Source: Sphingobacteriaceae bacterium | Lineage (GTDB): Bacteria; Bacteroidota; Bacteroidia; UBA7662 | Length of the DNA: 64,000 nucleotides | Direction of reading: 5' to 3' | Assembly (NCBI GenBank): GCA_013824115.1 | Contig: PNNG01000027.1 | Span: 20,425-84,424, forward strand | Shown: positions 1 through 64,000 of the stretch, one piece after another | Layout: each line of letters begins with the position of its first letter | Numbering within the stretch: the stretch's first letter is position 1 | Made by a program: the position numbers and the translations under genes | The notes under the pieces: model-generated | What the model saw: only the letters and a program-made list of their open reading frames with translations | Databases searched by the model: none | What the model was told of the DNA's origin: nothing

Positions 1-1479
1 GTGAACTTGGCGGTGCTTTCCGATAACGATCATCGCCAACTCAGAGGCAGCGGCATGGCTATGATATTTCAAGAACCCATGTCGGCGCTCAACCCAGTGA
101 TGCGCTGTGGCGAGCAAGTGGCAGAAGCGGTACGTCAGCATCACCAGCACTGGAGCGAGCAGCAGGTACAGAAGCAAGTTTTAGCGTTATTTGAAGAGGT
201 GCAATTGCCCCGTCCGCAGCAACTCATGCAATCGTACCCCCATGCCCTTAGTGGTGGACAACGCCAAAGGGTGATGATAGCCATGGCACTTGCCTGCGAA
301 CCCGCTTTATTGATTGCCGATGAACCTACCACGGCTTTGGATGTAACCGTGCAGGCCGGCATTTTAGCGCTTTTGAAAGAGTTAAGCCAAGCACGCGCTT
401 TAGGCGTATTGTTTATTACGCATGACTTGGGGGTGGTAGCACAATTGGCCGATGAGGTGGTGGTGCTTTACCGCGGAAATTTGGTTGAAAAGGGACCTAC
501 CCAGGCGCTTTTTGAATCTCCCCAACAAGCCTATACCCAGGGTTTATTGGCTTGTAAGCCCAGGATGCACGAACGCTTACTTCGTTTGCCCACCGTGGCC
601 GATTTTACAGAAAGGCAACATCCCTTTGTTTTTGAGGTAGAAGATGCTGGCCAACGCCAAAAACGACAGGAACAAATGTATGCTCAGCCGCCCATAGCGC
701 AGGTGAAGGATTTGTGTTTGTGGTACACCCAGAAGGGTGCTTTTTGGCAAAAAGACCAGGTGGTGAAAGCGGTCGATGGGGTAAGTTTCGATGTTTTTCC
801 CTGCGAAACCCTGGGTTTGGTGGGCGAATCGGGTTCGGGCAAAAGCACCATTGGCAGGGTAGTGGCAGGTTTGCTCACACCTACCAGCGGTGAGCTTATG
901 TATCGTGGAAAGGCTTATGCCGATTTGCAGGGAGAAGCTAAAAAGCTATTCAGACGGAAAGTACAGGTCATTTTTCAGGATCCTTATGGTAGCCTAAATC
1001 CACGCATGCGGGTAGGCGATGCCTTGGTCGAACCCTTGCACGTACACAAGCTTGTGAAAGGTACTGCCGCACGCGAAGCCAGGGTAAAGCAATTGCTCGA
1101 TCAAGTGGGTTTGCCTGCAGATGCAGCTCAACGCTATCCGCATGAGTTCAGCGGCGGACAACGCCAGCGCATTGTCATTGCTCGCTGTTTGGCCATGGAG
1201 CCTGAGTTCGTAGTTTGCGATGAAAGTGTGTCGGCGCTCGATGTATCGGTACAGGCTCAGGTGCTTAATCTACTAAAAAGTTTACAGCAGGAACTTAAGC
1301 TCACGTATATATTTATTTCACACGATATGTCGGTGGTTAAGCACCTTTCCGACCGTGTGATGGTTTTAAAACAAGGGAAATGCGAAGAGCTGCAAGAGGC
1401 CGATGCCTTGTATGCAGCTCCTCAATCGGCCTACAGCCAAAAACTGCTGGCGGCCATTCCCGAAATCAAATGGAACTAA
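1..1479 (+). CDS. ABC transporter ATP-binding protein with two tandem ATPase domains (Dpp/Opp/YejF-like); 5' end truncated by window edge
   Basis: Two Walker A motifs (e.g. GESGSGKST) and two LSGGQRQR signature motifs in one ORF; the ORF begins at position 1 with no start codon. Confidence 0.85.
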   Translation: MNLAVLSDNDHRQLRGSGMAMIFQEPMSALNPVMRCGEQVAEAVRQHHQHWSEQQVQKQVLALFEEVQLPRPQQLMQSYPHALSGGQRQRVMIAMALACEPALLIADEPTTALDVTVQAGILALLKELSQARALGVLFITHDLGVVAQLADEVVVLYRGNLVEKGPTQALFESPQQAYTQGLLACKPRMHERLLRLPTVADFTERQHPFVFEVEDAGQRQKRQEQMYAQPPIAQVKDLCLWYTQKGAFWQKDQVVKAVDGVSFDVFPCETLGLVGESGSGKSTIGRVVAGLLTPTSGELMYRGKAYADLQGEAKKLFRRKVQVIFQDPYGSLNPRMRVGDALVEPLHVHKLVKGTAAREARVKQLLDQVGLPADAAQRYPHEFSGGQRQRIVIARCLAMEPEFVVCDESVSALDVSVQAQVLNLLKSLQQELKLTYIFISHDMSVVKHLSDRVMVLKQGKCEELQEADALYAAPQSAYSQKLLAAIPEIKWN

Positions 1480-1480
1480 C

Positions 1481-3631
1481 ATGCCCAAATCAAATACCAA
1501 CAACCTCAAAAAACAGCTTTCGCAATTGAGCGATGAGGTATTGCGCTTTTATCGTTCTTCGAAGAGTGAAAAATCGTACAACTACCGCGAGGTAGCTGCC
1601 AAATTGCATATTACCGATGATATGGGCCGCGCCCTCATACAGCAAGTGGTTGAAAAGCTTTTTGCCCAAGAACAATTGGAAGAAGTGAGGCCTGGTTCTT
1701 TTCGCATCAGTCGCAAAGAAAGCACCCTCGAAGGGAGGGTTTCCATCACGGCCAAAGGCTTCGGCTTTTTGATTACCGAAGAAGGTGCCGACGATATTTT
1801 TATCCCCGAAACCAAGCTGCACAATGCCCTGCCCAACGATTTGGTGCGGGTGAAGGTAAAAAAAGGTAGGGGTGGACAAGGCCGCAAAGAAGCCGAAGTG
1901 CTTGAAGTGGTGGAGCGCCACCGCAGCTTCTTCGTGGGCATCATTCGCATTGGCGGAAAAGATGCTTTTGTAACGCCCGACAGCAAGGAAATAGCCGTCG
2001 ACATCATTGTACCGGCCGATAAGCGAGGCGCTGCCAAAGACGGACAAAAGGTGATTGTAAAATTCATCGATTGGCCCATCAACCGGCACAATCCCATTGG
2101 TGAAGTCACCGAAATATTGGGTTCACCGGGCGAACACGATACCGAAATGCTGTCGATTACAGCAGAATTTGGCTTCCACTTGCACTTTTCGCCACAGGCC
2201 ATTGCCCAGGCCGAGCAGTATAGCTTGGAGGTTTCGATTGAGGAAATCAAAAAGCGCCGTGATTTTAGGAGCATCACCACTTTTACCATCGACCCCGACG
2301 ATGCCAAGGACTTCGACGATGCCTTGTCGATTCAGTTCCTCGACAATGGCAATTACGAAATTGGGGTGCACATTGCCGACGTATCGCACTACGTGACGCC
2401 GGGCAGTCCGCTCGACCAAGAGGCATTCCGACGCGCTACTTCGGTGTATTTGGTCGACCGCGTGGTCCCCATGTTGCCCGAAAATCTGAGCAATATGGTG
2501 TGTTCGCTTCGTCCCCACGAAGAAAAGCTCACCTATTCAGCGGTTTTTGAAATGACGCCCAAAGGCGACATCCTCGATGAGTGGTTTGGTCGCACCGTCA
2601 TCAAATCGGATCACCGGTTTACCTACGACGAGGTGCAACAAATTATAGAAAAAGGAGAAGGACCGTTTTTGCGTGAAATAAATGTGCTCAATGGCTTGGC
2701 CTTGGAATTACGTGAAGACCGTTTCCGCCGGGGTTCAATTCGCTTTGAGTCGGAAGAGCTCAAGTTTAAGCTCGATGAAAATGGTAAACCCCTTTCTGTT
2801 TTCATCAAGGAACGGAAAGACGCCCATATGCTTATCGAAGATTTTATGTTATTGGCCAATCGCCGGGTAGCCCATTATGTCTCGGGTTTGTCGGGCGGAC
2901 AGTACAACGCCTCCTTCGTGTACCGTGTGCACGATTCGCCCGATATGGACCGACTTCGCAGCTTTGCCCGTTTTGTAGAACGATTCGGCTACAGCATCAA
3001 CACCCGCAGTCGCAAGGAAATCAGCCAGTCGTTTAACCAGCTGGTAGAAGATTTGGATGGCAAGGAGGAAGCCGACATCATAGAATCGATGGCTATTCGC
3101 ACCATGGCCAAAGCCATTTACACCACCAAAAATATTGGTCACTACGGCCTGGCCTTTCAGCATTACAGCCACTTTACTTCGCCCATTCGCCGTTATCCCG
3201 ACGTTTTGGTTCACCGCCTCCTCGATGCTTATATGGCCTCAGCCAAGCCGGTGCAGCAGGAAGCCCTCGAAAAGGAGTGCCTGCACTGCAGCGAGCGTGA
3301 ACGTGCAGCTACCCAGGCCGAGCGCGCTTCTACCAAGTACAAACAAATTGAAATGATTGTGGGCAGAGAAGGAGAGGAGTTTGAGGGTATGGTGAGCAGC
3401 ATCACCGATTTCGGCTTTTATGTGGTCATCGATTTTAACCACTGCGAAGGCCTTATCCGTTTTGCAGCCATGCATGACGATAAGTATTTCTTCGACGAAG
3501 ACGATTACTGCGTGATTGGCAACCGAAGTGGTAGGCGCATTCGTTTGGGACAAAAAGTCACCGTAGAACTGAAAAAGACCGATCTTCGTACCCGTCAAGT
3601 CGATTACGCATACATTCCACCGAAGAAATAA
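1481..3631 (+). CDS. rnr: Ribonuclease R (RNB-family 3'-5' exoribonuclease with C-terminal S1 domain)
   Basis: 742-aa ORF. ATG at 1481 lies 1 nt after the upstream stop. RNB catalytic core, cold-shock/S1-like ends and a basic C-terminal tail. Confidence 0.9.
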   Translation: MPKSNTNNLKKQLSQLSDEVLRFYRSSKSEKSYNYREVAAKLHITDDMGRALIQQVVEKLFAQEQLEEVRPGSFRISRKESTLEGRVSITAKGFGFLITEEGADDIFIPETKLHNALPNDLVRVKVKKGRGGQGRKEAEVLEVVERHRSFFVGIIRIGGKDAFVTPDSKEIAVDIIVPADKRGAAKDGQKVIVKFIDWPINRHNPIGEVTEILGSPGEHDTEMLSITAEFGFHLHFSPQAIAQAEQYSLEVSIEEIKKRRDFRSITTFTIDPDDAKDFDDALSIQFLDNGNYEIGVHIADVSHYVTPGSPLDQEAFRRATSVYLVDRVVPMLPENLSNMVCSLRPHEEKLTYSAVFEMTPKGDILDEWFGRTVIKSDHRFTYDEVQQIIEKGEGPFLREINVLNGLALELREDRFRRGSIRFESEELKFKLDENGKPLSVFIKERKDAHMLIEDFMLLANRRVAHYVSGLSGGQYNASFVYRVHDSPDMDRLRSFARFVERFGYSINTRSRKEISQSFNQLVEDLDGKEEADIIESMAIRTMAKAIYTTKNIGHYGLAFQHYSHFTSPIRRYPDVLVHRLLDAYMASAKPVQQEALEKECLHCSERERAATQAERASTKYKQIEMIVGREGEEFEGMVSSITDFGFYVVIDFNHCEGLIRFAAMHDDKYFFDEDDYCVIGNRSGRRIRLGQKVTVELKKTDLRTRQVDYAYIPPKK

Positions 3632-4623
3632 TGAACGCTTCAGCCCCTTTGAAACACCACCTTGAGCAACTCCGGTTGGAGCTGCAGCACGAATTAAATC
3701 AGCTGCATTTGCCAGCACACCCGCAGCGCTTGTACGAACCCATCCGCTATTTTCTTGATTTGGGTGGCAAGCGATTGCGACCGGTTTTGAGTTTGTTGGC
3801 CGCCGAATTGTTTGGTGCACCGCGCAGTTTGGCCATGGGACCGGCCTTGGCGGTGGAGCTTTTTCATAACTTCACCCTCTTGCACGACGATATCATGGAT
3901 GAAGCGCCCCTGCGTCGCGGAAAACCTACGGTGCACGAAAAATACAACCGCGACGTAGCCATTCTTTCGGGCGATGCGCTGATGGTTTTGGCCTATGAGC
4001 AATTGTTGAAGGCACCGGCGAACGCAGTGCCCTCGCTGTTGGCTGTAATGAACAAGGTAGCCTTGGAAGTATGTGAAGGACAGCAGTACGACATGGATTT
4101 TCAATCGATGGACGAAGTGACCACCCCTGAATACATGCGGATGATCAAGTTAAAAACTTCGGTACTGTTGGGTGCAGCCTTGCAAATGGGCGCCATTGTA
4201 GCCAGTGCCAGTGAGGCCGACCAGGCACGCGTGTATGAGTTTGGCGTATTAACCGGACTGGCCTTTCAGGTACAAGACGATTTGTTGGATGTATTCGGCG
4301 ACCCTGCCAAGTTTGGAAAGAAGCCCGGCGGCGATATTTTGGCCAATAAGAATACCTTTTTGCGTGTAAAGGCCATGGAAGTGGCCGACGAAGCGGGAGT
4401 GCTGGCGCTTCAAAGTTTGTATGCAGCACCCAATTCAGAAGCCAAAGTGCAGGAAATTACGCACTTTTTCCGCCAATGGGGTATTCGCGAATTGGCCGAA
4501 GCCGAAATGAAACTCCTGCTTGAACAGGCTTTTGAGCAGTTAAATGCTTTAGAAGGTGTTGATGAGCATGCGCGCCAAGTGCTTCGTGCTTTCGCAGCCT
4601 ATTTGATAGCCCGAGAGGAATAA
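3631..4623 (+). CDS. Polyprenyl diphosphate synthase (trans-isoprenyl diphosphate synthase family)
   Basis: Two aspartate-rich motifs, LLHDDIMDE and FQVQDDLLD. Its start overlaps the rnr stop. Confidence 0.85.
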   Translation: MNASAPLKHHLEQLRLELQHELNQLHLPAHPQRLYEPIRYFLDLGGKRLRPVLSLLAAELFGAPRSLAMGPALAVELFHNFTLLHDDIMDEAPLRRGKPTVHEKYNRDVAILSGDALMVLAYEQLLKAPANAVPSLLAVMNKVALEVCEGQQYDMDFQSMDEVTTPEYMRMIKLKTSVLLGAALQMGAIVASASEADQARVYEFGVLTGLAFQVQDDLLDVFGDPAKFGKKPGGDILANKNTFLRVKAMEVADEAGVLALQSLYAAPNSEAKVQEITHFFRQWGIRELAEAEMKLLLEQAFEQLNALEGVDEHARQVLRAFAAYLIAREE

Positions 4624-4640
4624 GCAGGCTGCAAGCTCAT

Positions 4641-4677
4641 AAAAAAAGCCCCGAATTTGCATTCGGGGCTTTTTTGT
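4641..4677. terminator. Bidirectional Rho-independent terminator between the polyprenyl synthase gene (+) and rpmA (-)
   Basis: Hairpin AGCCCCGAAT...ATTCGGGGCT (4648-4670) with an A-run on one side and a T-run on the other. Confidence 0.6.
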
Positions 4678-4689
4678 GAAGAAGCAATT

Positions 4690-4962
4690 TTAGTTGGCTT
4701 CTTCGGTGGCAACAGGGATAACCGATACAAAAGAACGGTCCGACTGGCCTTTTTTGAATTCTACCTTACCGTCAACAAGGGCGAAAAGGGTGTGGTCTTT
4801 ACCGATACCTACATTCTGACCAGGGTGGTGCTTGGTGCCACGCTGACGAACGATGATATTTCCGCTGGCAGCGAATTGACCTCCGTAGATCTTTACGCCC
4901 AGTCGTTTGCTTTCTGATTCGCGTCCGTTCTTCGAACTACCGACGCCTTTCTTGTGAGCCAT
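4690..4962 (-). CDS. rpmA: 50S ribosomal protein L27
   Basis: [24 protein letters not shown]... matches the conserved L27 N-terminus. Confidence 0.95.
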
Positions 4963-4982
4963 GGATTATTTTCTCCTGTGGT

Positions 4983-5291
4983 TTAACCGATTGATTCGAT
5001 GGTGATTTTGGTAAAGGATTGACGGTGACCGTTCAATTTCTGATAACCTTTACGACGCTTTTTCTTGAATACCAGCACTTTGTCGCCTTTCAGGTGAGAA
5101 ACGACTTTGGCTGAGATGGTGGTACCGGACACATAAGGTGCGCCAACTTGAACGCTGCTGTCATCGCTTACCAAAAGCACTTTGTCGAGGGTAATGGTAG
5201 TACCTTCTTCAGCGGGTAAACGATGCACATACACGTGCTGGTTCTTTGAAACCTTAAATTGTTGTCCTTGAATGTCAACAATGGCAAACAT
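4983..5291 (-). CDS. rplU: 50S ribosomal protein L21
   Basis: MFAIVDIQGQQFKV... matches the L21 N-terminus. Lies directly upstream of rpmA on the same strand (conserved rplU-rpmA pair). Confidence 0.95.
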   Translation of the reverse strand: MFAIVDIQGQQFKVSKNQHVYVHRLPAEEGTTITLDKVLLVSDDSSVQVGAPYVSGTTISAKVVSHLKGDKVLVFKKKRRKGYQKLNGHRQSFTKITIESIG

Positions 5292-5359
5292 TTTCGTGCG
5301 AATTTTAGAACTGCAAAGATAGCAGATGGAATTGAATTACAAAGCAGCGAGCAAAAAAG

Positions 5360-7711
5360 CTAGAAAGGGAAATTGATTCCCAGGTTCAAACTCGTGAAAG
5401 GATAGCGCCCTGTGGTAGGGGCATTGAGGTTTAATTCGTTTCTCCAATCGTTTTGTCTCCAGTTTTTATCGATCAAATGGGCAATCACCCAACGGTTACC
5501 TGAGGTGAATGCCGGGTCGTGTACTTTAAGTCCCATATCTACCCGGATGACGAAATAGGTAAAATCGTAGCGCAAGCCAAATCCTGTACCTACGGCAATT
5601 TCTTTGTAAAAACGGTTGAAGGCAAAGTTGGCCACCTCCCCCTTGGCCGCAGTGGTGTCTTTCAACGTCCAAATGTTTCCGGCATCTAAAAATACAGCTC
5701 CTTGAAATTTGCCGAAAATAGGGAATCGCTGCTCCAAATTGCCTTCTAAGCGCATTTCACCAAATTGATCAAGCCGAGCTCCGTAGACGCCATATCCTCC
5801 CGGACCCACAGAACGCGCCAACCAGGCACGGATGCTGTTGGTTCCTCCGGCAAAATAGCGCTTTTCGAGTGGCAGGATGATGGAGTTTTGCAGCGGCAAT
5901 CCCACCCCAATGAATATGCGCGATGCCAATTTGGTGTGCTCGCCCTGCTGCCAATGCTTGCGGTATTCTAAGTCGGCACGGATATACTGGAAATAAGGAA
6001 GTCCGAGCAAGGTCCGCGGATTTTGCCCTTCCTGAAAATCAAAAGCCCTGTAAATAGCGTGCAGCGCATTGCCAGCAAACTCCATATTTACCCGCATGAA
6101 AGTTCCCCGGGTGTTGATATTGTCGACCGAGTATGCAAAACGCGAAGCCAGGTTGATATAATTGGTAAAGCTGAACTGTAAAAACGGATCCTGGATTTGG
6201 TTCAATACATCAGACAGGTTTTGGCTGATGCGGGCAGTACGTGCAAAAGAAATTTCGGCGGGAAATACCTCAAATCGCTCGCGGGCTCTATTCATCCACA
6301 AATAACCAATGTTCGTTTGGAAAACTTCGCGGGTGAAATCCAAGCGGATTTGCCTGCTGTAATTGATGCCTAAGCGGGTACGGGGTGCAGTATAAAACCG
6401 GTTGTTCCAACTGTTAAATGGCCATAAAAAACGCGGAATAGTCAAGGAGGTGCCAAAACCAAATTCAAGGGTGTTGAAAGTGGTACGCGATAGTACATCG
6501 GTATTGGTTACGTTTTGCTGCGATTCAACACCGGCATTTAAGCGAAACTCGAGCAGTTCGCCGCCTTTCAGCACATTCCGGCGCAGCTCGGTGATTCCCC
6601 CCGAAATACCAAAGAGCGAAATGGAATTGGTAGAAACTTCGCTATCGAATTTTAATTGCCGTTTGGGACTTGGCGTTAAATTCATGAGCACATTCAAAGT
6701 GCGATTGGAGTCGTTGGGCACAATTCGAATGTTGTTGTAATTGTATACTTTCAAGTCGGAAATACGGCTTTGGGTAAGTCGCATGGCCGATTCGCTGAAG
6801 TTGGTTCCTTTTCTGAATAGCAGGTTTTGTACAAGAATTTCTTTGCTGATGCTGGAGGGTATGCGGTCAACGAAATAGTAACCCGCCCTTTCGGTGGTGT
6901 CCTGCTCGTTGGAGGGCTGTTGCGATTGAAAAACCTGATAATCTACATTGACTACAATGCTATCGAAACGAAAGGGCTCAAAGTAAAAGCGCTCTTTTGG
7001 GCGCTTGATGCGTATATTGATGTTGACTTGGTGGTTGCCAGCAGAGGTGTCAACGTCGTAAAAAATCAAATCGCGATTGAAGTAGAAAAAACCTTGTTCG
7101 CGCAAATAGTTAGCCAGAGTGCCTCTGCCGCGCGAAAGCTCATCGGCATCGTAGGCTTGTCCGTTGCTTAACGGGAATTGTCGGCTTTCATACAAATGAA
7201 ACAGCACAAAGGGGTCGATAGGCGACTGTGTGGGAATGTAATTGATTTGCTTTACGCTGTAGCGTGGTCCGGGTGTGATGCGGTAATGCACCCTGGCTTT
7301 TTTAGCATTTCGAGCATGAGGTTCTACAACGGTTTCCACTTTGCCGAAAAAATAGCCTTTATCGCGCAGGTAGCGGTCTAAATTGGTACGGCTTTCAAAC
7401 AGTTGGGTGGAGTCGAGCAGTGCAGGTGGTTCGCCCAAGCTTTCGTTTACCCGGTTCCAAAATGAAGAAGTACGGCCACGGGTAGCCCGTTGATGGATCC
7501 ATGCTTTGCTTCTGAAAACGCCTAAAAATTTCCGATTTGCCCTTGGCCGAATGAATGAGTGCATTTCGGTTTTTTGCAATTTATCGATGCCGCTTATCTT
7601 GTTTCTCGTTACCAAAACCTCATCTTCGTAGAGCGATTTGGTGACATTGCAGCTGCCCAGAAGCAACAAGGCAATCAACAGAAAACAGCGACGGTTAACA
7701 ATAAATTTCAA
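5360..7711 (-). CDS. Omp85-family outer-membrane protein (BamA/TamA-like bacterial surface antigen)
   Basis: About 800 aa with a signal/lipoprotein-like N-terminus (RRCFLLIALLLLGSC). The C-terminal beta-barrel ends in the aromatic residues ...GINFPF. The likely start is a TTG near 7711; the tracked ORF extends to 7849. Confidence 0.7.
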   Translation of the reverse strand: MKFIVNRRCFLLIALLLLGSCNVTKSLYEDEVLVTRNKISGIDKLQKTEMHSFIRPRANRKFLGVFRSKAWIHQRATRGRTSSFWNRVNESLGEPPALLDSTQLFESRTNLDRYLRDKGYFFGKVETVVEPHARNAKKARVHYRITPGPRYSVKQINYIPTQSPIDPFVLFHLYESRQFPLSNGQAYDADELSRGRGTLANYLREQGFFYFNRDLIFYDVDTSAGNHQVNINIRIKRPKERFYFEPFRFDSIVVNVDYQVFQSQQPSNEQDTTERAGYYFVDRIPSSISKEILVQNLLFRKGTNFSESAMRLTQSRISDLKVYNYNNIRIVPNDSNRTLNVLMNLTPSPKRQLKFDSEVSTNSISLFGISGGITELRRNVLKGGELLEFRLNAGVESQQNVTNTDVLSRTTFNTLEFGFGTSLTIPRFLWPFNSWNNRFYTAPRTRLGINYSRQIRLDFTREVFQTNIGYLWMNRARERFEVFPAEISFARTARISQNLSDVLNQIQDPFLQFSFTNYINLASRFAYSVDNINTRGTFMRVNMEFAGNALHAIYRAFDFQEGQNPRTLLGLPYFQYIRADLEYRKHWQQGEHTKLASRIFIGVGLPLQNSIILPLEKRYFAGGTNSIRAWLARSVGPGGYGVYGARLDQFGEMRLEGNLEQRFPIFGKFQGAVFLDAGNIWTLKDTTAAKGEVANFAFNRFYKEIAVGTGFGLRYDFTYFVIRVDMGLKVHDPAFTSGNRWVIAHLIDKNWRQNDWRNELNLNAPTTGRYPFTSLNLGINFPF

Positions 7712-7715
7712 AACA

Positions 7716-8459
7716 ATGCTCAGCAAGGCGGAGGTAAAGATAATTGCTTCTCTCAAACTCAAGAAAAATAGACAAGAAACAGGACTATTTGTAGTAGAAG
7801 GAGAAAAAACCGTGGAAGAAGCACTCCTGGCAGGCTGGACGTGCGACAAGTTACTGCTAAAAGAAGGTTATCAAGAAAAACTCAAACCGGTTTCGACATT
7901 GCATCAGCAGCAGGTGCTCTTGGTTTCTGAAGAAAATATGGAGCGCATGACCCAGCTGTCATCGCCTTCACCTGTTTTAGGTGTATTCAGGCAACAAAGC
8001 TTGCCTTGGACCTGGAAAGCTGGCGATTCAAATTTTGTGCTTTTGTTGGACCAATTGCGCGATCCGGGCAACTTAGGTACCATCATACGCATAGCCGATT
8101 GGTTTGGACTGGCAGGTGTATTTTGCAGCAACGAAAGTGTGGAGCTGTGGAATAGCAAAACCATTCAGGCTTCTATGGGTAGCATTTTCAGGGTGCCTGT
8201 ACAGTACGGCGATGCTATGGAATTTGCTCGTGAGGCCAAGGCCGGCGAGTTGTATGCAACCGTATTGGGGGGTACCGATTTGCGCGCGCAAAAGCCGGGT
8301 GTAGGAGGAATCGTGATGGTGGGCAGCGAATCGTTCGGATTATCGCCGGCCCTGCAAAAAATGGCAGGCCAACAACTTACCATACCGTCGTTTGGGAAAG
8401 CCGAATCATTGAATGCCGCCGTTGCCACGGGCATTGTATGTGCTTGGCTACGCAGTTAG
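7716..8459 (+). CDS. TrmH/SpoU-family RNA 2'-O-methyltransferase
   Basis: SPOUT-fold motifs in the C-terminal half (GNLGTIIRIADWFG, IVMVGSESFGL, ESLNAAVATGI). Probable start at the internal Met MLSKAEVKII. Confidence 0.8.
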   Translation: MLSKAEVKIIASLKLKKNRQETGLFVVEGEKTVEEALLAGWTCDKLLLKEGYQEKLKPVSTLHQQQVLLVSEENMERMTQLSSPSPVLGVFRQQSLPWTWKAGDSNFVLLLDQLRDPGNLGTIIRIADWFGLAGVFCSNESVELWNSKTIQASMGSIFRVPVQYGDAMEFAREAKAGELYATVLGGTDLRAQKPGVGGIVMVGSESFGLSPALQKMAGQQLTIPSFGKAESLNAAVATGIVCAWLRS

Positions 8460-9385
8460 GGCTTTTGTAAACCCGATTTTTTGTTCGGATCGGCCTTCAC
8501 CTTGGGTGTTTGTTCGGGCATGCGTACATCCACATTGTCTTGGTACATCCATTTGCTCTTTTTCCACACAAAAGCATTGAAGCTGCCATCGGGCACGTCG
8601 TCGTAGCCATATCCGGTATTTTCGGCATGGCGAGGCACCAAATTGTCGAATACAATGCGTTGAATACTGGCTTCGTACCGTAACTGTGCCGTTACATCGG
8701 CTGCATATTCTATGTAGTAGCGGTGTTTGGTGCCTTTGGGCGTTTGAAAGAGTGGCGCACCGAAGTGGGCTACGCCTTGCTTGTCGAACCACAACAACTC
8801 AATCATTTTGCGGCGCGAAAAAGGTTCGTGTTGGTCGTAGCCAATGAGTGTATAGTAGGTAACTCCTTTCACTTTTTTGATTTCGGGAACCACCTGAAAA
8901 TAGGCCGCACCATACCAACTTTTGTGGTTGAAAGTGGTGTCGTCGCGACCTAAAAATTCATCACTGCGGTCGAGCAGGGGAATAACCCTTGCGGGCTTTT
9001 CATTAGTGAGAATGCAACCGAAATGCCTCATGGTTCCCATTTCTTGCTTGACTTGCCAAGTGAAAATGCGGTATTTGCGGTCGGGCGTATAAAGCTTGCT
9101 GATGAATCGCAGGGAGTCGAAGGGGAAATCGAAGGCTCCATCGATACGCAAGCTCCGAACCAGGCCACGAATGAATAGGTAGTTGGCATCATTGCGGTCG
9201 AAAGTACTATCGCCATATTGTGCCCAGTACATGAGCTCAGTAAGCCGTATTTGCTCGTCGTACAATTCCTGATCGAAGCTGCGATCCATCACCCCGTCGG
9301 GGGTCTGGGCTTCGAGCGAAATCAAGCTGCTACCACAGAGCAAAAGCGTAAGTAGAAAAATGCGCATGTGAACTTTAACCAACAT
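8456..9385 (-). CDS. Hypothetical secreted protein
   Basis: N-terminal signal peptide (MRIFLLTLLLCGSSLISLEA). No family recognised. Confidence 0.45.
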   Translation of the reverse strand: MLVKVHMRIFLLTLLLCGSSLISLEAQTPDGVMDRSFDQELYDEQIRLTELMYWAQYGDSTFDRNDANYLFIRGLVRSLRIDGAFDFPFDSLRFISKLYTPDRKYRIFTWQVKQEMGTMRHFGCILTNEKPARVIPLLDRSDEFLGRDDTTFNHKSWYGAAYFQVVPEIKKVKGVTYYTLIGYDQHEPFSRRKMIELLWFDKQGVAHFGAPLFQTPKGTKHRYYIEYAADVTAQLRYEASIQRIVFDNLVPRHAENTGYGYDDVPDGSFNAFVWKKSKWMYQDNVDVRMPEQTPKVKADPNKKSGLQKP

Positions 9386-9394
9386 GCCGCAAAT

Positions 9395-12004
9395 TTATTG
9401 CTTTATCCACTTCTTCACCGATTTGCCCGATTTTGTTTCTCCCTCTATCAGGTAGATGCCAGGCGCCAGGTTTTCTAGCGACAGTTCCCATTGTAGTTGC
9501 TGCTCGGTTTGTACCTGCTTTAAGGTACGTCCCTGTAAATCGAGCACACGGATGCTCGAAAGAGGCTGCTGCGAACGTATTTTTAGCCATGTACTGCCCG
9601 GATTGGGGAAAATTTCCCAGTCGGCAGTGCCAAAACTTGGAATACCCGTTGCTGCCGAACCAGAAACCAATAAATCGCCAATGTAGAGGTTGCCACCAAA
9701 ATCGTTGATGCTTCGGAAGCGAACTTGGCAACCCTCTTGTAAAAATGGACTGAAGCCGCTGAAGCTAAAGTGCCGCCAGTGGCTGCTGTCGCTGGGCACG
9801 TTGCCAGCCGCATAGGTACGCATGCTGTCGCCCCCGCTGTAATAGAGGATTTGCGACTGCCTGCCACAATCGCATTCGAGCGATACGCGCAAACTGTCGC
9901 GGAAGGAGCTGTTGCGATTGCGATAGGCCAGTTTGAAGCTGATTTCGTTGATGGCGCCGTAGTTGGGGTTGATACTCACAAAGCTGCGGGTGAGTAAATC
10001 GTCTTGCTGGCGTTGGCGCACAGCATAAGCCGTGTGTTTCATCACAAATGCCTTGTTATCGCGTTGTAATCCCCCTACCGAAGCGGTGTCCCAAGTGATG
10101 TCGTCGGCAGTGCGGTCGACGATTTGCACCAAACTATCGCGCACAAATTGGTTGGCGGGCACAGGGAAGTAGGCCGACCAGCCTGGGCGTGGACTGCTGG
10201 TATCGCGGGGAGTTACGAAAAAGCGAACCGAGCGAAAGTTGTTGATTTCGTCTATTTCCTGGTTTTGGCCAGGTATGCGGAGTTCGATTTGCAGCTCGTT
10301 CCATCCGTTTTTGTAAGCCAACGGGCCCGCAAATAAGTTGGCGCTTTGCTGGGGTGCCAAATTTACAGGCAGCAAGGAACTTTGCCAGGCTGCACCATTA
10401 AGTGAGTAGCGCAGTTGCACCATGGGTATGATGCTATCTCCTAAATTCAAAGCTGAAAAATAAAGTGTTAAGCCGTTTATATGGTCTTCGGCACAAATGG
10501 TATTGTTAGCAGGCAAGCTCACAGCACCTACTGCAAGATCAGGACCGCTGCGGGCTGGGGTGGGTGTGTGACGAAGGGCTAAATAATTGTAAGCCGCTAA
10601 CACATCAATTCTTCCCCGTCCGAAGGTATTGTCTTCACCCGGGTCGCCCATGTCGATGGCCGAAATATACAGGGCGTACAGCAAGCTGTCGCCACCGAGT
10701 TGGGGGAAGGCTTCTTTGAGCAACACCACGGCGCCCGACACGTGCGGACAACTCATGCTGGTGCCCGAAAGGCTGCCGTAGCCTGTTTTGCCTAATGCTG
10801 AACGCACGTTCACGCCCGGAGCTACCACTTCGGGTTTGATGAGCAGGCTGCCTGTTTGTCCACACAAACTGGGCCCTCTGCTCGAAAAGCCGGCAATGGG
10901 CAGGGCTGCGTTGTTGCCGTCGATAGCGCCGATGGAAAAGATGTTCACATCGCTCGTATTTACAAATTGCGGGTGCTTCACCGTAGCTGGCCCAGGACCT
11001 TCATTTCCCGCCGAAAAGGTGATGGCCACGCCTGCAGCTTCCACCATATTGAATATTTGGGTAGCCCAGCTCACGCAAATGGTGGTGTCGGGGCCGCCCG
11101 CTTGTCCCCAGCTGTTGTTGATCACATCAGGAATATCACTCACGGTGCTGGTATCGCCATCGGGATTCATAGCCCATTCGAAGCTCATCAAATTGATGCT
11201 CAGCGGCGTGAGGTTGCTGTGCGTAAGCGGATTGGATGCCATGAAATAGGCATTAAAGGCAACACCAATGGTATCGCGTGTGGCCGTATCGAGCCCGAGA
11301 ATGGTGCCGTTTACATGGGTACCGTGGTGCGAAGGCCGATCGACGGGGAAATTGCTTTCGAGGCTGAACCAACCTTCGTTTAATGGACGGTGGTTACCCA
11401 AAAATCTCCGTGCCAGAGCCGGGTGATCGGTCCAGGTGCCGGTATCTACCGTAAAAGCTTTGCGGTTTCTGCCTGTATAGCCCATGGCCCACAAGGCAGG
11501 TGCATTGATCACATTCAGGCCAGGTTCCCGGCCATTGGCTACCTCAGGCGTTTCGATCGCTTTTGCTTCAATGGGCTCAACCAAGCCAGTCATATAACTT
11601 TCATCGGCGAACATCCAAAATATTTCCGTTTCGCGCTGCAGTGCTGGTACCAAAGCGAGGGGCATGTCCACCAAAACCACATTGGCAATCCAATACGCAT
11701 GAGTAATGGTGATTTCAGGATACTTATTGGTAATTTTGTCCAAAAACGGCTTTTGGTGCCTTTCCTGCAATTCCAAGGCCCTGCGAATTACGACCCTGGC
11801 GCGCTGTTCTGCGGTCATTCCAGCCGCGGCCATATCGTACTTCAATTGCAGTGCATTTATTTGCTCGTGCAGTAGCAATCCAATGCGGATATTGCCTTTT
11901 TCGCCCCGCTGTAACTTGGCCTCAAGCTCGGGATGCAACCAGGCTTGCTGGGCTTGGGAAAATGAACAAAAGAATAGAAATGACAGGAAAAGGAGCTTAC
12001 GCAT
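9395..12004 (-). CDS. Subtilisin-like S8 serine peptidase with T9SS C-terminal sorting domain
   Basis: Catalytic triad motifs: Asp (FTVDTGTW), His (HGTHVNGTILG) and Ser (GTSMSCPHVSGAV). Signal peptide present. C-terminal ...GIYLIEGETKSGKSVKKWIKQ resembles a T9SS sorting domain. Confidence 0.85.
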   Translation of the reverse strand: MRKLLFLSFLFFCSFSQAQQAWLHPELEAKLQRGEKGNIRIGLLLHEQINALQLKYDMAAAGMTAEQRARVVIRRALELQERHQKPFLDKITNKYPEITITHAYWIANVVLVDMPLALVPALQRETEIFWMFADESYMTGLVEPIEAKAIETPEVANGREPGLNVINAPALWAMGYTGRNRKAFTVDTGTWTDHPALARRFLGNHRPLNEGWFSLESNFPVDRPSHHGTHVNGTILGLDTATRDTIGVAFNAYFMASNPLTHSNLTPLSINLMSFEWAMNPDGDTSTVSDIPDVINNSWGQAGGPDTTICVSWATQIFNMVEAAGVAITFSAGNEGPGPATVKHPQFVNTSDVNIFSIGAIDGNNAALPIAGFSSRGPSLCGQTGSLLIKPEVVAPGVNVRSALGKTGYGSLSGTSMSCPHVSGAVVLLKEAFPQLGGDSLLYALYISAIDMGDPGEDNTFGRGRIDVLAAYNYLALRHTPTPARSGPDLAVGAVSLPANNTICAEDHINGLTLYFSALNLGDSIIPMVQLRYSLNGAAWQSSLLPVNLAPQQSANLFAGPLAYKNGWNELQIELRIPGQNQEIDEINNFRSVRFFVTPRDTSSPRPGWSAYFPVPANQFVRDSLVQIVDRTADDITWDTASVGGLQRDNKAFVMKHTAYAVRQRQQDDLLTRSFVSINPNYGAINEISFKLAYRNRNSSFRDSLRVSLECDCGRQSQILYYSGGDSMRTYAAGNVPSDSSHWRHFSFSGFSPFLQEGCQVRFRSINDFGGNLYIGDLLVSGSAATGIPSFGTADWEIFPNPGSTWLKIRSQQPLSSIRVLDLQGRTLKQVQTEQQLQWELSLENLAPGIYLIEGETKSGKSVKKWIKQ

Positions 12005-12005
12005 C

Positions 12006-14663
12006 TTATTGCTTTACAAATCGTTGAACAATGGGGCCTTGGGCACTGCTAGCTACCAAGAGGTAAGTGCCTGCGGGTAATTTCGAAATATCGAGCTGCC
12101 CACCTTGGTTACCTGAATCTGGGCGTTGAGAGAGCAGGGTACGACCTATTAGATCGGTCACCTTTAACTCCGTGATATCGACTTGCGTTTCGTAGGTCAA
12201 TCGCGTGCTGGCAGGGTTGGGATAGATCCTCATTCCCTGTTTGGCGGTAAGTTCACTTAGTGACATACCTTGGTCGAGATAGCTGATGTTGGTAATGTAG
12301 AGATTGCCTCCAAAGTCGTTTTTAGTAACGAACTTCAGGAAAACTGCAGAATTGCCACTGATGGGCTGCAGTGCAGGGTGATCAACCGCTACCGAGCGCC
12401 AGTGCTCAGGTAAAGTGGGATTTACGCCCTGAAAAGTGCGCATGCTGTCGCCACCGGTGGTGTAAACGCGGGTATAGCTGAGGCCACAATCCCAGGAAAC
12501 AAAGATGGAAAGCGAATCGCGGAAGGTGCCTGTGCGTGGACCATAAGCCATTTGGAATTGGAGGAAAGGACGGGCTGCACTGCCGGGATTCATAGGAGGG
12601 AAATGCAGGGGCGGACTGATAAGCTCATCGAGCTGACCCTGGCGCACAGCCATTTCACGCATACGTACCCCGGCAGCAAAGTTGGTGCTGGAGGCACCTT
12701 GAACGGGATAAAATTGCCAGCTGCGGTCATCACCGCTGAGGTCGCGTATAGTCCAATCGGTCAGCGCTGCTTGTCCGGCCTGACGCGTAGTGTCAAAACG
12801 CTCAATCAGTGGCAGGTTTTGGCCATCGCGGGTGGGGAATTCCAAGAGCCAACGGTTGTTGAACAAATCGGTTTCAACCAGATTTTGTAGCGGTTTCACT
12901 TCTAAACGCAGTTGATTGGGCAATGCTGCGCCCGAAGTGGTTAAAGCCAGAAGCGGTGTAGTAATGGTCATTTGCTGGCGGGGAAGCAATGTTTGATTCA
13001 CCACTACCGAATCGCGGCTATTACCAGCCAATTCATAAATGAGTTTGAAGCCAGTTACCGCGCTGTCACCCACATTTTGCACCCGCACTCTGAAACGCTG
13101 GCGGCTGATTTGGGGGATTTGTCCCGAGCAATCTTGTCCCAATTGGTGGGTAGCCGGACTATCAACCCCTGCAATGGCCAAATCGTAAGCCCTGCTGGCA
13201 GGTGCTGCTGGAGTATGACTGGATGCCAGGAAATTGAAAGCGGCAGGCAAGTTAATTACCCCACGACCAAATACATTGTCTTCGCCCGGGTCGCCCAAAT
13301 CAACGGCTGTTTGATAAAGTGCATTGAGTAATTGTCGGCCTGAGAGCTGTGGAAAAGCCTCTTTCAGCAATAAAACAGCACCACTCACATGCGGAGCCGC
13401 CATGCTGGTGCCCGATTTGGTGCCGTAGCCCGTGCGTCCGTCGGCCGAACGAACATTCACCCCGGGTGCAGATACTTCGGGTTTGATAGCAAAAGAGCCA
13501 CCGGGCGTGGGGCAGGTGGTAGGTCCGCGACTTGAAAAGCCAGCAATAGGTAAAGAAGCGTTGTTGCCATCCAAGGCGCCTACAGCAAACAGATTGAGGG
13601 TATCGAGCACCAATTGAGCCGGCACACCCCCCGTAGAAACGCCGGGTCCGTTGTTGCCAGCCGAAAATACATTGGCAATGCCAGCTGCTTCAACCGCTGA
13701 AAAGGCCTGAACCACCATCGGGTGGCCGCAAAGCGAATCTTGCCCAGTATTGGCACGGCCCCAGCTGTTGTTAATCACATCGGGGATGTCGTTGGTGGTG
13801 CTGGTATCGCCATCGGGATTGATGGCCCATTGGAAGGCACGAATCAGTTCAGTCCAAGGCTTTACTTGAGAAATATCGGTTACAATGGGGTCTGTGGCGA
13901 TGAAGTAGGCACCAAAAGCAACGCCAATGGTGTCGTTGGTAGCCGTGTCGAGGCCCAATACGGTACCAATGACGTGGGTTCCGTGGTTGCCGGTTTTGTC
14001 GCGAGGGCTTGGTTCGTCATAACCCAGCCAGGTAGATTGCAGGCCTTGGCGCTTTCCTAAAAACTGGCCTTGAATGGCAGGATGCTCGGGCCAAACACCG
14101 GTATCAACCAGCATGGCTTTGCGTGAGCGACCGGTATAGCCCATGCGCCAGAGGGTAGGAGCGCCAATCACCGTGAGGCCGGGTTCACGGCCGTTGGCTA
14201 CTTCCGGGGCTTCGGTGCCGGCGATGGGGGCTTCGAAGCCTATTTCGAAGGCATCGCTGCGTTCTATTTCTGCAATTTCGGTTTGTTGTTGCAACCAAGC
14301 GATGGCTTTGGTATCGGCTTCCATTTCGAGCATGTTTACCAACCAGTACGATTGAACAACGTGAAAGTGCTGTTCGGCAATTGATTGCTGCATTTTTTCA
14401 ATCAGCCTCAGTTGCTGTTGCTGTAAAGCCATGCCTTTGCGCATCAGCCATTGCGCCCGTTCGGAAAGCGGGGTAAATTGCCTTTCGAATGCCAACATCT
14501 GCTGGTAGGCCGGCAATTGATCTTTGAAAACGAGGGTAATGCGGTGTTTATGGGCACTGCCGCTTTCTACCAACGCAGAAGACAGTTTGGGGCCGAGTAT
14601 GGCTTGTGCGTTGACCACACCTACCGAGAGCAAACAAAACAACAGGATATAGCGCTTCATCAT
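12006..14663 (-). CDS. Subtilisin-like S8 serine peptidase with T9SS sorting domain; paralog of the downstream gene
   Basis: HGTHVIGTVLG and GTSMAAPHVSGAVLLLKEAFPQLSG. A long block shared with 9395-12004 (PEVANGREPGL.VI.AP.LW.MGYTGR.RKA). Signal peptide. C-terminus ...GTYLLVASSAQGPIVQRFVKQ. Confidence 0.85.
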   Translation of the reverse strand: MMKRYILLFCLLSVGVVNAQAILGPKLSSALVESGSAHKHRITLVFKDQLPAYQQMLAFERQFTPLSERAQWLMRKGMALQQQQLRLIEKMQQSIAEQHFHVVQSYWLVNMLEMEADTKAIAWLQQQTEIAEIERSDAFEIGFEAPIAGTEAPEVANGREPGLTVIGAPTLWRMGYTGRSRKAMLVDTGVWPEHPAIQGQFLGKRQGLQSTWLGYDEPSPRDKTGNHGTHVIGTVLGLDTATNDTIGVAFGAYFIATDPIVTDISQVKPWTELIRAFQWAINPDGDTSTTNDIPDVINNSWGRANTGQDSLCGHPMVVQAFSAVEAAGIANVFSAGNNGPGVSTGGVPAQLVLDTLNLFAVGALDGNNASLPIAGFSSRGPTTCPTPGGSFAIKPEVSAPGVNVRSADGRTGYGTKSGTSMAAPHVSGAVLLLKEAFPQLSGRQLLNALYQTAVDLGDPGEDNVFGRGVINLPAAFNFLASSHTPAAPASRAYDLAIAGVDSPATHQLGQDCSGQIPQISRQRFRVRVQNVGDSAVTGFKLIYELAGNSRDSVVVNQTLLPRQQMTITTPLLALTTSGAALPNQLRLEVKPLQNLVETDLFNNRWLLEFPTRDGQNLPLIERFDTTRQAGQAALTDWTIRDLSGDDRSWQFYPVQGASSTNFAAGVRMREMAVRQGQLDELISPPLHFPPMNPGSAARPFLQFQMAYGPRTGTFRDSLSIFVSWDCGLSYTRVYTTGGDSMRTFQGVNPTLPEHWRSVAVDHPALQPISGNSAVFLKFVTKNDFGGNLYITNISYLDQGMSLSELTAKQGMRIYPNPASTRLTYETQVDITELKVTDLIGRTLLSQRPDSGNQGGQLDISKLPAGTYLLVASSAQGPIVQRFVKQ

Positions 14664-14705
14664 ATATGATTGAAGCCTAAAAGATACAAAAGCTTTCGCT
14701 GAATT

Positions 14706-14999
14706 TTAATGCGAGAGCATGGTACAATCGCTTATAACGACCATTCCACCCACTTTTTGCACAAATTGACGCAATGGTTCCTTCAAATTTTCCCATTGAT
14801 CCTCGTTGCAAATCCAAATGAGCATGCTGTTTTTGAAAGCTTCTGTCAATCCATCGGCATTGCGATCGCCCCGTTCGCCTTTTCCTCGAACTTCGGGAAT
14901 GAGGGTGTAACCCAAGGCTCCGGCTTTTTCAATGAGCCGAATGACCTCTCGCATATCGTATGCGCCAGTGATGATTTCTACGCGTTTGGCTTTTTCCAT
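14706..14999 (-). CDS. P-II-like signalling protein (SbtB-like, nitrogen regulatory P-II superfamily)
   Basis: 97 aa with a beta-alpha-beta pattern and a T-loop-like GYTLIPEVRGKGERGD. It lies immediately downstream of the SbtA-like permease, as in cyanobacterial sbtA-sbtB. Confidence 0.6.
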   Translation of the reverse strand: MEKAKRVEIITGAYDMREVIRLIEKAGALGYTLIPEVRGKGERGDRNADGLTEAFKNSMLIWICNEDQWENLKEPLRQFVQKVGGMVVISDCTMLSH

Positions 15000-15009
15000 G
15001 AGGGGTAAT

Positions 15010-15972
15010 TTATCGGAACCAGAGAACTAACTGCATGTAGAGGGGGAGTCCCACCACGATGTTGAACGGAAAGGTAATGGCCAGTGCCATGGGCACATAT
15101 AGACCCGGATTGGCCTCCGGAATCGACATGCGCATGGCAGCCGGAACGGCAATGTAGGAGGCGCTGGCAGCCAAGACGGCCATCAAATAGGTATTTCCGA
15201 TGCTCAATCCCAGCCAACCACCCAACAAAGCTGCGAGGGTGGCATTGAATAAAGGCAGCACAATGCCGAATACCCAAGGGAACCAGCCTGCTTTCGACAA
15301 AGCCCTAAAGCGGCGACCCGCCAACAAACCCATATCGAGCAGGAAGAAGGCCAAAAAGCCTTTGAAGATGTCGTTGGTGAAGGGCAGGAGGCCTTCCACG
15401 GCCGCATCGGGTGAGGCAATACCGATGAGCAAGCTGCCCAAAACCAATACCACCGATCCATTTGTCAGGGCTTCATGCCATATTTTGCCGGTGCTGATGG
15501 GCTGGTCGGTTTTGCGGTATTTCTGAAACAACATCACCCCCAAAATGATGGCAGGCGACTCCATGATAGCCAACATGGCTACCATAAAGCCATCGTATTG
15601 AACAGCTTGCTCGTTGAGGTAGCTGCTGGCAGTGATGAATGTCACGGCGCTCACCGAGCCAAAAGTAGCGGCAATGGCGGCGGCATCGGGCAACGAAAAC
15701 TTGCGTTTGAGAATAAAAAACGCATAAAGAGGCACCAGGCACGAAAAGCCAATGGCCAACATGAGCAATTTACCAAATTCTGCAGATACCCCTCCGTGAC
15801 CCAATTCCACACCTCCCTTCAAGCCAATGGCGAAAAGCAGGTAAAGCGATAAAAACTTACTGATGGGTTGGGGGATTTCTAAATCGGAGCGCATGGCAAT
15901 GGCCAGCAGACCCAGAAAGAAAAACAGGATAGGGGGGTTGAGTAAATTTTGCTGAAGCAGGGCAATAGACAT
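15010..15972 (-). CDS. SbtA-like putative sodium-dependent bicarbonate transporter family permease (DUF897)
   Basis: About 10 predicted TM helices. The C-terminal block LAASASYIAVPAAMRMSIPEANPGLYVPMALAITFPFNIVVGLPLY resembles the SbtA conserved region. Confidence 0.65.
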   Translation of the reverse strand: MSIALLQQNLLNPPILFFFLGLLAIAMRSDLEIPQPISKFLSLYLLFAIGLKGGVELGHGGVSAEFGKLLMLAIGFSCLVPLYAFFILKRKFSLPDAAAIAATFGSVSAVTFITASSYLNEQAVQYDGFMVAMLAIMESPAIILGVMLFQKYRKTDQPISTGKIWHEALTNGSVVLVLGSLLIGIASPDAAVEGLLPFTNDIFKGFLAFFLLDMGLLAGRRFRALSKAGWFPWVFGIVLPLFNATLAALLGGWLGLSIGNTYLMAVLAASASYIAVPAAMRMSIPEANPGLYVPMALAITFPFNIVVGLPLYMQLVLWFR

Positions 15973-16035
15973 CGGCAGGCAAAATCGGGTTAGGGGATGA
16001 AGATAAGCGGCGACTTCGGTTCGACCAAAAAGGGC

Positions 16036-16072
16036 ACAAAAAATCCCGGCTGTTCACCGGGATTGTTTTTTT
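16036..16072. terminator. Rho-independent terminator downstream of the transaldolase gene; hairpin flanked by A- and T-runs
   Basis: AATCCCGG-CTGTTCA-CCGGGATT followed by TTTTTTT, and preceded by AAAAAA on the other strand. Confidence 0.5.
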
Positions 16073-16727
16073 AACCGTTGGCCTTGGCGTGGTCGGCCAG
16101 GAATTGGGCCAGACCTTTGTCGGTCAAGGGGTGGTTGAGCAGGCCAGTGATGGCGCTGAGTGGACAGGTAACCACATGGGCACCAGCCTCGGCGCACTTT
16201 ACAATGTGCAGGCTATTGCGTACCGAAGCCGCCAATACCTGTGTTTCAAAACCCTGGATGTCGTAAATGTCTACAATCTGTTGGATGAGTTCGATGCCGT
16301 CGAAACTGATGTCATCTAGTCGGCCAATGAAGGGAGAGATAAAGGTAGCACCGGCTTTGGCAGCGATGATGGCTTGGCCTGCGCTGAAAATCAAGGTGCA
16401 ATTGGTACGGATGCCTTTATCGGTGAAATAGCGAATGGCTTTGATGCCGTCTTTGATCATGGGTACTTTCACCACAATTTTATCATCAATGGCAGCCAAT
16501 TTCTCGCCTTCGCGGATCATGCCTTCGTAGTCGGTGCTGATCACTTCGGCACTCACATTGTCGTCTACGATGTCGCAAATGGCTTTGTAGTGGTTCAGGA
16601 TGTTTTGCTCGCCCGATATGCCTTCCTTGGCCATGAGGCTGGGATTGGTGGTTACCCCGTCGAGTACGCCCAAGGCGTGCGCTTCACGAATTTGGTCGAG
16701 ATTGGCGGTATCGATGAAAAACTGCAT
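16071..16727 (-). CDS. Transaldolase-family enzyme (short-form transaldolase / fructose-6-phosphate aldolase)
   Basis: MQFFIDTANLDQIREAHALGVLDGVTTNPSL...; 218 aa, typical of short-form TalC/Fsa proteins. Confidence 0.85.
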   Translation of the reverse strand: MQFFIDTANLDQIREAHALGVLDGVTTNPSLMAKEGISGEQNILNHYKAICDIVDDNVSAEVISTDYEGMIREGEKLAAIDDKIVVKVPMIKDGIKAIRYFTDKGIRTNCTLIFSAGQAIIAAKAGATFISPFIGRLDDISFDGIELIQQIVDIYDIQGFETQVLAASVRNSLHIVKCAEAGAHVVTCPLSAITGLLNHPLTDKGLAQFLADHAKANG

Positions 16728-16950
16728 GCTTATGTATGGTTGAATTTTTTGGCAATAAAAAAAGGGTAAGCTACTTGCATCGCACCGCTACAACCACCTA
16801 CCCTTGCTGTATTCCTACCCTGGGGGATTTAGCAGGAGCTGGTCGTACAAGACTTACCCTCGGCCGCAAAGGTAAGGCTAATTTTGTTTGATGCAGCGAG
16901 GCGTTTGAAAAAGCTTCATTAGGGTGTTGAGCAGCATGATTTGATAAAAA

Positions 16951-17010
16951 ATGTAAAACAAACCATACAAAATGTAAATTAAACTTGTCTATATGTAAAG
17001 TATGTTTTAC
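16951..17010. promoter_or_regulatory. Array of three direct AATGTAAA repeats at exact 21-bp spacing, plus a partial inverted copy, upstream of the DUF2975–XRE pair
   Basis: ATGTAAA begins at 16951, 16972 and 16993. An inverted GTAAAACAT-like copy lies at 17002-17010. About 30-85 bp upstream of the ATG at 17036. Confidence 0.4.
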
Positions 17011-17035
17011 GTTTGCTGCATCAAATCTTAACCAC

Positions 17036-17491
17036 ATGAAAACATTCCTTTTTCCTGCAGCTGCCAAACACTGGGCTTGGTTGGTACTGCTTCCTTCTTT
17101 ATCTCTGGGCTTGGCCAATATGTATTGGGATTACGACTTGGCATTTCTCAGTTTCAAAAGCACCCAACTAGCACGTTTGTACGACGATGGCATCTTTTCG
17201 GGCAATATGAATTTTACCGATGAATTGGCCGCCATTGGCATGATTGTCGGCTTGATGCTGATGGGCTTTTCGGCCGAAAGGGTGGAAGATGAGTTTACTT
17301 CGGCCTTGCGTTTGAAAGCCTTGAGTTGGGCGGTTTGGTGCCACTTCATCGTGCTCAGCCTGGCCATTCTGCTGGTGCACAGTGCCGCCTTTTACCATGC
17401 CTTGGTGTACAACATGTTCACCGTTTTGATTCTCTTTCGCCTGCGCTTCAGTTATTTGATCTGGAAAAACAACCGGGAGGCCGAGGCATGA
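17036..17491 (+). CDS. DUF2975-like small membrane protein, partner of the XRE regulator
   Basis: Four predicted TM helices. Its stop overlaps the regulator start (ATGA). This membrane protein + tiny XRE pairing is a recurrent cassette. Confidence 0.55.
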   Translation: MKTFLFPAAAKHWAWLVLLPSLSLGLANMYWDYDLAFLSFKSTQLARLYDDGIFSGNMNFTDELAAIGMIVGLMLMGFSAERVEDEFTSALRLKALSWAVWCHFIVLSLAILLVHSAAFYHALVYNMFTVLILFRLRFSYLIWKNNREAEA

Positions 17492-17694
17492 AAAACCAAC
17501 TGCGTCCTTTACGCCAGCTCGCCAACCTCACCCAGCAGGAATTGGCCGAGCGGGTTCAGGTATCGCGACAAACCATTGTGTCGATAGAAAGCGGCAAATA
17601 TGTGCCTTCCACCGTTTTGGCGCTCAAATTGGCCGATAAGCTGGGCTGCTCCGTAGCCGATTTGTTTGTGCTGGAGAGCGACGATTGGAAGTGA
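17488..17694 (+). CDS. XRE-family helix-turn-helix transcriptional regulator (68 aa)
   Basis: LRQLANLTQQELAERVQVSRQTIVSIESGKYVPSTVLALKLADKLGCSVADLF is a classic Cro/C1-type HTH. Confidence 0.85.
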   Translation: MKNQLRPLRQLANLTQQELAERVQVSRQTIVSIESGKYVPSTVLALKLADKLGCSVADLFVLESDDWK

Positions 17695-17837
17695 TTTCTA
17701 AGTATGCCTACAGCTAAGTAGGCTTAAAGGAATAAGTTATGACCAAAATTGGGTGTATTTCTATTTGAGCGATGCATTGAATTGCGATCCATGCTTTTTG
17801 CAGCTTGACAAGCAATGGCGGCCTATCATATATCCAA

Positions 17838-18422
17838 TCAAAGCCGGAAAATGAGTTTGGCATTCAAGCTTGCTTTGGAATATGCAGTGGAAAATCTTGA
17901 GTCGTTTCCACACATAAACCACTCGTCTGGATAATTTTTGGAGTCGAACAGGTATCGTGAGTGAATGTCAAACAGTCTTCCCGCTTCAACGGCTAAGCCA
18001 AGTTTGGGTGAAAAATGGAAAGTACGGCCTAATCGGGTATTAATGAAGAAATGATGGTATTCAAAGAAGTCAATTCGCCTGTTTAGGTAATTCATACCAG
18101 TGCTCAAATACCAGTTTTTTTGTGCGTATTTATTGTTTTGTCCCCAAAAATGGTAGGCCAGTGACCAACCAGCAGTTCTGCGGCTGTATCCAACGTTTTC
18201 ATTACCTCCGAGTATCAAACCTACTTGCCATTGTTTCATTTCCAAATTAAATCCAAGGTGGTATTGTTCAACCAAACCTGCTCCAATGCTTACATTCGCT
18301 TTGGTTTGGGCGAAAAGAGGAGTTCGTACGACTAATACTGCCAATGCTACAAAAAGCATCATGAGCATTCTTGAAGTAGTAAACCGATTTATAATGGCCA
18401 TGTATGGATAGATTACCTTCAC
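17838..18422 (-). CDS. Hypothetical outer-membrane beta-barrel-like protein with signal peptide, in a lower-GC segment
   Basis: Signal peptide MLMMLFVALAVLVVRTPLFAQ. Alternating aromatic/hydrophobic beta-strand pattern; terminal ...KLIFRL. Local GC about 40% versus about 50% in the flanks. Probable start near 18362. Confidence 0.45.
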   Translation of the reverse strand: MKVIYPYMAIINRFTTSRMLMMLFVALAVLVVRTPLFAQTKANVSIGAGLVEQYHLGFNLEMKQWQVGLILGGNENVGYSRRTAGWSLAYHFWGQNNKYAQKNWYLSTGMNYLNRRIDFFEYHHFFINTRLGRTFHFSPKLGLAVEAGRLFDIHSRYLFDSKNYPDEWFMCGNDSRFSTAYSKASLNAKLIFRL

Positions 18423-18668
18423 CTTGTTCAGTAAAGGTATTGTTTAGTGTTTTAAAAACAAAATAATTGGCATAGACATATGAACACTCTGCTTAACTCA
18501 AAGTAACTCTAATTTCTCAGTAGGGTTAGCAAAAGCATGGATCTCAAATACCCATGACTTTGAAACTTTAGTTTCAACTTTTTAGCGTTCTGCCATTGCC
18601 AAACGTGTGATTGGCTCTGGCGTAGGAACTGAGAGGCGTTTTACTTTCCTTTTCACGCCTGCTTCCCG

Positions 18669-18676
18669 TATTTTTG
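18669..18676 (+). promoter_or_regulatory. Putative Bacteroidota sigma-A -7 element (TAnnTTTG) upstream of the carboxyltransferase gene
   Basis: TATTTTTG lies about 25 bp upstream of the ATG at 18701. No clear -33 TTG element. Confidence 0.25.
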
Positions 18677-18700
18677 GGCGAGTCGATTTAAACCTTCCCC

Positions 18701-20329
18701 ATGAACCTCGAATTCAACCGCAACGAAGACGAATACAAGCAGCTGCTCTACAAATACAAGCGCAAACACGACCAGGTGAAGCTGGGTGGGGGCGAAAAAG
18801 CTATTGCCAAGCACAAAGAAAAAGGCAAGATGACCGCCCGCGAACGCATCGATGCTTTGCTTGACCCCGGTGCGCCATTTGTTGAAGTAGGTGCCTTGGC
18901 CGGCGATGGCATGTATGCCGAGCATGGTGGTTGTCCCTCAGGTGGCGTGGTGGTAATATTGGGCTACATACACAAGCGCCTCTGCGTGGTGGTAGCCAAC
19001 GATGCCACGGTAAAGGCAGGGGCCTGGTTCCCCATCACAGGCAAAAAGAACCTGCGTGCCCAGGAAATTGCCATGGAAAACCGACTGCCCATCATCTACC
19101 TGGTTGATTCTGCCGGCGTTTACCTGCCCATGCAGGATGAAATTTTCCCGGACAAGGAGCATTTTGGCCGCATTTTCCGCAATAATGCGCGCATGAGCAG
19201 CGATGGTATCGTGCAAATTGCAGCGGTCATGGGCAGTTGTGTGGCGGGCGGAGCTTACCTGCCCATCATGAGCGATGAAGCCTTGATTGTAGACAAAACG
19301 GGCAGCATCTTTTTGGCAGGTTCGTACCTGGTAAAAGCGGCCATTGGCGAAGACATCGACAACGAAACCCTGGGCGGCGCTACCACGCACTGCGAAATTT
19401 CGGGGGTTACCGATTACAAAATGCCCGACGACAAAACCTGCCTCGAAACCATCCGCAAGCTAGTGTCGAAGCTGGGCAAAACCGCCGATGCCGGTTTCGA
19501 CCGCATCAAACCTGCTATGCCCAAGAAGGACATGAACGAAGTCTACGGCATCTTCCCGGAGGGCAATGCCAAGCAGTACGATGTGGTAGAAATCATCGAG
19601 CGCTTGGTCGACGATTCGGAGTTCACCCAATATAAAGAAGGCTATGGCAAAAGCATCGTCTGCGGTTATGCACGGGTAGATGGCTGGGCCGTGGGCATTG
19701 TAGCCAACCAGCGCAAGGTGGTGAAAAGCAAAAAAGGGGAGATGCAGTTTGGCGGGGTGATTTACAGCGACTCGGCCGACAAAGCCACGCGTTTTATTGC
19801 CAACTGCAACCAGAAAAAAATTCCGCTCGTGTTTTTGCAAGATGTAACCGGCTTCATGGTCGGCTCACGATCAGAGCACGGCGGCATTATCAAGGACGGC
19901 GCCAAAATGGTGAATGCTGTTTCCAATTCGGTGGTGCCTAAATTCACCATTGTGATGGGCAACAGCTACGGTGCAGGCAATTACGCCATGTGCGGAAAGG
20001 CCTACGATCCGCGCCTCATTTACGCCTGGCCAACGGCCCGCATGGCGGTGATGGGCGGTGAGCAAGCAGCCAAGGTGCTGTTGCAAATCCAGGTAAGCTC
20101 GGCCAAAGCCAAAGGCGAAGTCATTACGCCCGAAAAGGAAGCCGAATTGCTCAAGGAAATCACCGACCGATACACCCACCAAACCTATCCCGAATACGCT
20201 GCGGCTCGTTTGTGGGTAGATGGCATCATCGATCCGCTAGAAACCCGCAAGGTGATCAGCATGGGCATTGAAGCGGCCAACCAGGCGCCTATTGAGCGGG
20301 CGTTCAATTTGGGTGTGTTGCAGGTTTGA
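18701..20329 (+). CDS. Acyl-CoA carboxylase carboxyltransferase subunit (propionyl-CoA carboxylase beta / methylmalonyl-CoA decarboxylase alpha family)
   Basis: 542 aa with tandem crotonase-like carboxyltransferase halves. N-terminus NLEFNRNEDEYKQLL...ARERIDALLDPG.F.E.G is typical of PccB/MmdA. Confidence 0.85.
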   Translation: MNLEFNRNEDEYKQLLYKYKRKHDQVKLGGGEKAIAKHKEKGKMTARERIDALLDPGAPFVEVGALAGDGMYAEHGGCPSGGVVVILGYIHKRLCVVVANDATVKAGAWFPITGKKNLRAQEIAMENRLPIIYLVDSAGVYLPMQDEIFPDKEHFGRIFRNNARMSSDGIVQIAAVMGSCVAGGAYLPIMSDEALIVDKTGSIFLAGSYLVKAAIGEDIDNETLGGATTHCEISGVTDYKMPDDKTCLETIRKLVSKLGKTADAGFDRIKPAMPKKDMNEVYGIFPEGNAKQYDVVEIIERLVDDSEFTQYKEGYGKSIVCGYARVDGWAVGIVANQRKVVKSKKGEMQFGGVIYSDSADKATRFIANCNQKKIPLVFLQDVTGFMVGSRSEHGGIIKDGAKMVNAVSNSVVPKFTIVMGNSYGAGNYAMCGKAYDPRLIYAWPTARMAVMGGEQAAKVLLQIQVSSAKAKGEVITPEKEAELLKEITDRYTHQTYPEYAAARLWVDGIIDPLETRKVISMGIEAANQAPIERAFNLGVLQV

Positions 20330-20370
20330 GCTTCTTTCAACCATAATCGGTAAGCCGGATTTGTTTATAT

Positions 20371-20583
20371 TTGATTATGAATTTGCAGGAACGAAAAATC
20401 GCACTCATTCATTGGCTCACGGAGGTGGAAGATGAAGAGTTGCTGGAGCAAGTAGAAAGCCTCCAGCAAAATTCATTGTCTTTACCTTCTAAAATTGAGC
20501 AATTATTGGAGATGTCAGCCAAAACACCGGCTGCCGATTGTATTGCTCACACCTCCATCAAGGACCTGCTTCGGAAAGCATGA
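20371..20583 (+). CDS. Putative antitoxin partnering the downstream ParE/RelE-like toxin
   Basis: 70-aa acidic protein. Its stop overlaps the toxin start by 4 nt (ATGA). Confidence 0.5.
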   Translation: MIMNLQERKIALIHWLTEVEDEELLEQVESLQQNSLSLPSKIEQLLEMSAKTPAADCIAHTSIKDLLRKA

Positions 20584-20885
20584 AAAGTTTGATTTGGACG
20601 CCAATTGCGTTAAAGTCACTTCAAGAAACCGTCGATATCCTAGAAAGTCAATGGTATTCGCTCGTGGTTGATGAATTCATTGATAGTATAGAGCAAAAGC
20701 TCATTTTGGTTCAATCAAACGCAGCGTTAGGCCCCAAAATAGGCGCGGGAGAAATCCGCCGGATCCTGTTGCATCCACATATCTCGCTTTTTTACCAAGA
20801 TGAAGCAAGTCACATCAAGATTTTGCTGGTTTGGGATAACAGGCAAAATCCGGATACACTGTTTGAAAAGCTGGTCTCTCAATAA
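20580..20885 (+). CDS. Type II toxin-antitoxin system toxin, RelE/ParE family
   Basis: About 100 aa: MKSLIWTPIALKSLQETVDIL...GEIRRILLHPHISLFYQ...IKILLVWDNRQNP matches the ParE/RelE fold pattern of Bacteroidota TA toxins. Confidence 0.65.
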   Translation: MKSLIWTPIALKSLQETVDILESQWYSLVVDEFIDSIEQKLILVQSNAALGPKIGAGEIRRILLHPHISLFYQDEASHIKILLVWDNRQNPDTLFEKLVSQ

Positions 20886-21064
20886 TTCGTTGATCTCGGT
20901 AGTGACAAGTAATAAAGCCCTTCTTACGGCCATGGAATTGAATATGTTCCGTTCGCTCCAATGAGCAATGTCATTAATTTGAGTTCGAATGGCATGTTGA
21001 CTTTACTTCACAGCGAGCATTTGGGTGGTGCGACCCCCTCGGGGTCGATTTAATCACGTGAACA

Positions 21065-21199
21065 TGATATTTCTATAAACATGGCACCCCCTCGGGGTGC
21101 TTTGATTTGGTAAATACCAAATTCACAGCCTGAGTCCAACATTAACCGATTGAGGGTAATTCCAATGACCCCAAGGGGGTCATACGTTTATAGAAATCA
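21065..21199. repeat. MITE-like 135-bp element bounded by ~19-bp imperfect terminal inverted repeats, containing nested GC-core hairpins
   Basis: Left TIR TGATATTTCTATAAACATG (21065-21083) against right CATACGTTTATAGAAATCA (21181-21199). Internal palindromes GCACCCCCTCGGGGTGC, ATTTGGTAAATACCAAAT and TGACCCCAAGGGGGTCA. Confidence 0.4.
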
Positions 21200-21326
21200 A
21201 TGCACCAACCATATAATTCGACCCTGAATGGGTCGCACCAGGCTCGGCAGCAGCTTGACCGCCATTCCTTATCTTATTGACATGCCCCAACGGGGCTTAG
21301 GTCCTCTAGGAGATGCGATGCATCTC

Positions 21327-21348
21327 TTTTAGCACGAACGTGCTAAAA
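21327..21348. terminator. Palindrome overlapping the corA stop codon; candidate terminator, preceded by a second hairpin at 21310-21327
   Basis: TTTTAGCACG-AA-CGTGCTAAAA is a perfect 10-bp stem. The adjacent hairpin is GGAGATGC-GAT-GCATCTC. Confidence 0.4.
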
Positions 21349-22275
21349 CCAACGAACCCTCTTGAACAGCAGGTAAACCCCGGAAATAATCACGACACTC
21401 GCCCCCAGCACCACATAAAACGCATTGCCCGATTCTTGTCCGGGCAGCGGAATGTTCATGCCGTACAAGCTGGCGAATAGGGTAGGAATGGCCAAACAAA
21501 TGGTTACAAACGTAAGGGTTTTCATCACGTTGTTCATGTTGTTGTTGATCACCGAAGAGTAGGCTTCCATCATTTGTCCCAATACCCGAATGCTGATATT
21601 GGTCATTTGAATGGCCTGTTGGTTTTCAATCATCACATCTTCCAATAAATCGTCGTCTTCTTCCCAGGCCGCAAAAATGCGCAGACGACGCAAACGCTCC
21701 ATCATGGCGCCGTTGGCTTGCAAGGCGGTGGTGTAGTAAATGAGGGCCTTTTCGTATTTGAGCAACTCCATGATTTCGCGGTTACGCAAGGAGTTCTCCA
21801 ACTCATCTTCCAACCGCTCTACAATTTTGTTTATGTTGCGTAGGTGTAAGAGGTATTTGCTGGCGGTTTTGAGCATCAGTTGCAGCAAAAACTTGTTCTT
21901 TTTGCCCGTACTGAAGCCTTTTACCCGCTCTTTGATGAACTCCTGAATAATCACATTTTCCTCTTTGCAGATGGTGATGGTCATGCTGTCGGTAAGGAAA
22001 ATCATGAGGGGAATGGTGGTGAAAGGCGTATCGTGCTCTACCCCGCGGAAGTGCGGCAGACGGATGACCACCAAGAGGTAATCGTCTTCCTTTTCTACAC
22101 GCGACAGTTCGTCGATGTCGAGCGAGTCGGTGAGGTATTCGAGTACGAGTGGACAGTTTTTTTCAATCCATTCGCGCTCTTCAAAAGTAGGGTCCACAAT
22201 GTTTACCCATGTGCTGTCGCCCAAGGCTTCTACCTCGTACAATTGTGCTTTGCTGGTTTGAAAAAGCTGAATCAT
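21343..22275 (-). CDS. corA: Magnesium/cobalt transporter CorA
   Basis: C-terminal two-TM region carrying the YGMNIPLPG (GMN) signature. 310 aa. Confidence 0.9.
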   Translation of the reverse strand: MIQLFQTSKAQLYEVEALGDSTWVNIVDPTFEEREWIEKNCPLVLEYLTDSLDIDELSRVEKEDDYLLVVIRLPHFRGVEHDTPFTTIPLMIFLTDSMTITICKEENVIIQEFIKERVKGFSTGKKNKFLLQLMLKTASKYLLHLRNINKIVERLEDELENSLRNREIMELLKYEKALIYYTTALQANGAMMERLRRLRIFAAWEEDDDLLEDVMIENQQAIQMTNISIRVLGQMMEAYSSVINNNMNNVMKTLTFVTICLAIPTLFASLYGMNIPLPGQESGNAFYVVLGASVVIISGVYLLFKRVRWF

Positions 22276-22410
22276 GACTGAAAAATGTGTGGTTACCCGG
22301 CCCGTGCTGCCGTCGCAAAAATAGCTTTTTATCGGTCAAAACAAAGCGCTTTGGGCATTTTGTTTTCTCAATTGGCAGCTTACCGACAAACAAAGCGAAC
22401 GGCTTTTTTG

Positions 22411-22418
22411 TAGTTTTG
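22411..22418 (+). promoter_or_regulatory. Putative -7 promoter element (TAGTTTTG, matching TAnnTTTG) upstream of hutU
   Basis: Lies 22 bp upstream of the ATG at 22440. Confidence 0.3.
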
Positions 22419-22439
22419 TGACATTCAAAATCTGTCTTT

Positions 22440-24122
22440 ATGTCAACGCTTTCTACCGCAAAACTGAACATGGCCGAACATCCAACGCCCACCGGAACGC
22501 AACTCAATTGCAAAGGCTGGGTGCAGGAAGCGGCTTTGCGCATGTTGCACAACAACCTCGATCCTGAAGTGGCCGAGCGCCCCGAGGACCTGATTGTGTA
22601 CGGCGGTCGCGGTAAAGCCGCCCGCAACGTAGAAGCATTTGAGTTGATTGTGAAGGCTTTGAAAGATTTGAACGAAGACGAAACCCTGCTCGTGCAAAGC
22701 GGCAAACCGGTGGGCATTTTGCCTACCCACAAAGACGCTCCCCGGGTGGTGATTTCGAACTCTATGTTGGTGCCGAATTGGGCCAATTGGGAGCATTTTG
22801 ATGAGCTCGACAAAAAAGGACTGATGATGTACGGCCAAATGACGGCCGGTAGCTGGATTTACATCGGTTCGCAAGGCATTGTACAGGGTACCTACGAAAC
22901 CTTCAATGCAGTAGCCGACAAACACTTCGGCGGTTCGCTCAAAGGCAAACTTTGCGTGACGGCCGGTTTAGGAGGCATGGGTGGCGCTCAGCCCTTGGCC
23001 ATCACCATGGCCGACGGTGTGTGCTTGGCCGCAGAAGTAGAGGAGTGGCGCGCCCAAAAGCGTGTAGAAACCCGCTACCTCGATTTGATTGAACACGACA
23101 TCGACAAAGCCATTGACCTGGCACTTGATTTTTGCAAAAAAGGCGAGAATAAGAGCATCGGCGTGATTTGCACCGCCGTTGATTTGCTCGATCGCCTCAA
23201 CCAGCGCGGTATTGTACCCGATGTACTCACCGACCAAACCTCAGCCCACGATCCATTGGTGGGTTACATTCCACAAGGCATGACCAACGAGCAGGCCAAC
23301 GTATTGCGTGAAGCCGACCAGGAGGCCTACCTCAAAGCTGCCTATGCTGCCATGCGCCGCCATACCGAATTGATGGTGGAGCTGCAGGCCAAAGGCGCCA
23401 TCACCTTCGATTACGGCAACAACCTCCGCGGCCGCGCCCTCGAAGCCGGTTATACCCACGCTTTCGATTTCCCCGGTTTTGTACCCGCTTATATCCGCCC
23501 ACTTTTCTGCGAAGGCAAAGGTCCGTTCCGCTGGGCAGCCCTTTCAGGCGATCCTGAAGATATTCGGGTAACCGACGAGCTCATGCTCGAGCTTTTCCCC
23601 AACGACAAAGGCCTGCACCGCTGGATCAAAATGGCACAAGAACGCATTGCTTTCCAGGGTTTGCCGGCACGTATTTGCTGGATTGGTCAAGGCGACCGTG
23701 AAAAAGCTGGTTTGGCCTTCAACGAATTGGTACGCACAGGTAAGGTTAAAGCGCCCATTGTAATTGGCCGCGACCACCTCGATACCGGCTCGGTGGCTTC
23801 ACCCAACCGCGAAACCGAAGCCATGCTCGACGGTTCTGACGCCGTTGCCGACTGGCCAGTGCTCAACGCCCTCATCAATACTGCCGGCGGCGCCAGCTGG
23901 GTAAGCTTGCACCACGGCGGTGGGGTTGGCATGGGTTACTCCATCCACTCAGGCATGGTGATCGTAGCCGACGGCACCGACGATGCAGCCCGCCGCCTCA
24001 AGCGTGTGCTCCACAACGACCCCGCCATGGGTGTTATCCGCCACATGGATGCCGGCTATGACATTGCTAAGGATACGGCGCGGAAGCACCGGTTGGATAT
24101 CAGGGAGAGGTTGAAGAGTTGA
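22440..24122 (+). CDS. hutU: Urocanate hydratase
   Basis: 560 aa. The N-terminus and its internal NAD-binding Rossmann region are conserved throughout, as in urocanases. Confidence 0.95.
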
Positions 24123-24129
24123 TTTGAAA

Positions 24130-27100
24130 CTATTCGAACGAATTAGAAGCTGAGAATAAGACCCTTTCTTGTGAGTCTATTCGTTGTATTTCTGACTTTC
24201 TGCTAGAGTATAAGTTTTTCAATTTTGGGAATAACTTGAGATCGTGCTGGTCCAAAATTCTCTTTAGATCTTCAAAAATGGGTTCTCGTTTAACAAGAAT
24301 TTCGAGCTTTGTTTCTTGCCCAAAAGTAGGGACCCTTGTTAATTCATTTACCATGGATTCTAGCATTAATTCTTTATTCAAAGTGCTTTCAATAAGCATT
24401 TTGCCTCTTGCTGTCAAGTGAATAGAATCTGTTTCTATTCTAAACCATTGGATTTCCTCCACAATTTTTGGGAGTCTAATTTCAGTTTTCAGTTGTATCC
24501 AATTAAGTAGCATAATTGGCTTAATTTGATCGCTATTTATGAATTGGGATTTTATTCCAGGTCTAGACCATATCAATTGATTCCAATCCGTATCGAAGTA
24601 CTTAGTTAGTGCAATTTTTGGCCATTTTTTCTCAATAGCCTTTATTGAAAAACTAGTTGCGGAATAAACGCCAATGGCAGTATTTAGTGCTTCACAAAGT
24701 AAATCCAATGCTTTGATTGCCCAATTTTGAAGCATTGTTGAGTCAAGAATTTCAATAAACTGAGATAAATCGTAGTCCTTAATTTCAGTTTGTTCAGTTT
24801 TGGATTCGAACGGAATCCCAAAAAACAATTCAGCGACTGGAATATGAAATTTAGAGGGAAAATAAAAGTCTTGCTGTCTACAATTATATATAGCAAATTC
24901 AAATGTGATGTGTTTGAGCTGTTCGGAGTCGATGATTAAAGTCCAAACCTGATCTTTAAATGGATTTGAAAAATCACTAGAATTGGCAAGAACTCTTTTA
25001 ACGAAATACATAAAGTCCTCCTTTGTGTGTATAAGCTTCTCGATACCATATAGAATTCTATCCCTGTCCTTGAGGAAAAGTACGCGATCAAGCCATATAC
25101 TATGGAAATTTTTCTTCACACTTTCAAAGTCAATTAAATTCTCTGAAAATTCAGTTTCCTTTTCAGGACAAGTTTCGTGTATCCCTCGTATGCAACCATG
25201 AAAAAAGTCGCTGAGCGATAACTCGCTCGTTTTTTCTATTAAAGAAGTCAACTCGCCAATGGCTGAAGCGGACTCTGAAGTTGAAAAAAAGCCTTTTCCT
25301 ATGTAATGGTAGAAATAAGGTGCTTGCTTGCCTGGTTCTGAGAGTTTTGAAGCGAGTTGCGAAATGGTAAATCCTGCTTGGAACCACCTTATACCCAAAT
25401 TCAGTTGATATTGTCCGTTTTCTATGCGTTCAACTGTTTCTTCATCGGTATTGATTTGGAATGCAAAATTGTATGCCTCTTGGAATTTTTGAATGACATA
25501 GACATCGATTTCATCATCTAAAGTTTTAGGCCCATATTCGATTTTAAGGGCAAGCAGTTCTGCTAACTTCGGGTGATTATTCTGTTTTGCCCCATAGAGA
25601 TCTTTAATGGTTCTCAGTACTCCTGCCCATCCCCAAAACCAAAAGCCACTTTTGGCTATTTCACCACCAATCAAAACGAATTTAGAAAAGTAGTTCTCTT
25701 GGTTAAAATTATATTCCAATGCATTAGCCAATGATTTACCTATCTCTTGTTTTGATTCAGGGAAGTTGTTTTGTAATGACTCTATAAACATTAAACAGTG
25801 ATTTATCCAATCATCATACTCTGTTTGATATCGGGGAATAAAGCCATAATCCCTTATTTCATTGCCAAATGGAGCGAGATGATTGCCAGTCACATAACCA
25901 AAATATAAGAGGTTATCGAACAATTTGAAAATCAAATCCTTATTTGACTCATAATCATTTGATAAATCATTAAGGAATTTCAAACGAGTGGATACATGAG
26001 CCTGTGTATTGGAAAGTCTGCTTCGAAACAAGCTTTTTAAGTCCCCTCTTCCTTGTAGCTTTTTTAGATCAAATTTTTCGTGAATTTCGATTTTAAGAAT
26101 GCAATGAGCGCATTCGATGAAGTATTTATCTTCATAGGCAATCTGTACCAATGACTGGTGAAATTGACTCAACAATTTTGTAGTAACTCGTTTTTCACAA
26201 AGCAGTTCCTTGATTTTCATCAAGCTAATGTCCTTATCAAGAGGTATTATGTAGTTTAGTTGTTTTCCAAGCTCATAATCCCAATTTGGAAGAAGTAATT
26301 GCTCGCGATTTTGTTCCCACCAATGGTTGGATAATTCTTGAAAATTCATCTCGGATGACATTTCAAAGCACCTTTTTAGGAGAGAAGTGATTAGTCTATC
26401 TGCATCTAGTTCCTTAAGTTTCTTGTAAATATTTAGCGGACTAATAATCCTGAATGCCTCGAAGCAATAGTGATTTGCCAACGGGACAGGAAGTAATGCA
26501 TGCCAGGTGCCTCTTTGCTGAACAACGTCATGGTCTTTCAATGATTCCAATAATCTTCTGGCATGAAGAGGATTCTCTAAAAACAAATTGCACAATACAT
26601 CAAATTCAGAAGGGTTTTCATCTTGTACATCGAATGAAAATACTACAGAAATGAGTTGCAAGACTTGCTCGCTTTGTTGAAGCTTTGGGTTATTTGAAAG
26701 TAGTTTCAATACAAACTTACGATCGCTGAGCTTACTCCAGCTCTTTGTTTGCTTTCTGATGCCATTCAACAGAAAGTTCGACAATCTAAAGTTTCCATCG
26801 GCTAAAGTTATTATTCTTGAAGATATGCTGCTATGCATGCCAAGTCTACCTTCAATAAATTTATTTATTGCGCCATCTGAAGCTCTTTTTAGCCAAACAA
26901 TGTTTGATACCGAATCTTGTTTTTCAGAGACATCTAAATTTATTGTTACTAACCTTAGTGGTTTTAATTCAGAACTAGTGATTTTAGCCTCTAGTTCCTT
27001 GTGGAGTTCATGACTACAGTTGTCTATTACAACTACACTATTCTTGTTAATAGCAAGTAATTCATCTACAAGATGCTTAGGATGAGGATTCGCAATGCCT

Positions 27101-27921
27101 TCGTCATCGGTATAGAATATATCATTGATTATAATTGATTCATTACCGCTATAATTTTTGAATATTTCTTCAACGAATCTGCTTTTGCCAACCCCTGATT
27201 GCCCTATTACGCGAATTGCTGAAACGACATTTAATTGATTACGAAAGGCTAAAATGGCTTCTTTAGTATTATACTCAAGATTATTATTAAATCCTATAAA
27301 TGCAACCCTTGAATTTTCCAAATCCTCGATAAAATCAATATTCTCGTTGTTCAAGGACCATTGGCCTCTAGGCTTCCATCCATTCGTAGAAATTCCAAGT
27401 TTAGATTTAACCCAGAGCTGAACTTCAGTGTGATAATTCAACCATTTTTGGATATCGTGCAAATCGAAATAATCGCATTGCTCTGAGGGCGCGTTATAAA
27501 ATTCTAGCATGCAATTTTTCAGCGCAATGGATTTGGATTCTTTGGAGCTCCGAGATTTACAAACCAAAACATATTTGCCAGAATTCTGCTGTATTAAAGA
27601 TTCAATTTTTGGATATGTTTTACCTTTTAATAGTACTGCAGATCTAATTTTTCCTTGACTTAAATTAAAAGCCTTTACTTGAAATCCAATTATCTTATCA
27701 CGGAGAAATTGGTTCAAGGGTTCTGTAGAAGAATCTAGATTAAACATTATATCGATTCCACCATCCTTAGCCTTTGTCGATTCCCCGTATTCAGTAGATC
27801 TTGTAGAATGACCATTTTTCCTTGCTTCGGCATCGCAAAGTCGTCCTACCAAATCTTCAAAATCGTCTTCAGATAAAAGTTTTAATTGCTCAATTGAAAC
27901 ATCAAATGACGGTATGCTCAT
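24130..27921 (-). CDS. Large (1263-aa) three-part protein: N-terminal Mrr-like PD-(D/E)xK nuclease, P-loop NTPase, long helical C-terminal region; candidate antiviral STAND/Avs-like defence protein
   Basis: N-terminal FEDLVGRLC...KDGGIDIM...IGFQVKAF resembles the Mrr catalytic core (DGGID...QxK). Walker A VIGQSGVGKS is at 27181-27204. Walker B-like SVVVIDN follows. About 900 aa of low-complexity helical sequence comes after. The gene sits in a ~35% GC island. Confidence 0.55.
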   Translation of the reverse strand: MSIPSFDVSIEQLKLLSEDDFEDLVGRLCDAEARKNGHSTRSTEYGESTKAKDGGIDIMFNLDSSTEPLNQFLRDKIIGFQVKAFNLSQGKIRSAVLLKGKTYPKIESLIQQNSGKYVLVCKSRSSKESKSIALKNCMLEFYNAPSEQCDYFDLHDIQKWLNYHTEVQLWVKSKLGISTNGWKPRGQWSLNNENIDFIEDLENSRVAFIGFNNNLEYNTKEAILAFRNQLNVVSAIRVIGQSGVGKSRFVEEIFKNYSGNESIIINDIFYTDDEGIANPHPKHLVDELLAINKNSVVVIDNCSHELHKELEAKITSSELKPLRLVTINLDVSEKQDSVSNIVWLKRASDGAINKFIEGRLGMHSSISSRIITLADGNFRLSNFLLNGIRKQTKSWSKLSDRKFVLKLLSNNPKLQQSEQVLQLISVVFSFDVQDENPSEFDVLCNLFLENPLHARRLLESLKDHDVVQQRGTWHALLPVPLANHYCFEAFRIISPLNIYKKLKELDADRLITSLLKRCFEMSSEMNFQELSNHWWEQNREQLLLPNWDYELGKQLNYIIPLDKDISLMKIKELLCEKRVTTKLLSQFHQSLVQIAYEDKYFIECAHCILKIEIHEKFDLKKLQGRGDLKSLFRSRLSNTQAHVSTRLKFLNDLSNDYESNKDLIFKLFDNLLYFGYVTGNHLAPFGNEIRDYGFIPRYQTEYDDWINHCLMFIESLQNNFPESKQEIGKSLANALEYNFNQENYFSKFVLIGGEIAKSGFWFWGWAGVLRTIKDLYGAKQNNHPKLAELLALKIEYGPKTLDDEIDVYVIQKFQEAYNFAFQINTDEETVERIENGQYQLNLGIRWFQAGFTISQLASKLSEPGKQAPYFYHYIGKGFFSTSESASAIGELTSLIEKTSELSLSDFFHGCIRGIHETCPEKETEFSENLIDFESVKKNFHSIWLDRVLFLKDRDRILYGIEKLIHTKEDFMYFVKRVLANSSDFSNPFKDQVWTLIIDSEQLKHITFEFAIYNCRQQDFYFPSKFHIPVAELFFGIPFESKTEQTEIKDYDLSQFIEILDSTMLQNWAIKALDLLCEALNTAIGVYSATSFSIKAIEKKWPKIALTKYFDTDWNQLIWSRPGIKSQFINSDQIKPIMLLNWIQLKTEIRLPKIVEEIQWFRIETDSIHLTARGKMLIESTLNKELMLESMVNELTRVPTFGQETKLEILVKREPIFEDLKRILDQHDLKLFPKLKNLYSSRKSEIQRIDSQERVLFSASNSFE

Positions 27922-28011
27922 TGTGGATCTAGAATTGGATATTCAAGAATAACATCTAAAAATAACCAATAATTAGGAAAAGAAAAAAAATAACTTCAGA
28001 TGCATATGGCT

Positions 28012-29568
28012 TCACTCCACCACCAACTTCTGCGTCTCCACCTTACCGCCAGCATTCAGTTGTACGAGGTAAGTGCCCGAAGCCAACTGGCTGCTATTGA
28101 AAGGCACCAAATGCTGGCCGGGTTCGAATTTACCGGCACGCAGTTCAGCCACCTCGCGGCCGCGTAAATCAACCACCGAAAGACGGATGTCGGCCGTTTG
28201 GTTGAGCTGGAAACCGATGTTCAGCTCGCCACGGGCTGGGTTGGGATAAATGGGATACAATTTGGTTTGCAGCTTCAAAATGCCGGTTCTGTCCTCGGTG
28301 CTTAAGGCGATGTTTTCATCTCCAGCCTGGTAGGGCACATAACCAAAGTAGCAGAGGTACATTTCATCGGTGGTGCCTTCGCCCCAGGTAATTTGCTGAG
28401 GTGGGTTATTCGGGTTGTTCGGATTGCTGGCCCGGTTGTCGTAGGTGGCCTCGGCATATATCCACGTATTGGCGGGCAGGCGAATGAGGCGGGGGAAATA
28501 GTAAAATCCCTGCCAGTTGAAATCCCACTGCGGAATATTGATGAGGTTCACCGTATCGTTGCCCGGCCGCACGGCATATACTTTCCAATCGGTACCAATG
28601 AGGTGGCTGTGCGGAAAAATGCTGAGCAGCGATACCTCACTGGGTACCCTAAAACGGCCGCGGAAAGTGCGTACTTGATTGGCAGGAATCACAAAGGGAC
28701 CGTTCATCAAATTCAAAGGCGAAATCTCGGTAATTTGCTCCAACCTGGTCACTTGATTATTGCGGTCGTAGAAAATGTTGATGCTGCTCGAGTCGAGTTC
28801 AGGCAGCGACGAAGGAGCGTAGTGCATCTGCACCAGCACGTCGGCACCTGCAGGGAGCTGTTTGCCAATATTCGACGGAAAATACTTGGCAGCCGCACCT
28901 GGCGCCCAGCCGTACCAATTGTCTTCAGTAGGCGTAAAACCAAAGCCAAAAAACTGGGTGTAGCCGTAACCGGGGTCCAAACTATCGCGCTGGCGACCTT
29001 GACCGGTGAGGTCTATGCCCAAAATGGCATGGTGAACTACTTTTTTATTGCCGGCCCTGAATTCAATGGCCTTGATTTTTTTGGTTTCATTGAGGTTTGT
29101 GGGCAATACAAACACCCGGTACATATCGGTATTGTTGCCTTGGTGCAGGTACGATTGGGCCATCGAAATCACCGTATCGGGTTGCCCCAACTGCGAGCCG
29201 CTGGGGTAATTGGGCAGGGGAGGTTCGGCAGCAGGATTGCCCCGTTGGGCGCCTTGTTGCACCCAATCGACAATGGTTTGTACTTCTTGCTGGCTTAACA
29301 CACGCTCACCCAACAAATGGCTGTAGTTGGGGTCGGGCTGCCAAGGCGGCATATAGCGCGTTTGCACCGTAAACGAAATCATGCTCGCATAGGCCGATGC
29401 CTCCTGGTAATTGGTGAAGGGCATGGGGCCAATTTCACCAGGTCGGTGGCAGGGCGTACAATGCTGGTAAACGATGCTGGCTACTTGTCCGGCCCAAGTT
29501 ACCTGAGCTTGTATCTGGGTGAACAGGCCACTAAAAAGCAGTGCACCACAAAGCAGTAATTTCTTCAT
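28012..29568 (-). CDS. Secreted fusion protein: N-terminal mono-haem cytochrome c (CXXCH), PHM/DBH-like copper monooxygenase core, T9SS C-terminal sorting domain
   Basis: Signal peptide; HCTPCH haem motif. Cu-site-like motifs VVHHAILG, HYAP, HSHLIG and TDEMYLCYFGY (compare PHM HHM / HxH / DEMCN). C-terminal ...YPNP...GTYLVQL...KLVVE sorting domain. Confidence 0.55.
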   Translation of the reverse strand: MKKLLLCGALLFSGLFTQIQAQVTWAGQVASIVYQHCTPCHRPGEIGPMPFTNYQEASAYASMISFTVQTRYMPPWQPDPNYSHLLGERVLSQQEVQTIVDWVQQGAQRGNPAAEPPLPNYPSGSQLGQPDTVISMAQSYLHQGNNTDMYRVFVLPTNLNETKKIKAIEFRAGNKKVVHHAILGIDLTGQGRQRDSLDPGYGYTQFFGFGFTPTEDNWYGWAPGAAAKYFPSNIGKQLPAGADVLVQMHYAPSSLPELDSSSINIFYDRNNQVTRLEQITEISPLNLMNGPFVIPANQVRTFRGRFRVPSEVSLLSIFPHSHLIGTDWKVYAVRPGNDTVNLINIPQWDFNWQGFYYFPRLIRLPANTWIYAEATYDNRASNPNNPNNPPQQITWGEGTTDEMYLCYFGYVPYQAGDENIALSTEDRTGILKLQTKLYPIYPNPARGELNIGFQLNQTADIRLSVVDLRGREVAELRAGKFEPGQHLVPFNSSQLASGTYLVQLNAGGKVETQKLVVE

Positions 29569-29594
29569 ACAACGGCTTGAAAATCAAATATAAC

Positions 29595-30092
29595 TTACTG
29601 GGCGCTATTCAGCAAACAACCTACCGCGCGGGTTTCGGTGTAGGGGACTTCCACATTTCGTGAAAGTTTAAGCAATACCTCTTCCAATTCATTGGTGCTA
29701 GCCCTTGCCTTTCGTTTACCGGGGGCGGTGTAATGGTCGTCGATGCGGCCACGGTACTTCATGCGGCCTTTGTTGTCTTTCACCACCACCTCCGGAGTAA
29801 CTTCTACACCATACACTTTGCTGAAGACCAGTTTTTGGTCCATGCGGATTTGCATGGCCAAATCGTGTCGCAACAAAAAGTTAATGGCCGAGGTATCGCT
29901 CGACATCTTGTTAGGAAACACCGCCACCCAACGCACGTCATCGCCAAATTTGGCTTGTAAGTCACGCAATTTGGGGGTGTAGTACTGGCAAACCGGACAG
30001 CTTTCGGATAAGAACACAAAAACCGTGGTTTTTTGCGCCATTGCAGACGAAAAACCCAAAATCAGGAGCCATACGAACAGGTATTTCTTCAT
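29595..30092 (-). CDS. Thioredoxin-fold thiol:disulfide oxidoreductase (TlpA/redoxin-like), secreted
   Basis: Signal peptide plus a CPVC active-site motif. It lies 26 bp upstream of the cytochrome/monooxygenase gene on the same strand. Confidence 0.6.
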   Translation of the reverse strand: MKKYLFVWLLILGFSSAMAQKTTVFVFLSESCPVCQYYTPKLRDLQAKFGDDVRWVAVFPNKMSSDTSAINFLLRHDLAMQIRMDQKLVFSKVYGVEVTPEVVVKDNKGRMKYRGRIDDHYTAPGKRKARASTNELEEVLLKLSRNVEVPYTETRAVGCLLNSAQ

Positions 30093-30178
30093 GGTCGGTA
30101 AGCCGAAGTTAAGGTCTTTGGCAGTTGCTTGTTTGCCAACTTTGCGCTTTTCTCTAAAATTAATGAGCCTTTAATGCC

Positions 30179-30855
30179 TCAGTCGGCTTTCAGCCAAATT
30201 TCGGGATGTTCCCAAGGGCTTTCTATGGCCATTTGAATGGCTTCGGCTACTGCTTTAGGTTCAAGCACTCCAGGGCGTGGGCCTTGCGGTTGTTTGTTGT
30301 TGAAATAGGTATTCACCAATCCCGGATACAGGTTACAAACCGATATGTTGCTGCCTTCCAATTCTGCCTGCAAACTGCCAAACATGCCATCTTGCGCAAA
30401 TTTGGTAGCGCAATAGGCTGTTCCTCCTGCAAAGGTGCGGCGTCCGGCTTTACAAAAACGCCGGCGTTTTGGGCCTTGAAATGGGGGAGGACGGATTGGG
30501 TGAGTGCAAAGCCGGCAAAAACATTCAGCTGAAATAGCTCCATCATTTCCTTGACCGAAATGTTTTCCATTGGCCCAAATTTGCCCATGCCTGCGTTGTT
30601 CACCAGCACATCTATGCGTTCGAAATGGGCCACAATCTGTTTAATGACGGAGGAAAGATTTTCGGATTGGGTCAGGTCGACTTCTAGAATGAGGTACTGG
30701 CCTTGGGCTAATCCAGCATCTTTCACCAACTGCTGCATCTCACTGCCATTTCGGGCCAGCAAGGCCAATCGATAGCCCTTGGCACCCAACAAACGTACTG
30801 TGGCTGCACCAATGCCTCGGGAAGCACCACTAACAACAACTACTTCCGGTCTCAT
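30179..30855 (-). pseudogene. Short-chain dehydrogenase/reductase (SDR) gene disrupted by a frameshift
   Basis: The N-terminal ORF has GASRGIG and NNAG. The catalytic ...AGRRTFAGGTAYCATKFAQDGMFGSLQAE (YxxxK) is readable only in a different frame across ~30395-30410. The C-terminus resumes in the 30179-30385 ORF. Confidence 0.5.
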
Positions 30856-31331
30856 AGGCTAATTCCCCAACTGCTTGCGGTACTATTCACGTTTACCAAA
30901 ACGCCCGGTATACCCACGGCTGCAGCCGCTTCGATGTCGCGCTCGCGGTCACCCACCATCAGGCTTTGCTTGGGGTCGATGTGAAAGCGCGCCACGGCCT
31001 TTTCGAAGAACAACGAACCAGGCTTACGGCAAAGGCATTTTCCTTGGTCGGGATGGTGCCTGCAGAAATAAATTTCGGCAAATTCAACACCGGCCTCAGC
31101 GAAAATATTACGCATTTTCGACTCAATATGCGCATAAGTTTCGAGACTATACAGGCTCTTGCTGATGCCTGCCTGGTTGGTTACCACTACCAGCAAATAG
31201 CCTTTGGCGGTGGCTTCTTGCAAAAAGGAAATGATGCCAGGCAACAATTCAAAATCTTCGGGCGATGTGGTATAGTCGCCCGGGTCGTGGTTAATCACCC
31301 CATCGCGGTCGAGGAAAAGGGCTTTGTTCAT
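30852..31331 (-). CDS. gmhB: HAD-IIIA family D,D-heptose 1,7-bisphosphate phosphatase (GmhB-like)
   Basis: DRDGVIN motif I, and a Zn-binding CRHHPDQGKCLCRKP insertion characteristic of GmhB/histidinol-phosphatase-like HAD enzymes. Confidence 0.7.
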   Translation of the reverse strand: MNKALFLDRDGVINHDPGDYTTSPEDFELLPGIISFLQEATAKGYLLVVVTNQAGISKSLYSLETYAHIESKMRNIFAEAGVEFAEIYFCRHHPDQGKCLCRKPGSLFFEKAVARFHIDPKQSLMVGDRERDIEAAAAVGIPGVLVNVNSTASSWGISL

Positions 31332-31365
31332 GCCACAATGTTAGGCACAAATGGTATTTTTGCGC

Positions 31366-32889
31366 ATGCAAAAAATCATCATCCTCGATTTTGGTTCGCA
31401 GTACACCCAACTCATCGCCCGACGCGTGCGTGAACAGCGGGTTTACTGCGAAATTCATCCCTTCAATAAAATTCCGGCCATTGGCAACGACGTAAAAGGT
31501 ATCATCCTTTCAGGTAGCCCCTTTAGTACACACGATGCCCAATCGCCCAACCCCAACCTCGAGGATTTGCTGCAGCGCCTGCCCGTTTTGGGCGTATGTT
31601 ATGGTGCACAATTGCTCACCAAACAGCATGGAGGCCGCGTAATGCCCAGCCAAATCCGCGAATACGGCAGGGCCAATCTTAGCACAGTGCACAACGATCC
31701 GCTCTTGAAAGGCATTTCAGCCGGCAGTCAGGTATGGATGTCACACGGCGATACCATAGAAGTACTGCCTGCGGGTGCCGCATTGCTTGCTAGTACCTCA
31801 GCAGTGACCAATGCCGCCTTCCGTTTTACCGATAAGCCGGTTTACGGCATTCAATTTCACCCCGAGGTAACACACAGTATCGACGGCAAAACCCTTATCC
31901 GCAATTTCCTCATCGATATTTGTGGGTGTGCAGCCGATTGGACGCCCGAAAGCTTCGTGGAAAGCACCGTGGCTGCCCTCAAAGCACAGCTGGGCAACGA
32001 CCAGGTGGTAATGGGCCTCAGCGGCGGGGTCGATAGCACTGTGGCTGCCGTGCTCATCAGCAAGGCCATTGGCACCAACCTGCACTGCATTTTTGTAGAC
32101 AATGGTTTGTTGCGCAAAAACGAGTTCGCCAAGGTCATCGATATCTACAAAGACCTGCACCTGAATGTAACCGGTGTAGATGCCCGCGATCATTTTTACG
32201 ACGCCCTCAAAGGCTTGTCGGAACCAGAAGCCAAGCGCAAGGCCATTGGTCGTGTGTTTATTGAGGTGTTCGACCGCGAGGCGCACCGCATTGAGAATGT
32301 AAGTTGGTTGGGTCAGGGTACCATTTATCCCGATGTGATTGAATCGGTTTCGGTGAAAGGCCCTTCGGTAACCATCAAATCGCACCACAACGTGGGTGGA
32401 TTGCCCGATAAAATGAAACTCAAGCTCGTGGAGCCGCTCAACACCCTCTTCAAAGACGAAGTACGCGAAGTAGGCAGGGCTTTGGGCATTCCAGAAGATA
32501 TTTTGGGTCGCCATCCGTTCCCGGGTCCTGGCTTAGGCATTCGCATTTTGGGTGAAATCACCCCCGAAAAGGTGCGCATGTTGCAAGAGGCCGACGACAT
32601 CTTCATTGAAAACTTGCGCGAAGCCGGTTTGTACAACCAGGTTTGGCAGGCAGGTACCATGTTTTTGCCCATCCAAAGTGTGGGCGTTATGGGCGATGAA
32701 CGCACCTACGAGCACGTGGTAGCCTTGCGTGCAGTGGAAAGTTTGGATGGTATGACGGCCGATTGGTGCCACTTACCGTACCCTTTCCTTGCCAAAGTGT
32801 CGAATGAAATCATCAACAAAGTCAAAGGAATAAACCGCGTAGTATATGACATCAGCTCCAAACCGCCTGCAACCATTGAGTGGGAATAA
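31366..32889 (+). CDS. guaA: GMP synthase (glutamine-hydrolysing)
   Basis: [23 protein letters not shown]... is the class I glutamine amidotransferase start. Followed by the ATP-pyrophosphatase SGGVDS motif and a C-terminal dimerisation domain ending ...IEWE. Confidence 0.95.
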
Positions 32890-33013
32890 GCGTTTGTTGC
32901 TCTTGGTGCTGGCTTTGATGCTGGTAGCAGGAGCTTGCAAATCGAAAAAACAAGCTGCCCAACCGCACGTACCACCTACTACCGATCCATCGATGCACGA
33001 ACGTGCCCAATAA
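32876..33013 (+). CDS. Putative small lipoprotein (~45 aa), absent from the ORF track; TTG start overlapping the guaA stop
   Basis: Frame encodes (M)[44 protein letters not shown]. Lipobox-like VAGAC after a hydrophobic stretch. An intrinsic terminator follows immediately. Confidence 0.3.
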
Positions 33014-33018
33014 TCACG

Positions 33019-33046
33019 AAGCCGGGGAAAACCTCCGGCTTTTTAT
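33019..33046 (+). terminator. Rho-independent terminator after guaA / small lipoprotein ORF
   Basis: AGCCGG-GGAAAACCT-CCGGCT followed by TTTTTATTT. Confidence 0.5.
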
Positions 33047-33057
33047 TTAAAAAACAT

Positions 33058-34248
33058 ATGATAGCAGCCATTCGCATGAGTCAGGCCGTACAGGCGCTCG
33101 CCAAATACCCAACAGGAAAAGAACTTTCTGTTTTTTTGAAGGGATACTTCAAGCAGTTTCCCAAGATGGGCAGCCGCGATCGCCGCGAGGTAAGCCAGCT
33201 GGTTTATGGTGCTTTGCGCGTGAAAAATCTCTTTCCTTCAGCCAATACCGAACAGCGCATTTGGCTGGGTAGCTTGCTTTGCGAAGCCGAAACCAGTCCA
33301 TTTGCTACTCATTGGACACCTCATTTCACCCAAACCGACTGGCCTGGATCGCTTGATTTTGAACAAAAGTTGGCCTGGTTGAAAGAAAAAGGGTTTTCGG
33401 CTCAATGGGAAGGCTTTTTTCCCCATGCCGAGGCTATTAGCAGCGCGGTTGAATTGCAGTCGTTCTATGCAGCACACCTGGCAACACCGCTCACCTGGAT
33501 TCGTGTTCGCCAGAAGCACCTGCAGGCAACCATCAAGGAGCTCGAGCAAAAGGGACTCGCCTACGAGCAACACCCCGCACTACCCACGGCTTTGGCTTTG
33601 AAGGCCGGTGTGAAGCTCGACGCTTTGCAATGTTGGGCCCAGGGTTGGATTGAAGTACAGGATTTGGCCTCACAAATGACTGGCAGCCTCTTCCAACCCA
33701 AAGCAAACGAACGCTGGCTCGATGCCTGTGCGGGTGCGGGAGGAAAAAGTTTGCTGCTGCTTGATCTGCAACCCGATGCCAGTTTGTTTGTGACCGATGT
33801 ACGTGACGAAATTTTACAACGTTTACACGAGCGTTTCAAGCGTGCTGGCATTCGTTCTTATAGCCGGGCGGTGGTTGACCTCACACGCCCAGGCGTCCTG
33901 CAAGAAGCGGGCAGTTTCCCCAAACAATTCGATGCCATCATTGCCGATGTGCCCTGCTCGGGCTCAGGCACCTGGGCCAGTAGTCCCGAAATGCTCGAAA
34001 GCCAACGCCAACTCGATATTTCGAGCTTCACCGAACGTCAATATCAAATTGCAGCCAATTTGCTGCCCTCTGTCAAGTCGGGTGGAAGGTTGATTTACCT
34101 CACTTGCTCGGTTTACGCGGCCGAAAACGAAGAAGTGATAAGCCGCTTACTCAAGCATGATTCGCTAGAACTCGGACAGCAACAATACTTCCAATATTCA
34201 GAAGAGGGAGGTGATATACTGTTCGGTGCTGTGCTACTGAAACGTTGA
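33058..34248 (+). CDS. RsmB/Sun-family 16S rRNA m5C methyltransferase (Fmu-like)
   Basis: C-terminal SAM-MTase motifs DACAGAGGKS, DVRDE, FDAIIADVPCSGSGTW and LIYLTCSV. Probable start at Met 33058. Confidence 0.8.
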   Translation: MIAAIRMSQAVQALAKYPTGKELSVFLKGYFKQFPKMGSRDRREVSQLVYGALRVKNLFPSANTEQRIWLGSLLCEAETSPFATHWTPHFTQTDWPGSLDFEQKLAWLKEKGFSAQWEGFFPHAEAISSAVELQSFYAAHLATPLTWIRVRQKHLQATIKELEQKGLAYEQHPALPTALALKAGVKLDALQCWAQGWIEVQDLASQMTGSLFQPKANERWLDACAGAGGKSLLLLDLQPDASLFVTDVRDEILQRLHERFKRAGIRSYSRAVVDLTRPGVLQEAGSFPKQFDAIIADVPCSGSGTWASSPEMLESQRQLDISSFTERQYQIAANLLPSVKSGGRLIYLTCSVYAAENEEVISRLLKHDSLELGQQQYFQYSEEGGDILFGAVLLKR

Positions 34249-34251
34249 TAA

Positions 34252-35493
34252 TCAGGCGTACTGCTGCGATTTCTTCAAGGCATGCTCCAAGTCGGCCAAT
34301 AAGTCCGATTCGTGTTCAATGCCAATGGATAGCCGAACCAGGTTGTCGTGAATGCCGTAATGTGCCCGTACATTTTCGGGTACATTGCTGTGGGTGGTGG
34401 TAGCAGGATGGGTGGCCAGGCTTTCGGTGCCTCCCAAACTTACTGCCAAACGGACCAGCTTGAGCGCGTTCAAAAAGCGGAAGGCTGCTTCTTGCCCACC
34501 GCGAATTTCAATACCTATAGTAGCACCCGAACCGCTGCACTGCTTTTGATAAATATCGGTTTGGCGCTTGTAACCCGGATAGTGGATGGTTTCAACCGCA
34601 TGTTGCTTTTCAAAAAAGCCTAGCAAAGCCCGGGCATTGGCTTCGGCTGCACGCATGCGTAGTTCCAGCGTTTCGAGGCTGCGGGTGAGGAGCCAAGCGG
34701 TATGTGGACCGGCCATATTACCGAGGCTGTTGCGTACTTTTTTGATTTTTTGAAGGATGCTTTTGCTTCCCAAAGCGGCGCCGGCAAGTAAATCGCTGTG
34801 GCCGCCTATGTATTTGGTGCAGCTGTATACCACCACATCGGCTCCATGCTTCAAGGGTTGCTGAAAAATGGGACCCAAATAGGTGTTGTCGGCCACGACT
34901 ACTGCCGCGCCGCCTTGCGAGTGGATGTGGTTGCGGACCTGCTGCACTACTTCAAAATCGATGAGTGTATTGAGTGGATTGGAAGGTGTTTCCACATACA
35001 CCATGGCCATGCGTTCGTATTCGCCGTTTTTATCAAGGCGGTCGGCGATTTGTTCGAATGTTTCACCCGGACCAAATCCCATTAGCCGAACACCCCAATG
35101 GGCCAACATATCTCGGAAAAAGTGGTCGGTACCGCCATACAAGGGCTCAGTGTGCACAATGATGTCGCCGGGTTGCAGTAAAGCCAGGCAAGTGGCGCTG
35201 ATGGCTGCCATGCCACTTTCGAATAGCAAGCCCATTTCAGCTCCATCGTAAATGGTCAGTCTGTTTTCTGCCAATTGCAGATTGGGCGTATTTAAACGGC
35301 TGTATATGAATCCGCCAACACCTGGTTCTGGTGCTCGTTTGCCTTGTGAAATTTCAAAAAAGGCAGCTGCTTGTTCAGCCGACTCAAAAGTATAAGTAGA
35401 AGTATGGTGAAGGGGCATTTTTACCGCGCCATTGTAGTCGGCCGGATTGTAAAAACCATCAATAATGCCCGTTTGGGGATGTACATTTTCCAT
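34252..35493 (-). CDS. PLP-dependent Cys/Met metabolism enzyme (methionine gamma-lyase / cystathionine gamma-synthase family)
   Basis: PLP-lysine motif SCTKYIGGHSDLLAGA; 413 aa, fold-type I trans-sulfuration family. Confidence 0.85.
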   Translation of the reverse strand: MENVHPQTGIIDGFYNPADYNGAVKMPLHHTSTYTFESAEQAAAFFEISQGKRAPEPGVGGFIYSRLNTPNLQLAENRLTIYDGAEMGLLFESGMAAISATCLALLQPGDIIVHTEPLYGGTDHFFRDMLAHWGVRLMGFGPGETFEQIADRLDKNGEYERMAMVYVETPSNPLNTLIDFEVVQQVRNHIHSQGGAAVVVADNTYLGPIFQQPLKHGADVVVYSCTKYIGGHSDLLAGAALGSKSILQKIKKVRNSLGNMAGPHTAWLLTRSLETLELRMRAAEANARALLGFFEKQHAVETIHYPGYKRQTDIYQKQCSGSGATIGIEIRGGQEAAFRFLNALKLVRLAVSLGGTESLATHPATTTHSNVPENVRAHYGIHDNLVRLSIGIEHESDLLADLEHALKKSQQYA

Positions 35494-35546
35494 AGCCCCA
35501 AGTTAGATGTTTTAAAAACACGGAGGGCACGGAGCACACGGAGAAT

Positions 35547-36035
35547 CTATGGCTTTTCGGTCCTTATTTTATCGAGCAAGTGGCTCAAATGACGCGCTTC
35601 TTCTGGGGTGAGATTGCCCAACTGATTATCCATTTCTTTGTCGAACACGCTCATTTGTTTCAACAAGCCATGCCCTTTTTCAGAAAGCAATACGTCAACC
35701 AGGCGCTTATCGTTCGGACAGGGTGTTTTTGTAACGAGCTCTTTGAGAACGAGGCGGTCGACCATGCGGCTCACATCCGACATTTTGTCGAGCATGCGGC
35801 TGCGGATTTCTAAGGTAGAGATGGGCTCAGGATAACTTCCTTTTAAAATCCTTAAAACATTGTATTGTTGGTGTGTAATGTCGTAAGGTTCGAGCATCTG
35901 TTTAAATCCTTCAGTCATCCAGTTACAGGTATAGATGATGTTCACGGCTGCCATTTGGTAGTCGTTGCGGAAGTCGCGGACCTGCTTGATATCTTCTTTG
36001 ATGCCCATAATGCAAAAATAGCTACCCAGAAACAT
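35547..36035 (-). CDS. MarR-family transcriptional regulator
   Basis: Winged-helix region QQYNVLRILKGSYPEPISTLEIRSRMLDKMSDVSRMVDRLVLKELV. Confidence 0.85.
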   Translation of the reverse strand: MFLGSYFCIMGIKEDIKQVRDFRNDYQMAAVNIIYTCNWMTEGFKQMLEPYDITHQQYNVLRILKGSYPEPISTLEIRSRMLDKMSDVSRMVDRLVLKELVTKTPCPNDKRLVDVLLSEKGHGLLKQMSVFDKEMDNQLGNLTPEEARHLSHLLDKIRTEKP

Positions 36036-36072
36036 AAATGCTTCCGGGTAGCTGGTTATTTGATTGGCTGAA

Positions 36073-36690
36073 TTAGCCCTTTTTTACCATTTGGATGTTG
36101 CAGAGGATTTCTACTTCATCGCCTACTACAGCGCCACCGGCTTCGGTCACGGCGCTCCACTTCAAACCATAATCAAAACGCTTGATTTTGCCTTTGGCTT
36201 TGAAGCCAGCCTTTACGTTGCCATAAGGATCTTTTACGGTTCCGCCATAGGTAACTTCGAGGGTAACTGGCTTGGTCACGTCGCGGATGGTGAGGTTACC
36301 TTTTAATTCGTACTTGTTGCCAGAAACCTTCTTGAAAGAAGTGCTGGTGAAGTTCATTTTGGCGAATTTTTCAGCATTGAAGAAATCGTCGCTCTTCAAG
36401 TGGCCGTCACGCATTTCGTTGTCGGTATTGATGGTGGCAACATCTACGCTGAAGTTGATTTTAGCGTCGCTGAAATCTTCTTTGGTAGCGGTCATGCTGC
36501 CATCGAATAATTTGAAGGTGCCATCTACTTCTGAAATCACCAAGTGCGTTACGGTGAATTTCACGTTTGAGTGAACCGCATCAACGCCCCAAGTGCCGGC
36601 ATTGCTGGGCTTCGGATTGTTGGTTGCAGGTTTGAAAGAGAAGAGCACAGCAGCTACTGCCAATACTCCGAGTGTAAATACTTTTTTCAT
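36073..36690 (-). CDS. YceI-family periplasmic polyisoprenoid-binding protein
   Basis: Signal peptide, then WGVDAVHSNVKFTVTHLVISEVDGTF... which is the YceI beta-barrel signature. Co-oriented downstream of marR. Confidence 0.8.
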   Translation of the reverse strand: MKKVFTLGVLAVAAVLFSFKPATNNPKPSNAGTWGVDAVHSNVKFTVTHLVISEVDGTFKLFDGSMTATKEDFSDAKINFSVDVATINTDNEMRDGHLKSDDFFNAEKFAKMNFTSTSFKKVSGNKYELKGNLTIRDVTKPVTLEVTYGGTVKDPYGNVKAGFKAKGKIKRFDYGLKWSAVTEAGGAVVGDEVEILCNIQMVKKG

Positions 36691-36817
36691 GAGGATGATT
36701 TTGTTAATGCAAACATAGTGGTTAAACATTGAAGTTCAAACATTGAAATGAAAATTCACAATTTTTTAATTTTTAAGCTTTTTGTTAAACCGAAGGAGGA
36801 TAAATTGATGCCTTGCG

Positions 36818-37294
36818 TTAGAAGTTCGCTGAGTGCCCTTTGTAGTTTCTCAGGTAAACCAGCAAGCGCGCTTCGGCGCACACTTCTCCAGATGTATTAA
36901 AGGCCTGTGCAGTCATCCACTTTTGAAAGCGGCCTTCTTTGGCCAAGGCCAATTCTGCCTCTTCTATCGATGCGTTGTCGATTTCGAAACGGATGCGCAG
37001 ACGGGTGGAGGCAGGTTTTTTATAGTCAATTTCAGCGCTTTTAAGCCAGGCTTCAAGCTTTTGGCCGCGCCAGGCGAAAATCTGCCAAAACAAAATGGCG
37101 AAAAAAGGGTCGAAAGCACTGAAAATGGTGCCTCCAAAAATGGTACGTTGCAAATTGCGGTTGAGCAGCGAGGGCTTTACGCTGACTTCACACCACCGAA
37201 AATCAGTTGCAACCTCTCGCAACCATACCCTGCTGAACAAAAGTGCCGGGAAGATGCGGAGCATCCATTTGACTTGCCACGATTTGAGTTTCAT
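36818..37294 (-). CDS. Hypothetical hotdog-fold / DUF4442-like protein
   Basis: 158 aa, no catalytic motifs recognised; weak resemblance to PaaI/YiiD-C-like thioesterase folds. Confidence 0.35.
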   Translation of the reverse strand: MKLKSWQVKWMLRIFPALLFSRVWLREVATDFRWCEVSVKPSLLNRNLQRTIFGGTIFSAFDPFFAILFWQIFAWRGQKLEAWLKSAEIDYKKPASTRLRIRFEIDNASIEEAELALAKEGRFQKWMTAQAFNTSGEVCAEARLLVYLRNYKGHSANF

Positions 37295-37314
37295 GTCGCA
37301 AAGGTAGCTAATCT

Positions 37315-38619
37315 TTAAGGCTGGCGTGGAATGATTTGCTCGTAAAGCAACTGCCCATTGCTGTCGTTGAATTGCAGTACCAATTCACGGGTTTTACGGT
37401 CGCCCCGTACATCCAAGGTGGCAAAGCCCCGCTTTAATTGTAGGCTTCCTTCAACGCGGTTTCGGTTTTTTTCATTGTCGCGGCTGTTGCCTACCTTGCT
37501 GCTGAGGGGTGAGGCGGTGATGTCGTACATGACAATGCCGTTTTTTTCGAGCTTACTTAGTTCGCTGTGGTGGCGGTCGCCCGTGACAAAAACTACGTTT
37601 TTAATGCCTTCGCGGGAAATGGCTTCCAACAAGCGCTCTCTTTCGCAAGGATATTGGGCGTAGTTCTCGTACAAAGCTTCACTGTTCAGCACCTGACTGC
37701 CAATGGCCACCACCTTAAAACTGGCATTACTGCCTTTGAGGGCGTCGATGAGCCATTTTACTTGGGCTTCCCCCAACATTTCGCGGCTGCATGAATCTTT
37801 CAGACGCTCGCTGCTGCGGTGGTATCGGTTGTCGAGCAAGAAAAAGCCAATGTCGTTGAACTGAAAAGCGGTGGTGATGCCTGGCACTCCGGCTGCTCCC
37901 TGGCCATTGTTCATCCAAAAAAGTTGGAAGGCTTCAAGGCTCAGATCCTTGTGTGCCCAGGAACCGGTGGCGTCGTTGGGACCAAAATCGTGGTCGTCCC
38001 AAATGGCGTATTGCGGACAAGTGGCCAGCAGTTTTTGCAAATAAGGCTGCTTGCGCATATGGCTGTAGCGGTACAAAATGCCCGAGCGGCTACTCCAGTC
38101 GGCTTCACGCAGATAAATATTGTCGCCCAGCCACAGCATCATATCCGGTTTTTTCGCAGCGATGTTGTCGAAAACCTGAAAATCGCCGCCATAAGATTCC
38201 CCCGGACGATCGTAAGCCGAATCGCTGCTATAATGGCAGCTGCCCAAGGCAATGCGGAAGGCGGGCGGTTCTTCGCGCCATTGCCACAGTTTTTGGGTTT
38301 TGAAAGTAAAAGTTTGAGCACCAAATTGTTTGGCATTGGCAAATACCTTGTATTCATAGGTGGTTCCGGGTTCTAATTGGCCCAATACAAAACGAGCGGT
38401 ATAGGCTGTTTCTCCTTTGGTGATGGTGGATCCTGCATTGAGCCATTTCTGCGTGCCTGCCTGACGAAACTCCACATGTACCAAAGTCTGTTTTTGGGTT
38501 TGCATCCAAATGCCTACTTCACGCATTTCAGCATAACCCAACATGGGTCCAGCCACAATTTGAGCCAAAAGCGGTGCTACATGAAGCACCAATAAAAGTG
38601 AGAGAACCAACTTTTTCAT
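37315..38619 (-). CDS. PhoD-like alkaline phosphatase / calcineurin-type metallophosphoesterase, secreted
   Basis: Signal peptide. Metallophosphatase motifs WLGDNIY, WDDHDFGPND and VTGDRHH. Confidence 0.75.
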   Translation of the reverse strand: MKKLVLSLLLVLHVAPLLAQIVAGPMLGYAEMREVGIWMQTQKQTLVHVEFRQAGTQKWLNAGSTITKGETAYTARFVLGQLEPGTTYEYKVFANAKQFGAQTFTFKTQKLWQWREEPPAFRIALGSCHYSSDSAYDRPGESYGGDFQVFDNIAAKKPDMMLWLGDNIYLREADWSSRSGILYRYSHMRKQPYLQKLLATCPQYAIWDDHDFGPNDATGSWAHKDLSLEAFQLFWMNNGQGAAGVPGITTAFQFNDIGFFLLDNRYHRSSERLKDSCSREMLGEAQVKWLIDALKGSNASFKVVAIGSQVLNSEALYENYAQYPCERERLLEAISREGIKNVVFVTGDRHHSELSKLEKNGIVMYDITASPLSSKVGNSRDNEKNRNRVEGSLQLKRGFATLDVRGDRKTRELVLQFNDSNGQLLYEQIIPRQP

Positions 38620-38709
38620 GCTTGCAAAATACGGCAGTGTACTTTATGCAAGGGTTAATTCATCCCATTTTTTCCTACTTCACCTAAGCCCCTTTTTTAT
38701 CTTTGAGCC

Positions 38710-40395
38710 ATGAAGCAACTCGTTGAATGCGTGCCCAATTTTTCAGAAGGCCGCGATATGACCATCATCAAGCAGATTACCGATCAAATTGAAGCGGTAG
38801 AAGGTGTAAGGCTCTTGGACGTCGATCCGGGCAAAGCCACCAACCGCACGGTGGTAACTTTTGTGGGAGAGCCGGCTGCCGTGGTGGAAGCCGCTTTCAG
38901 GGCTATTGCCAAAGCAGGCGAACTCATCGACATGCGCAAGCACAGCGGTGAACATGCCCGCATGGGTGCCACCGATGTTTGTCCGCTTATTCCCGTGGCC
39001 AACATCAGCATGGAAGAAACAGTGACCTATGCACGCCAACTCGGCAAAAGAGTAGGTGAGGAGCTCGGTTTTCCTGTTTTCCTCTATGAAAGTGCAGCAA
39101 CCAAGCCCGATCGTCGCAACCTGGCTACCATCCGCGCTGGAGAGTACGAAGGGTTGCCCAAAAAACTGCAAGATTCAAACTGGCAGCCCGATTTTGGTGC
39201 TGCTACCTTTAACCCACAATCGGGTGCCACGGTCATCGGCGCGCGCGACTTCCTGGTGGCCTACAACATCAATCTCAACACCAAATCGACCCGCATTGCC
39301 AACGCCATCGCTTTTGATGTGCGCGAAGCGGGACGGGTGAAGCGCATCGGTCACCCTGTTTTGGGCGAAGTGGTGAACGATGAAAAGGGCGAGCCTGTTC
39401 GCATTCCGGGTACCCTCAAATCGGTAAAAGCGGTAGGCTGGTACATCGAAGAATACGGTTTTGCCCAAATTTCGATGAACCTCACCAACATCAACGTTAC
39501 CTCTGTTCACGCTGCTTTCGACGAAGTGGTGCGTGCTGCCCATGAGCGTGGTGTGCGGGTAACCGGTTCTGAATTGGTAGGTCTCATTCCGTTGCGCTGC
39601 ATGCTCGAAGCCGGTAGGCATTATCTGGCCAAAATGGGCCGCTCAGAAGGTGTTTCAGAAGCTGAAATCATTGAAACAGCGGTGCGCAGCATGGGCCTCA
39701 GCGAGCTCGGTCCGTTCGACCCAAAGAAAAAAATCATCGAATTCGTCATTGCCGATGCTGCCGACAGCCGCTTGGTGAGCATGGATTTGGTGGCTTTTGC
39801 CAACGAAACAGCCAGCGAATCGCCTGCACCGGGTGGTGGATCTATAGCGGCCTATGCCGGCGCGTTGGGTGCCAGTCTGGGTGCCATGGTAGCCAATTTG
39901 TCGGCCGGAAAACGCGGTTGGGAAGAGCAAACTGCCTATTTCAGCGAAGTGGCCGTGCGGTTACAAAGCATCAAAGATGGCTTGTTACGCTTGGTAGATG
40001 CCGACACCCGTGCCTTTGATGGCATCATGCAGGCATTTGGCTTGCCAAAGGGCACCGACGAGGAGAAAAAAGCACGTTCGGCTGCCATTCAGGCCGCCAC
40101 TAAAGTGGCCATAGACACCCCGCTCCAAACGATGCGCCTGGCCAACGAAAGTTTTGAGCCTTTGGCTGCTATGATAGAAAAAGGCAACCAAAACAGCATT
40201 ACCGATGCTGGTGTAGGTGTTTTATGTGCCAGAACCGCTGTTTACGCTGCCTGGTTGAACGTGAAGGTAAACCTGGGTGGACTTAAAGACGAGGTATACA
40301 AGAATGCTGCACTTGCCGAAGCCGATGCATTGTTGGCTCAAGCCTTAGAAAAGGAAAAAAGCCTCCTTGAAAAGGTGAATGCTGCCTTGAAGTAA
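38710..40395 (+). CDS. ftcD: Bifunctional glutamate formimidoyltransferase / formimidoyltetrahydrofolate cyclodeaminase
   Basis: N-terminal VECVPNFSEGRD... formiminotransferase domain plus a C-terminal helical cyclodeaminase domain. 561 aa. Confidence 0.9.
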   Translation: MKQLVECVPNFSEGRDMTIIKQITDQIEAVEGVRLLDVDPGKATNRTVVTFVGEPAAVVEAAFRAIAKAGELIDMRKHSGEHARMGATDVCPLIPVANISMEETVTYARQLGKRVGEELGFPVFLYESAATKPDRRNLATIRAGEYEGLPKKLQDSNWQPDFGAATFNPQSGATVIGARDFLVAYNINLNTKSTRIANAIAFDVREAGRVKRIGHPVLGEVVNDEKGEPVRIPGTLKSVKAVGWYIEEYGFAQISMNLTNINVTSVHAAFDEVVRAAHERGVRVTGSELVGLIPLRCMLEAGRHYLAKMGRSEGVSEAEIIETAVRSMGLSELGPFDPKKKIIEFVIADAADSRLVSMDLVAFANETASESPAPGGGSIAAYAGALGASLGAMVANLSAGKRGWEEQTAYFSEVAVRLQSIKDGLLRLVDADTRAFDGIMQAFGLPKGTDEEKKARSAAIQAATKVAIDTPLQTMRLANESFEPLAAMIEKGNQNSITDAGVGVLCARTAVYAAWLNVKVNLGGLKDEVYKNAALAEADALLAQALEKEKSLLEKVNAALK

Positions 40396-40397
40396 GT

Positions 40398-42041
40398 TTA
40401 CTTCGCTTTTGGAATTTCCACCGCAGGAACTACAGTACTGGTTTCTTCGGTGGATTTTTTTTGCGGATACAATTCGGCATACCAGCCTTGTTCGGGACTG
40501 CAGCTTAAAGCTTCGGCCATTCGAAATTGCACTTGCGTTAAACGTTCTCCCTGCCAATTGAAACCCTTTAGGCGAAAAGTAACCGGATCGACCTTGTCAA
40601 TAGGCGTCATCACGGCCACTGGCTTCACATAGAAGCGGATGTCAACAGGCCTGTTGTCTTCGAGCCAAATGGTGATGTTGGATGATTCAATTTTATTGGC
40701 ACCCATAAAGCCTTGTCCAGGCTCGTCCTCCACGTAATAAATACTCTCGCCGTTACCCTTCACGTCCATGCGGCTGATTTGCTGTCCGCTGAAATAAGCA
40801 GTTACGTCTTTGCCTTTGATTTGACTGTAGTGTAGGCTATCTTCTTGTTTTACCATAAACGATTCGCGGTACATTTCCATGCGGTCGAAGGCTTTGCCTT
40901 TGGTATAAATCTCTTTGAATTCGGAGGTGATTTGAAATCCGCCCGACCAAATGATAGGCAGTGTAAACAAACGAAACATCGAATCGGCTTCTACATAGGA
41001 AAGCGAATCGCAATGCACCAGCAAATCGGCTTGTTGAATCACCGGCAAATGCCAGGCACGCATCACGCTTTTTTCGTTTTTGTCTTTGTATTGGTAGATG
41101 GTATCGGCAGTTAAATACAAGGTGTCTTTTTCGCCGAAATTGATGAGCAGGGGGTATTCGTACACCAAATTCCAGCCGGCTTTGCGATTGAATCGACTGT
41201 AGCCGCCCCTGATTTCCGATTTTTCAACCGTATCAATCAATTGAACATTGCCGCGGCAATAACCCAGTTCTTTGCTCTCATCAAAATAGATGGTATCGGC
41301 CTTGATGAATTGCTGGCTATCAACGGCTATGCGACCGTTTTTATTCAAATAGAACTCTTTGGTTTTACTCTTGTACCAGCCGCCTTCCGTGTAGGTTTTA
41401 CTTCTATCGGTTTTGATGTTGGTTGGGCCAACAAAGTCGGCGCGTTCGCTCAAGTTGTTGTATAAAAGGGTATCGGCGGTGAGCTTAAAATCGCGGTGGT
41501 CAAGGCTCACACGGGTGCGATAGTAAAACTGTTTTGTGTTGCTGTCGTAGGTGCCTCGCAAGCTTTTGAGGGTAGCTTCGGCATTGCGAGTGACGGCACC
41601 TTGTTGGTAACGGGCAATTTTCGATTGGGCATTATAGAAGAGTTCCTCGGTGGTGAGGTTCATTTCTCCGTCGGTGAGATAAACCTGCTGGCGCAAAACG
41701 GCGTCTTTGGTACTGCCGTTGTATTCGAGGTAGCGGCAAGTTCCATTCAGTTTTCCTTCTTGCACAATGCGCACATTGCCATAGGCTTTTGCCAATTTCG
41801 AATCGGCAAAGAGCAAAGCACTGTCGCAATAAAGCAGTACATCTTGCTGTTTCAAAATCACATTGCCGGTGAGGCGGCGTACCCTTTCGCCTCCCAAGTC
41901 TTCGAAGGTAAACTCACGTGCTTGCTCTATATCAATGGTATTTTTGACCGCTTGTTGGGCAAATGATTGTTTAGCTACTCCAAGTTGAGCAGCCAAGGTC
42001 AGAAGCAAAAGGTAAGGTGTGAAATTCATGCGGAAGCCCAA
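40398..42041 (-). CDS. Secreted OstA-like (LptD N-terminal-like) domain protein
   Basis: Signal peptide. N-terminal region resembles the OstA-like beta-jellyroll (…GNVILKQQDVLLYCDSALLFADSKLAKAYGNVRIVQ…). Confidence 0.5.
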   Translation of the reverse strand: MGFRMNFTPYLLLLTLAAQLGVAKQSFAQQAVKNTIDIEQAREFTFEDLGGERVRRLTGNVILKQQDVLLYCDSALLFADSKLAKAYGNVRIVQEGKLNGTCRYLEYNGSTKDAVLRQQVYLTDGEMNLTTEELFYNAQSKIARYQQGAVTRNAEATLKSLRGTYDSNTKQFYYRTRVSLDHRDFKLTADTLLYNNLSERADFVGPTNIKTDRSKTYTEGGWYKSKTKEFYLNKNGRIAVDSQQFIKADTIYFDESKELGYCRGNVQLIDTVEKSEIRGGYSRFNRKAGWNLVYEYPLLINFGEKDTLYLTADTIYQYKDKNEKSVMRAWHLPVIQQADLLVHCDSLSYVEADSMFRLFTLPIIWSGGFQITSEFKEIYTKGKAFDRMEMYRESFMVKQEDSLHYSQIKGKDVTAYFSGQQISRMDVKGNGESIYYVEDEPGQGFMGANKIESSNITIWLEDNRPVDIRFYVKPVAVMTPIDKVDPVTFRLKGFNWQGERLTQVQFRMAEALSCSPEQGWYAELYPQKKSTEETSTVVPAVEIPKAK

Positions 42042-42120
42042 AAATAGGCTTTATGCGGTTTACCTCGGCTAGAACGTATGCCAAGCTGCTTAATTATTGA
42101 GGTTTAGCGTTTTCATTTTT

Positions 42121-42158
42121 TGCGCATAAAAAAAGCCGATTGAATATTCAATCGGCTT
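42121..42158 (-). terminator. Rho-independent terminator immediately 3' of tRNA-His
   Basis: Perfect palindrome AGCCGATTGAA-TAT-TCAATCGGCT followed on the minus strand by TTTTTTTATG. Confidence 0.6.
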
Positions 42159-42159
42159 G

Positions 42160-42234
42160 GGTGAAAGACCGGGTTCGAACCGGCGACCTCTAGTGCCACA
42201 AACTAGCGCTCTAACCAGCTGAGCTACATCCACC
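42160..42234 (-). tRNA. tRNA-His (anticodon GTG) with encoded G-1
   Basis: Minus-strand sequence folds as a cloverleaf: acceptor GTGGATG, D-arm GCTC-AGCTGGTTA-GAGC, anticodon arm CTAGT-TTGTGGC-ACTAG (GUG), T-arm GCCGG-TTCGAAC-CCGGT. An extra 5' G pairs with discriminator C73. CCA is not encoded. Confidence 0.85.
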
Positions 42235-42343
42235 ATCTCATTGCAGTTTTAGCTGCAATTGGACTGCAAATATAGACTTCTACTGATTTTGCTGCAAGTT
42301 CTAATGAAAAAAAGCTATCAATAATTTCTACCTCTCTTTTTTG

Positions 42344-42712
42344 CTACGCTGCCTTGGCAAGCGTATTTTGTAGCAGGATGATGTGATTTTCGAACATCCG
42401 AAACCCGATTTCGTAGCAGAAATATTGAGGTTTTCCTTCGGCATCGAGATTGACTTTGGTATGGTATCCGGGCAAAAAACCTTCTTCCAAGAGAGGCTCT
42501 AAAGGTATGGGGGCACCTTCTGGGTGATTCAGCGCCGCCTTTTCAAGTATGCGTCGATTTTTACGCAGAATGTGGTGCACTTGCCGCATCATCATCGTGG
42601 TGTTCAGATGGAGCTGGTTGTTGTAGTTGTTTCTGCAGTGATCATCGCAGAATTTTTTGTCACGACGGCCTTTGATGGGGCTGCCGCATTGCATACAGCA
42701 TTTGTTTTCCAT
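42344..42712 (-). CDS. Hypothetical Cys4 zinc-ribbon protein
   Basis: CMQCGSPIKGRRDKKFCDDHCR is a C-x2-C...C-x3-C motif; basic residues. 122 aa. Confidence 0.45.
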   Translation of the reverse strand: MENKCCMQCGSPIKGRRDKKFCDDHCRNNYNNQLHLNTTMMMRQVHHILRKNRRILEKAALNHPEGAPIPLEPLLEEGFLPGYHTKVNLDAEGKPQYFCYEIGFRMFENHIILLQNTLAKAA

Positions 42713-42720
42713 AGCTATCC

Positions 42721-42760
42721 GTTTTTAAGCGTTTACAAACGTTTACAAGCGTTTAAATTA
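42721..42760. promoter_or_regulatory. Four tandem ~10-bp GTTTnnAAnC-like direct repeats in the divergent promoter region between the Zn-ribbon gene and ssb
   Basis: GTTTTTAAGC / GTTTACAAAC / GTTTACAAGC / GTTTAAATTA at 10-bp periodicity. Confidence 0.3.
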
Positions 42761-42841
42761 CGACTAGCTATTTTTTCATTTGCAGCTTTGTTTTATGAAA
42801 ACAACACGTTTGTTTCTTTTTTAAACCAAAATTGTACAGCT

Positions 42842-43192
42842 ATGGCAAACATGCGCAATCAGGTGCGCCTCATTGGCCACCTCGGTAAGGACCCTGAAGT
42901 CAGGGAAACTACCACCGGAAAAAAGTTGGCTCGGTTCAGTGTAGCCACCAACGAAACTTACATCAACGACAAGGGTGAGCGCGTTAGCGAAACCCAATGG
43001 CACAACATCATCTGCTGGGGAAAGACGGCCAGTTTGGCAGAAAAAGTGCTTTCAAAAGGATCGGAAGTGGCGCTTGAAGGCAAAATTTCTACCAAACAGT
43101 ACACCGATAAGGAAGGCAATCGGAAAACAACGACCGAAATTGTAGCCAGCGATTTTGTGACCCTTGGCGGCAAAAAAAGTGCTGCAGCTTAA
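42842..43192 (+). CDS. ssb: Single-stranded DNA-binding protein (short form lacking an acidic C-terminal tail)
   Basis: OB-fold signature VRLIGHLGKDPEVRETTTGKKLARFSVATNETY...WHNIICWGKTA. 116 aa. Confidence 0.9.
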   Translation: MANMRNQVRLIGHLGKDPEVRETTTGKKLARFSVATNETYINDKGERVSETQWHNIICWGKTASLAEKVLSKGSEVALEGKISTKQYTDKEGNRKTTTEIVASDFVTLGGKKSAAA

Positions 43193-43197
43193 ATCGA

Positions 43198-43235
43198 AAC
43201 AGCCGCTCTGAGTAGTTCAGAGCGGCTGTTGTCTT
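43198..43235. terminator. Bidirectional Rho-independent terminator between ssb (+) and the convergent T9SS cargo gene (-)
   Basis: Perfect 13-bp stem ACAGCCGCTCTGA-GTAGT-TCAGAGCGGCTGT followed by a T-rich tract. Confidence 0.65.
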
Positions 43236-43249
43236 TGTCTGTATTTCCG

Positions 43250-45280
43250 TTATTTGACGATGGCGAATTTCCCGGTTTGTACTTCATTGGTTTTCAGATC
43301 TTTCACTGAAAACAGGTACAAACCACTGGCAATACTCTGCTTGTCTTCAGAGAGCACATCCCAGGCATGTTCTCCTCCTGCCATGAATGTTCGGCTAGGG
43401 TCACCACCAAAATTGCTAAACCAACCCGCACTGCTGCCGTTAAAATTACTGCCAGCATCGTGATATAGCGTGGCAATGGCATCACCACTTATGGTGTAAA
43501 TCCTGATCTCCGCTCTTTGAGGAAGATTATAGAATACTATTTTTTTGGAACGCGAAGTAGTTCCATCCCAAGCCGCTGAAAGGCGGTATGGATTGGGATA
43601 AACGCCAACTTGGCGATTTTCACTCATCTCCCCAGCAGGGGTGCCTGCAAATACGCGGAAGGCATTTTGAATGCGAGACGATTCTAGTGATTCCAATCCA
43701 ATTGCCGGATCACCTTCATCGAAGGCAGTAAGGATGTACATATATTGCCAACCATTAAGCACGTCTTCTACTTCATACTTATACCAGTACTCTACTGTAT
43801 CGCCTTCAAAGCGAACAGGGGTGTTTAATCTGATGGCATCGAAGCCATTGTTGAAGCCTACGCCATTCCCTGCTTTGTCCCACTGTGCAAGCAACGAAGC
43901 ACGTCCCAATAAATTGGGAAGTTTGTCGTCTCCAGGCTTGGTGCGGTACATGCGATAACCTTCGAAATCTTGCACCTTGGTTATAGGGTCAATGGTTGTT
44001 TCTGTAAGTTTATCCCAATACACGGTTATTTTATTGCTATTCGCTTCAAAACGAGCTTTGGGTGGAGGTGGAGGCTCCGGCAAAATGTAACGGTCGAGAC
44101 GAGCATTGCCGTTCAAATCTTCACCCGCATCTAATTGCCCATTTTCATTTGCATCTTCCCCAACAAAGGTGCGTTTCGACCAGCCCAAATGGCTGCGCAG
44201 TTGTGTACGAGCAAACCACGTGTCTAAAGGCGTATCGTCGAGTTGAGGTGCACAAACTGCTGCAATTACAAAAGTGATAGATTCACCGGGTTCTAGGCGT
44301 GCCATGGGACCCGCTGCCAGCAATTGAACCCTGTTTCCAGGAGTATTCAAATTGGCACTTGGTCCAAAATTCCCTTTGTTCTTCATTCTGTCGTAACGCT
44401 GCAAATCATTGGTGGGTGCTGCCACATTGTACAACCAATAATTCCCATTTACGCGTGCAAATGGGGTGTTTGGATTGTTTGGATGGATGTACTGATCGCG
44501 GTATATGATACCCAGGTATTGCAATGCCCCATAAGAGTTGGTGAAAGGCCGGTCGCCAATAACGTCGTACGCATACATGGCCTGCAGCGTATCATCGAAC
44601 CCCAAGCTGCCCTTATTAAAAAATGCAGCACCGCGATCATTGGTGGTTTTTACATTGCGCACTACCAAATCACTCCAGTGTCCCACGTATACCGAATCCC
44701 AGGGAGAGTCGCCGTTGTTAGTTATCGTATAATTGAATATGGTGAAGTAATCGGCGAAAGGGAAGTTCCAGGCATAAGATTCTAAGCGAACCCGTGCATT
44801 TAGTGGTAGCAGGTGGTTGGCAATGGGCTGGTTAGAACCAGGCACAATGGTAAACTCGTCGGTAAAATTGAGCACATACTCTTGGTGCGAGCGGGCAGCA
44901 GTTGAAAATACCGGACTGCCGGGTAAACTTGAACGTGTAATTACTGGAGAGCCAGGAAGGGGAGAAAATTCAAAGCCTGCCTTACCTACCGCGTACCCCG
45001 AGGCGTCGTCTACCGCTCCGGTAGAAACCGATATCTGTCCGTTTTTGATGGCGCCTATCCAAAGTCCAGCTTCAAAAAGGTGCTCCACGCCTGAACCGCG
45101 CGGATATTCCATAGAAGGCGGTCCCTGCGGGTCGTTACGTACGTTTGGCCTGCCAATGGTACCTACGTTGCTTACGTTTACACCAATATTACCAACGTTA
45201 ATGGTCTTTTCTTCGAACTGTCCGAAAGCCGTCATTGCCAAAAGCAACAGCGCCATGAATAAGGATAGAATACGTGACAT
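43250..45280 (-). CDS. Hypothetical T9SS-secreted protein (signal peptide plus C-terminal T9SS sorting domain)
   Basis: N-terminal MSRILSLFMALLLLAMTAFGQ. C-terminal ...VYPNPY...IRIYTISGDAIATL...GLYLFSVKDLKTNEVQTGKFAIVK. Confidence 0.7.
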   Translation of the reverse strand: MSRILSLFMALLLLAMTAFGQFEEKTINVGNIGVNVSNVGTIGRPNVRNDPQGPPSMEYPRGSGVEHLFEAGLWIGAIKNGQISVSTGAVDDASGYAVGKAGFEFSPLPGSPVITRSSLPGSPVFSTAARSHQEYVLNFTDEFTIVPGSNQPIANHLLPLNARVRLESYAWNFPFADYFTIFNYTITNNGDSPWDSVYVGHWSDLVVRNVKTTNDRGAAFFNKGSLGFDDTLQAMYAYDVIGDRPFTNSYGALQYLGIIYRDQYIHPNNPNTPFARVNGNYWLYNVAAPTNDLQRYDRMKNKGNFGPSANLNTPGNRVQLLAAGPMARLEPGESITFVIAAVCAPQLDDTPLDTWFARTQLRSHLGWSKRTFVGEDANENGQLDAGEDLNGNARLDRYILPEPPPPPKARFEANSNKITVYWDKLTETTIDPITKVQDFEGYRMYRTKPGDDKLPNLLGRASLLAQWDKAGNGVGFNNGFDAIRLNTPVRFEGDTVEYWYKYEVEDVLNGWQYMYILTAFDEGDPAIGLESLESSRIQNAFRVFAGTPAGEMSENRQVGVYPNPYRLSAAWDGTTSRSKKIVFYNLPQRAEIRIYTISGDAIATLYHDAGSNFNGSSAGWFSNFGGDPSRTFMAGGEHAWDVLSEDKQSIASGLYLFSVKDLKTNEVQTGKFAIVK

Positions 45281-45337
45281 AGGCCACGAAAATACGCAGA
45301 AGGCTTGAATTGGAGGTTAATTCAATACTAAATTTCC

Positions 45338-45994
45338 TTAGACAGCCTTATGGCGCATCACGGGGAGGCTGCTGATGGATGCCAAGTATTGTTTAGTGCC
45401 CTTTGGACCCTGGTTAAAGAGCAGGTCCATGGCCGATAAATCACTCAAAAAGCCATTTTTATCGGCAAAAACTTGGTAATAAGGTGGAAGCATTAATTTT
45501 TGAGGACCTCTCGCACTTCGCCAATCGGTATATGGAACCTCTTTCTCGTATTCAATCGTAGATTCGATAGGGATTTGAAATTGTATTTTAGACAACAACC
45601 AACCAAGCAGTTGTTCATTGAACATCCATAATGTATCGGGTGCTTCATCATAAATATGCTTCAACTCCGGGGCATAAAACTCAAAAAAGGCACTTTTACC
45701 ATAAGCACTCTCCATGGCATACCAGTGTTGCCTTTTCCATGGCAAGCGGTGATCGATACGTGTTTCGGCATAGGCTTGTTTATGCGACCGACCTCCGGCA
45801 ATGGGAATGGTTAGCAGCTGTAATCCATTAGCTGAAGCGATGAAACAACGGTTTCGGTTCGAAGATTTGACAAAATGCTCACATTTCTCAAGCAAAAGGC
45901 GCTCGTGAATCGTTATTTTTGCCAGATGACTGACCGATAGCCAATAGGGCAATTCGGATAAAATTGTCTTCTCAAAAGAGTTGCTATGAACCAC
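45338..45994 (-). CDS. WbqC-like family protein (polysaccharide/LPS biosynthesis associated)
   Basis: About 210 aa. The N-terminal LPYW and C-terminal LSAMDLLFNQG blocks resemble the WbqC family. Confidence 0.5.
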   Translation of the reverse strand: MVHSNSFEKTILSELPYWLSVSHLAKITIHERLLLEKCEHFVKSSNRNRCFIASANGLQLLTIPIAGGRSHKQAYAETRIDHRLPWKRQHWYAMESAYGKSAFFEFYAPELKHIYDEAPDTLWMFNEQLLGWLLSKIQFQIPIESTIEYEKEVPYTDWRSARGPQKLMLPPYYQVFADKNGFLSDLSAMDLLFNQGPKGTKQYLASISSLPVMRHKAV

Positions 45995-47464
45995 ACTGCA
46001 AGTTTACACCGAAGATTGTCAACTTGGCTGACCCTGTTTGCCTTGCTTTTTATTTTGGCACCCGCTGTTCAAGCCTTGGACGCACAATTTCGCCATGCGG
46101 TTTTTTATCAGCCAGGCAAAAATCCCTATGTGGAAACCTATTTGGCGGTGAATAGCCGCTCGGTACATTTTGTGAAATTTGGTCCCAATAAATTGCAAGG
46201 AGCCATCCAAATCACCATCAGTTTCGAAAAGAACGACAGCATTGTACTTTACGATAAGTATGTGTTGAAGAGCCCGGAAATTGATACCAACGGCAATCTT
46301 GATTTTAGCTTCATCGATTTACAGCGTTTTAGCTTAACGCCAGGCACCTATTATATGGAATTGCTCATTCGCGATCAATACGATACCACAAATACGGCCA
46401 AAGCGTCGGGGAACATTGTACTCAAGGCATTAGGACAACAAGTAGAATTTTCAGACGTGCTTTTGGCAAGGGGAATTCAAAAAAGCACCCTAGCGGGAAA
46501 ACTTACCAAAAGTGGATTAGACATCATTCCCCGGCCGTCTTTTTTTTACAATACAGGTCAAGATACCCTCTGGTATTATGCTGAGTTGTACGGCACTAAA
46601 CATTTGGCCGATTCGGTTTTTATAGTGAGGGCCATGCTTCAATATGGCAACGAACAAGTGGTTGATAAGTGCAGCAAATTCTATCGGTTTTCGCGCAAAG
46701 AGGTGAATATAATCGCCGATGCCTTTTTGATCGACGAAGTGCCCAGCGGAAACTACACCCTGAAATTGGAATTGATGGATGCTTCGGGCAAAGTGCTATC
46801 AACTAAAAAGCAAGAAATCCAACGTTTGAATAGTAGGATTGCTTTTGATGAACAAAAAATGCGGGCATTGAAAACTACCATGTCGTTTGTGGAAGGTATG
46901 TCGGAAGCCCAATTGCGCGATCACATTGCTTCTATGAGGCCTATTTCTGAGATTTTTGAACGGGAGTATGCCGATAATTTGCTGAAGCAAAAGGCAGTGG
47001 ATATAGAACTACTCAAAAAATACATGCTTAGTTTTTGGGAGCGCCGCGACAAGGTGAATCCCGACAAAGCTTGGGCTGCCTATTACGCTCGTGTGCGCGA
47101 AACCATTGAGCTCTTCAGTTCGAAAATCATGCGGGGCTACGAAACGGAGCGGGGAAGGGTGTATTTGCAATATGGGCAGCCCAATAGCCGTACTCAGGTT
47201 ACAAATGAACCCAGCGCCTATCCTTACGAAATTTGGTGGTATTATGAATACAAAGGACAAAGAAACATCCGCTTTGTGTTCTACAACCCTGACATGATTA
47301 CCAACGACTACCAACTATTGCATTCTGAAGCTTTGGGCGAGCCCTATGATCCGCAATGGCGCTTGATTTTGTTCAGTCGGACCACGGCCTTCCGCGACGT
47401 AGACGAACAAATGAACAGGGGGCATTTTGGTAGCTACCTAGAAGAGAATTTCAGAAATCAATGA
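45986..47464 (+). CDS. GWxTD-domain protein with signal peptide
   Basis: C-terminal RGYETERGRVYLQYGQPN...PYEIWWYYEY matches the GWxTD-domain pattern found in Bacteroidota. Confidence 0.45.
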   Translation: MNHTASLHRRLSTWLTLFALLFILAPAVQALDAQFRHAVFYQPGKNPYVETYLAVNSRSVHFVKFGPNKLQGAIQITISFEKNDSIVLYDKYVLKSPEIDTNGNLDFSFIDLQRFSLTPGTYYMELLIRDQYDTTNTAKASGNIVLKALGQQVEFSDVLLARGIQKSTLAGKLTKSGLDIIPRPSFFYNTGQDTLWYYAELYGTKHLADSVFIVRAMLQYGNEQVVDKCSKFYRFSRKEVNIIADAFLIDEVPSGNYTLKLELMDASGKVLSTKKQEIQRLNSRIAFDEQKMRALKTTMSFVEGMSEAQLRDHIASMRPISEIFEREYADNLLKQKAVDIELLKKYMLSFWERRDKVNPDKAWAAYYARVRETIELFSSKIMRGYETERGRVYLQYGQPNSRTQVTNEPSAYPYEIWWYYEYKGQRNIRFVFYNPDMITNDYQLLHSEALGEPYDPQWRLILFSRTTAFRDVDEQMNRGHFGSYLEENFRNQ

Positions 47465-48357
47465 TGCGAAGCCTGGCATATTCGCTTTTATGGCTGGTAT
47501 TTAGGGGACTGAGCATGTTGCCCATGCGGGTATTGTATGTCCTCAGCGATATCATTGCTTTTGGGTTACATCGGATTTTTAAGTACCGCAGAAGCACGGT
47601 TCAGTTCAATTTACGCAACGCTTTTCCCCAAAATGAGGCTACGTGGTTACTTCAAGTGGAAAATGAATTTTATCAGTGGTTTTGCGACCAGTTGGTAGAA
47701 ACAGTGAAAACCCTCGATTTAAGCGGCAAAGAACTGATGCATAGGGTAGAAATTGAAAATCCCGAACTATTGCATGTCTTGCACGAGAAATCGAAACACA
47801 TCATTTTTGTAGGGGCTCATCATGGTAATTGGGAGTGGCTTCACAAGTCACTCACCTTGCATTTACGCCATTTGCACTTGATCATCTATAAGCCATTGAA
47901 TAATGCCTCCATCGATGCTATTGTAAAGCAAATGCGTGAAAAGTTTGGTGCCATGGCTGTGCCCATGAAGCAGATTTTTAAAGTGATGGAGGCCCAAAAG
48001 CAAACCCTTACCTGTACGTACGTGCTAGGCGACCAGTCACCCACCTCGCACAACAAATTTTTATGGTTGCCTTTCATGAACCAACCAACGGCCATTTATA
48101 CCGGTGCCGAGGAGTTGGCCCGTAAATACGATGCAGCGGTGGTTTATGGCAGTATGTATCGCAAATCGAGGGGTTTTTATGGGGTACGCTTGAGTTTGGT
48201 AGCCGAGTCGCCCGAGCATTTTGAAAAAGGGCAAATCACCCAGCTGCACGCCTCCATGTTTGAAAATCAACTCAAAAACCAACCCGCATTTTGGCTTTGG
48301 TCGCACCGCCGATGGAAACTCAATCCCCAAGATCATCCTGCCTATGAATTCGTTTGA
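47461..48357 (+). CDS. Lipid A biosynthesis (LpxL/HtrB-family) lauroyl/myristoyl acyltransferase
   Basis: N-terminal TM anchor. LPLAT family; 298 aa, the typical LpxL size. No explicit HX4D motif verified. Confidence 0.7.
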   Translation: MMRSLAYSLLWLVFRGLSMLPMRVLYVLSDIIAFGLHRIFKYRRSTVQFNLRNAFPQNEATWLLQVENEFYQWFCDQLVETVKTLDLSGKELMHRVEIENPELLHVLHEKSKHIIFVGAHHGNWEWLHKSLTLHLRHLHLIIYKPLNNASIDAIVKQMREKFGAMAVPMKQIFKVMEAQKQTLTCTYVLGDQSPTSHNKFLWLPFMNQPTAIYTGAEELARKYDAAVVYGSMYRKSRGFYGVRLSLVAESPEHFEKGQITQLHASMFENQLKNQPAFWLWSHRRWKLNPQDHPAYEFV

Positions 48358-49408
48358 TTTGCCCAAGGTAGCCGTTGCAATCCTGAATTGGAATGGCAAA
48401 CACCACTTGGCTACCTACCTGCCTTCGGTACTTCAAACAGCCTATAGCCACTGCCAAATTTGGGTGATTGACAATGGCTCTACCGACGATTCGGTGAGCT
48501 GGTTGAAGGAAACCTATGGTGATCAAATTGAACTGGTGCGCTTGCCACATAATTTGGGCTACGCAGGTGGCTACAATGCGGGCTTGAACCAAATAGAGGC
48601 CGACATTTATGTGTTACTCAATTCGGATGTAGAGGTGAGCCCAAATTGGCTCGATGATCCTGTCCAGCGGTTTTTAGAAAATGAGCGCTTGGGGGCATTG
48701 CAGCCCACTATCCGTTCGTGGAAAGAAAAAACGGCGTATGAATATGCCGGTGCTGCAGGTGGCTACATCGATTCGATGGGTTATCCTTTTTGTGCAGGCC
48801 GCCTTTTTGAGCAAGTGGAGGAAGACCGCAACCAATATGCTTACCGAAAAACAATATTTTGGGCTTCGGGTGCTTGTATGTTCGTGCGCGCCAAAGCCTA
48901 TTGGGAGGCAGGGGGCTTAGATGACCGCTATTTTGCCCATATGGAAGAAATAGACCTTTGCTGGCGCATGCAACACCTCGATTATGAGCTGATTCATGAA
49001 CCGGCTTCGGTAGTGTATCATTTGGGTGGGGGCTCCTTGGCCTATGGCAATCCGCGCAAGACCTTTTTGAATTTCCGCAACAGCCTCATTACCCTGCAAA
49101 AAAACTTGCCACTGCCGCAAATGGTAGTGCGCGTTTTCTTGCGCCTGCTACTCGATTTTCCTGCTGCACTCAAATTTGCAGCGCATGGATCGTGGGGCGA
49201 TTTTTGGGCGGTAGGTAGGGCACACTGGTCTTTTTTTGGCATGCAAGGCTACATTTGGAAAAAGCGTGCAGAAATCAAGCACAAAAAGCATCCTGCCAAA
49301 TTATCAGGCATGTTTCAAGGCAGTGCGCTGTATGCACACTTCTTTGGCCGCAAAGCCAAACTTGAAGCCTTTATTGCGGCTCGCCGAGTAAATGCAACAG
49401 ACCGCTGA
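48344..49408 (+). CDS. Family 2 glycosyltransferase
   Basis: VAVAILNWNGKHHL...IWVIDNGSTDDS...DSDVEV (DxD) is a GT-A fold. Start at Met 48344, which overlaps the upstream gene end. Confidence 0.8.
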   Translation: MNSFDLPKVAVAILNWNGKHHLATYLPSVLQTAYSHCQIWVIDNGSTDDSVSWLKETYGDQIELVRLPHNLGYAGGYNAGLNQIEADIYVLLNSDVEVSPNWLDDPVQRFLENERLGALQPTIRSWKEKTAYEYAGAAGGYIDSMGYPFCAGRLFEQVEEDRNQYAYRKTIFWASGACMFVRAKAYWEAGGLDDRYFAHMEEIDLCWRMQHLDYELIHEPASVVYHLGGGSLAYGNPRKTFLNFRNSLITLQKNLPLPQMVVRVFLRLLLDFPAALKFAAHGSWGDFWAVGRAHWSFFGMQGYIWKKRAEIKHKKHPAKLSGMFQGSALYAHFFGRKAKLEAFIAARRVNATDR

Positions 49409-49805
49409 GGGCCAACCGGTACGATGCTAATCCAAATCCACTCACCACTGCTTTGCAATAGGGCGAGAGGTACGATTGTCGTCGAAACGCTTCGCGGCTG
49501 TTCGGATTGCTGATGTGCACTTCAATCACGGGAGCAGGCACAGCAGCCACTGCATCAGCCAACGCTACCGAAGTGTGTGTATAACCTCCAGCATTGAGTA
49601 AAATTCCATCCATGTGAAAACCTGCTGATTGAATTTTATCAATCAGCTCCCCTTCGTGATTACTTTGAAAATAATTGAGTTGGTGATGCGGAAATGCCAA
49701 ACGCAATTCCTCCAAATAGTTGTCGAATGAACGGCTGCCATAAATCTCCGGCTCGCGCTTGCCGAGCAAGTTTAAATTGGGGCCATTGATAATTAGAAGC
49801 TGCAT
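49371..49805 (-). CDS. aroQ: Type II 3-dehydroquinate dehydratase
   Basis: MQLLIINGPNLNLLGKREPEIYG... and HISNP motifs. Confidence 0.9.
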   Translation of the reverse strand: MQLLIINGPNLNLLGKREPEIYGSRSFDNYLEELRLAFPHHQLNYFQSNHEGELIDKIQSAGFHMDGILLNAGGYTHTSVALADAVAAVPAPVIEVHISNPNSREAFRRQSYLSPYCKAVVSGFGLASYRLALSGLLHLLGEPQ

Positions 49806-49846
49806 GCGTTTGATTTCCGTCCGAAATTAGAGAAATTGGCGGCACG

Positions 49847-50752
49847 ATGAATGCCAACTGGCAACAATACCTCAAAAGTTTCGAAGCTTACCTGCGGCTG
49901 GAACGCTCGCACCCGGCCAATACCATCAAGGCCTACCTCAATGATTTGCATAAACTGGCCAATTACGCCAGCACCGAGCAACCACCACTGAGTGCTACCC
50001 AGATGCAATTGACTGATTTGCAGGGATTTTTGGCTTTCTTGAACGATTTGGGACTCGAAAGCAGCAGTCAGGCCCGCGTTCTCTCTGGCATCAAAGCCTT
50101 TTACCGCTTTCTCATGCTCGAAGGCATGGTGCTCGAAAGTCCGGCCGAGCTGCTCGAAATGCCGCGCAGTCGCCGCAAACTGCCCGAGGTCTTGCACATA
50201 GAAGAAATCAATCAAATGATTGCCAACATCGACCTGAGCAAACCCGAAGGCCATCGGAACAAAGCCATTTTGGAAACGCTTTACAGTTGCGGATTGCGCG
50301 TGAGCGAGTTGATAGAGCTGCGGCTGAGCAATTTGTTTTTCGATATTGGTTTTATCCGTGTGCTTGGTAAGGGCAACAAAGAACGTTTAGTGCCTATTGG
50401 TGAGACAGCCATAGCCTCCATACGCTGGTACGTAGAAGGGCAGCGACGACAACTGAACATCGTTAAGGGCGCAGAAGATGTCGTTTTTTTGAGCCGAAAC
50501 GGCAAACCGCTTACCCGCATGTTGGTGTTTTTGTTGGTGAAGCAACAAGCAATGCTGGCTGGCGTGCAAAAAACGGTGAGTCCGCATACCTTCCGGCATG
50601 CCTTTGCCACCCATATGGTAGAAGCAGGTGCCGATTTAAGGGCTGTACAAGAAATGCTCGGACACGAAAGTATTACTACCACCGAAATTTATACCCATCT
50701 CAGCCGTGAATACCTACGAGATGTGGTGAGGCAATTTCACCCAAGACGCTAG
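49847..50752 (+). CDS. xerD: Site-specific tyrosine recombinase XerD
   Basis: N-terminal SAM-like domain (YLRLERSHPANTIKAY). C-terminal catalytic R...HxxR...Y, with the LGH.S..TT.IYTH box. Confidence 0.9.
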   Translation: MNANWQQYLKSFEAYLRLERSHPANTIKAYLNDLHKLANYASTEQPPLSATQMQLTDLQGFLAFLNDLGLESSSQARVLSGIKAFYRFLMLEGMVLESPAELLEMPRSRRKLPEVLHIEEINQMIANIDLSKPEGHRNKAILETLYSCGLRVSELIELRLSNLFFDIGFIRVLGKGNKERLVPIGETAIASIRWYVEGQRRQLNIVKGAEDVVFLSRNGKPLTRMLVFLLVKQQAMLAGVQKTVSPHTFRHAFATHMVEAGADLRAVQEMLGHESITTTEIYTHLSREYLRDVVRQFHPRR

Positions 50753-52371
50753 CTGCGCGGATTTTTCTTTACTCGCTTTAAATCGAGCACATTCATGGCG
50801 TTGGTGCTCAAACCGCTTATTCCTGGCTTTATCAAGCGCAATACCTGATCGTAATAGAGCACTATGTATGGCGCTTCTTCCACCAATAAAGCATTCTGTT
50901 GCTGGTAAATGGCGGCACGTTTGGTCACATTTGGCTCTTGCATAGCTTGCCGGTACCATTGGTCGAAGCGGTCATTTTTGAACCTGGTGTAGTTAGGCCC
51001 GTTGGGCGTTTCGTTGGGACCATAAGCCAGGGCAAGGTAGTTTTCGGCATCGGGGTAATCGGCAATCCAACTGGCGCGGAACATGGTCGCTTCCCCTTTA
51101 CCAATAAGTTGGCGCAGGGTAGGGCCGGGACTGGTGTTGATGCTCAATTCCACGCCCAATTGCTGCCATTGCCGTTGAATGAAGATGCACAAATCGAGAT
51201 AAGCTGGATTGGTTTCGAGCTGCAATTTCAGAGGTTTATCGCCATAACCAGCCTCTTTGAGCAGCTGACGGGCCTTTTCGGGCTGATAGCTGTAGTGCCC
51301 CAGCAAAGTGCTATCGAAGCCTGGCAAGCCGGGTGGAATGAGTCCAGCTGTACCCGGAATACCAATGTTGTTGCGCAGGTAGCGAATCATTTGCACCCGG
51401 TCAAAACCGTAGTTGAGTGCCTGGCGTACTCGTTTATCGGCCAAGGCCGGGTGTTGTGCTTTCTGCTGGGGGTCGAGCAGGATGCCCAGGTATTCGGTAT
51501 TGAGGTAGGCTGATTTCTGTAGAGCGATTTTCCCATCGTATTTGGCCTGCAGGCTACCGTCTTTTTTTAAAACGTCGTCTTTAAAAGCCGGATCGACGCC
51601 CGAAATGAAATCGAGCTTGTTTTGCAAAAAAGCCAAGAAGGCACTTTGTTTATCGGGCAGAAAGTGCACCATCACCGCATCGAGGTAGGGCAGGCGTTGG
51701 GTGCCATCGAACTCGAAATAGGCGGGATTTTTATGCAGCGACAAGGCCTCGTTCTCGTACCAAAACGCCAGCTGAAATGGTCCCGTTCCTACCGGATTTT
51801 CGCGGAAGGCACTGCCATAAAAACGCACCGCTTCTTCAGCTACCACACTGCAATAGCCCATGGTGAGAAGCTCGGGAAGTGGTGGGAAGGGGGCGTTCAA
51901 ACGGATTTCGAAAACCGAGTCATTAAGGGCATAAAAGCCATCGCCTGCCAACTTGCCATTGAAAATCCAAGCTCCGGGCGAAGCCGTCTCCGGGTCTATT
52001 AAGCGATTAAAAGAATATACAAAGTCACTTGCAGTAACTTTTCTGCTTTTGGATTCCTTAAAGCATTTGTTGGTGTGAAATAAAACATCTTGCCGTAACC
52101 AAAAGCGGTAGGTGGTTCCTGCTTCATCCACTTCCCAACGCTGGGCAATGGCGGGCTGGAGGCGCAGATTCGAATCGAGTTGCAGCAGACCGTTGTAGAG
52201 CATGTTCACGGCCCAGCCGGTGGCCTGGTCGCGGGCGAAGGCCGGGTCGAGCGAGGAGATGCCGCTTTCCTGGTTGTAGTGGAAAACCCGCTTGTTATCT
52301 GCTGTTTTATTTTGACCGCAGCCTGCCGCCAGCAAGATGGTGGATAAAATGAAGGACGTCAACTTTTTCAT
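50749..52371 (-). CDS. ABC transporter substrate-binding lipoprotein, family 5 (peptide/nickel-binding, DppA/OppA-like)
   Basis: Lipoprotein signal (LLAAGCGQ). 540 aa, typical of the SBP_bac_5 fold. Confidence 0.8.
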   Translation of the reverse strand: MKKLTSFILSTILLAAGCGQNKTADNKRVFHYNQESGISSLDPAFARDQATGWAVNMLYNGLLQLDSNLRLQPAIAQRWEVDEAGTTYRFWLRQDVLFHTNKCFKESKSRKVTASDFVYSFNRLIDPETASPGAWIFNGKLAGDGFYALNDSVFEIRLNAPFPPLPELLTMGYCSVVAEEAVRFYGSAFRENPVGTGPFQLAFWYENEALSLHKNPAYFEFDGTQRLPYLDAVMVHFLPDKQSAFLAFLQNKLDFISGVDPAFKDDVLKKDGSLQAKYDGKIALQKSAYLNTEYLGILLDPQQKAQHPALADKRVRQALNYGFDRVQMIRYLRNNIGIPGTAGLIPPGLPGFDSTLLGHYSYQPEKARQLLKEAGYGDKPLKLQLETNPAYLDLCIFIQRQWQQLGVELSINTSPGPTLRQLIGKGEATMFRASWIADYPDAENYLALAYGPNETPNGPNYTRFKNDRFDQWYRQAMQEPNVTKRAAIYQQQNALLVEEAPYIVLYYDQVLRLIKPGISGLSTNAMNVLDLKRVKKNPRS

Positions 52372-52463
52372 TCCTGCTGAGGGTATTATCTTAGAGGCTC
52401 GATTTTGCGTTCCAAAAATACGCGAAACGGTTTCTAATAGAAGTAAAATCAGTGGGAGTTCGG

Positions 52464-53267
52464 ATGAGTAAGGTCATAGCCATAGCCAATCAGAAGGGTG
52501 GAGTAGGTAAAACTACCACCGCCATCAATCTTGCCAGCAGCCTGGCTGTTTTGGAATTTAAAACATTGTTGATCGATGCCGATCCGCAAGCCAACGCCAC
52601 TTCGGGCATTGGATATGACCCCAAAGCCATCAAAACCGGCATCTACGAATGCATGGTGAACGATGTGCCTGTGCAGCACAATGTGTTGCAAACCGAAGTG
52701 CCTTTCCTCGATTTGCTGCCGGCCACCATCGATTTGGTGGGTGCCGAAATTGAAATGATTAACCGTCCGAACCGCGAACGCATTCTCAAAGATGTGATTG
52801 AGCCGGTGCGTGATCAGTACGATTTTATCATCATCGATTGCAGTCCTTCACTCGGCCTTATCACCGTGAATGCCCTCAATGCGGCCGATTCGGTAATTGT
52901 GCCCGTGCAGTGTGAATATTTCGCGCTCGAAGGTTTGGGCAAGCTGTTGAATACCATCAAAATTGTGCAAACACGCTTCAACCAAAACCTCAAAATCGAA
53001 GGCATTCTGCTTACCATGTACGATGGCCGCTTGCGTTTGGCCAATCAGGTGGTGGAAGATGTGCGGCAGAATTTGGGCGAACTCACTTTCGATACCATCA
53101 TCCACCGCAATACCAAACTCAGTGAAGCCCCCAGCTTTGGCATGTCGGCCATCATGCACGACGCTAGCAGCAAGGGTGCCACCAATTATCTCAACCTGGC
53201 GCGCGAAATTTTGCAGAAGAACAACCTTACCCGCATTCCTGCCGAAGACCGTACGATCAACTCCTGA
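52464..53267 (+). CDS. parA: Chromosome partitioning ATPase ParA (Soj)
   Basis: Deviant Walker A: [22 protein letters not shown]. Confidence 0.95.
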
Positions 53268-53269
53268 AC

Positions 53270-54148
53270 ATGAACACTACGAAAAGAAATGCCCTCGGAC
53301 GGGGCCTCGGCGCCCTTTTGTCGGCCGACGAAGCAGCAGCCGTAGTAGCCCAGGCTACCACCAACTGGATGATTCCGGTAAACCAAATCGAGGCCAATCC
53401 CTATCAGCCACGTACCGACTTTGAAGAAGTTGCCCTGCGTGAATTGGCAGATTCTATCAAAATACACGGCATCATCCAGCCGCTGACCGTTCGTAAACTC
53501 ACCGAAGGCCAGTATCAATTGGTGTCGGGTGAGCGTCGTTTGCGGGCATCGAAAATGGTGGGTCTCACAGAGGTACCTGCCTACATACTCGAAGCCAATC
53601 AGCAGGGCATGCTCGAAATGGCGTTGATTGAGAACATCCAGCGTCAAGACCTGAATGCCATTGAAGTGGCCATCAGCTTCAAGCGCTTGCAGGATGAATG
53701 CCAAATCAAGCAAGAAGAATTGGGCGAAAGGGTAGGAAAAGACCGTGCTACGGTGGCTAATTACCTGCGACTGCTCAAACTTCCACCCGAAATTCAGTTG
53801 GGTATTCGTAACGGCAGTCTGGGCATGGGCCATGCCCGCGCCATCTTGGGCTTGCAAAAAACCGAACAACAGCTTTTTGTGTTCCGCAAGGCCCTAGCCG
53901 AAGGTTTGAGCGTTCGCAAAGTGGAAGCTTTGGTGCGCGAAATGAACGAAGAGGGTGGTGCTACAGCTCCCAAAGGCAAGAAGGAAACAGACGACAATGG
54001 CGCTTACAAGAGCGTGCAAGACAATCTGGCAAGGCGACTCGAAGCACGGGTAGAAATCAAGGCCAATGCCAAAGGGAAAGGCGAAATTGTGATTCCTTTT
54101 GCCAATACCGACGATTTGAACCGCTTGCTCGATTTGCTGGAAGGATGA
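53270..54148 (+). CDS. parB: Chromosome partitioning protein ParB (Spo0J)
   Basis: ParB box GERRLRAS and an HTH domain. Lies 2 bp downstream of parA. Confidence 0.95.
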   Translation: MNTTKRNALGRGLGALLSADEAAAVVAQATTNWMIPVNQIEANPYQPRTDFEEVALRELADSIKIHGIIQPLTVRKLTEGQYQLVSGERRLRASKMVGLTEVPAYILEANQQGMLEMALIENIQRQDLNAIEVAISFKRLQDECQIKQEELGERVGKDRATVANYLRLLKLPPEIQLGIRNGSLGMGHARAILGLQKTEQQLFVFRKALAEGLSVRKVEALVREMNEEGGATAPKGKKETDDNGAYKSVQDNLARRLEARVEIKANAKGKGEIVIPFANTDDLNRLLDLLEG

Positions 54149-54750
54149 GACGCTGCTCGGCCATTTGCGCAATCATGGCTGTAAGCTTGTTGTTTGCTTG
54201 GTCTTCGGTGGAGGCCCAGCAAAGCGATTCTACTTCCATTCCGCTGGTTGTTTCGGCCGGCGATAGCAATGTGGTGATGGTTCCCGAATCGGAACACTCG
54301 GTCAAAAAAGCAGTGCGCTATTCGGCCATGCTGCCGGGCTTAGGGCAAGCCTATAACCGCAAATACTGGAAAATACCGCTTATTTACGGCCTCGGTGGCT
54401 TTACAGTATATACAGCCATCAGTAACAGCAAAGAGTATATCCGTTACCGCAATGCCTACCGCTTGCGTGTTGATGGCGATGCCAGTACAGTGGATGAATT
54501 TGCGGGACAGCTGAACAATGCTGTACTTCGACAGAACCGCGATTTATTCCGACAACAACGTGATTTGTACTGGATTTTGACAGCTGGCGTATATGCCCTC
54601 AACTTGGTTGATGCTGCTGTGGATGCTCACTTGTTCGATTTTAATGTGAGCGACAATCTGAGCATGCATCTTTTTCAGCCGCCTGCTATTGTATGGGCAC
54701 AATCACCGGGCTTCCAAATACCATTGGCCCGTTTATCCTTCAAACTATGA
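54145..54750 (+). CDS. DUF5683-like membrane/periplasmic protein conserved downstream of parB in Bacteroidota
   Basis: Signal peptide; SAMLPGLGQAYNRKYWKIPLIYGLGGF motif. Conserved position between parB and dapB. Confidence 0.5.
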   Translation: MRRCSAICAIMAVSLLFAWSSVEAQQSDSTSIPLVVSAGDSNVVMVPESEHSVKKAVRYSAMLPGLGQAYNRKYWKIPLIYGLGGFTVYTAISNSKEYIRYRNAYRLRVDGDASTVDEFAGQLNNAVLRQNRDLFRQQRDLYWILTAGVYALNLVDAAVDAHLFDFNVSDNLSMHLFQPPAIVWAQSPGFQIPLARLSFKL

Positions 54751-55460
54751 AAATTGTACTTTTTGGTCACGGAAAAATGGGGCAACTCATTGAAAAAATA
54801 GCTTTAGAAGCTGGTGATGAGGTGGTATTGGTAGTGGATGAACATAACCGCAAAAATTTGACTTCAGCCGATTTGCAACAAGCCGATGTGGCCATAGAGT
54901 TTACCACGCCCGAATCGGCCCCTGCCAACATTCGCCTTTGTGCTGACGCGGGTGTTCCAGTGGTGGTGGGTACCACAGGCTGGTATGCGCATTTTGAGGA
55001 AATCAGTGCCTATGTAGAAAAAAAGGGGAGCGCATTACTACCTGCCACGAATTTCAGTCTTGGGGTCAACCTCTTTTTCGCCATGACCGAAAAGCTGGGA
55101 GCCCTCATGCAGCCTCATACCCAATATCGGGCGCGCATTGAAGAAACGCACCATGTGCACAAAAAAGATGCACCCAGCGGAACTGCTATTACCGCCGCCG
55201 AGCGCTTGCTCAGTGGGTGGAAGCATGCTACAAATTGGTCGCTCAATGGCGAAAATCCAAATGCATTACCCGTATTGGCCCACCGCATAGATGAAGTCCC
55301 TGGCACGCACGAAGTGATTTTTAATAACGCTATCGACGAAATTCGGCTTACCCACACTGCCTTTAACCGCGAAGGATTTGCATCGGGTGCCCTCTTTGCT
55401 GCCCAATGGCTGGTGGGTAAAAAAGGAGTGTTTTCGATGCGGGATGTGCTTGGTGTATAG
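54747..55460 (+). CDS. dapB: 4-hydroxy-tetrahydrodipicolinate reductase
   Basis: MKIVLFGHGKMGQ Rossmann start; start overlaps the upstream stop (ATGA). 237 aa. Confidence 0.9.
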   Translation: MKIVLFGHGKMGQLIEKIALEAGDEVVLVVDEHNRKNLTSADLQQADVAIEFTTPESAPANIRLCADAGVPVVVGTTGWYAHFEEISAYVEKKGSALLPATNFSLGVNLFFAMTEKLGALMQPHTQYRARIEETHHVHKKDAPSGTAITAAERLLSGWKHATNWSLNGENPNALPVLAHRIDEVPGTHEVIFNNAIDEIRLTHTAFNREGFASGALFAAQWLVGKKGVFSMRDVLGV

Positions 55461-55501
55461 GTATAAGTTGTTGAAATTCTAATGCATATAGGATGATTTG
55501 T

Positions 55502-55528
55502 AAATTTAGGAATCAGATTCCTAGATTT
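55502..55528. terminator. Imperfect palindrome between convergent dapB and ruvB; candidate bidirectional terminator
   Basis: AAATTTAGGAATC-A-GATTCCTAGATTT. Confidence 0.35.
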
Positions 55529-55553
55529 ACACAATTCCAAAATCCAAGCGCTT

Positions 55554-56582
55554 CTACTCAAATAAAGTCCCCACACTGCCCGGAAACTTCTTATTCAGGT
55601 GCTTGTAGGCTGCTTCGGTCACCTCGCGACCACGGGGTGTGCGCTTTAAATAACCTTCTTGAATCAAAAAGGGCTCATACACCTCTTCTATGGTGCCGGC
55701 ATCTTCGCCAACCGCAGTGGCTATGGTGGTTAAACCTACCGGACCACCCTTGAATTTGTCGATGATGGTGCTCAAAATGCGGTTGTCCATTTCATCTAAA
55801 CCATGTTGGTCAACATGCAAAGCTTCCAACGCAATTTTGGCAATTTCTACCGTGATAATGCCTTTCCCTTTTACCTGTGCAAAGTCACGCGTTCGGCGGA
55901 GCAGGGCATTGGCAATACGTGGAGTACCGCGCGAACGGCGGGCAATTTCAAAGGCACCTGGTTCTTCAATGGGTACTTTCAAAATTTCAGCCGAACGCAT
56001 TACAATGGTAGTGAGCAATTTAGCGTCGTAATATTCAAGTCGTGCATTAATACCGAAACGAGCGCGTAAAGGAGCTGTGAGCAGGCCCGATCGTGTGGTG
56101 GCGCCAACAAGCGTGAACGGATTGATGGCAATTTGTACCGAACGGGCATTAGGACCGCTGTCGATCATGATATCGATTTTGTAGTCCTCCATGGCCGAGT
56201 AGAGGTATTCTTCTACCACCGGGCTCAAACGGTGAATTTCGTCGATAAAAAGCACGTCACCAGTCTCTAAGCCTGTAAGCAATCCCGCCAAATCGCCTGG
56301 TTTTTCCATAACAGGACCACTGGTAATTTTAATTCCTGCGCTCATTTCGTTGGCAATGATATGCGCCAGGGTAGTCTTCCCCAAGCCGGGTGGACCATGC
56401 AGCAACACATGGTCGAGCGATTCTTCGCGCATGCGGGCAGCCTGTACAAATACCAAGAGGTTGTCGAGCACCTTGCGCTGACCCGTAAAGTCGTCAAAGG
56501 TTCGGGGTCTCAGGAATTTTTCTATGTCGCGGTCGGCACCGTCGAGATTCTCCTCGCTGCCATCGAAAGGGTGATTGCGCAT
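55554..56582 (-). CDS. ruvB: Holliday junction branch-migration ATPase RuvB
   Basis: AAA+ Walker [14 protein letters not shown]; Walker [10 protein letters not shown]; C-terminal winged-helix domain. Confidence 0.95.
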
Positions 56583-56679
56583 GCGTCAAATTTAGAGCAA
56601 AGCAAGCGTCTTTGGAAGTTCAGCCAATCAATTTGAAAAGAAATGGCCTGTGAAAAAATGATTAAACTTCGATTTTCGA

Positions 56680-57477
56680 GTGCTGCGCTTTTCAAATGGG
56701 GTCAGATTTCGTATTTTCGAACTCTCAACTGTTTGTGTTTTGAACGATTCGCTGGTAATCATACCTACTTACAACGAAAAAGAAAATGCCGAAGCCATCA
56801 TTCGGAAGGTATTCTCATTGAATTTTCCTTTCGACGTGCTTATTGTAGACGATAACTCACCCGATGGCACCCAAGAAATAGTAAAAGGGCTGATTCAGGA
56901 ATTTCCCAACCAGCTGCATTTGCTCGCTCGTGCTGGTAAGCAAGGTTTGGGGACGGCATACATCGCGGGTTTTGGTTGGGCACTCGAGCGCAAGTATGAG
57001 TACGTTTTCGAAATGGATGCCGATTTTTCACACAATCCAGAAGACTTGGTGCGCTTGCGTCAAGCCTGCGTAGATGGGGCCGATGTAGCAATCGGTTCTC
57101 GTTACGTAACCGGAGTGAATGTGGTGAATTGGCCCATGAGCAGGGTAATTCTGTCGTATTTTGCTTCTAAATACGTTAAAATCATTACCAGCATGCCCAT
57201 AAACGATGCCACTGCAGGTTTCAAATGCTACCGTCGCAAAGTGCTCGAAACCATTCGTTTCGACCGCATCAAGTTTGTGGGATACGCTTTTCAGATTGAA
57301 ATGAAATTCAAATCCTGGTTTTTTGGTTTCAAGCTGGTGGAAGTCCCCATCATTTTCACCGATCGCACTTTGGGTCAAAGCAAAATGTCGAAAGGAATTG
57401 TTAAAGAAGCAGCCTTAGGCGTGATTCAACTCAAATGGTGGAGTATGTTTCGAGCCAAACGCGGCTACCATCAGTAA
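56680..57477 (+). CDS. Family 2 glycosyltransferase (polyprenol-phosphate mannosyl/glucosyltransferase, DPM1-like)
   Basis: LVIIPTYNEKENAEAII...DVLIVDDNSPDGT and the DAD motif (EMDADFSH). The start may instead be the in-frame TTG at 56740. Confidence 0.8.
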   Translation: MLRFSNGVRFRIFELSTVCVLNDSLVIIPTYNEKENAEAIIRKVFSLNFPFDVLIVDDNSPDGTQEIVKGLIQEFPNQLHLLARAGKQGLGTAYIAGFGWALERKYEYVFEMDADFSHNPEDLVRLRQACVDGADVAIGSRYVTGVNVVNWPMSRVILSYFASKYVKIITSMPINDATAGFKCYRRKVLETIRFDRIKFVGYAFQIEMKFKSWFFGFKLVEVPIIFTDRTLGQSKMSKGIVKEAALGVIQLKWWSMFRAKRGYHQ

Positions 57478-58550
57478 TGAAAAAGTCTGCTTATATGTAC
57501 TTGCTGCTGCTGGCAGCGGGATTGGTTTTTGCCTTTTGGGCTTGGAAACATTTTTCGAACACCGAGAATTCATCCGCTGCTTTGGCAGGTGCGCCTAAGC
57601 CGGGTGGAGGTCCGGTAACGGTGAAGGTTCAGGTGATGCAGCCCGAGCCCTATTCTCAACAAATTCGTTTGAGTGGTTCGCTGGTGGCTGGCGAGTCGGT
57701 ACAGCTGGTTACCGAAAGTGCGGGTAAGGTGGTGTTTCTTGATTTGAAGGAAGGGCAATCGGTTAGCAAAGGACAATTGCTTTTGCGTCTCAATAACGAT
57801 GACCTGCAGGCACAACTTCGCAAACAGGAAGTTTTGTTGATAGAGCTGAAGCAGCGTGAGATGCGCCAGGCTGCCTTGTTAGATCAAAAGGGAATCAGCG
57901 AACAGGAATATGAAAGAGTAGCCACCGAACTTGCCTCTTTGGAAGCAGATGTGGCCATTACCAAAGCCCAAATAGCCAAAACCGAAATAAGGGCGCCATT
58001 TAGTGGTCGAGTGGGCATTCGCTACATCAGTGAAGGGGCTTATGTGAGTCCCAATACCCGCATTGCCGATTTGGTTGACGACCGCAATATGTATGTAGAT
58101 TTTGGTATCCCCGAGAAATACGCCAGTCGCATACGCAACGGACTTTCCTTAAATGTGCTGGTAAGCCAGCATCCCGACACTTTTGCTGCCAGAGTGAAGG
58201 CTCTGGAGCCACGCATCGATCGTACAACACGCAGTCAAATGGCGAGGGCCGAATTATCGAATGCGTCGGGCAAACTTGTTGCTGGAAGCTTTGCCCGTGT
58301 ATTGCTCGAGCTCAATCGCATTGAAAATGCTTTGCTGCTGAATAGCACGGCAGTGGTACCCGAATTGAATGCCAAAAAAGTATTCGTTATCAGAAATGGG
58401 GTGGCAGAGCCGGTGGAGATAACCACTCTTGACCGCGATGCCAACCGGGTTTTGGTCGATTCGGGCCTTTCGGCAGGTGATACAGTAGTGGTATCGGGAA
58501 TTTTAAAGTTACGTCCGGGTAGCGTGGTGAAGATATTGGAGGTGCAGTAA
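57477..58550 (+). CDS. RND efflux periplasmic adaptor subunit (membrane fusion protein)
   Basis: Signal/TM segment; coiled-coil hairpin; beta-barrel ...APFSGRVGIRYISEGAYV. Its start shares a base with the upstream stop (TAATG). Confidence 0.85.
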   Translation: MKKSAYMYLLLLAAGLVFAFWAWKHFSNTENSSAALAGAPKPGGGPVTVKVQVMQPEPYSQQIRLSGSLVAGESVQLVTESAGKVVFLDLKEGQSVSKGQLLLRLNNDDLQAQLRKQEVLLIELKQREMRQAALLDQKGISEQEYERVATELASLEADVAITKAQIAKTEIRAPFSGRVGIRYISEGAYVSPNTRIADLVDDRNMYVDFGIPEKYASRIRNGLSLNVLVSQHPDTFAARVKALEPRIDRTTRSQMARAELSNASGKLVAGSFARVLLELNRIENALLLNSTAVVPELNAKKVFVIRNGVAEPVEITTLDRDANRVLVDSGLSAGDTVVVSGILKLRPGSVVKILEVQ

Positions 58551-58551
58551 G

Positions 58552-61500
58552 ATGAGTTTGTCTACCGTATCCATCCAAAGACCGGTGCTAACCATTGTAT
58601 TTTCTTTGGTGATTTTGCTACTGGGTTTCATAGGCTTCACCTATTTGGGAGTGCGAGAATATCCGGCAGTGGAAACCCCCATTATTACTGTAACTACCAA
58701 TTACACAGGTGCCAATGCCGACATTGTTGAATCGCAGGTAACTGAGCCTTTGGAAGAATCGCTCAATGGCATTGCAGGTATCCGTTCTTTGACTTCGGTG
58801 AGTCGCGATGGCCGTTCGACCATTACCGTTGAATTTGAGTTGGAAGTCGGTTTGGAAGCGGCTGCCAACGACGTCCGCGACCGTGTTTCACGTGCCATAG
58901 CCAACATTCCAGTAGATGCCGATCCGCCAACAGTGGCCAAGTCGGAAGCCGATGCCAATCCCATTCTTTTCCTCAACATCAAAAGCAACAGCCGTAATTT
59001 GCTCGACTTATCGGACATTGCCGAAAGGGTGTTCAAAGAGCGCTTGCAAACCATAGCTGGGGTAAGTGAAGTGCGTATTTGGGGGCAAAAAAAGTACTCC
59101 ATGCGGCTTTGGTTGAACCCCGATAAACTACAGGCCTACCAGCTTACCCCGCTCGATGTGCGCAATGCACTCTTGGCCGAAAATGTAGAATTGCCCAGCG
59201 GAGCCATAGAAGGCGCCGAATTGGAACTCACTGTCCGTACCTCGGGCAGGCTCACGGGTATCGAAGAGTTTGATAATCTCATTTTGGCCAGTAGGGGCGA
59301 CGACCTCATACGTTTGCGTGATGTGGGTGAAGCCCGCTTGGAAGCAGAAAACCTACGCACCTTGCTCCGCCGCGATGGGGTGCCGATGGTAGGAACGGTT
59401 ATCATTCCTCAGCCCAATAGCAACTACATCGAAATCGCCGATGAGTTTTACAAAAGGGTTGACGAAATCAAACGTAACCTGCCTGAAGACATAGAGCTAC
59501 AAATTGGGTTCGATACCACCCAATACATCCGCAATTCCATCAAGGAGGTGCAGGAGACCATTTATATGGCCTTTTTCCTGGTTGTGGCCATTATTTTCCT
59601 CTTTTTGAGGAACTGGCGTACTACCATCATACCAGTGCTGGTTATTCCTATTTCGCTGGTAGGCAGCTTTTTCGCCATGTATCTGTTGGGCTATTCCATC
59701 AATGTGCTTACTCTTTTGGGAATTGTGCTTGCTATTGGCTTGGTGGTTGACGATGCCATTGTGGTGCTCGAAAATATTTACTCCAAAATTGAGGCTGGTA
59801 TGTCGCCCAAAGAAGCCGCCATCAAAGGCTCTGGCGAAATCTTTTTTGCAGTAATTGCCACCACCATCACTTTGGTGGCGGTATTTCTGCCTATTATTTT
59901 TCTGCAAGGCATCACCGGTAAACTATTCACCGAGTTTGGCTTGGTGATCTCGGCGGCAGTCATTATTTCGTCTTTCGTGGCATTAACGCTTACACCCATG
60001 CTATCGGCCCGATTGCTCAAAAAAAGCAAAGGCCAAAGCGCCTTATGGTTGTGGAGCGAGGGGCTTTTTAACAAGCTCAATGGCGCTTACGAAGGCAGCC
60101 TGCGCAGCATGATGCGCCATAGGAAATGGGCTTGGTTTGCACTCATCTTGTCGGTAGGTTTGGTTTACGTGGTGGGCAAGCAGCTGCCATCGGAGTTGGC
60201 GCCCCTCGAAGACCGTTCCGATTTACGCGTATTTGCCACGGCACAGGAGGGAGCCACCTTTGAGTTTATGGATACTTATATGAACGAACTTTTAGAATTC
60301 GTTCGTGAAAAGGTGCCGGAAGCAGAAAGCATCATTACCGTTACCTCGCCGGGTTTTGGTGCTTCCTCATCTACTAACTCGGGTTTTACGCGCATCATTT
60401 TGCGCAAACCATCGGAGCGAGATAGTAGCCAAATGCAGGTGGCCGACCGCCTCACACCCATTGTAAACCAATTACCCGAAGCACGTGCCTTTGTTTTTCA
60501 GCAACAAACCTTCGGTGCCCGAAACGCAGGATTACCTGTGCAATACGTTCTACAGGCGCCCAATTTTGAGCGATTGAAGGAGATTTTGCCTCTTTTTTTG
60601 GCTAAGGCCATGCAAGACCCCACTTTTAGCTTTGTGGATGTAAACCTCAAATTCAACAAGCCTGAAATCAACCTGCAAATCGACCGCACCAAGGCACGCA
60701 ACCTCGGGGTTTCGGTGCTCGATATTGCACAAACGTTGCAGTTCGGATTAAGCGGACAGCGTTTTGGCTATTTCATCCTCGATGGCAAGCAATACCAGGT
60801 CATTGGACAACTGGCGCGCGAAAACCGCAATGATCCAACCGATTTGAAGTCGCTATACGTGCGCAACAACGCAGGTGAAATGATTCAACTCGACAACCTG
60901 GTGAGTCTGCGTGAAGAAACATCGCCCTTGCAACGCTTTCGCTTCAATCGCTATGTGTCGGCTACGGTTTCAGCCAATTTGAGTCCAGGCCAAACCATTG
61001 GCCAAGGCCTCGATGCCATGGATGCCATTGCGGCTGAAGTATTGCCCGACGATTTCCGCACGGCAGTGGATGGTCCATCTAAAGAATTCCGCGAATCGAG
61101 TTCAAGCCTGATGTTTGCCTTTTTGTTGGCCATTGTGCTCATTTACCTGGTGCTATCGGCGCAATTCGAAAGCTTCCGTGATCCTTTGGTGATTATGCTC
61201 ACTGTACCGCTTTCATTGGCGGGTGCCATTGTATCGTTGTACCTCTTTGGACAAACATTGAATATCTTTAGTCAGATAGGCATCATCATGCTCATTGGCT
61301 TGGTAACCAAAAACGGCATTCTCATCGTTGAATTTGCCAATCAACGCAAGGAGGCAGGTTTGATGAAGAATGAAGCCATTGTTGATGCAGCTGTATCGCG
61401 ATTCAGGCCCATTCTCATGACCGCCTTGTCTACCATATTAGGTATCTTGCCTATTGCGCTGGCTTTGGGTGAAGGTTCCGAAAGCCGGGTGCCCATGGGC

Positions 61501-61611
61501 ATTGCCGTGGTGGGAGGGATGCTCGTTGGTACCTTGCTCACGCTTTACATCATTCCGGCCATGTACGGCTATATCTCAAAAGAAACACCTCAGGAGGAAG
61601 GCCATGCTTAA
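58552..61611 (+). CDS. RND efflux permease (AcrB/HAE1-type, 12 TM helices, 1019 aa)
   Basis: Typical RND size and topology; N-terminus MSLSTVSIQRPVLTIVFSLVILLLG...; starts 2 bp after the adaptor gene. Confidence 0.95.
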   Translation: MSLSTVSIQRPVLTIVFSLVILLLGFIGFTYLGVREYPAVETPIITVTTNYTGANADIVESQVTEPLEESLNGIAGIRSLTSVSRDGRSTITVEFELEVGLEAAANDVRDRVSRAIANIPVDADPPTVAKSEADANPILFLNIKSNSRNLLDLSDIAERVFKERLQTIAGVSEVRIWGQKKYSMRLWLNPDKLQAYQLTPLDVRNALLAENVELPSGAIEGAELELTVRTSGRLTGIEEFDNLILASRGDDLIRLRDVGEARLEAENLRTLLRRDGVPMVGTVIIPQPNSNYIEIADEFYKRVDEIKRNLPEDIELQIGFDTTQYIRNSIKEVQETIYMAFFLVVAIIFLFLRNWRTTIIPVLVIPISLVGSFFAMYLLGYSINVLTLLGIVLAIGLVVDDAIVVLENIYSKIEAGMSPKEAAIKGSGEIFFAVIATTITLVAVFLPIIFLQGITGKLFTEFGLVISAAVIISSFVALTLTPMLSARLLKKSKGQSALWLWSEGLFNKLNGAYEGSLRSMMRHRKWAWFALILSVGLVYVVGKQLPSELAPLEDRSDLRVFATAQEGATFEFMDTYMNELLEFVREKVPEAESIITVTSPGFGASSSTNSGFTRIILRKPSERDSSQMQVADRLTPIVNQLPEARAFVFQQQTFGARNAGLPVQYVLQAPNFERLKEILPLFLAKAMQDPTFSFVDVNLKFNKPEINLQIDRTKARNLGVSVLDIAQTLQFGLSGQRFGYFILDGKQYQVIGQLARENRNDPTDLKSLYVRNNAGEMIQLDNLVSLREETSPLQRFRFNRYVSATVSANLSPGQTIGQGLDAMDAIAAEVLPDDFRTAVDGPSKEFRESSSSLMFAFLLAIVLIYLVLSAQFESFRDPLVIMLTVPLSLAGAIVSLYLFGQTLNIFSQIGIIMLIGLVTKNGILIVEFANQRKEAGLMKNEAIVDAAVSRFRPILMTALSTILGILPIALALGEGSESRVPMGIAVVGGMLVGTLLTLYIIPAMYGYISKETPQEEGHA

Positions 61612-62905
61612 GTTCATTTGCTTAGGAATCGGGCTGTTTGTTGTTCAAAACACCTTGGCGCAAGCTCCGCTCACTCTGCGTGAAGCCATTGAAACAGCCT
61701 TGTCGAGCAATTTGGATATCCGCTTGGCTCGCAATGAGGCCCAGATAGCCAAGAACAACGCCCAGCCCGGCGCTGCAGGTATGTTGCCCACGGTGCAGGC
61801 TACACTCGATCCGAGCTTATCGCGCAACAACATCCGCCAGGAATTCATCAACGGCAATACTTTGGTAAATCCAAATGCCGGACAGCAGTCGCTTAATGCC
61901 AATTTGCTCCTTAATTGGACACTATTCGACGGAACAGCCATGTTTACCAACTTCAAACGCCTGAATAAGTTTGAAGAGATGGGAGCTTTAGAGGCCCGAG
62001 CAGCCATAGAACAAGTGATGAGCGATGTAATGCTGGCTTATTACGAAACCCGTCAAAGCCTTACTCAGCTAGCTGCTGCCGAAAAGAACCTTGAATTGAG
62101 CCGCGAACGCATGCAATTGGTAGCGTCGAGGAGCGCTTTGGGCAGTGCATCGGGACAGGAGTTGCTTCAGGCAAGGGTAGATTTTAATGCCGACCAAAGC
62201 CTGTTATTACGCCAACAGCAAAACTTGTTGCAAGCCAAAATCCGCCTAAATCAGCTGCTTAACCGCGGTGCCGATACCGATTGGATTCCGGTAGATAGTT
62301 TCCCTCCAATGCCAATAATGGATCTTGCCAACTTGCGCAAGCAGGCTGTAGAAAACAATACCTGGCTGGAGTTAGCCGCCTTGCAAACAGAGATAGCTGG
62401 TTTAGATGCCCGTCTTTCTCGCAATGCCATGCTGCCACGTGTTGAGTTGGTATCGGGTTACCACATCAATCGCTTGCAGTCGGAAGCCGGCTTTTTGGCC
62501 AGTAACCAAAACCGAGGTCTCGATTTAGGATTGCGGGCAGGCATTACGGTGTTCGACGGAGGCAGGTTAAATCGCGCACGAAAAAATGCCGACCTGATGC
62601 AAGCCAATGCCATGCTATTGGAGGAACGCGAAAAGCAGGCCATGGATGCATTGTTACTATCTACCTATGTGGCCTATGAAAACAACCGCAAGTTGGTGCA
62701 AATGGAAGCTGAGAATGTGCTTGTGGCACAACAAAATGTGAGTATTGCCCGAGAGGCTTATCGGCTTGGAAGCATCAGCGCCTTGGCTCTGCGCGAAGCA
62801 CAGCAGCAATTGTTGGTTGCCGAAAGCAGGTGGATGGATGCACAGTTTGCATCTACTTTACATTACACTACTTTGGAGCGGTTAAGCGGACAACTTTTGC
62901 GTTAG
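61604..62905 (+). CDS. TolC-like outer-membrane efflux factor
   Basis: Signal peptide [21 protein letters not shown]. Duplicated OEP repeats. Overlaps the pump gene end by 8 bp. Confidence 0.85.
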
Positions 62906-63234
62906 CAGCAGTTTTGGTCGGCCGGTTGAATTTGATGTAAAAAGACAGAAAAGTGGCTTTGGAGCATTTGCCAACCTGCTGCTGAAATGCAATAGCAAAC
63001 GCTGGTTCCCGAAATTTCGCCTTGGATGATGCCGGCTTCTTTGAGAGCTTTGAGGTGCTGGCTAACTGTGGCTTGTGCCAAGGGCAATTCGTCCACAATA
63101 TCGCCGCAAACACAACTGTTTTGCCGCATAAGATATTGCAAAATGGCTATGCGGGCAGGATGTGCCAATGCCTTGGCCCAATTGGCCAAAAGGTTTTGCT
63201 CTTCGGTAAATGCGGTGGTTTTGCTCTTGCCCAT
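62902..63234 (-). CDS. ArsR/SmtB-family metalloregulator-type transcriptional repressor
   Basis: [45 protein letters not shown]; the CVC within helix 3 is typical of metal-sensing ArsR. Confidence 0.8.
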
Positions 63235-63320
63235 GGATGAACTTATTGGCAAAAGTAGGTCATTTCGGCGAAATGCGGTTGAACCATGGCTTCAGCTGCT
63301 GAAATGCTTAGTTTTGTGTC

Positions 63321-64000
63321 ATGCAATTCAATCCGCTCCAAGGCGAAAATCCCGCCAACCAGTTTTTCCTCCTCGCAGGTCCTTGTGTAGTTGAATCTGA
63401 AAGCCTCTGCATGGAGGTGGCCGAAAAAGTGATGAAAGTCACCGAGCGTTTGAAAATCCCCTATGTTTTTAAGGCCAGTTACCGCAAAGCCAACCGCTCC
63501 AGTATCCATTCGTTTACGGGTATTGGCGACGAAAAAGCACTGGAAGTATTGGCCAAGGTGCGTGAAAAATTGGGCATTCCGGTGGTTACCGACATCCATG
63601 CTGCCTATGAGGCCGCCATGGCCGCTCCCTATGTGGATGTGCTGCAAATCCCAGCTTTTTTATGCCGCCAAACCGACATTCTACAAGCTGCAGCGGCTAC
63701 AGGCAAATGGGTGAATATCAAAAAAGGGCAGTTTTTAGCACCTGCATCGATGCGTTTTGCGGTGGAGAAGGTTCGTGAAAGCGGTAATCCAAATGTGATG
63801 GTAACCGACCGTGGTAGCATGTTCGGCTATGGCGATTTGGTAGTTGACTTCCGGGGTGTTCCTGAGATGCAGGCCTTTGGTACACCAGTAGTGGTTGATA
63901 TCACGCACAGTTTACAGCAGCCGAATCAGGGCAGCACCACGGGTGGTAGGCCCGAAATGATTGGTACTATTGCCAAAGCGGCCATTGCAGTAGGGGCAAA
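63321..64000 (+). CDS. kdsA: 3-deoxy-8-phosphooctulonate (KDO8P) synthase, 3' end truncated by window edge; not in ORF track
   Basis: Frame from ATG 63321 encodes MQFNPLQGENPANQFFLLAGPCVVESESLCMEVAEKVMKVTERLKIPYVFKASYRKANRSS..., the canonical KdsA N-terminus. No stop before 64000. Confidence 0.85.
   Translation, partial: MQFNPLQGENPANQFFLLAGPCVVESESLCMEVAEKVMKVTERLKIPYVFKASYRKANRSSIHSFTGIGDEKALEVLAKVREKLGIPVVTDIHAAYEAAMAAPYVDVLQIPAFLCRQTDILQAAAATGKWVNIKKGQFLAPASMRFAVEKVRESGNPNVMVTDRGSMFGYGDLVVDFRGVPEMQAFGTPVVVDITHSLQQPNQGSTTGGRPEMIGTIAKAAIAVGA

Follow-up and report, generated by a model that had tools for sequence, protein, structure and literature searches.

The spacer between a ParE-like toxin gene and corA is, as the best overall explanation, probably occupied by a chimeric MITE, in which IS1675-type ends enclose an interior of REP-like units that belong to a repeat family linked to a Y1 transposase. 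The analysis was done on a stretch of 64,000 nucleotides from a Sphingobacteriaceae bacterium (the window), in which the 320-bp segment at 20966-21285 is very likely a MITE of an IS1675-like element of the IS4 family, that is, an element of a known kind with an unusual interior. The window element itself is a decaying MITE and ordinary genome furniture, and the link of its repeat family to subclass-1.2 Y1 genes might be the part that a specialist will find new.

Anatomy of the element and its surroundings

The left neighbour of the spacer is a ParE-family toxin gene (20580-20885, + strand; Pfam assignment), which shares an ATGA overlap with the gene of its upstream 68-aa partner, and the right neighbour is the convergent corA gene (21343-22275, - strand). 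Both flanking genes are as the initial annotation had named them. Since the gap between pccB and corA differs from strain to strain and contains a TA pair, an integron attC site or cassette array was considered; it was rejected on reading of the sequence as no R'/R'' core (GTTRRRY / RYYYAAC) could be fitted. In sibling contigs the neighbour of corA is a T9SS-tail protein.

The hairpin density of this spacer is beyond chance. The folding energy of the 361-nt region is -141 kcal/mol on one strand and -147 kcal/mol on the other, whereas shuffles reach -99 and -107 kcal/mol (z = -7.3 and -7.6, with none of 100 shuffles folding as well), and the core ACCCCCTCGGGGT, with two mismatches allowed, occurs three times within 150 bp where 0.93 occurrences are expected in the whole 64 kb. 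All the palindromes named by the initial annotation were recovered within ±1 nt; most of the coordinates were exact and two were off by one, the correct positions being 21284-21296 for GCCCCAACGGGGC and 21309-21326 for GGAGATGC-GAT-GCATCTC. Also there as described were the AT palindrome (21105-21122) and, across the corA stop codon, that of 22 bp (21327-21348). The repeat finder gave two nested inverted repeats, an outer pair at 21026-21052 / 21214-21240 (85%) and an inner pair at 21069-21108 / 21158-21197 (78%), and therefore the four GC hairpins, here lettered A to D, make up the two halves of one imperfect palindrome of about 215 bp (21026-21240). The 80 bp between the toxin stop codon and the start of the element hold no notable structure. 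The features of the element and of its right flank are given below.

20957-20965, unstranded: left copy of the putative, decayed target-site duplication (TSD), TCCAATGAG, a 6/9 match to 21286-21294
20966-21285, unstranded: whole non-autonomous element (MITE), 320 bp, delimited by end-to-end alignment with 332-bp metagenome copies
20966-20983, + strand: left terminal inverted repeat (TIR) CAATGTCATTAATTTGAG, 16/18 to CAATGTCATTAAGTTAAG
21031-21047, + strand: hairpin A CGACCCCCTCGGGGTCG, first hairpin of the left REP-like doublet, without a box of its own and ending 22 nt before the box
21070-21082, + strand: 13-nt box TTTCTATAAACAT, just 5' of a GC hairpin; the left "TIR" of the initial annotation
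21084-21100, + strand: hairpin B GCACCCCCTCGGGGTGC, second hairpin of the left doublet
21105-21122, unstranded: central AT palindrome ATTTGGTAAATACCAAAT, near the midpoint of the element (about 21125)
21166-21182, - strand: hairpin C TGACCCCAAGGGGGTCA, second hairpin of the right, inverted doublet
21184-21196, - strand: box TTTCTATAAACGT, formerly read as the right "TIR"
21219-21235, - strand: hairpin D CGACCCTGAATGGGTCG, first hairpin of the right doublet, 22 nt from the box
21268-21285, - strand: right TIR, decayed, top strand CTTATCTTATTGACATGC, 14/18 to the TIR consensus
21286-21294, unstranded: right copy of the putative TSD, CCCAACGGG, a 6/9 match to the left copy
21284-21296, unstranded: hairpin GCCCCAACGGGGC, in which the TSD is preceded by the two final nucleotides of the element and followed by two nucleotides of flanking sequence
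21309-21326, - strand: hairpin GGAGATGC-GAT-GCATCTC, folding as a local hairpin outside the element, in the corA 3' region
21327-21348, - strand: perfect 10+10 palindrome TTTTAGCACG-AA-CGTGCTAAAA, enclosing the corA stop codon, outside the element

The element ends are inverted repeats of the form 5'-CAATG...CATTG-3', and each arm is laid out as TIR, about 45 nt, first hairpin, 22 nt, box and second hairpin, the two arms being inverted with respect to each other. According to the ORF listing there is no ORF of 40 aa or more inside 20966-21285. A boundary at GCAATG...CATTGC with a 7-bp TSD was replaced by CAATG...CATTG with a 9-bp TSD after comparison with the autonomous copies and with IS1675.

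The initial annotation had proposed a MITE or a REP-like cluster, and both terms are right in kind, but the anatomy given for them was wrong. Its mobile unit of 135 bp (21065-21199) is rejected because the homology of sibling copies runs far beyond it and because it has no target duplication. The inverted repeat of about 19 bp that was taken for the TIRs of that unit (21065-21083 / 21181-21199) does exist, inside the longer pair 21069-21108 / 21158-21197, but it represents two inverted copies of the internal box TTTCTATAAAC(A/G)T, one for each REP-like unit; the TIRs of the actual 320-bp element are different (CAATGTCATTAA...).

Three of the hairpins near corA lie outside the element or straddle its end. 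That at 21284-21296 does not belong to the element interior and probably re-forms, at the right junction, the sequence into which the element had inserted. The other two (21309-21326 and 21327-21348) are most simply taken as corA 3' hairpins, and the first may serve as a terminator or in stabilisation of the mRNA and the second as a putative corA terminator.

Sibling copies, IS1675-type ends and insertion sites

The metagenomes were scanned with hairpin B plus its flank, and copies of the element of 332-333 bp were obtained from five contigs of ERZ1066127, all of about 12x coverage, and from one contig of VFQO010005347. These copies have the same architecture and sharp shared ends, with unrelated sequence outside, and their ends are perfect inverted repeats (5'-CAATGTCATTAAGTTAAG...CTTAACTTAATGACATTG-3') flanked by 9-bp direct repeats. 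Among sibling copies the two TSD copies match at 9/9 positions in L126, 8/9 in L130 and L131, 7/9 in L128, 6/9 in L125 and 5/9 in L129; the flanking 9-mers of L042 match at 3/9, so that neither L042 nor L129 has a clear TSD. The initial annotation had allowed that a single-copy unit with no transcript and no TSD would be just terminator hairpins, and what is found in the relatives is multiple copies with TSDs of up to 9/9.

The nearest copy to that of the window by BLAST of the spacer against the fetched loci was L042, with 80-81% identity over 305 bp (window 20962-21266), and L029 gave partial matches. L042 and L029 are separate contigs from a single "uncultured Chitinophaga sp." MAG, and the genes next to these copies bear no relation to those of the window. 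The AT palindrome is kept in both of them and not in the ERZ1066127 subfamily. When the window copy is aligned end to end with a metagenome copy, identity reaches 78-83% for the TIRs, 77% for the boxes and 79-100% for the hairpins, with the spacers at 40-62%; the segment of hairpin A is 90% conserved against 52-62% for the adjacent spacers, and that of hairpin D is 86% conserved. No second copy of the element, of the box or of the hairpin type occurs elsewhere in the 64-kb window.

The autonomous partner was tracked in viral contigs (IMG/VR) by a 19-mer TIR, consisting of the 18-nt consensus and one variable outer base. The TIR CAATGTCATTAAGTTAAG bounds elements of 1622-1653 bp in three of these contigs (L136, L138 and L149), and each element has a single ORF of 435-461 aa for an IS4 family transposase (NF033592 at 164-172 bits, cutoff 115; Pfam DDE_Tnp_1). 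The closest named relative is IS1675 of Lactococcus (RefSeq "IS4-like element IS1675 family"), whose transposase is about 42% identical to those of the L136/L138 type and whose ends are identical to the TIR consensus (CCAATGTCATTAAGTTAAGG), with the same 5'-CA termini as the window MITE; the IS1675 copy has a 10-bp duplication within a palindromic target. In the IS4 family target duplications of roughly 10 bp are reported, to which 9 bp comes close, and 5'-CA ends are typical (PMC2266710). Autonomous elements with this TIR were met only in IMG/VR contigs and in Lactococcus plasmids, none has so far been seen in the lineage of the MITE itself, and the 64-kb window holds no homologue of the IS4 transposase (best tblastn E = 0.2).

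The same TIR also bounds deletion-type MITEs of 210 bp in L134, L141 and L144 and one of 120 bp in the genome set (L110). The TSD is 9/9 in L134 and L110, as it is in the autonomous elements (L136, L138 and L149). The window element resembles IS4-family MITEs in being non-coding, in having copies dispersed in relatives and in its putative 9-bp TSD (10 bp in the IS1675 copy), whereas in place of the IS remnant of a plain deletion derivative such as L134 its interior consists of two inverted REP-like doublets; this REP-like interior is absent from the MITEs of L134 and L110.

Most insertion sites of the IS1675 clade, when one copy of the duplication is removed, become small GC hairpins or terminator-like palindromes in which the 9-mer is centred on the loop, an apparent pattern seen at about ten sites. 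The site of L138 is thus restored to AGCAGGC-TTAGCG-GCCTGCT, that of L134 to AAAGAGCC-TTTGA-GGCTCTTT, and the sites of L110 and L130 show the REP-like GACCC-TGAA-GGGTC and GGTC...GACC, respectively. In the window the reconstructed target is GCCCCAACGGGGC, which survives at the right junction. Among known REP-targeting elements, IS1397 and ISKpn1 insert in enterobacterial REPs and some IS110-family elements in Pseudomonas REPs. The IS1675-like elements are similar to these in their hairpin-centre sites, one of which is a REP-like unit (L110), but differ in family (here IS4, with a 9-bp duplication), and their apparent preference is seen at about ten sites. Such targeting of hairpin centres offers a conjectural route by which REP-like hairpins could become enclosed between IS ends.

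The box-plus-hairpin family and its Y1 neighbours

A pattern scan with TTTCTATAAACNNNNNACCCCNNNGGGGT, taking one genome per species, gave at least 120 genome blocks, and in at least 120 blocks from many phyla the 13-nt box is exact. Among the matches listed, the box-plus-hairpin blocks are mostly from Bacteroidota, of all orders, and the other taxa listed are Ignavibacteriota, Calditrichota, Zixibacteria, Marinimicrobia, Acidobacteriota, Brocadiaceae, Poribacteria and further groups. When the blocks are aligned on the match the conserved part reads (T)TTTCTATAAACAT, followed in this alignment by 3 variable nt, and in the family at large by 1-3, and then by the stem. The conserved motif is therefore this box and not the tetranucleotide GT[AG]G at 0-2 nt 5' of the hairpin foot. 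The stem sequences differ by genome (GACCCC, CATCCC, GATGCC, GACTCC, GCGCC) while CTATAAAC is kept. A second GC hairpin ends 14-27 nt upstream of the box in 93 of 126 units, with a peak at 17-23 nt, and the window has the corresponding doublet (hairpin, 22 nt, box, hairpin) twice in inverted orientation, the spacing being 22 nt in both.

The pairing of box and hairpin also holds for boxes outside the search pattern (at most one mismatch), since a perfect hairpin of at least 5 bp follows in 74 of 97 of them (76%), as compared with 18 of 97 control windows. When 77 units that were unselected for the hairpin were aligned without gaps, compensatory changes were found in all 7 stem pairs; 79 cells were changed on both sides, a count that none of 500 shuffles reached (20.8 +/- 4.8), and sliding the pairing partners by 1-3 columns makes the signal collapse. 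Many of the hairpin loops are UUCG-like. The mismatches in stems are 32 for G:T and 24 for A:C, counts by which strand, and RNA against DNA, are not separable; covariation likewise fits a DNA structure as well as an RNA structure.

An IS1675-type TIR stands upstream of the unit in only 1 of 136 units in other genomes, and the TIR is therefore not part of the generic unit. Three arrays (L117, L124 and L020) have periods of 49-60 nt like a CRISPR array, but their spacers are themselves repeated, and these arrays are therefore tandem repeats. The box sequence was searched in the literature in either orientation and no relevant paper was found. Provisionally, and with incomplete coverage of the literature, the box-plus-hairpin family is regarded as a separate REP-like repeat family which is apparently undescribed.

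The units are mainly extragenic, 8.5% of them lying within ORFs of at least 150 aa against a background of 79%, and 30% lie in convergent gaps where 15% are expected. A rival explanation is that the hairpins never belonged to a mobile element and are plain intrinsic terminators for the toxin gene and corA. The spacer of the window is itself such a convergent gap, hairpin B is picked up on both strands in a terminator-like scan, with TTTGATTTGG behind it on the + strand (the scan gave six sites in 2.1 kb against 2.4 +/- 1.5 in shuffles), and the hairpins at 21309-21326 and 21327-21348 come directly after the corA stop codon. The terminators leave unexplained the box that is exact in so many genomes, the four-fold symmetric layout with 80% homologous copies at unrelated loci, and the IS1675 TIRs with their target duplications. 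We regard this explanation as improbable, and a terminator role of the element hairpins is possible only as a secondary one.

The strong folding could also belong to a structured non-coding RNA, that is, an sRNA or a 3'UTR regulatory element made from the spacer, which the initial annotation had offered as its alternative. Folding is predicted to be very strong on both strands (z about -7.5), and the covariation of stems and the UUCG-like loops described above agree with an RNA. The element is, however, palindromic at the DNA level, and therefore both strands fold equally well; it has no promoter-like site inside, and it occurs in copies with TIRs and TSDs at unrelated loci. The units of the family show no preferred orientation to the 3' end of the adjacent gene (57 same, 74 opposite), and some stand in arrays of 10-25 without intervening genes. 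No Rfam family matches the element: in Rfam 15 scans of 20000-22500 at E up to 10 there was nothing but a chance match of 15.9 bits outside the element, and the whole window at gathering score gave only SRP RNA and tRNA. Taken together, these points make the RNA reading very improbable. The small SRP RNA of the window is of Bacteroidales type.

The ORFs of the 120 blocks were clustered all against all. The top recurrent protein family was a Y1 HUH transposase of about 152 aa, present in 12 of the 120 blocks and in 12 genomes, and a profile search returned exactly the same 12 in the blocks and no Y1 gene in the 64-kb window. Each of the 12 genes has its nearest unit no more than 175 bp away, often within 25 bp, and the repeats flank the gene on both sides; this holds for the other genomes and not for the window. 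The clusters contain units in both orientations, namely 25 in 3.9 kb in L124, 13 in L020, 9 in L057 and 7 in L108, and no genes lie between the units in the arrays of 10-25. The blocks were picked by exact motif match, a choice which favours dense clusters.

The Y1 protein scores 74.9 bits with NF033573 (IS200/IS605; cutoff 55) and 21.8 bits with REP_Tyr_transpos (NCBIfam), below the cutoff of 80, so that it does not fall in class 2 (TnpAREP/RAYT). Its motifs DH[IV]H, WQ and YI.NQKEHH correspond to the signature given for subclass 1.2 by Quentin et al. (2018, PMC6006769). Proteins of subclass 1.2 are common in Bacteroidota and Cyanobacteria. According to the same paper the gene is low-copy and has no associated DNA structures or IS behaviour; its Table 1 gives "REP: no" for the subclass (PMC6006769). 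No later description of repeats for subclass 1.2 was found in the literature, by a search that was partly too loose. A sibling strain (L001) has a subclass-1.2 gene in the same intergenic gap as the window element; no box is present within that locus, and this gene was ruled out as a local source of the boxes.

The association of the units with the Y1 gene, which is known here from co-location, is fairly likely to be a real one. That the units are a functional substrate of the subclass-1.2 protein is put forward tentatively. Equally tentative is the wider proposal, in which the units, mostly doublets with a gap of about 21 nt, would be the DNA partner of subclass-1.2 TnpA-Y1 in a REPtron-like arrangement in several phyla, and IS1675-like elements would insert there preferentially and yield chimeric MITEs.

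In comparison with the REP, BIME and REPIN sequences and their RAYT in E. coli and Pseudomonas, the units are likewise short GC-rich palindromes that lie outside genes and have a conserved motif on the 5' side of the foot, and as in REPtrons they occur as singles, inverted pairs and clusters, the dense clusters flanking a low-copy Y1 HUH gene. They differ in the motif, which is a 13-nt box at 1-3 nt from the foot in place of GT[AG]G, in the conservation of this box across phyla, whereas REPs are described as species-specific (PMC6006769), and in the associated protein, which is IS200-like and of subclass 1.2 and not a RAYT (TnpAREP). The subterminal hairpins of IS200/IS605 offer another likeness, a Y1 HUH of IS200 type with hairpins bearing a conserved 5' sequence, but in place of a single left end and a single right end there are arrays of units, in either orientation and on each side of the gene, and tnpB is absent. 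The window element is also not of the form of an IS200/IS605 derivative, with paired same-strand end hairpins and neither TIR nor TSD, as it has both TIRs and a decayed TSD.

Another rival reading is that the window element is a REPIN-type element, in which inverted REP doublets fold into a long hairpin and are copied by the Y1 (HUH) transposase alone, the IS4-like ends being incidental. The core of about 215 bp (21026-21240) is indeed a nested imperfect palindrome of two inverted doublets, the same units flank subclass-1.2 Y1 genes in a REPtron-like manner, and the sibling strain L001 carries such a gene in this very gap. Transposition by HUH/Y1 enzymes makes no target duplication and needs no TIRs. 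Y1 mobilisation would thus leave the TIRs and duplications unexplained, and the sibling copies share sharp IS1675-TIR boundaries with 9-bp duplications. The homology of the copies also continues past the palindromic core, by about 65 bp to its left and 45 bp to its right, and the MITEs of L134 (210 bp) and L110 (120 bp) have the same TIRs without any REP-like interior. A REPIN-type origin of the element is accordingly judged unlikely.

Proposed origin and significance

On the preferred reading of a chimeric MITE, an IS1675-like DDE transposase, presumably encoded elsewhere, would have acted in trans on the element (20966-21285) and placed it in a small hairpin where the parE-like gene and corA converge. 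The window copy appears to be old and decaying by now, to judge from its TSD (6/9) and right TIR (14/18). The interior is not of IS origin; its box-plus-hairpin units are candidate single-strand DNA recognition sites of the Y1 protein, in which the hairpin may be bound and the box may act as guide or cleavage context. We conjecture that the MITE arose when hairpin-targeting ends of IS1675 type bracketed a REP-like cluster. The four stable hairpins, standing between convergent genes, may also act as bidirectional terminators.

A repeat family clustering near subclass-1.2 Y1 genes is a concrete candidate for a binding or cleavage substrate. If the link is true, a domesticated-looking relative of IS200 (subclass 1.2) gains a REP-like partner, and the REP/RAYT paradigm comes to include the IS200-like branch as well as the Fibrobacterota-Chlorobiota-Bacteroidota (FCB) phyla. 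The Y1 system would then have an unusually long recognition box that is conserved across phyla, in Bacteroidota and several others. It would equally mean that a transposon family of IS4 targets and mobilises the repeats of another family, and that chimeric MITEs spread REP-like units by a DDE mechanism, by which two unrelated transposition systems become coupled.

The element boundaries also have a practical use, as they give the correct limits for annotation and explain assembly breaks at this spot. Logan contigs with an identical CorA end inside the element at about 21079, near which the window copy and L042 diverge after about 31 identical bases; a break is expected there in a graph of k = 31 because the 31-mer is common to another copy. 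This is indirect evidence that more copies of the element are present in the population from which these contigs come.

Exchange of the gap between the pccB-like gene and corA

Among the strains carrying an identical CorA, the entire gap from the pccB-like stop codon to the corA stop codon was found to be exchanged (window 20330-21342 versus 3934-5788 of the sibling strain L001, and L002). In the window and in the contigs L003 and L004 this gap is occupied by an antitoxin, the ParE-like toxin and the MITE, whereas in L001 and L002 it contains a gene for a 150-aa Y1 transposase of the subclass-1.2 type along with ORFs of 68 and 173 aa, neither of which gave a family match. The sequences of the two gap types part exactly at the pccB-like stop codon and at the corA stop codon, and the latter codon is itself unlike between them (TAG versus TGA).

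L003 and L004 come from two independent Logan assemblies, one of the two contigs being 189 kb and the other 9.7 kb in size, and both terminate within the element at its left box (window ~21079). These ends are consistent with a repeat-induced break.

Structured RNAs and box-plus-hairpin units

The 64-kb window was searched against Rfam at the gathering score, and nothing was obtained beyond the following two RNAs:

16760-16866, minus strand, small SRP RNA of Bacteroidales type (106 bits)
42160-42233, minus strand, tRNA (gathering score)

Both copies of the element from the Chitinophaga MAG have an intact right box but a degenerate left one, which reads GCTATCAACAT in L042 and GCTATAAACAT in L029. 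In L029 (1-330) hairpin B and the AT palindrome are also partly duplicated internally.

Head-to-tail arrays of box-plus-hairpin units occur in L117 (Blastocatellia), L124 (Flavobacteriales) and L020, the periods across the three being 49, about 57 and about 60 nt. The likeness of these arrays to CRISPR is superficial, as the stretches between the units are repeated too.

Insertion sites and other loci with IS1675-type TIR sequence

At the insertion sites in L138, L134, L136, L110, L130 and L151, the IS1675-like elements and their MITEs lie centrally within small palindromes of hairpin or terminator-like form, and the target duplication of 9-10 bp is centred on the hairpin loop. The target in L110 is itself a REP-like unit.

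At 4806-6892 of L140, IS1675-type TIRs, one end having 2 mismatches, bracket a 584-aa ORF which looks like IscB: it has the motif ...KPLMPT... in its N-terminal part, and a CxxC...HH region that resembles HNH. Because a matching target duplication is absent (2/9), this segment is unlikely to be one mobile unit. At 678-1023 and 103-630 of L009 (Methylocucumis MAG), a different Y1-type ORF (176 aa, ...LENHLHFIA...) adjoins three copies of TCACTGCCATTAAGTTAAG, a sequence in which the 12 inner nucleotides of the IS1675 TIR recur.

Follow-up and report, generated by a model that had tools for sequence, protein, structure and literature searches.

Chromosomal hotspots that hold defence genes between core genes have been described in the pangenomes of E. 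coli and Pseudomonas. Amongst the antiviral STAND NTPases, the system first called PD-lambda-4 is now named Avs8, and its ligands are HK97 major capsid proteins, bound with a Kd of 14-127 nM (bioRxiv 10.1101/2025.07.02.662641; bioRxiv 10.64898/2026.01.04.697583). Both of the Avs8 homologues tested in that work, from E. coli and Klebsiella, recognise major capsid proteins; the interface is shape-complementary and can accommodate sequences of low identity (bioRxiv 10.1101/2025.07.02.662641; bioRxiv 10.64898/2026.01.04.697583). The E. coli Avs8A protein degrades dsDNA upon the addition of capsid protein and provides defence against phage (bioRxiv 10.1101/2025.07.02.662641); because the partner, Avs8B, is not needed for this defence (bioRxiv 10.1101/2025.07.02.662641; bioRxiv 10.64898/2026.01.04.697583), one gene suffices in E. 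coli.

The 64,000 nt stretch of DNA analysed here (the window) contains an island, lying between hutU and the gene for a T9SS-sorted protein, which is probably laterally acquired hotspot cargo with a single gene encoding an antiviral STAND NTPase of the Avs8 (PD-lambda-4A) family (Table 1). A first-pass annotation, made from the sequence alone, had described a sharply AT-rich segment directly after hutU and taken it for horizontally acquired accessory DNA. The island is real: its GC content is 0.351, against 0.494 across the remaining window (z = -7.5), and the lowest value amongst 1047 other 3889-bp windows was 0.452. Its gene has a GC3 of 0.32, compared to 0.40-0.67 for the other 43 long open reading frames, all except one of which are at or above 0.45, and a codon-usage distance of 0.17, against 0.05-0.09. 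The tetranucleotide distance between the island and the remaining window is 0.549, relative to a reference of 0.156 +/- 0.018 (z = 22.5). The sliding GC, codon usage and k-mer analyses that the annotation had proposed thus all place the island far beyond the range of the genome.

Table 1. Coordinates of the island, its gene and protein modules, and the flanking genes, numbered from the first letter of the window.
Feature	Coordinates	Strand	Basis or remarks
Variable AT-rich island	24123..28011		Bounded by the stop codons of hutU and of the gene for the T9SS-sorted protein; composition and homology breakpoints
Avs8 / PD-lambda-4A-family gene, 1263 aa	24130..27921	-	Stop codon 24130-24132; PADLOC and leave-out family HMM
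N-terminal effector, putative Mrr-type PD-(D/E)xK nuclease, residues 1-195	27337..27921	-	Motif and family HMM
Catalytic motif D53-G-G-x-D57 ... Q81-x-K83	27673..27765	-	Columns invariant in two family alignments
STAND-type P-loop NTPase module, residues ~200-520	26362..27324	-	Nucleotide-binding, helical and winged-helix parts
Walker A G240-Q-S-G-V-G-K-S247	27181..27204	-	G240, G243, G245 and K246 invariant (95/95)
Walker B V296-V-V-I-D300-N-C302	27016..27036	-	D300 and C302 invariant; N301 in 93/95
C-terminal all-helical sensor, residues 521-1263	24133..26361	-	Colinear with the family throughout; modelled as helical repeats
Recent recombination tract, residues 521-860	25342..26361	-	~100% identical to P0001 (L001/L002), a different species
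7-bp gap, right-hand junction	24123..24129		Lies between hutU and the Avs8 gene, whose stop codons converge
90-bp AT-rich spacer, presumed promoter region	27922..28011	-	5' of the Avs8 gene
hutU (urocanase), conserved right flank	22440..24122	+	Pfam Urocanase_N, Urocanase, Urocanase_C
518-aa protein with T9SS C-terminal sorting domain, conserved left flank	28012..29568	-	Pfam Por_Secre_tail

Exactly one long open reading frame is found within the island, on the opposite strand to hutU, as had been claimed. Of the two junctions described as tight, that of about 90 bp was given correctly, whereas the other measures 7 bp rather than 8 bp. The spacer upstream of the gene does not resemble its counterparts in three related genomes (L001, L094 and L085), and scanning it with the sigma-70 consensus, outside of which Bacteroidota promoters fall, returned no more sites than expected by chance. 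In agreement with the annotation, neither integrases nor transposases were found amongst the flanking genes scanned with Pfam, and there were no meaningful direct or inverted terminal repeats at the junctions; the product of the left-hand flanking gene also gave zero matches when scanned with PADLOC. An element borne by an integrase or transposase was rejected, as the island has no room for a second gene, its junctions lack repeats and its neighbours are housekeeping genes.

The flanking genes are common to four roughly equidistant relatives, with 84-93% nucleotide identity (84-90% for most pairs). At the amino acid level, the hutU product is 99-100% identical in L001 and L094, and the T9SS-sorted protein 91-95% identical in L001, L094 and L085. 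The evidence for a hotspot comes from four metagenome-derived genomes, and the occupants of the site amongst the four relatives are Avs8 alleles in two and a Type IIG restriction-modification (RM) enzyme in two. The latter is carried, along with other genes, by L094 and L085 (PADLOC PDLC03612, E = 1e-274 and 1e-280); L001 and L002 have a different Avs8 allele, P0001, as well as a stub of the RM gene, which in L001 consists of the leader and first 51 codons and is 93% identical to L094 at the nucleotide level. As L001 has retained this 5' stub beside Avs8, it follows that Avs8 replaced the RM gene in that genome. Homology between the window and L094 or L085 reaches, on one side, as far as the stop codon that closes the gene for the T9SS-sorted protein and, on the other, the last codon of hutU. 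The hutU product terminates in ERLKS in the window and L001, and in ERLK in L094; therefore the right-hand breakpoint is at the hutU stop codon. The Avs8 and RM cargos gave no match to one another by tblastn, and no trace of the RM cargo was detected in the window by blastn. Hence the site appears, from these alignments, to be a chromosomal defence hotspot in an uncultured Bacteroidia lineage, at which cargo was most likely acquired through homologous recombination via the conserved flanking genes rather than as a site-specific element. By extension from L001, we infer how, and in which direction, acquisition took place in the lineage of the window itself.

The first-pass annotation had contrasted lateral acquisition with a core gene that all relatives would have at this locus, and had envisaged that the locus might be empty in some of them. 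The gene proved not to be universal at the site, but no empty site was found: each genome in which both flanking genes are adjacent has cargo between them. An ancient core gene, the unusual composition of which reflected its own constraints rather than horizontal transfer, might account for the same position being occupied in two related lineages (those of the window and of L001/L002). This reading is effectively refuted by the RM enzymes held by two equally related genomes, L094 and L085, and by the stub kept in L001. It also conflicts with the absence of the gene beside hutU in 80 other Bacteroidota species, with the deviant GC3 and tetranucleotide composition, and with one segment being 100% identical between species that are 84-93% identical elsewhere.

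The island protein is, on comparison with family profiles, a full-length, divergent member of the known Avs8 / PD-lambda-4A family. It was matched by the PADLOC profile PDLC03991 over residues 6-930 (E = 2e-98), and PD-Lambda-4_A models were the only ones returned at E <= 1; AVAST Avs1-5 were rejected, as their PADLOC profiles gave no match at this threshold. A leave-out HMM, constructed from 93 family members with both the island protein and P0001 excluded, aligned residues 6-1253 with its positions 4-1261 (E = 4e-193), and four separate fragments of the protein each matched it colinearly. Through an exhaustive HMMER search, 591 representatives were identified with E <= 1e-30, nearly all being ~1260-1280 aa long among the matches listed. 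The island protein is only 20-29% identical to other family members at the amino acid level, yet retains all 16 of the family-invariant residues, including D53, D57, Q81, K83, G240, G243, G245, K246, D300, C302, G376, Q468, P478 and W1141. In the annotated records searched (plasmids and one Siphonobacter genome), homologues are labelled 'hypothetical protein'. The two-gene form of PD-lambda-4 (A + B) was rejected, the partner Avs8B / PD-Lambda-4_B being absent and just 7 bp and 90 bp lying outside the open reading frame; likewise, no conserved partner gene was found beside 13 family members on viral contigs. The gene therefore belongs to a known family, and is neither a new kind of system nor a new mechanism. 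The first-pass interpretation is thereby supported in both of its parts, as horizontally acquired DNA and as a compact, single-gene defence islet, the gene belonging to a family experimentally validated as anti-phage.

The N-terminal domain matches the family HMM over residues 6-196 (E = 1e-50), and the four residues of its putative catalytic motif, D53, D57, Q81 and K83, are invariant in 95/95 members. The match to Pfam Mrr_cat is weak and falls short of the cut-off (E = 0.063); sequence and profile searches of the PDB returned no relative and no nuclease, and the AlphaFold2 model of this putative nuclease region is poor, with pLDDT mostly below 50 over residues 37-150. The fragment spanning residues 201-560 matches the family HMM with E = 2e-73, aligned over residues ~205-540. 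The structural model, built from a 10-sequence alignment, is of moderate confidence overall (mean pLDDT 66.5), with pLDDT mostly 70-90 over residues 200-600. It predicts a STAND architecture, in which nucleotide-binding, helical and winged-helix domains precede helical repeats. Its top Foldseek matches in the PDB are almost all STAND proteins (E = 3e-8 to 1e-4), amongst them 6mfv (3e-8), Avs3 (8dgc, 2e-6) and Avs4 (8dgf, 1.5e-5), with SAMD9, NOD2, Apaf-1 and CED-4 (including entries 9zjr, 5irn and 3shf) as further neighbours. Global TM-scores are low because the arrangement of domains in the model is uncertain.

The Mrr-like N-terminal motif, and the restriction enzyme held by relatives in the same slot, might alternatively indicate an NTP-dependent restriction-type nuclease (Mrr/McrBC-like, Type IV) that reads modified DNA directly, rather than a STAND sensor. 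This is highly improbable: no PADLOC restriction model matched, the fold neighbours are STAND/NLR proteins and not McrB or AAA+ translocases, and the 740-residue C-terminus is modelled as the helical repeats typical of protein-binding sensors. Furthermore, the characterised member of the family is activated by a protein and not by DNA modification.

As a STAND NTPase of the Avs8 family, the protein would be expected to rest as an autoinhibited monomer, the long C-terminal sensor of which would bind a conserved phage protein produced in infection; in characterised Avs8, the protein bound is the major capsid protein with the HK97 fold. Ligand binding would then free the P-loop NTPase module, leading to oligomerisation, and the N-terminal Mrr-type nuclease domains would assemble and degrade DNA, such that phage production was halted by abortive infection. 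The trigger (major capsid protein), oligomerisation, DNA cleavage and anti-phage phenotype in this scheme are all drawn by analogy from what has been published about Avs8 of E. coli and Klebsiella, and about Avs3, Avs4 and Avs7. It is very unlikely that the gene is instead a remnant, decaying or no longer active, and carried along as a silenced passenger that has lost its defensive role. Such a fate might be read into the valine at position 479, where 74/95 members have histidine, and into the lack of a recognisable promoter in the sigma-70 scan; the host is also uncultured. However, the 1263-codon frame is intact in AT-rich DNA, in which stop codons arise easily, the invariant residues are all retained, and a second intact allele, sharing a recently exchanged 100% identical segment, occupies the same site in another species.

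The two alleles, that of the island and P0001, are ~55% identical in the nuclease and NTPase, whereas the first half of their sensors is 100% identical. At the nucleotide level, identity is 50-65% at 26400-27900, 99-100% at 25350-26250 and 72-85% at 24300-25350, with the flanking housekeeping genes at ~84-93%; the tract that is ~100% identical is ~1 kb long. The alleles are inter-species mosaics, the sensor and effector halves of which travel separately.

The sensor is recognisable along its length, although to differing degrees. Residues 561-930 match the family HMM with E = 1e-53, whilst residues 931-1263 alone score 39 bits, at colinear positions, and the terminal Phe-Glu is conserved (F1262 in 91/95 and E1263 in 92/95 members). 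Across the family, conservation is lowest in the C-terminal third (11-28% column identity). Given the low overall identity of the protein, and that the last third of its sensor is barely recognisable on its own, it may bind a different ligand than E. coli Avs8 does. It is possible, if rather unlikely, that a protein of the same family and architecture has a different trigger, being another Bacteroidota-phage protein or a variant of the capsid fold instead of an HK97 major capsid protein. The weak conservation of this third, the PADLOC match that stops at residue 930 and the ~30% difference between the two alleles of the locus in this part all tend in that direction, and alternative activators of Avs proteins have been allowed for (bioRxiv 10.64898/2026.01.04.697583). 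Against this, colinearity of the sensor with the family extends from residue 521 up to the terminal Phe-Glu, with many common anchor residues, and the tested E. coli and Klebsiella homologues both recognise major capsid proteins, by an interface tolerant of low sequence identity. More speculatively, the junction might be a recombinase-free 'swap slot' for defence genes in an uncultured Bacteroidia genus. Avs8 would be rebuilt there by inter-species exchange of three units, namely the nuclease together with the NTPase, the proximal part of the sensor and its distal part. The strongly diverged distal part in this allele could then recognise targets, be they Bacteroidota phage capsids or some other protein, that characterised Avs8 proteins do not cover.

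The assignment to Avs8 brings an uncultured Bacteroidia lineage into a recently characterised family of capsid-sensing immune receptors, studied until now in enterobacteria. It also offers a clean natural case of defence turnover, from a Type IIG RM enzyme to Avs8, in a slot of a few kb bounded by two stop codons, which should be of use both for annotation and for studying the diversification of Avs sensors.

Through the PADLOC profile and the 93 family representatives, the island protein could be compared with Avs8 of E. coli ECOR07 (WP_000963924.1) and KpAvs8. It resembles these in length class (~1260-1280 aa), in the order of its modules (Mrr-type nuclease, P-loop STAND NTPase and long helical sensor), in full-length colinearity and in all of the family-invariant residues. 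It differs in being recognised by the profile of the characterised clade over residues 6-930 only, in lacking an Avs8B-like partner, in having valine for the common His479, and in its host, theirs being gammaproteobacterial. Avs4 (AVAST type 4, PDB 8DGF), a nuclease-STAND-TPR protein of Mrr-like type with the phage portal as its ligand, has the same overall design and probably the same logic of activation, and is amongst the best structural neighbours in Foldseek; however, there is no relationship at the sequence level (PADLOC at E <= 1; PDB search), and the two differ in sensor family and in trigger. The Type IIG RM enzyme (MmeI/Eco57I-like) of L094 and L085 has the same slot and orientation and a similar size (1290-1293 aa), but is an unrelated protein. 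Like the hotspots of E. coli and Pseudomonas, the site has core-gene flanks and mutually exclusive, low-GC defence cargo, either Avs8 or Type IIG RM, and shows turnover in the form of a gene stub and mosaic alleles. Unlike them, it is very small, holding one to three genes; integrase, tRNA and repeats are all lacking, and each breakpoint coincides exactly with the stop codon of a flanking gene.

The segment that the first-pass annotation had described as a sharply AT-rich drop directly after hutU has a GC content of 35.1% (z = -7.5), whereas the remainder of the window has 49.4%; all 1047 other windows of equal length have at least 45.2%. The other measures of composition deviate as well: the GC3 of its gene is 0.32, compared with 0.40-0.67 in the other 43 long ORFs, all but one of which have values of at least 0.45; in synonymous codon usage, its distance from the pooled usage is roughly double that of every other long gene; and its tetranucleotide signature is 22 SD outside the window's own spread. 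The island does hold a single large ORF on the strand opposite to hutU, as had been claimed. Of the two gaps previously described as tight, that upstream of the gene measures 90 bp, as stated, while that between its stop codon and the convergent stop codon of hutU is 7 bp rather than 8 bp. In agreement with the reported absence of integrases, transposases and direct repeats, the Pfam domains of the neighbouring genes include no recombinase, and no terminal or junction repeats beyond chance were found at the ends of the island. Scans for sigma-70 promoters and terminators, using models not designed for Bacteroidota, gave matches at chance level. The host is placed in this phylum by the type IX secretion sorting domain of the upstream neighbour (hereafter the T9SS gene), and the nearest relatives of its hutU come from uncultured Bacteroidia MAGs.

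Features of the island, its flanks and other variable positions in the window and in related public contigs
Sequence	Feature	Position	Strand	Length	Content
Window	AT-rich island	24123-28011
Window	Avs8-family gene, sole long ORF of island	24130-27921	-	1263 aa
Window	hutU	22440-24122	+		three urocanase domains
Window	T9SS gene	28012-29568	-		type IX secretion sorting domain
Window	Near-identical tract	25350-26250
Window	SDR gene	30313-30855	-	180 aa
Window	Gap in SDR gene	30448-30449		13 nt missing
Window	Toxin gene with preceding ORF	20371-20885	+	115 aa	ParE family, after 70-aa ORF
Window	ORF in low-GC patch	17838-18422	-	194 aa
L001	Spacer before Avs8 allele	9699-10000		302 bp	Type IIG leader and first codons
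L094	Two genes beside RM gene	11905-13635	+	211 aa; 273 aa	no family match; Fib_succ_major domain
L085	Gene directly after RM gene	13511-16258	+	915 aa	HD-CE and GHKL-type ATPase (HATPase_c_3)
L091	Extra ORF	10897-12399		500 aa

Only the PD-Lambda-4_A models of PADLOC matched the encoded protein, the best (E = 2e-98) aligning residues 6-930 with positions 4-942 of a 1283-position profile. Word-indexed searches returned three, then nine homologues, and the family became visible only when 1.84 billion representatives were searched exhaustively with HMMER: of the 1298 relatives recovered, 591 had E <= 1e-30. Among the matches listed, nearly all are 1260-1280 aa long, with 24-30% identity to the window protein by HMMER (20-29% in the alignments). 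Two alignments, one of 16 members and one of 95, show colinearity along the whole length, starting at the first residues and closing with a conserved Phe-Glu at the C terminus. An HMM built with the window protein and its one close relative kept out aligned with residues 6-1253 of the former (E = 4e-193); of four fragments, the first three gave E values of 1e-50, 2e-73 and 1e-53, whereas the last third matched weakly (39 bits) yet at colinear positions.

No invariant column of the family is violated: the window protein has all the invariant residues of the PD-QxK nuclease motif (D53, D57, Q81 and K83), Walker A (G240, G243, G245 and K246) and Walker B (D300 and C302), along with G376, Q468, P478 and W1141. 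Two minor deviations are seen: the Walker lysine is followed by Ser in place of Thr, and position 479, where His is common (74 of 95 members), is occupied by Val; this His of the WRAxLPHA motif is replaced by Val or Thr in the window protein, its closest homologue P0001 and the further family member P0004. The Phe-Glu pair at the extreme C terminus (residues 1262-1263) is nearly invariant, being present in 91 and 92 of the 95 members respectively, and no role for it is described in the cited Avs8 literature. Searches of Pfam and NCBIfam with the window protein and 16 family members gave only sub-threshold matches to AAA_16, AAA_22 and nSTAND3, Pfam Mrr_cat matched the N-terminal domain at only E = 0.063, and megablast against E. 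coli genomes found nothing; annotated homologues in the phylum, for example in Siphonobacter and plasmid records, are named 'hypothetical protein'. The island gene is thus a new, divergent member of the known Avs8 (formerly PD-lambda-4) defence family.

A single-sequence AlphaFold model was unusable (mean pLDDT 37.5), but one based on a 10-sequence alignment reached a mean of 66.5, with values mostly of 70-90 in the NTPase, around 45-90 in the helical sensor and mostly below 50 in the nuclease domain. The best PDB neighbours of this model are STAND proteins, namely an archaeal STAND-TPR protein (3e-8), Avs3, SAMD9, NOD2, Avs4, Apaf-1 and CED-4, which supports a STAND architecture. Sequence searches of the PDB with the protein, the 95-sequence family profile and a profile of the N-terminal domain found nothing significant; the only matches were a weak one between the P-loop and that of the plant NLR Roq1 (E = 0.09) and spurious ones to repeat proteins. 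The N-terminal nuclease fold is putative. A reading of the protein as a Type IV restriction-like enzyme was rejected, given that PADLOC assigns it to PD-Lambda-4_A only and that its fold neighbours are STAND proteins.

On two Logan contigs, L001 and L002, the same position between the T9SS gene and hutU is occupied by P0001 (73% identity). Two further related genomes came from scanning metagenomes with the T9SS protein as anchor: L094 (both flanks) and L085 (left flank). In both, what follows downstream of the T9SS gene is instead a gene, likewise oriented, for a Type IIG RM enzyme of 1290-1293 aa (PADLOC E = 1e-274 and 1e-280; Pfam DUF7149, DUF7814, Eco57I and TaqI_C). The four genomes (that of the window, that with P0001, L094 and L085) are approximately equidistant, with nucleotide identities of 83-95% in guaA, the T9SS gene and hutU (96% in one redoxin pair), and therefore the cargo does not follow relatedness. 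Homology among them ends at the stop codon of the T9SS gene and the last codon of hutU, whose product terminates in ERLKS in the Avs8 carriers and in ERLK in L094. The spacer preceding the Avs8 allele in L001 still contains the Type IIG leader and first 51 codons, 93% identical in nucleotide sequence to L094 and terminating at a premature stop; the window has no such stub. In the L001 lineage, Avs8 has therefore taken the place of the restriction gene, of which the stub is a fossil.

The RM genes of L094 and L085 and the stub in L001 led us to reject the reading of the island gene as a core gene. It is not universal at the site, although no empty site was found: with hutU as anchor and one genome per species, the pairing of the T9SS gene with hutU breaks down beyond the immediate lineage, such that no empty site can be defined. 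In 80 species, the region after hutU has neither the Avs gene nor a comparable fall in GC, and the sole exact match to the window's hutU is its own contig. The site is a small, recombinase-free defence hotspot with visible turnover of cargo, and the proposal of foreign accessory DNA forming a single-gene defence islet is supported by the deviant composition, the Avs8-family gene and the swapped cargo in relatives.

The two Avs8 alleles are themselves mosaic. Amino acid identity between the window protein and P0001 is 55% over residues 1-520 (nuclease and NTPase), 100% over 521-860 (first half of the sensor), 71% over 861-1210 (second half) and 98% over the C-terminal residues 1211-1263. The corresponding near-identical DNA tract has 99-100% identity, whereas flanking housekeeping genes have 84-93%; part of the sensor has thus been exchanged recently between species, separately from the effector half. 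Owing to the lack of recombinases and repeats, the breakpoints at stop codons and the RM stub, we infer that acquisition occurred through homologous recombination via the flanks.

Other variable positions were also observed. The two extra genes beside the RM gene in L094 are of low GC content; the 915-aa protein of L085, encoded at 32-37% GC and with no PADLOC match, could be the product of a defence gene not yet characterised, or an RM partner. The 500-aa ORF of L091, a more distant relative, is situated two genes downstream of the homologue of the T9SS protein and has 46% GC where the surroundings have 55%; the otherwise syntenic L089 lacks it, and it could be a further variable insertion close to this gene. 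Within the window, the ParE-family gene lies between a carboxyltransferase gene and corA at 43-44% GC, with 79% identity to the L001 copy against 98-99% in both flanks, and seems to form a second variable islet, small and of the toxin-antitoxin type. The 194-aa ORF, in a patch of 38-41% GC and with no Pfam or PADLOC match, may represent another small foreign insert. The 13 nt missing from the SDR (short-chain dehydrogenase) gene relative to public contig L003, otherwise identical over 9713 nt (0 mismatches), cause a frameshift (the L001 orthologue has 229 aa), either through real disruption or as an assembly or editing artefact.

Avs8 belongs to the antiviral STAND NTPases and carries a Mrr-family nuclease at its N terminus. 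Once it has bound HK97-fold major capsid proteins (Kd 14-127 nM), it degrades dsDNA; the operon partner Avs8B is not needed in E. coli (bioRxiv 10.1101/2025.07.02.662641; bioRxiv 10.64898/2026.01.04.697583). Thirteen viral or prophage contigs carry distant family members, none beside a conserved partner or neighbour gene; close relatives of the window protein were not found on viral contigs. As Avs8B is dispensable and these 13 members lack a conserved neighbour, the lack of an Avs8B gene here is no obstacle. By analogy, the window protein most likely works like the characterised Avs8: the prerequisites in sequence and fold are seen, and the helical sensor would capture a phage structural protein, the NTPase module would drive oligomerisation and the nuclease domains would then degrade DNA, the trigger, assembly and phenotype all being inferred. 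Both in the family and in the window protein, conservation is lowest in the distal sensor, so a ligand different from that of the characterised Avs8 is a real possibility. The gene and its hotspot provide a tidy and useful example of a divergent Avs8 member, rather than a new kind of system.

Follow-up and report, generated by a model that had tools for sequence, protein, structure and literature searches.

The gene at positions 24130-27921 (minus strand) of the window, by which we mean the whole 64,000-nucleotide stretch of DNA analysed here, very probably encodes an antiviral STAND NTPase of the Avs8 (PD-λ-4A) family, a divergent one that stands alone. The gene is complete, with an ATG start and a full translation of 1263 residues followed by a stop codon, as seen in the list of open reading frames, the translation and the match to the PADLOC model PD-Lambda-4_A. 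An exact-sequence look-up returned its product as hypothetical protein MBA4304230.1 of a Sphingobacteriaceae metagenome-assembled genome (MAG); the look-up gave metagenome assemblies as the only source, and the window itself lies on a MAG contig. A preliminary description had put the reading frame, and every motif that it quoted, where we find them: FEDLVGRLC at residues 21-29, KDGGIDIM at 52-59, IGFQVKAF at 78-85, GQSGVGKS at 240-247 (nucleotides 27181-27204) and VVVIDN at 296-301 (nucleotides 27019-27036). Its "ORF of 1.2-2 kb" for proteins of this kind has the wrong unit and should read 1.2-2 thousand residues. The low GC content that it remarked on is real (0.34-0.36 over 24001-28000 versus 0.47-0.57 in the flanks), and the "island" comprises this gene alone and the 90 nt upstream of it. 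Since stops make up about 7% of random codons at 35% GC, a frame of 1263 codons would, by our own arithmetic, remain open by chance with a probability of about 1e-41.

Family assignment

PD-Lambda-4_A (PDLC03991) matched residues 6-930 of the protein on profile positions 4-942 of 1283 (E 2.1e-98, 328.5 bits), and a second PADLOC model of that name, PDLC03990, matched with E 2.6e-29; no other PADLOC model, and hence none for Avs1-5, gave a match at E≤1. On the PD-Lambda-4_A model the canonical protein of E. coli reaches 2524 bits, and its neighbour gene encodes WP_000443183.1, the accession published for Avs8B of ECOR07. The suggestion that the protein has no exact described family match and could be an undescribed variant is thus not supported, while the more general claim of an antiviral protein of Avs type gains support through the family membership. 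PD-λ-4 was first described by Vassallo et al. 2022 (PMC9519451) and was later renamed Avs8 and characterised experimentally: E. coli Avs8A binds the HK97-fold major capsid protein (MCP) and then degrades dsDNA, λ gpE and the Bas21 MCP are bound at nM affinity, and mutants of the nuclease active site lose defence (bioRxiv 10.1101/2025.07.02.662641; 10.64898/2026.01.04.697583).

Compared with Avs8A of E. coli ECOR07 (WP_000963924.1), the window protein has the same three-part architecture and a similar length (1263 versus 1283 residues), and lacks none of the family's invariant residues in the nuclease, Walker A, Walker B, the winged-helix region or the C-terminal F-E. The two proteins nevertheless differ considerably: BLASTP gives 26% identity over residues 6-810 (E 9e-73), the distal part of the sensor can barely be aligned, Walker A ends in GKS rather than GKT, position 241 is Q rather than L, and the host belongs to the Sphingobacteriaceae (Bacteroidota) rather than the Enterobacteriaceae.

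An exhaustive phmmer search with residues 1-1200 as the query, against clusters at 50% identity, found 1298 cluster representatives (591 at E<1e-30), nearly all of them 1240-1290 residues long, which puts the size of the PD-λ-4A family at no fewer than 591 such clusters at that threshold. A word-indexed search missed the family, with three matches for the single protein and nine for a 66-sequence profile. Every invariant column of a 66-member alignment is kept in the window protein, including D53, G54, D57, Q81 and K83, W1141 and F1262-E1263, and likewise G240, G243, G245, K246, D300, N301 and C302 of the NTPase. Among 142 members it is the most or second most divergent in each of four segments. 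Neither E. coli genomes, searched with the locus by megablast, nor phage genomes, searched by tblastn, contained a match.

Domain architecture

Residues 1 to ~200 (27322-27921, minus strand, as are all parts of the gene given below) form a PD-(D/E)xK nuclease effector domain with an Mrr-type motif and an intact set of catalytic residues (D53/D57/Q81/K83). The first half of the motif, D53-G-G-I-D57, lies at 27751-27765, and both aspartates are invariant in the 66- and 96-member alignments; the (D/E/Q)xK half, Q81-V-K83, lies at 27673-27681, with Q81 and K83 invariant and situated on a beta strand (residues 77-83) in the structural model. The modelled domain resembles FokI-type PD-(D/E)xK nucleases. 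The preliminary description had called this region Mrr-like, which stands for the motif and the fold and fails at the level of significant similarity: neither Mrr_N nor Mrr_cat appears among the Pfam matches at E≤0.1 of the window protein or of any of 39 family members, and hhalign, given a shallow Mrr alignment, aligned D53-G-G-I-D57 with GDGGIDG in E. coli Mrr over just 30 columns around DGGID (P 0.008, probability 4.8%).

The same motif could point to a type IV, modification-dependent restriction enzyme, in which a P-loop NTPase would drive an Mrr-like nuclease, as happens in McrBC and in further restriction systems coupled to an NTPase, in response to modified DNA instead of a phage protein, since EcoKMrr (Mrr_cat, PF04471) and the window protein both carry the Mrr-type form of the PD-(D/E)xK fold, D-GG-ID with QxK on the strand that follows. 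We regard this as highly improbable. The window protein lacks Mrr_N or any other domain for DNA recognition, and Pfam gives it no significant Mrr_cat match; its nuclease is one module, the effector, of a STAND protein rather than a restriction enzyme that stands alone; the NTPase, with its helical and winged-helix domains, is of STAND type, and structurally it comes closest to an Avs protein rather than to McrB. Moreover, the family member that has been characterised has a protein as its trigger, as purified capsid protein switches on its degradation of dsDNA (bioRxiv 10.1101/2025.07.02.662641; 10.64898/2026.01.04.697583).

The Avs8 assignment agrees with the middle of the protein, a STAND-type P-loop NTPase with Walker A and B motifs and helical and winged-helix domains. 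The nucleotide-binding domain (residues ~205-345; 26887-27309), recognised by Foldseek and by Pfam AAA_16 in the family, carries Walker A, G240-Q-S-G-V-G-K246-S (27181-27204), in which G240, G243, G245 and K246 are invariant in the family, and Walker B, V-V-V-I-D300-N301 (27019-27036), followed by C302, where D300, N301 and C302 vary little or not at all in the family. As the second acidic position of Walker B is Asn throughout the family, Avs8 proteins may hydrolyse ATP weakly or have no need to do so. The helical and winged-helix domains (residues ~346-530; 26332-26886) were delimited from the model, with helices at 349-463, a beta hairpin at 467-476 and helices at 479-520, and from residues invariant in the 66-member alignment (G376, N377, Q468, R470, A475, L477, P478, S513 and R517).

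The AF2 model of residues 1-560 (pLDDT 89.2, pTM 0.88) had as its best Foldseek match in the PDB the portal-bound EcAvs4 (8dgf; AVAST type 4; matches overall at E 2e-8 to 1e-6), over 549-613 columns that cover both nuclease and NTPase at 12% sequence identity. Further down came CED-4, NOD2, the STAND-TPR protein 6mfv, Apaf-1, EfAvs5 and NAIP5. These matches bear out the STAND-type NTPase proposed from the sequence. CED-4, Apaf-1, NOD2, NAIP5 and plant NB-ARC proteins have the NBD-HD-WHD fold in common with the window protein (Foldseek E 6e-8 to 1e-6), whereas these eukaryotic NLR and apoptosome ATPases are only ~10-13% identical to it and have other effector and sensor domains. By sequence, Pfam and NCBIfam gave sub-threshold P-loop matches only for the window protein, with no nuclease or TPR family and no significant NB-ARC assignment; sequence and profile searches of the PDB gave nothing significant (best, the Roq1 NB-ARC P-loop region, E 0.11). 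In the family, AAA_16 was matched by 33 of 39 members, and nSTAND3, NB-ARC and NACHT weakly by two to three of the 39 each. The NACHT-type domain (PF05729) of bNACHT proteins is not matched by the window protein in Pfam, and two of the 39 members match it at E 0.025.

The remainder of the protein (residues ~531-1263; 24133-26331) is an all-helical sensor region, well conserved in its proximal part (to ~830) and weakly alignable in its distal part. With segment HMMs of the family, residues 583-826 matched at E 3e-49, and residues 852-1225 matched weakly but in register (E 8e-15, 40 bits); conserved anchors are G843, G909, R955, P1101, W1141, F1262 and E1263. The preliminary description of a long helical sensor agrees with predicted secondary structure, the one use to which we put a model of residues 1-1200 from a four-sequence alignment (pLDDT 47.5). 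Its characterisation of the C-terminal ~900 residues as low-complexity does not hold, the composition being ordinary for an AT-rich gene, although the region is helix-rich as stated; nor did Pfam detect TPRs, which it had suggested, or any other repeat family.

A single-gene insertion

The gene is accessory: two related lineages carry it and four lack it. Relative to locus L090, where the site is empty, homology ends at 24115 and picks up again at 28014, so that the inserted segment (24116-28013) is 3.9 kb long and consists of one gene, without repeats or mobility genes, between hutU and a gene for a T9SS substrate; the site is empty in four related genomes (L090, L092, L093 and L094/L095). 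Neither direct or inverted repeats flanking the insert nor promoters or terminators around it were found above chance. An AT-rich region of 90 nt upstream of the gene (27922-28011, minus strand) lies within the inserted segment and arrived with the gene; it presumably serves as promoter and 5' UTR. The syntenic allele at locus L001 does not share this region and has ~300 nt in its place. The locus is not the defence island that had been supposed: we rejected such a context on account of the housekeeping neighbours and the lack of any other defence system in the 64 kb. By comparison, the E. coli EC71 locus adjoins genes for an integrase, a recombinase and an IS3 transposase.

Unlike the E. coli system, the window holds no Avs8B gene. 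None (PD-Lambda-4_B) is adjacent and the insert has no room for a second gene; tblastn with E. coli Avs8B found no match in the window and, among 89 loci, matched only the four enterobacterial ones. Across 67 complete family loci there is no conserved neighbour gene, and a stand-alone A gene is the arrangement of most family members. Defence has been reported for Avs8A alone, with Avs8B dispensable (bioRxiv 10.1101/2025.07.02.662641; 10.64898/2026.01.04.697583), and the absence of B is therefore no argument against an Avs8A-type function. On these grounds we rejected the idea of a required Avs8B partner.

Mosaicism and selection

The allele at L001, whose product we refer to as P0001, is a recombination mosaic relative to the window gene, as a 970-nt block with a single mismatch (25355-26324; residues ~533-856) is flanked by blocks of 47-72% and 70-90% nucleotide identity. 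Correspondingly, dS is 0.011 in this block, saturated over residues 1-200, 2.15 over residues 201-530 and 0.72 in the distal sensor, where amino acid identity is 64-80%, compared with 0.37 and 0.88 for the flanking genes. The main breakpoint falls right at the boundary between winged-helix domain and sensor. The two alleles show no indels, and the gene is under purifying selection, with dN/dS of 0.12-0.25 in four of five gene blocks, the fifth being the dS-saturated residues 1-200.

A lone gene amid housekeeping genes, with no companion defence system and known from metagenome assemblies only, could be a decaying or non-defence relic, either a horizontally acquired gene that no longer functions or a STAND protein that has taken on regulatory or housekeeping duties. 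We consider this highly improbable in view of an intact frame of such length in AT-rich DNA, the retention of all family-invariant catalytic residues, the low dN/dS and lack of indels against a diverged allele, and a presence/absence polymorphism and allele mosaicism that are typical of accessory defence genes. A pseudogene was rejected, given the invariant residues and the dN/dS.

Trigger and proposed mechanism

The window protein follows the same logic as Avs1-4, namely an N-terminal nuclease, a STAND NTPase and a helical sensor. Avs3 and Avs4 become active and tetramerise when they bind a conserved phage protein directly; Avs4 senses the portal protein and Avs1-3 the terminase, through sensors unrelated in sequence to that of the window protein. 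By homology with these proteins and with E. coli Avs8A, the resting protein would be an autoinhibited monomer, whose C-terminal helical sensor would wrap the monomer of a structural protein that the phage produces in the infected cell. Binding of the target would release the STAND NTPase, which, with ATP at K246, would oligomerise, probably into a tetramer, and juxtapose the N-terminal nuclease domains with their D53/D57/Q81/K83 sites. The assembled nucleases would then cut phage and host dsDNA indiscriminately and so abort infection. Defence activity, ligand-induced DNA degradation and oligomerisation are thus expected by analogy with the E. coli experiments.

The identity of the trigger in a Sphingobacteriaceae host is the least certain element of this scheme. 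The most likely target would be the HK97-fold MCP of a Sphingobacteriaceae phage, though the trigger may differ from that of E. coli Avs8A in view of the 26% identity, the weakly alignable distal sensor and the extreme divergence among the 142 members. It is possible, if doubtful, that family and effector logic are those of Avs8 while the divergent distal sensor recognises another phage protein, such as the portal, the terminase, a tail component or a capsid fold found only in Bacteroidota phages. Conservation across the family is lowest in the distal 430 residues, which in this protein score just 40 bits against the family HMM; the BLASTP match to E. coli Avs8A stops at residue 810 and the PADLOC match at residue 930 (profile position 942/1283), both before the end of the distal sensor; in the C-terminal segment the protein is the most divergent of the 142; the distal block has a history of its own in the syntenic allele; and similarly built Avs families sense many different phage proteins according to the literature. 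Yet the C-terminus is collinear with the family and keeps its anchors, including the terminal F-E, the protein is nearly as long as other members, and E. coli Avs8A recognises MCPs of low identity via their shared fold (bioRxiv 10.1101/2025.07.02.662641; 10.64898/2026.01.04.697583). A more elaborate version, which we consider unlikely, would unite the window protein, P0001 and P0004 in a divergent Bacteroidota subclade of Avs8 with a sensor for something other than HK97 capsids and with modules swapped in situ at one site, the modules being effector plus NTPase, proximal sensor, distal sensor and tail.

Implications

As a probable Avs8 protein, the window protein is not a new kind of system, its family having already been described, and a GenBank "hypothetical protein" gains a functional assignment. 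Avs8, characterised only in E. coli, reaches the Sphingobacteriaceae and many other phyla at ~25% identity and in single-gene form. As a one-gene defence "islet" with precise boundaries, empty sites and mosaic alleles, the locus is a clear-cut natural case, and it could serve as a model for the exchange of effector and sensor modules in STAND immune receptors.

A divergent member of the Avs8 family

The open reading frame at 24130-27921 on the minus strand begins with ATG, comprises 1263 codons and is a real gene: at 35% GC a random codon is a stop in about 7% of cases, and by our own arithmetic the chance of an open frame this long is therefore ~1e-41. Each of the four 1-kb bins spanning 24001-28000 has a GC content of 0.34-0.36, compared with 0.47-0.57 for the adjacent bins. 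A look-up of the exact sequence identified the product as MBA4304230.1, a 'hypothetical protein' on a 96-kb contig of a Sphingobacteriaceae metagenome-assembled genome (MAG). In its translation, every motif quoted in the preliminary description lies at the residues and nucleotides assigned there: FEDLVGRLC at aa 21-29, KDGGIDIM at aa 52-59, IGFQVKAF at aa 78-85, the Walker A motif GQSGVGKS at aa 240-247 (nt 27181-27204) and the Walker B motif VVVIDN at aa 296-301.

The same description recognised no described family for this protein, and Pfam and NCBIfam returned sub-threshold P-loop matches and nothing else. The PADLOC library does hold a family for it: its PD-Lambda-4_A profile matches at E 2.1e-98, aligning aa 6-930 to profile positions 4-942 of 1283. 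Vassallo et al. (2022, PMC9519451) discovered this system, PD-λ-4, by functional selection in E. coli. Its later name is Avs8, and the family consists of antiviral STAND NTPases (bioRxiv 10.1101/2025.07.02.662641; 10.64898/2026.01.04.697583); PD-Lambda-4_A corresponds to Avs8A. The window protein is an unusually divergent new member of this Avs8/PD-λ-4A family and, by homology, would be expected to operate as the family does.

We compared it with a canonical E. coli locus, L009 of strain EC71. The A protein there reaches 2524 bits with the PADLOC PD-Lambda-4_A model, and the gene downstream is WP_000443183.1, the accession listed in the literature for Avs8B, the second gene of the system, in ECOR07. 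Between this A protein and the window protein, identity is 26% over residues 6-810 (E 9e-73), and no pairwise alignment extends past residue 810. When 1.84 billion cluster representatives were searched exhaustively with phmmer, 1298 relatives emerged at E≤1e-3, of which 591 also passed E≤1e-30; almost all have 1240-1290 residues. Besides the syntenic orthologue P0001 (73% identity), the nearest relative is P0004, 29% identical over its full length and likewise a lone gene amid housekeeping genes, on a Bacteroidota-like contig. With one genome scanned per species, at least 479 genomes proved to carry a relative; they belong to Acidobacteriota, Bacillota, Pseudomonadota, Bacteroidota, Planctomycetota, Chloroflexota and other phyla. 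As far as the literature we found shows, and it was not an exhaustive body, Avs8 is apparently unstudied in the phylum of the window protein.

Collinearity and conserved residues

Segment HMMs built from 140 other family members matched the window protein at aa 6-195 (E 1e-47), aa 211-538 (E 1e-70), aa 583-826 (E ~1e-49) and, weakly but in register, aa 852-1225 (E 8e-15, 40 bits), so that the whole protein appears collinear with the family. It is the most or second most divergent of 142 members in each of the four segments and, at the level of sequence, its distal sensor is much more diverged than its other segments.

The protein retains every column that is invariant in the alignments of 66 and of 142 members. 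These are D53, G54, D57, Q81 and K83 in the nuclease, with Y117, W160, W170, W182 and W188 elsewhere in the N-terminal domain; R237, G240, S242, G243, G245, K246 and R248 around Walker A; D300, N301 and C302 at Walker B, plus H307 and D330; G376, N377, Q468, R470, A475, L477, P478, S513 and R517 in the helical and winged-helix region; T639, G693, P798 and W1141 in the sensor; and the final two residues, F1262 and E1263. The Phe-Glu at the extreme C-terminus (aa 1262-1263, window 24133-24138) occurs in 96% of the 142 members and is invariant in the 66, which hints at a role for the C-terminal tail. At Walker B (aa 300-302, window 27016-27024) the family carries an invariant D-N-C. The Asn occupies a position that in STAND and AAA+ proteins is usually a second acidic residue, a hint that ATP hydrolysis may be weak or dispensable.

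Predicted fold

While a first structural model (aa 1-1200, from a four-sequence alignment) was poor, with pLDDT 47.5, a second one (aa 1-560, from a 96-sequence alignment) was confident, with pLDDT 89.2 and pTM 0.88. The top Foldseek match of the latter in the PDB was EcAvs4 bound to phage portal (8dgf, E 2e-8), in an alignment of 549-613 columns spanning both nuclease and NTPase, followed by CED-4, NOD2, the STAND-TPR protein 6mfv, Apaf-1, EfAvs5 and NAIP5. The likeness to Avs4 is structural, yet in the PADLOC library the window protein has no match to Avs1-5, because only the PD-Lambda-4_A model reaches E≤1. The architecture and the antiviral interpretation proposed from sequence are upheld, the STAND-type NTPase by these structural matches, the long helical sensor by secondary structure and the antiviral reading by family membership. 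As for the C-terminal ~900 residues, they are helix-rich as described, but their supposed low complexity was not borne out and no TPR repeat family was detected.

In the aa 1-560 model, D57 lies at the onset of strand 58-61, and strand 77-83 carries Q81-V-K83; we read both as the places where, in this fold, the PD and (D/E)xK elements canonically sit. The more specific label 'Mrr', for which a Pfam check had been suggested, was not confirmed: Mrr_cat matched none of 39 family members, and hhalign of the N-terminal domain against an E. coli Mrr alignment covered 30 columns around DGGID (P 0.008, probability 4.8%). Judged by its residues, the motif D-GG-ID...QxK is nevertheless of the Mrr type, and the Avs8 literature describes the family N-terminus as Mrr-family. 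Pfam evidence on the window protein and the 39 family members speaks against both a free-standing Mrr restriction enzyme and a bNACHT protein.

A single-gene insertion amid housekeeping genes

The low-GC island of the preliminary description turned out to be the window gene by itself; its surroundings are housekeeping genes and no defence island, with no other PADLOC defence system in the 64-kb window. On one side the gene is bounded by the stop codon of the urocanase gene hutU, which ends at 24122, and on the other by that of a convergent gene for a T9SS-sorted protein, which starts at 28012. In four related assemblies it is absent, and hutU and the T9SS-protein gene lie 2-3 nt apart (L090 8680-8683; L092 7680-7683; L093 7680-7684; L094/L095, at 2968-2972 of L094). 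Homology to the empty site of L090 stops at window 24115 and restarts at 28014, which gives an insert of ~3.9 kb, a single-gene cassette at 24116-28013 without flanking repeats or mobility genes.

The site is also occupied in one further lineage, L001/L002, whose left junction matches that of the window down to the altered final codons of hutU. By nucleotide identity of flanking genes, the closest relative of the window is the empty L094 (hutU 94.3%, Por 97.2%, guaA 93.5%), the occupied L001 being more distant (93.2%, 83.8% and 87.4%, respectively). Given this distribution and the shared junction, the cassette was either transferred between lineages by homologous recombination or lost from some.

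A second small variable spot lies nearby, between carboxyltransferase and corA genes, where the window carries a ParE toxin gene (20538-20882; Pfam ParE_toxin E 9e-6) with a small upstream ORF (together 20371-20885, plus strand), and three relatives carry an IS200-type Y1 transposase instead (e.g., L001 14591-15099; L090 4399-4851). Another local feature is a short-chain dehydrogenase ORF (30179-30855, minus strand) of 180 aa, against 229-234 aa in L001, L090 and L092, whose 3' end is overlapped by a 68-aa ORF in another frame; this apparent frameshift reflects either a pseudogene or a MAG assembly error. Elsewhere, canonical Avs8A homologues adjoin genes annotated as HNH endonuclease, Fic and RES-domain proteins on an Enterobacter mori plasmid (L007), and as AAA ATPase, ATP-dependent helicase and DUF262 protein on a Bacillus cereus plasmid (L008), neighbours that we read from the annotations as defence-type, whereas the window gene is surrounded by housekeeping genes.

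The partner gene and the proposed mechanism

Avs8 was first defined as a two-gene system with Avs8B. The insert consists of the window ORF and 90 nt, with no space for a second gene; tblastn with E. coli Avs8B found nothing in the window and matches in 4 of 89 loci, all four enterobacterial, and among 67 loci with a complete A gene there was no conserved upstream or downstream neighbour outside the enterobacterial group. According to the Avs8 literature, Avs8A alone gives full defence and Avs8B is dispensable; the locus thus falls outside the two-gene definition while the functional inference is not weakened. In E. coli EC71 (L009 10898-11810) and Shigella flexneri (L060), the Avs8B frame is itself broken into ORFs of 248 and 59 aa that jointly span the 303-position PADLOC PD-Lambda-4_B profile, and WP_000443183.1 is the 248-aa piece. 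The Avs8B gene may carry a frameshift, and its reported dispensability would be consistent with that.

By homology with the family, the C-terminal helical sensor would bind a monomeric phage protein, most probably the HK97-fold major capsid protein (MCP), ATP-bound STAND domains would then oligomerise, and the assembled PD-(D/E)xK domains would degrade dsDNA, aborting the infection. Experiments on E. coli Avs8A in the Avs8 literature established nM binding to λ gpE and the Bas21 MCP, MCP-dependent degradation of dsDNA and loss of defence in nuclease active-site mutants, and a Gao-lab preprint presents a model of Avs8 wrapping the MCP A-domain. On these precedents we lean slightly towards the MCP as trigger of the window protein as well, with confidence lowered because the distal sensor is so divergent. 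That same high divergence would favour recognition of a phage protein other than MCP, which we consider possible though rather unlikely.

A mosaic of alleles

The window gene (24130-27921) and its L001 allele (8001-11792, encoding P0001) are of equal length and align with zero indels in four blocks of contrasting divergence. Nucleotide identity is 47-72% in aa 1-527 (dS saturated in aa 1-200 and 2.15 in aa 201-530), a single mismatch in 970 nt separates aa 533-856 (dS 0.011), and identity is 70-90% in aa 861-1194 (dS 0.72) and 96-99% in aa 1195-1263 (dS 0.10); the flanking genes give dS values of 0.37 (hutU) and 0.88 (T9SS-substrate gene). The main, first breakpoint falls at about window 26330 (aa ~530), the end of the winged-helix domain and the boundary between NTPase module and sensor; the others lie at about window 25350 and 24340. 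Values of dN/dS are 0.12-0.25 in the four blocks where the ratio was computable, aa 1-200 with its saturated dS being left out, so both alleles are under purifying selection, which opposes the reading of the gene as a pseudogene. All mosaic sequences are metagenome assemblies, where chimeric assembly is possible, though P0001 occurs on five contigs. Overall, two results stand out: the clean single-gene insertion, for which empty sites serve as controls, and the recombination mosaic at a module boundary.

What the first reader, a model, noticed from the sequence alone, without database searches (positions are those of the whole stretch)
28012..30092. Secreted cytochrome c – PHM-like copper monooxygenase fusion with T9SS signal, preceded by a thioredoxin-like gene
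One 518-aa protein combines a CXXCH haem-binding motif (HCTPCH) near the N-terminus with motifs strikingly like the two copper sites of peptidylglycine alpha-hydroxylating monooxygenase and dopamine beta-hydroxylase. The CuH-like motifs are VVHHAILG and HYAP. The CuM-like motifs are HSHLIG and TDEMYLCYFGY, against PHM TDEMCN.Y. It also has a T9SS C-terminal sorting domain. A co-oriented CPVC thioredoxin-fold protein lies 26 bp upstream. A haem domain fused as intramolecular electron donor to a type-2 copper monooxygenase exported to the cell surface would be an unusual extracellular oxidative enzyme.
Basis: partly seen in the sequence, partly recalled or inferred. Interest (0 to 1): 0.55.

Follow-up and report, generated by a model that had tools for sequence, protein, structure and literature searches.

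The report
Bacterial haem-copper monooxygenase with redoxin partner
This gene encodes a secreted bacterial relative of the animal copper enzymes that make noradrenaline and amidated peptide hormones, fused to its own haem electron-carrier domain and paired with a thiol-redox protein; it belongs to a very large family that appears never to have been studied.

Summary
On the minus strand, a 165-aa redoxin gene (29595-30092) lies 26 bp upstream of a 518-aa gene (28012-29568). The 518-aa protein has a signal peptide, a CxxCH/Met cytochrome c domain, a two-domain PHM/DBH-type copper core and a T9SS sorting tail.

- Foldseek ranks PHM and human DBH first (E ~1e-12).
- hhalign places all six copper ligands on PHM's (H179/H180/H249 = H107/H108/H172; H320/H322/M403 = H242/H244/M314).
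- These ligands, CxxCH and Met73 are invariant in 38 homologues and at least 96% conserved in 150 diverse representatives.

New findings:
- The catalytic core alone finds 7,852 clusters (50% identity), so the family is very large.
- The cytochrome domain is present in essentially all full-length members among the 150 closest representatives.
- The redoxin is adjacent in 64 of 80 Bacteroidota loci and fused in 16 of 150 representatives, at either end.
- The redoxin is not a classical CxxC thioredoxin. It belongs to the uncharacterised 2CVB/2YWI family, with an invariant N-terminal Cys and C-terminal Gly-Cys.
- PHM's peptide-binding Arg240 is absent, so the enzyme is not a peptide amidase.

The likely mechanism is haem-to-CuH-to-CuM electron relay driving O2-dependent hydroxylation of an unknown substrate. 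The redoxin's role is unresolved. I found no bacterial member in the literature.

The parts
29595..30092 (-). Redoxin partner gene (165 aa). It has a Sec signal peptide and a TlpA/peroxiredoxin-like thioredoxin fold, with invariant Cys32 (CPVC at 29988-29999), a cis-Pro (T99-P100), the Y113-x-G-R-I-D motif (29739-29756) and a C-terminal Gly158-Cys159 (Cys at 29616-29618).
   Evidence: ORF. Redoxin 36.6 bits, AhpC-TSA 32.1 bits; conservation, with the second Cys of CxxC not conserved. PDB 2CVB E=7.7e-23, 2YWI 2.4e-19, 3U5R 6e-15; adjacent to the monooxygenase gene in 64 of 80 loci.
29569..29594 (-). 26-bp intergenic spacer between the two co-oriented genes. They are probably co-transcribed.
   Evidence: Terminator-like sites in the region are at the chance level, and none lies in the spacer.
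28012..29568 (-). Gene for the 518-aa multidomain protein: signal peptide, cytochrome c domain, linker, CuH domain, CuM domain and T9SS C-terminal domain.
29506..29568 (-). Sec signal peptide (residues 1-21). Predicted cleavage is before the invariant Gln22.
   Evidence: The sequence MKKLLLCGALLFSGLFTQIQA|Q and the invariance of Q22. The cleavage site is inferred.
29254..29505 (-). Mono-haem c-type cytochrome domain (residues ~22-105). C37-x-x-C40-H41 lies at 29446-29463. The candidate distal ligand Met73, in YMPPW, lies at 29341-29355.
   Evidence: invariant C37, C40, H41 and M73-P-P-W. Cytochrome_CBB3 in 35 of 38 members; all-alpha, helices 25-41, 54-70 and 93-104. CxxCH in 125-127 of 127 and Met in 135 of 136 representatives; no significant PDB sequence match.
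29176..29253 (-). Conserved Pro/Gly-rich interdomain linker (residues 106-131, consensus PxFPxGSQLGxPD).
   Evidence: invariant P119, G124, S125, G128, P130, D131. (no regular secondary structure).
28759..29175 (-). CuH-type beta-sandwich domain (residues ~132-270). The His3 site is H179 and H180 (VVHHAILG, 29017-29040) plus H249 (HYAP, 28813-28824). Q247 aligns with PHM Q170.
   Evidence: hhalign to PHM H107/H108/H172; fold; conservation; Cu2_monooxygen above the gathering score in relatives.
28309..28758 (-). CuM-type beta-sandwich domain (residues ~271-420). The His2Met site is H320 and H322 (HSHLIG, 28594-28611) plus M403 (TDEMYLCYFGY, 28339-28371). It also carries an invariant W348-D-F-N-W352-Q353 motif.
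   Evidence: Cu2_monoox_C 24.3 bits against 23; aligned to PHM H242/H244/M314; fold; conservation.
28015..28251 (-). Type A T9SS C-terminal sorting domain (residues 440-518).
   Evidence: Por_Secre_tail 48.6 bits; TIGR04183 47.3 bits; 38 of 38 homologues; matches to solved T9SS CTD structures 8glk_D and 8glj_D.

Best explanation
The locus encodes a two-gene oxidative module.

Gene 2 (28012-29568, minus strand) makes a Sec-exported, T9SS-sorted enzyme. A mono-haem c-type cytochrome domain (His41/Met73 axial ligands) is tethered by a conserved Pro-rich linker to a non-coupled binuclear copper monooxygenase core of the PHM/DBH type. That core has a CuH site (His179, His180, His249) and a CuM site (His320, His322, Met403).

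Proposed mechanism, by analogy with PHM/DBH:
- O2 binds reduced CuM and the Cu-oxygen species abstracts a C-H hydrogen from the substrate.
- The second electron comes from CuH.
- The products are a hydroxylated substrate and water.
- Both coppers must be re-reduced by one electron each per turnover. Here the fused cytochrome c domain, a one-electron carrier, takes the place of free ascorbate as the entry point to CuH.

The substrate is unknown. It is not peptidyl-glycine, because PHM's carboxylate anchor Arg240 is absent. The T9SS tail predicts that the enzyme acts at the cell surface or outside the cell.

Gene 1 (29595-30092) encodes a periplasmic redoxin of the 2CVB/2YWI family, with an invariant Cys32/Cys159 pair. 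It is a dedicated but lineage-specific accessory. Its most likely role for a T9SS-exported enzyme is in periplasmic maturation: keeping the CxxCH thiols reduced for haem attachment, or handling Cu(I). The alternative is a thiol-based electron input to the haem.

Shown here: the architecture, the fold, ligand identity and conservation, and gene linkage and fusion. Inferred: cofactor loading, the direction of electron flow, monooxygenase chemistry, localisation and the partner's role.
For: Fold: an AF2 model (pLDDT 83.9) matches ~30 PHM entries and human DBH first, at E ~1e-12, ~305 aligned columns and TM 0.57-0.66 on the target.

Ligands: hhalign of the family profile against the true PHM chain gives E=1.4e-5 and aligns H179/H180 with H107/H108, H249 with H172, H320/H322 with H242/H244 and M403 with M314. 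Q247 aligns with Q170. All are invariant in 38 homologues and at least 96% conserved in 150 representatives of 34-56% identity.

Pfam: Cu2_monoox_C is above the gathering score here and hits 34 of 38 members. Cu2_monooxygen is above it in three relatives. Cytochrome_CBB3 hits 35 of 38 members and is above the gathering score in P0145.

The cytochrome domain is constant in this clade. Of the 150 closest representatives, 136 carry it and the rest are mostly N-terminally truncated fragments.

T9SS tail. Longer relatives insert Ig/PKD spacers before the tail, as cell-surface cargo typically does.

Partner linkage: the redoxin is adjacent in 64 of 80 genome loci (59 upstream, 5 downstream) and no other neighbour is conserved. 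It is fused in 16 of 150 representatives, at the N-terminus in 14 and the C-terminus in 2. The 13 N-terminal fusions that were aligned keep C32, the cis-Pro, YxGRIDD, the C-terminal GC, CxxCH, MPPW and all six Cu ligands.

Against: - No cofactor content or activity is known for any member.
- The window protein itself is below Pfam's gathering score for Cu2_monooxygen (13.4 against 30) and for Cytochrome_CBB3 (17.7 against 27).
- HMMER profile searches against PDB sequences do not reach PHM/DBH or any cytochrome significantly.
- The haem-to-CuH distance could not be measured because model coordinates are not exposed. pTM is only 0.63, and the loops around residues 43-47 and 74-88 (which include Met73) are low-confidence.
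- A surface-exposed enzyme has no obvious source of electrons for its haem.
- The periplasmic partner has no T9SS tail (lengths 157-201 aa), so it cannot accompany the enzyme after export. This argues against a catalytic-cycle role in this lineage.
- Conversely, permanent fusion in other phyla is unusual for a pure maturation factor.
- Four of four stand-alone periplasmic relatives have no adjacent redoxin.
Confidence: 0.6

Rival explanations
1. The redoxin is a catalytic electron-input module, not a maturation factor. Reducing equivalents brought across the inner membrane (for example through a CcdA/DsbD-type system) reduce the Cys32/Cys159 pair. The pair reduces the haem, and the haem reduces CuH and CuM. 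This would be a thiol-to-haem-to-copper relay that replaces ascorbate.
For: The redoxin, cytochrome c and copper core occur in a single polypeptide in 16 of 150 representatives, with the redoxin fused independently at either end. All redox residues are kept in the 13 N-terminal fusions that were aligned. Permanent fusion fits a role in every turnover better than a one-off maturation role. The partner has an invariant Cys pair, and its structural relative 2YWI is described as having a C-terminal 'resolving' cysteine (PMC3091736). The gene pair is tightly linked.
Against: In this window's lineage the enzyme carries a T9SS tail and the partner does not. The two would therefore be separated by the outer membrane after export. 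Direct thiol-to-haem c electron transfer without a flavin or metal mediator is unusual (general knowledge). Stand-alone periplasmic relatives lack an adjacent redoxin. No CcdA/DsbD gene is conserved nearby.
Confidence: 0.25
2. The protein binds haem and copper but is not a C-H hydroxylase. It would act instead as an oxidase or electron-transfer protein, for example an O2-dependent thiol oxidase that uses the redoxin as its substrate or shuttle, or a scavenger of reactive oxygen species at the cell surface.
For: No substrate-binding residues of PHM are kept. R240 aligns with F318 and is never Arg in 150 representatives, and N316 aligns with a hydrophobic residue. No substrate-related gene is conserved nearby. 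The only conserved partner is a thiol protein.
Against: The complete His3 plus His2Met ligand set, the conserved Gln that aligns with PHM Q170, and the two-domain cleft architecture are those of the monooxygenase family. The redoxin is absent next to stand-alone forms, so it cannot be the universal substrate.
Confidence: 0.12
3. It is a conventional bacterial orthologue of PHM or DBH that uses a small-molecule reductant such as ascorbate. The CxxCH region would be structural or vestigial.
For: One homologue (P0042) is named 'ascorbate-dependent monooxygenase' by NCBI. The Pfam families carry that name.
Against: CxxCH and Met73 are as conserved as the copper ligands across 150 diverse representatives, and the domain is present in essentially all full-length members of that set. 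This is not the pattern of a vestige. PHM's peptide-carboxylate anchor R240 is missing. None of PHM's disulfide cysteines is conserved: the only invariant Cys are C37 and C40.
Confidence: 0.03

Closest known systems
Peptidylglycine alpha-hydroxylating monooxygenase (PHM; catalytic core of rat PAM, PDB 1PHM, 1SDW, 4E4Z)
   Same: The two-beta-sandwich fold is the top Foldseek hit at E ~1e-12. All six copper ligands and Q170 align, with similar spacing between ligands.
   Different: - Only 15-18% identity, and HMMER profiles do not connect the two.
- The substrate anchors R240 and N316 are not kept.
- No conserved disulfides.
- It has an N-terminal cytochrome c domain and a T9SS tail instead of the PAL domain and membrane anchor.
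- It is bacterial.
Dopamine beta-hydroxylase / tyramine beta-hydroxylase / MOXD1 (human DBH, PDB 4ZEL)
   Same: The same catalytic core, also among the top Foldseek hits. Like DBH, it has an extra N-terminal domain in front of the CuH domain. DBH's DOMON domain has the fold of a haem-binding cytochrome domain (PMC4846438).
   Different: DBH's DOMON domain is a beta-sandwich with no haem ligands. Here the N-terminal domain is an all-alpha CxxCH c-type cytochrome. There is no dimerisation domain.
Cellobiose dehydrogenase cytochrome domain feeding lytic polysaccharide monooxygenases (CDH-LPMO)
   Same: Works like it (inference): a mobile haem domain on a flexible linker delivers single electrons to an extracellular copper oxygenase.
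   Different: CDH uses a haem b DOMON-type domain and a flavin dehydrogenase as its electron source. LPMOs have a single-copper histidine brace. There is no homology to either, and this is a functional analogy only.
2CVB/2YWO (Thermus), 2YWI (Geobacillus) and 3U5R: uncharacterised peroxiredoxin-like / thioredoxin-like structural-genomics proteins
   Same: The partner protein is a clear homologue (E=7.7e-23, 2.4e-19 and 6e-15). It shares the single conserved N-terminal Cys, TPEV, the YxGRxDD motif and the C-terminal GC(T/S)I motif.
   Different: Those proteins are stand-alone and their function is unknown. Here the redoxin is genetically coupled or fused to a haem-copper enzyme.
ResA / CcmG / TlpA / StoA periplasmic thiol-disulfide oxidoreductases (cytochrome c and CuA maturation)
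   Same: The same broad TlpA-like redoxin fold and periplasmic location. They give weaker matches (E ~1e-8). They set a precedent for a dedicated redoxin that reduces CxxCH or copper-site cysteines.
   Different: Those families depend on a strict CxxC. Here the second Cys is dispensable and a C-terminal Cys is invariant.

Membership tests
Copper type II ascorbate-dependent monooxygenases (PHM/DBH/TBH; Pfam PF01082 + PF03712) | Two-domain beta-sandwich catalytic core | tested here: met
   The AF2 model (pLDDT 83.9) shows two beta domains at 132-267 and 278-412. Foldseek ranks PHM and DBH first at E ~1e-12 over ~305 columns.
Copper type II ascorbate-dependent monooxygenases (PHM/DBH/TBH; Pfam PF01082 + PF03712) | CuH site: HH...H (PHM H107, H108, H172) | tested here: met
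   H179, H180 and H249 align to them. They are invariant in 38 homologues and kept in 138/144, 140/144 and 149/150 representatives.
Copper type II ascorbate-dependent monooxygenases (PHM/DBH/TBH; Pfam PF01082 + PF03712) | CuM site: HxH...M (PHM H242, H244, M314) | tested here: met
   H320, H322 and M403 align to them. They are invariant in 38 homologues and kept in 148/150, 148/150 and 148/149 representatives.
Copper type II ascorbate-dependent monooxygenases (PHM/DBH/TBH; Pfam PF01082 + PF03712) | Scores above Pfam's gathering thresholds for both domains | tested here: inconclusive
   PF03712 scores 24.3 against 23, which is met but marginal. PF01082 scores 13.4 against 30, which is not met in the window protein. 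PF01082 is met in relatives: P0234 31.3, P0197 32.9, P0218 34.1.
Copper type II ascorbate-dependent monooxygenases (PHM/DBH/TBH; Pfam PF01082 + PF03712) | Binds two Cu atoms, uses ascorbate as reductant and hydroxylates a C-H bond | not testable with these tools
   This needs metal analysis and enzymology.
PHM proper (EC 1.14.17.3, peptidylglycine hydroxylation) | Substrate carboxylate anchors R240, N316 and Y318 | tested here: not met
   R240 aligns with F318 and the position is A/F/T/L/S/Y, never Arg, in 150 representatives. N316 aligns with L405 (hydrophobic). Only Y318 has an aromatic counterpart, Y407/F.
PHM proper (EC 1.14.17.3, peptidylglycine hydroxylation) | Conserved intradomain disulfides | tested here: not met
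   The only invariant cysteines in the family are C37 and C40 of CxxCH.
Class I c-type cytochromes (Pfam Cytochrome_CBB3 / Cytochrom_C) | CxxCH haem-attachment motif | tested here: met
   C37, C40 and H41 are invariant and kept in 125/126, 127/127 and 127/127 covering representatives.
Class I c-type cytochromes (Pfam Cytochrome_CBB3 / Cytochrom_C) | Distal Met ligand before a C-terminal helix, in a small all-alpha fold | tested here: met
   M73-P-P-W is invariant and Met is kept in 135/136 representatives. The model has helices 25-41, 54-70 and 93-104, but the Met loop is low-confidence.
Class I c-type cytochromes (Pfam Cytochrome_CBB3 / Cytochrom_C) | Profile score above the gathering threshold | tested here: inconclusive
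   The window protein scores 17.7 against 27. 35 of 38 homologues hit at E<0.1, with a best of 5e-6. P0145 scores 34.1. There is no significant PDB sequence match.
Class I c-type cytochromes (Pfam Cytochrome_CBB3 / Cytochrom_C) | Covalently bound haem | not testable with these tools
   This needs haem staining or a pyridine haemochrome assay.
T9SS type A cargo | C-terminal sorting domain (PF18962 / TIGR04183) plus an N-terminal Sec signal | tested here: met
   48.6 bits against 27 and 47.3 bits against 23. Present in 38 of 38 homologues. The signal peptide is seen in the sequence.
T9SS type A cargo | T9SS machinery in the same genome, and actual secretion | not tested
   The homologues come from Bacteroidota. 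The window was not searched for T9SS genes.
Classical thioredoxin / TlpA-ResA thiol-disulfide oxidoreductases (partner protein) | Conserved CxxC dithiol active site | tested here: not met
   CPVC is present in the window protein. Across 63 orthologues and 13 fusions the second position is mostly Ser/Thr (or Ala).
2CVB/2YWI peroxiredoxin-like redoxin family (partner protein) | Sequence homology plus an invariant N-terminal Cys and a C-terminal Gly-Cys | tested here: met
   E=7.7e-23 to 2CVB with aligned C, TPEV, YxGRxDD and GC motifs. C32, G158 and C159 are invariant.

The most novel reading that the evidence does not exclude
The redoxin, the cytochrome c domain and the binuclear copper core form a self-contained thiol-to-haem-to-copper electron relay. 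This would be a protein-based replacement for the ascorbate/cytochrome b561 supply line of animal PHM and DBH. It would let bacteria run PHM-type C-H hydroxylation in the periplasm or at the cell surface on a substrate class not yet known, possibly a polymer or a cell-envelope or environmental compound.
Probability: 0.25. Interest if true: 0.8.

Novelty: new variant of a known kind. Interest (0 to 1): 0.62.

Why it matters
PHM, DBH and TBH are the textbook non-coupled binuclear copper monooxygenases. They are generally treated as eukaryotic: a comparative-genomics review lists PHM and DBM only under eukaryotic cuproproteins (PMC7435645). All 40 open-access papers that use the family names concern animals.

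Here the catalytic core retrieves 7,852 clusters at 50% identity from public genomes and metagenomes; the members whose origin was seen here are bacterial. In the 150 closest representatives the core is joined to a c-type cytochrome in essentially every full-length member. Often it is also joined to a redoxin or a T9SS tail.

If the biochemistry holds, this would matter in four ways:
- It gives disulfide-free, unglycosylated bacterial models for a mechanistically debated enzyme class. How electrons cross from CuH to CuM is still discussed for this class.
- It shows a protein-based electron supply in place of ascorbate.
- It opens a search for new extracellular oxidative chemistry in soil and aquatic Bacteroidota and in Planctomycetota.
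- It assigns a first functional context to the orphan 2CVB/2YWI redoxin family.

Current annotations ('T9SS sorting domain protein', 'redoxin domain-containing protein', 'peroxiredoxin') hide the copper enzyme.

Tried and rejected
- Single-sequence and family-profile HMMER searches against PDB sequences found only T9SS tail structures, not PHM or DBH. The relationship needed Pfam profiles, hhalign and a fold search.
- A profile of the cytochrome domain alone found nothing significant in the PDB. The best hits were the hydrazine synthase haem domain (E 0.19) and cytochrome c552 (E 0.97).
- Model coordinates are not exposed, so haem-CuH and CuH-CuM distances could not be measured.
- The AF2 model of the partner was too poor (pLDDT 61) to use, so the proximity of Cys32 and Cys159 is untested.
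- I looked for a third conserved gene around the pair in 80 loci and found none. The only other recurrent 'ORF' is an antisense shadow inside the monooxygenase gene.
- Contexts of two fused forms varied: Pyr_redox_2 and GH44 neighbours in one, a second redoxin in the other. They gave no consistent clue to the substrate or the electron source.
- Extra domains in longer relatives are Ig/PKD spacers, plus one Kunitz domain, and say nothing about the substrate.
- Eight literature searches found no bacterial member described.
- I considered and rejected a true peroxiredoxin for the partner, because there is no conserved Thr/Ser at position -3 from the Cys (by inspection).
- I considered and rejected a peptide-amidating PHM orthologue, because R240 is absent.
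- I considered and rejected the downstream 1,263-aa gene as part of the system. It is a low-GC PD-Lambda-4-type defence gene that is not conserved next to homologues.


Full report
**1. Observation**

Two co-oriented ORFs lie on the minus strand. One is a 165-aa ORF at 29595-30092. The other is a 518-aa ORF at 28012-29568. They are separated by 26 bp.

- HCTPCH at residues 36-41
- VVHHAILG at 177-184
- HYAP at 249-252
- HSHLIG at 320-325
- TDEMYLCYFGY at 400-410
- CPVC at residues 32-35 of the upstream protein

The C-terminal 80 residues are an unambiguous type A T9SS sorting domain. Por_Secre_tail scores 48.6 bits against a cutoff of 27, and TIGR04183 scores 47.3 against 23. Terminator-like and promoter-like matches in the region are at the chance level, and none lies in the 26-bp spacer.

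**2. Is it a PHM/DBH-type copper enzyme?**

*Pfam.* The window protein scores 24.3 bits on Cu2_monoox_C against a gathering score of 23. It scores only 13.4 on Cu2_monooxygen (cutoff 30) and 17.7 on Cytochrome_CBB3 (cutoff 27). By itself this is marginal.

*Homologues.* A homologue search returned more than 2,531 proteins, mostly from Bacteroidota such as Hymenobacter, Saprospiraceae and Flavobacteriales. Almost all are named only 'T9SS type A sorting domain-containing protein', and one is named 'ascorbate-dependent monooxygenase'.

*Conservation.* In an alignment of 38 homologues (46-76% identity) only 68 of 518 columns are invariant. They include C37, C40, H41, M73-P-P-W, H179, H180, Q247, H249, H320, H322 and M403.

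*Pfam across the family.* Across these 38 proteins, Cytochrome_CBB3 hits 35 and Cu2_monoox_C hits 34. In more distant relatives each domain passes its gathering score. Cu2_monooxygen scores 31.3, 32.9 and 34.1, and Cytochrome_CBB3 scores 34.1.

*Fold.* An AlphaFold2 model (mean pLDDT 83.9) shows four elements in order: a helical N-terminal domain, two beta-sandwich domains and a beta-sandwich tail. Foldseek against the PDB ranks about 30 PHM entries and human dopamine beta-hydroxylase first. These hits have E 9e-13 to 4e-8, about 305 aligned columns and TM 0.57-0.66 on the target. The next hits are unrelated, at E > 1e-5.

*Ligand correspondence.* I recovered the true PHM chain (4E4Z_A) from the PDB and aligned the family profile to it with hhalign (E=1.4e-5).
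- H179/H180 fall on H107/H108.
- H249 falls on H172.
- H320/H322 fall on H242/H244.
- In the extended alignment, M403 falls on M314.
- Q247 falls on Q170.

Each ligand is kept in at least 96% of the sequences that cover it.

*What it is not.* PHM's peptide-carboxylate anchor R240 aligns with F318, and the position is never Arg in 150 representatives. N316 aligns with a hydrophobic residue. None of PHM's disulfide cysteines is conserved. So the protein has the catalytic machinery of the family but is not a peptidylglycine hydroxylase.

**3. The haem domain**

Residues ~22-105 are all-alpha, with helices at 25-41, 54-70 and 93-104. CxxCH sits at the end of the first helix. An invariant Met73-Pro-Pro-Trp precedes the last helix. 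From general knowledge, this is the layout of small class I cytochromes c.

There is no significant PDB sequence match. The best weak hits are themselves haem c domains.

Among the 150 best representatives of the catalytic core, 136 carry this domain. The rest are mostly N-terminally truncated fragments. Its ligands are as conserved as the copper ligands. Within this set the cytochrome plus the copper core is the constant unit.

**4. The upstream gene**

*What family it belongs to.* It scores above threshold on Redoxin and AhpC-TSA, but it is not a classical CxxC thioredoxin.
- In 63 orthologues Cys32 is invariant, while the second Cys is Ser or Thr in most.
- A C-terminal Gly158-Cys159, a cis-Pro and Y-x-G-R-I-D are conserved.
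- Its profile matches the uncharacterised structural-genomics proteins 2CVB/2YWO (E=7.7e-23), 2YWI (2.4e-19) and 3U5R (6e-15), with the same motifs.
- ResA and StoA-type oxidoreductases match only at about 1e-8.
- A 2010 paper notes that 2YWI's C-terminal Cys is a possible resolving cysteine (PMC3091736).

*Linkage to the monooxygenase.*
- The redoxin gene is adjacent in 64 of 80 genome loci: 59 directly upstream and co-oriented, 5 directly downstream. Three of the 16 loci without a hit are cut at the contig edge.
- No other neighbour is conserved.
- Among the 150 representatives, 14 have the architecture redoxin - cytochrome c - core and 2 have cytochrome c - core - redoxin.
- The 13 N-terminal fusions that were aligned keep every signature of all three modules.
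- Sources name the fusions 'redoxin domain-containing protein [Planctomycetota]', 'peroxiredoxin' or 'peroxiredoxin/mono/diheme cytochrome c family protein'.

Fusion at either end, mirrored by the two gene orders, is strong evidence of a functional link.

*A limit on that link.* Four of four stand-alone periplasmic relatives have no redoxin next door. The redoxin is therefore a lineage-specific accessory, not a universal component.

**5. Mechanism (inferred)**

By homology, the core should activate O2 at CuM (His2Met) and draw the second electron from CuH (His3). It therefore needs two single electrons per turnover. A covalently tethered one-electron haem carrier on a conserved Pro-rich linker, placed in front of the CuH domain, is most simply read as the electron entry point that ascorbate provides in animals.

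The closest functional analogy is the cytochrome domain of cellobiose dehydrogenase feeding LPMO copper. Notably, DBH's own N-terminal DOMON domain has that cytochrome fold (PMC4846438).

The partner's role is unresolved. For this T9SS-exported enzyme the partner has no sorting tail and would stay in the periplasm. This favours a pre-export role, such as keeping the CxxCH thiols reduced or handling Cu(I). The only conserved cysteines in the enzyme are those of CxxCH. The permanent fusions in other phyla favour a role in each turnover, as a thiol-to-haem electron input. I rate maturation somewhat higher for this locus and keep the relay as the most novel reading.

The source of electrons for a surface-exposed enzyme, and its substrate, remain unknown. 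Extra domains in relatives are only Ig/PKD spacers.

**6. Novelty**

The catalytic core alone finds 7,852 clusters at 50% identity with E <= 1e-3, of which 1,128 have E <= 1e-30. Eight literature searches found no bacterial member described. A metalloproteome review lists PHM and DBM only under eukaryotes (PMC7435645).

The enzyme class is known and Pfam recognises the domains, so this is not a new kind. It is an uncharacterised, very large bacterial variant with three features of its own: a built-in cytochrome, T9SS export and a dedicated orphan-family redoxin. I classify it as a new variant of a known kind, with interest 0.62.

**7. Limits**

- There is no cofactor or activity evidence.
- The partner model was poor.

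Noticed in passing
window 24130-27921 (minus strand): A 1,263-aa gene lies 90 bp downstream of the monooxygenase gene in a low-GC island (GC 0.35-0.36, against about 0.50 around it). It matches the PADLOC anti-phage defence model PD-Lambda-4_A at E=2.1e-98. It is not conserved next to the monooxygenase in 80 related loci. It looks like a horizontally acquired defence gene inserted between the pair and the gene at 22440-24122.
   Followed up: partly
window 30093-30855 (minus strand): The short-chain dehydrogenase ORF (180 aa) matches only positions 2-132 of 195 in the adh_short profile. The rest of the enzyme, including the catalytic Y-C-A-T-K motif, continues in a different reading frame. This is a frameshift: either a pseudogene or a sequencing or assembly error.
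   Followed up: partly
window 29506-29508 (Gln22 of the enzyme) and about 30033-30035 (Gln20 of the redoxin): Both proteins have Gln immediately after the predicted signal-peptidase site, and Gln22 is invariant in 38 homologues. From memory, this fits the reported Bacteroidetes 'Q-rule' of N-terminal pyroglutamate on exported proteins. It was not tested.
   Followed up: no
P0145 (1,064 aa), P0155, P0156, P0180 (related proteins, not in the window): Some relatives carry tandem duplications (cytochrome c - core - cytochrome c - core, or two core matches), and P0145 ends in EF-hand motifs. The family's architecture is more varied than the window's version.
   Followed up: no
L081:2324-7749: One fused redoxin - cytochrome c - copper protein (P0184) sits between a split pyridine-nucleotide disulfide oxidoreductase gene and a GH44 glycoside hydrolase gene. 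This is a single case but could hint at a thiol-reductant supply and a polysaccharide-related role.
   Followed up: no
window 28393-29298 (plus strand): A 301-aa antisense ORF lies inside the monooxygenase gene. It recurs in 27 related loci. It is most likely a shadow ORF caused by the codon composition of the sense gene, not a gene.
   Followed up: partly
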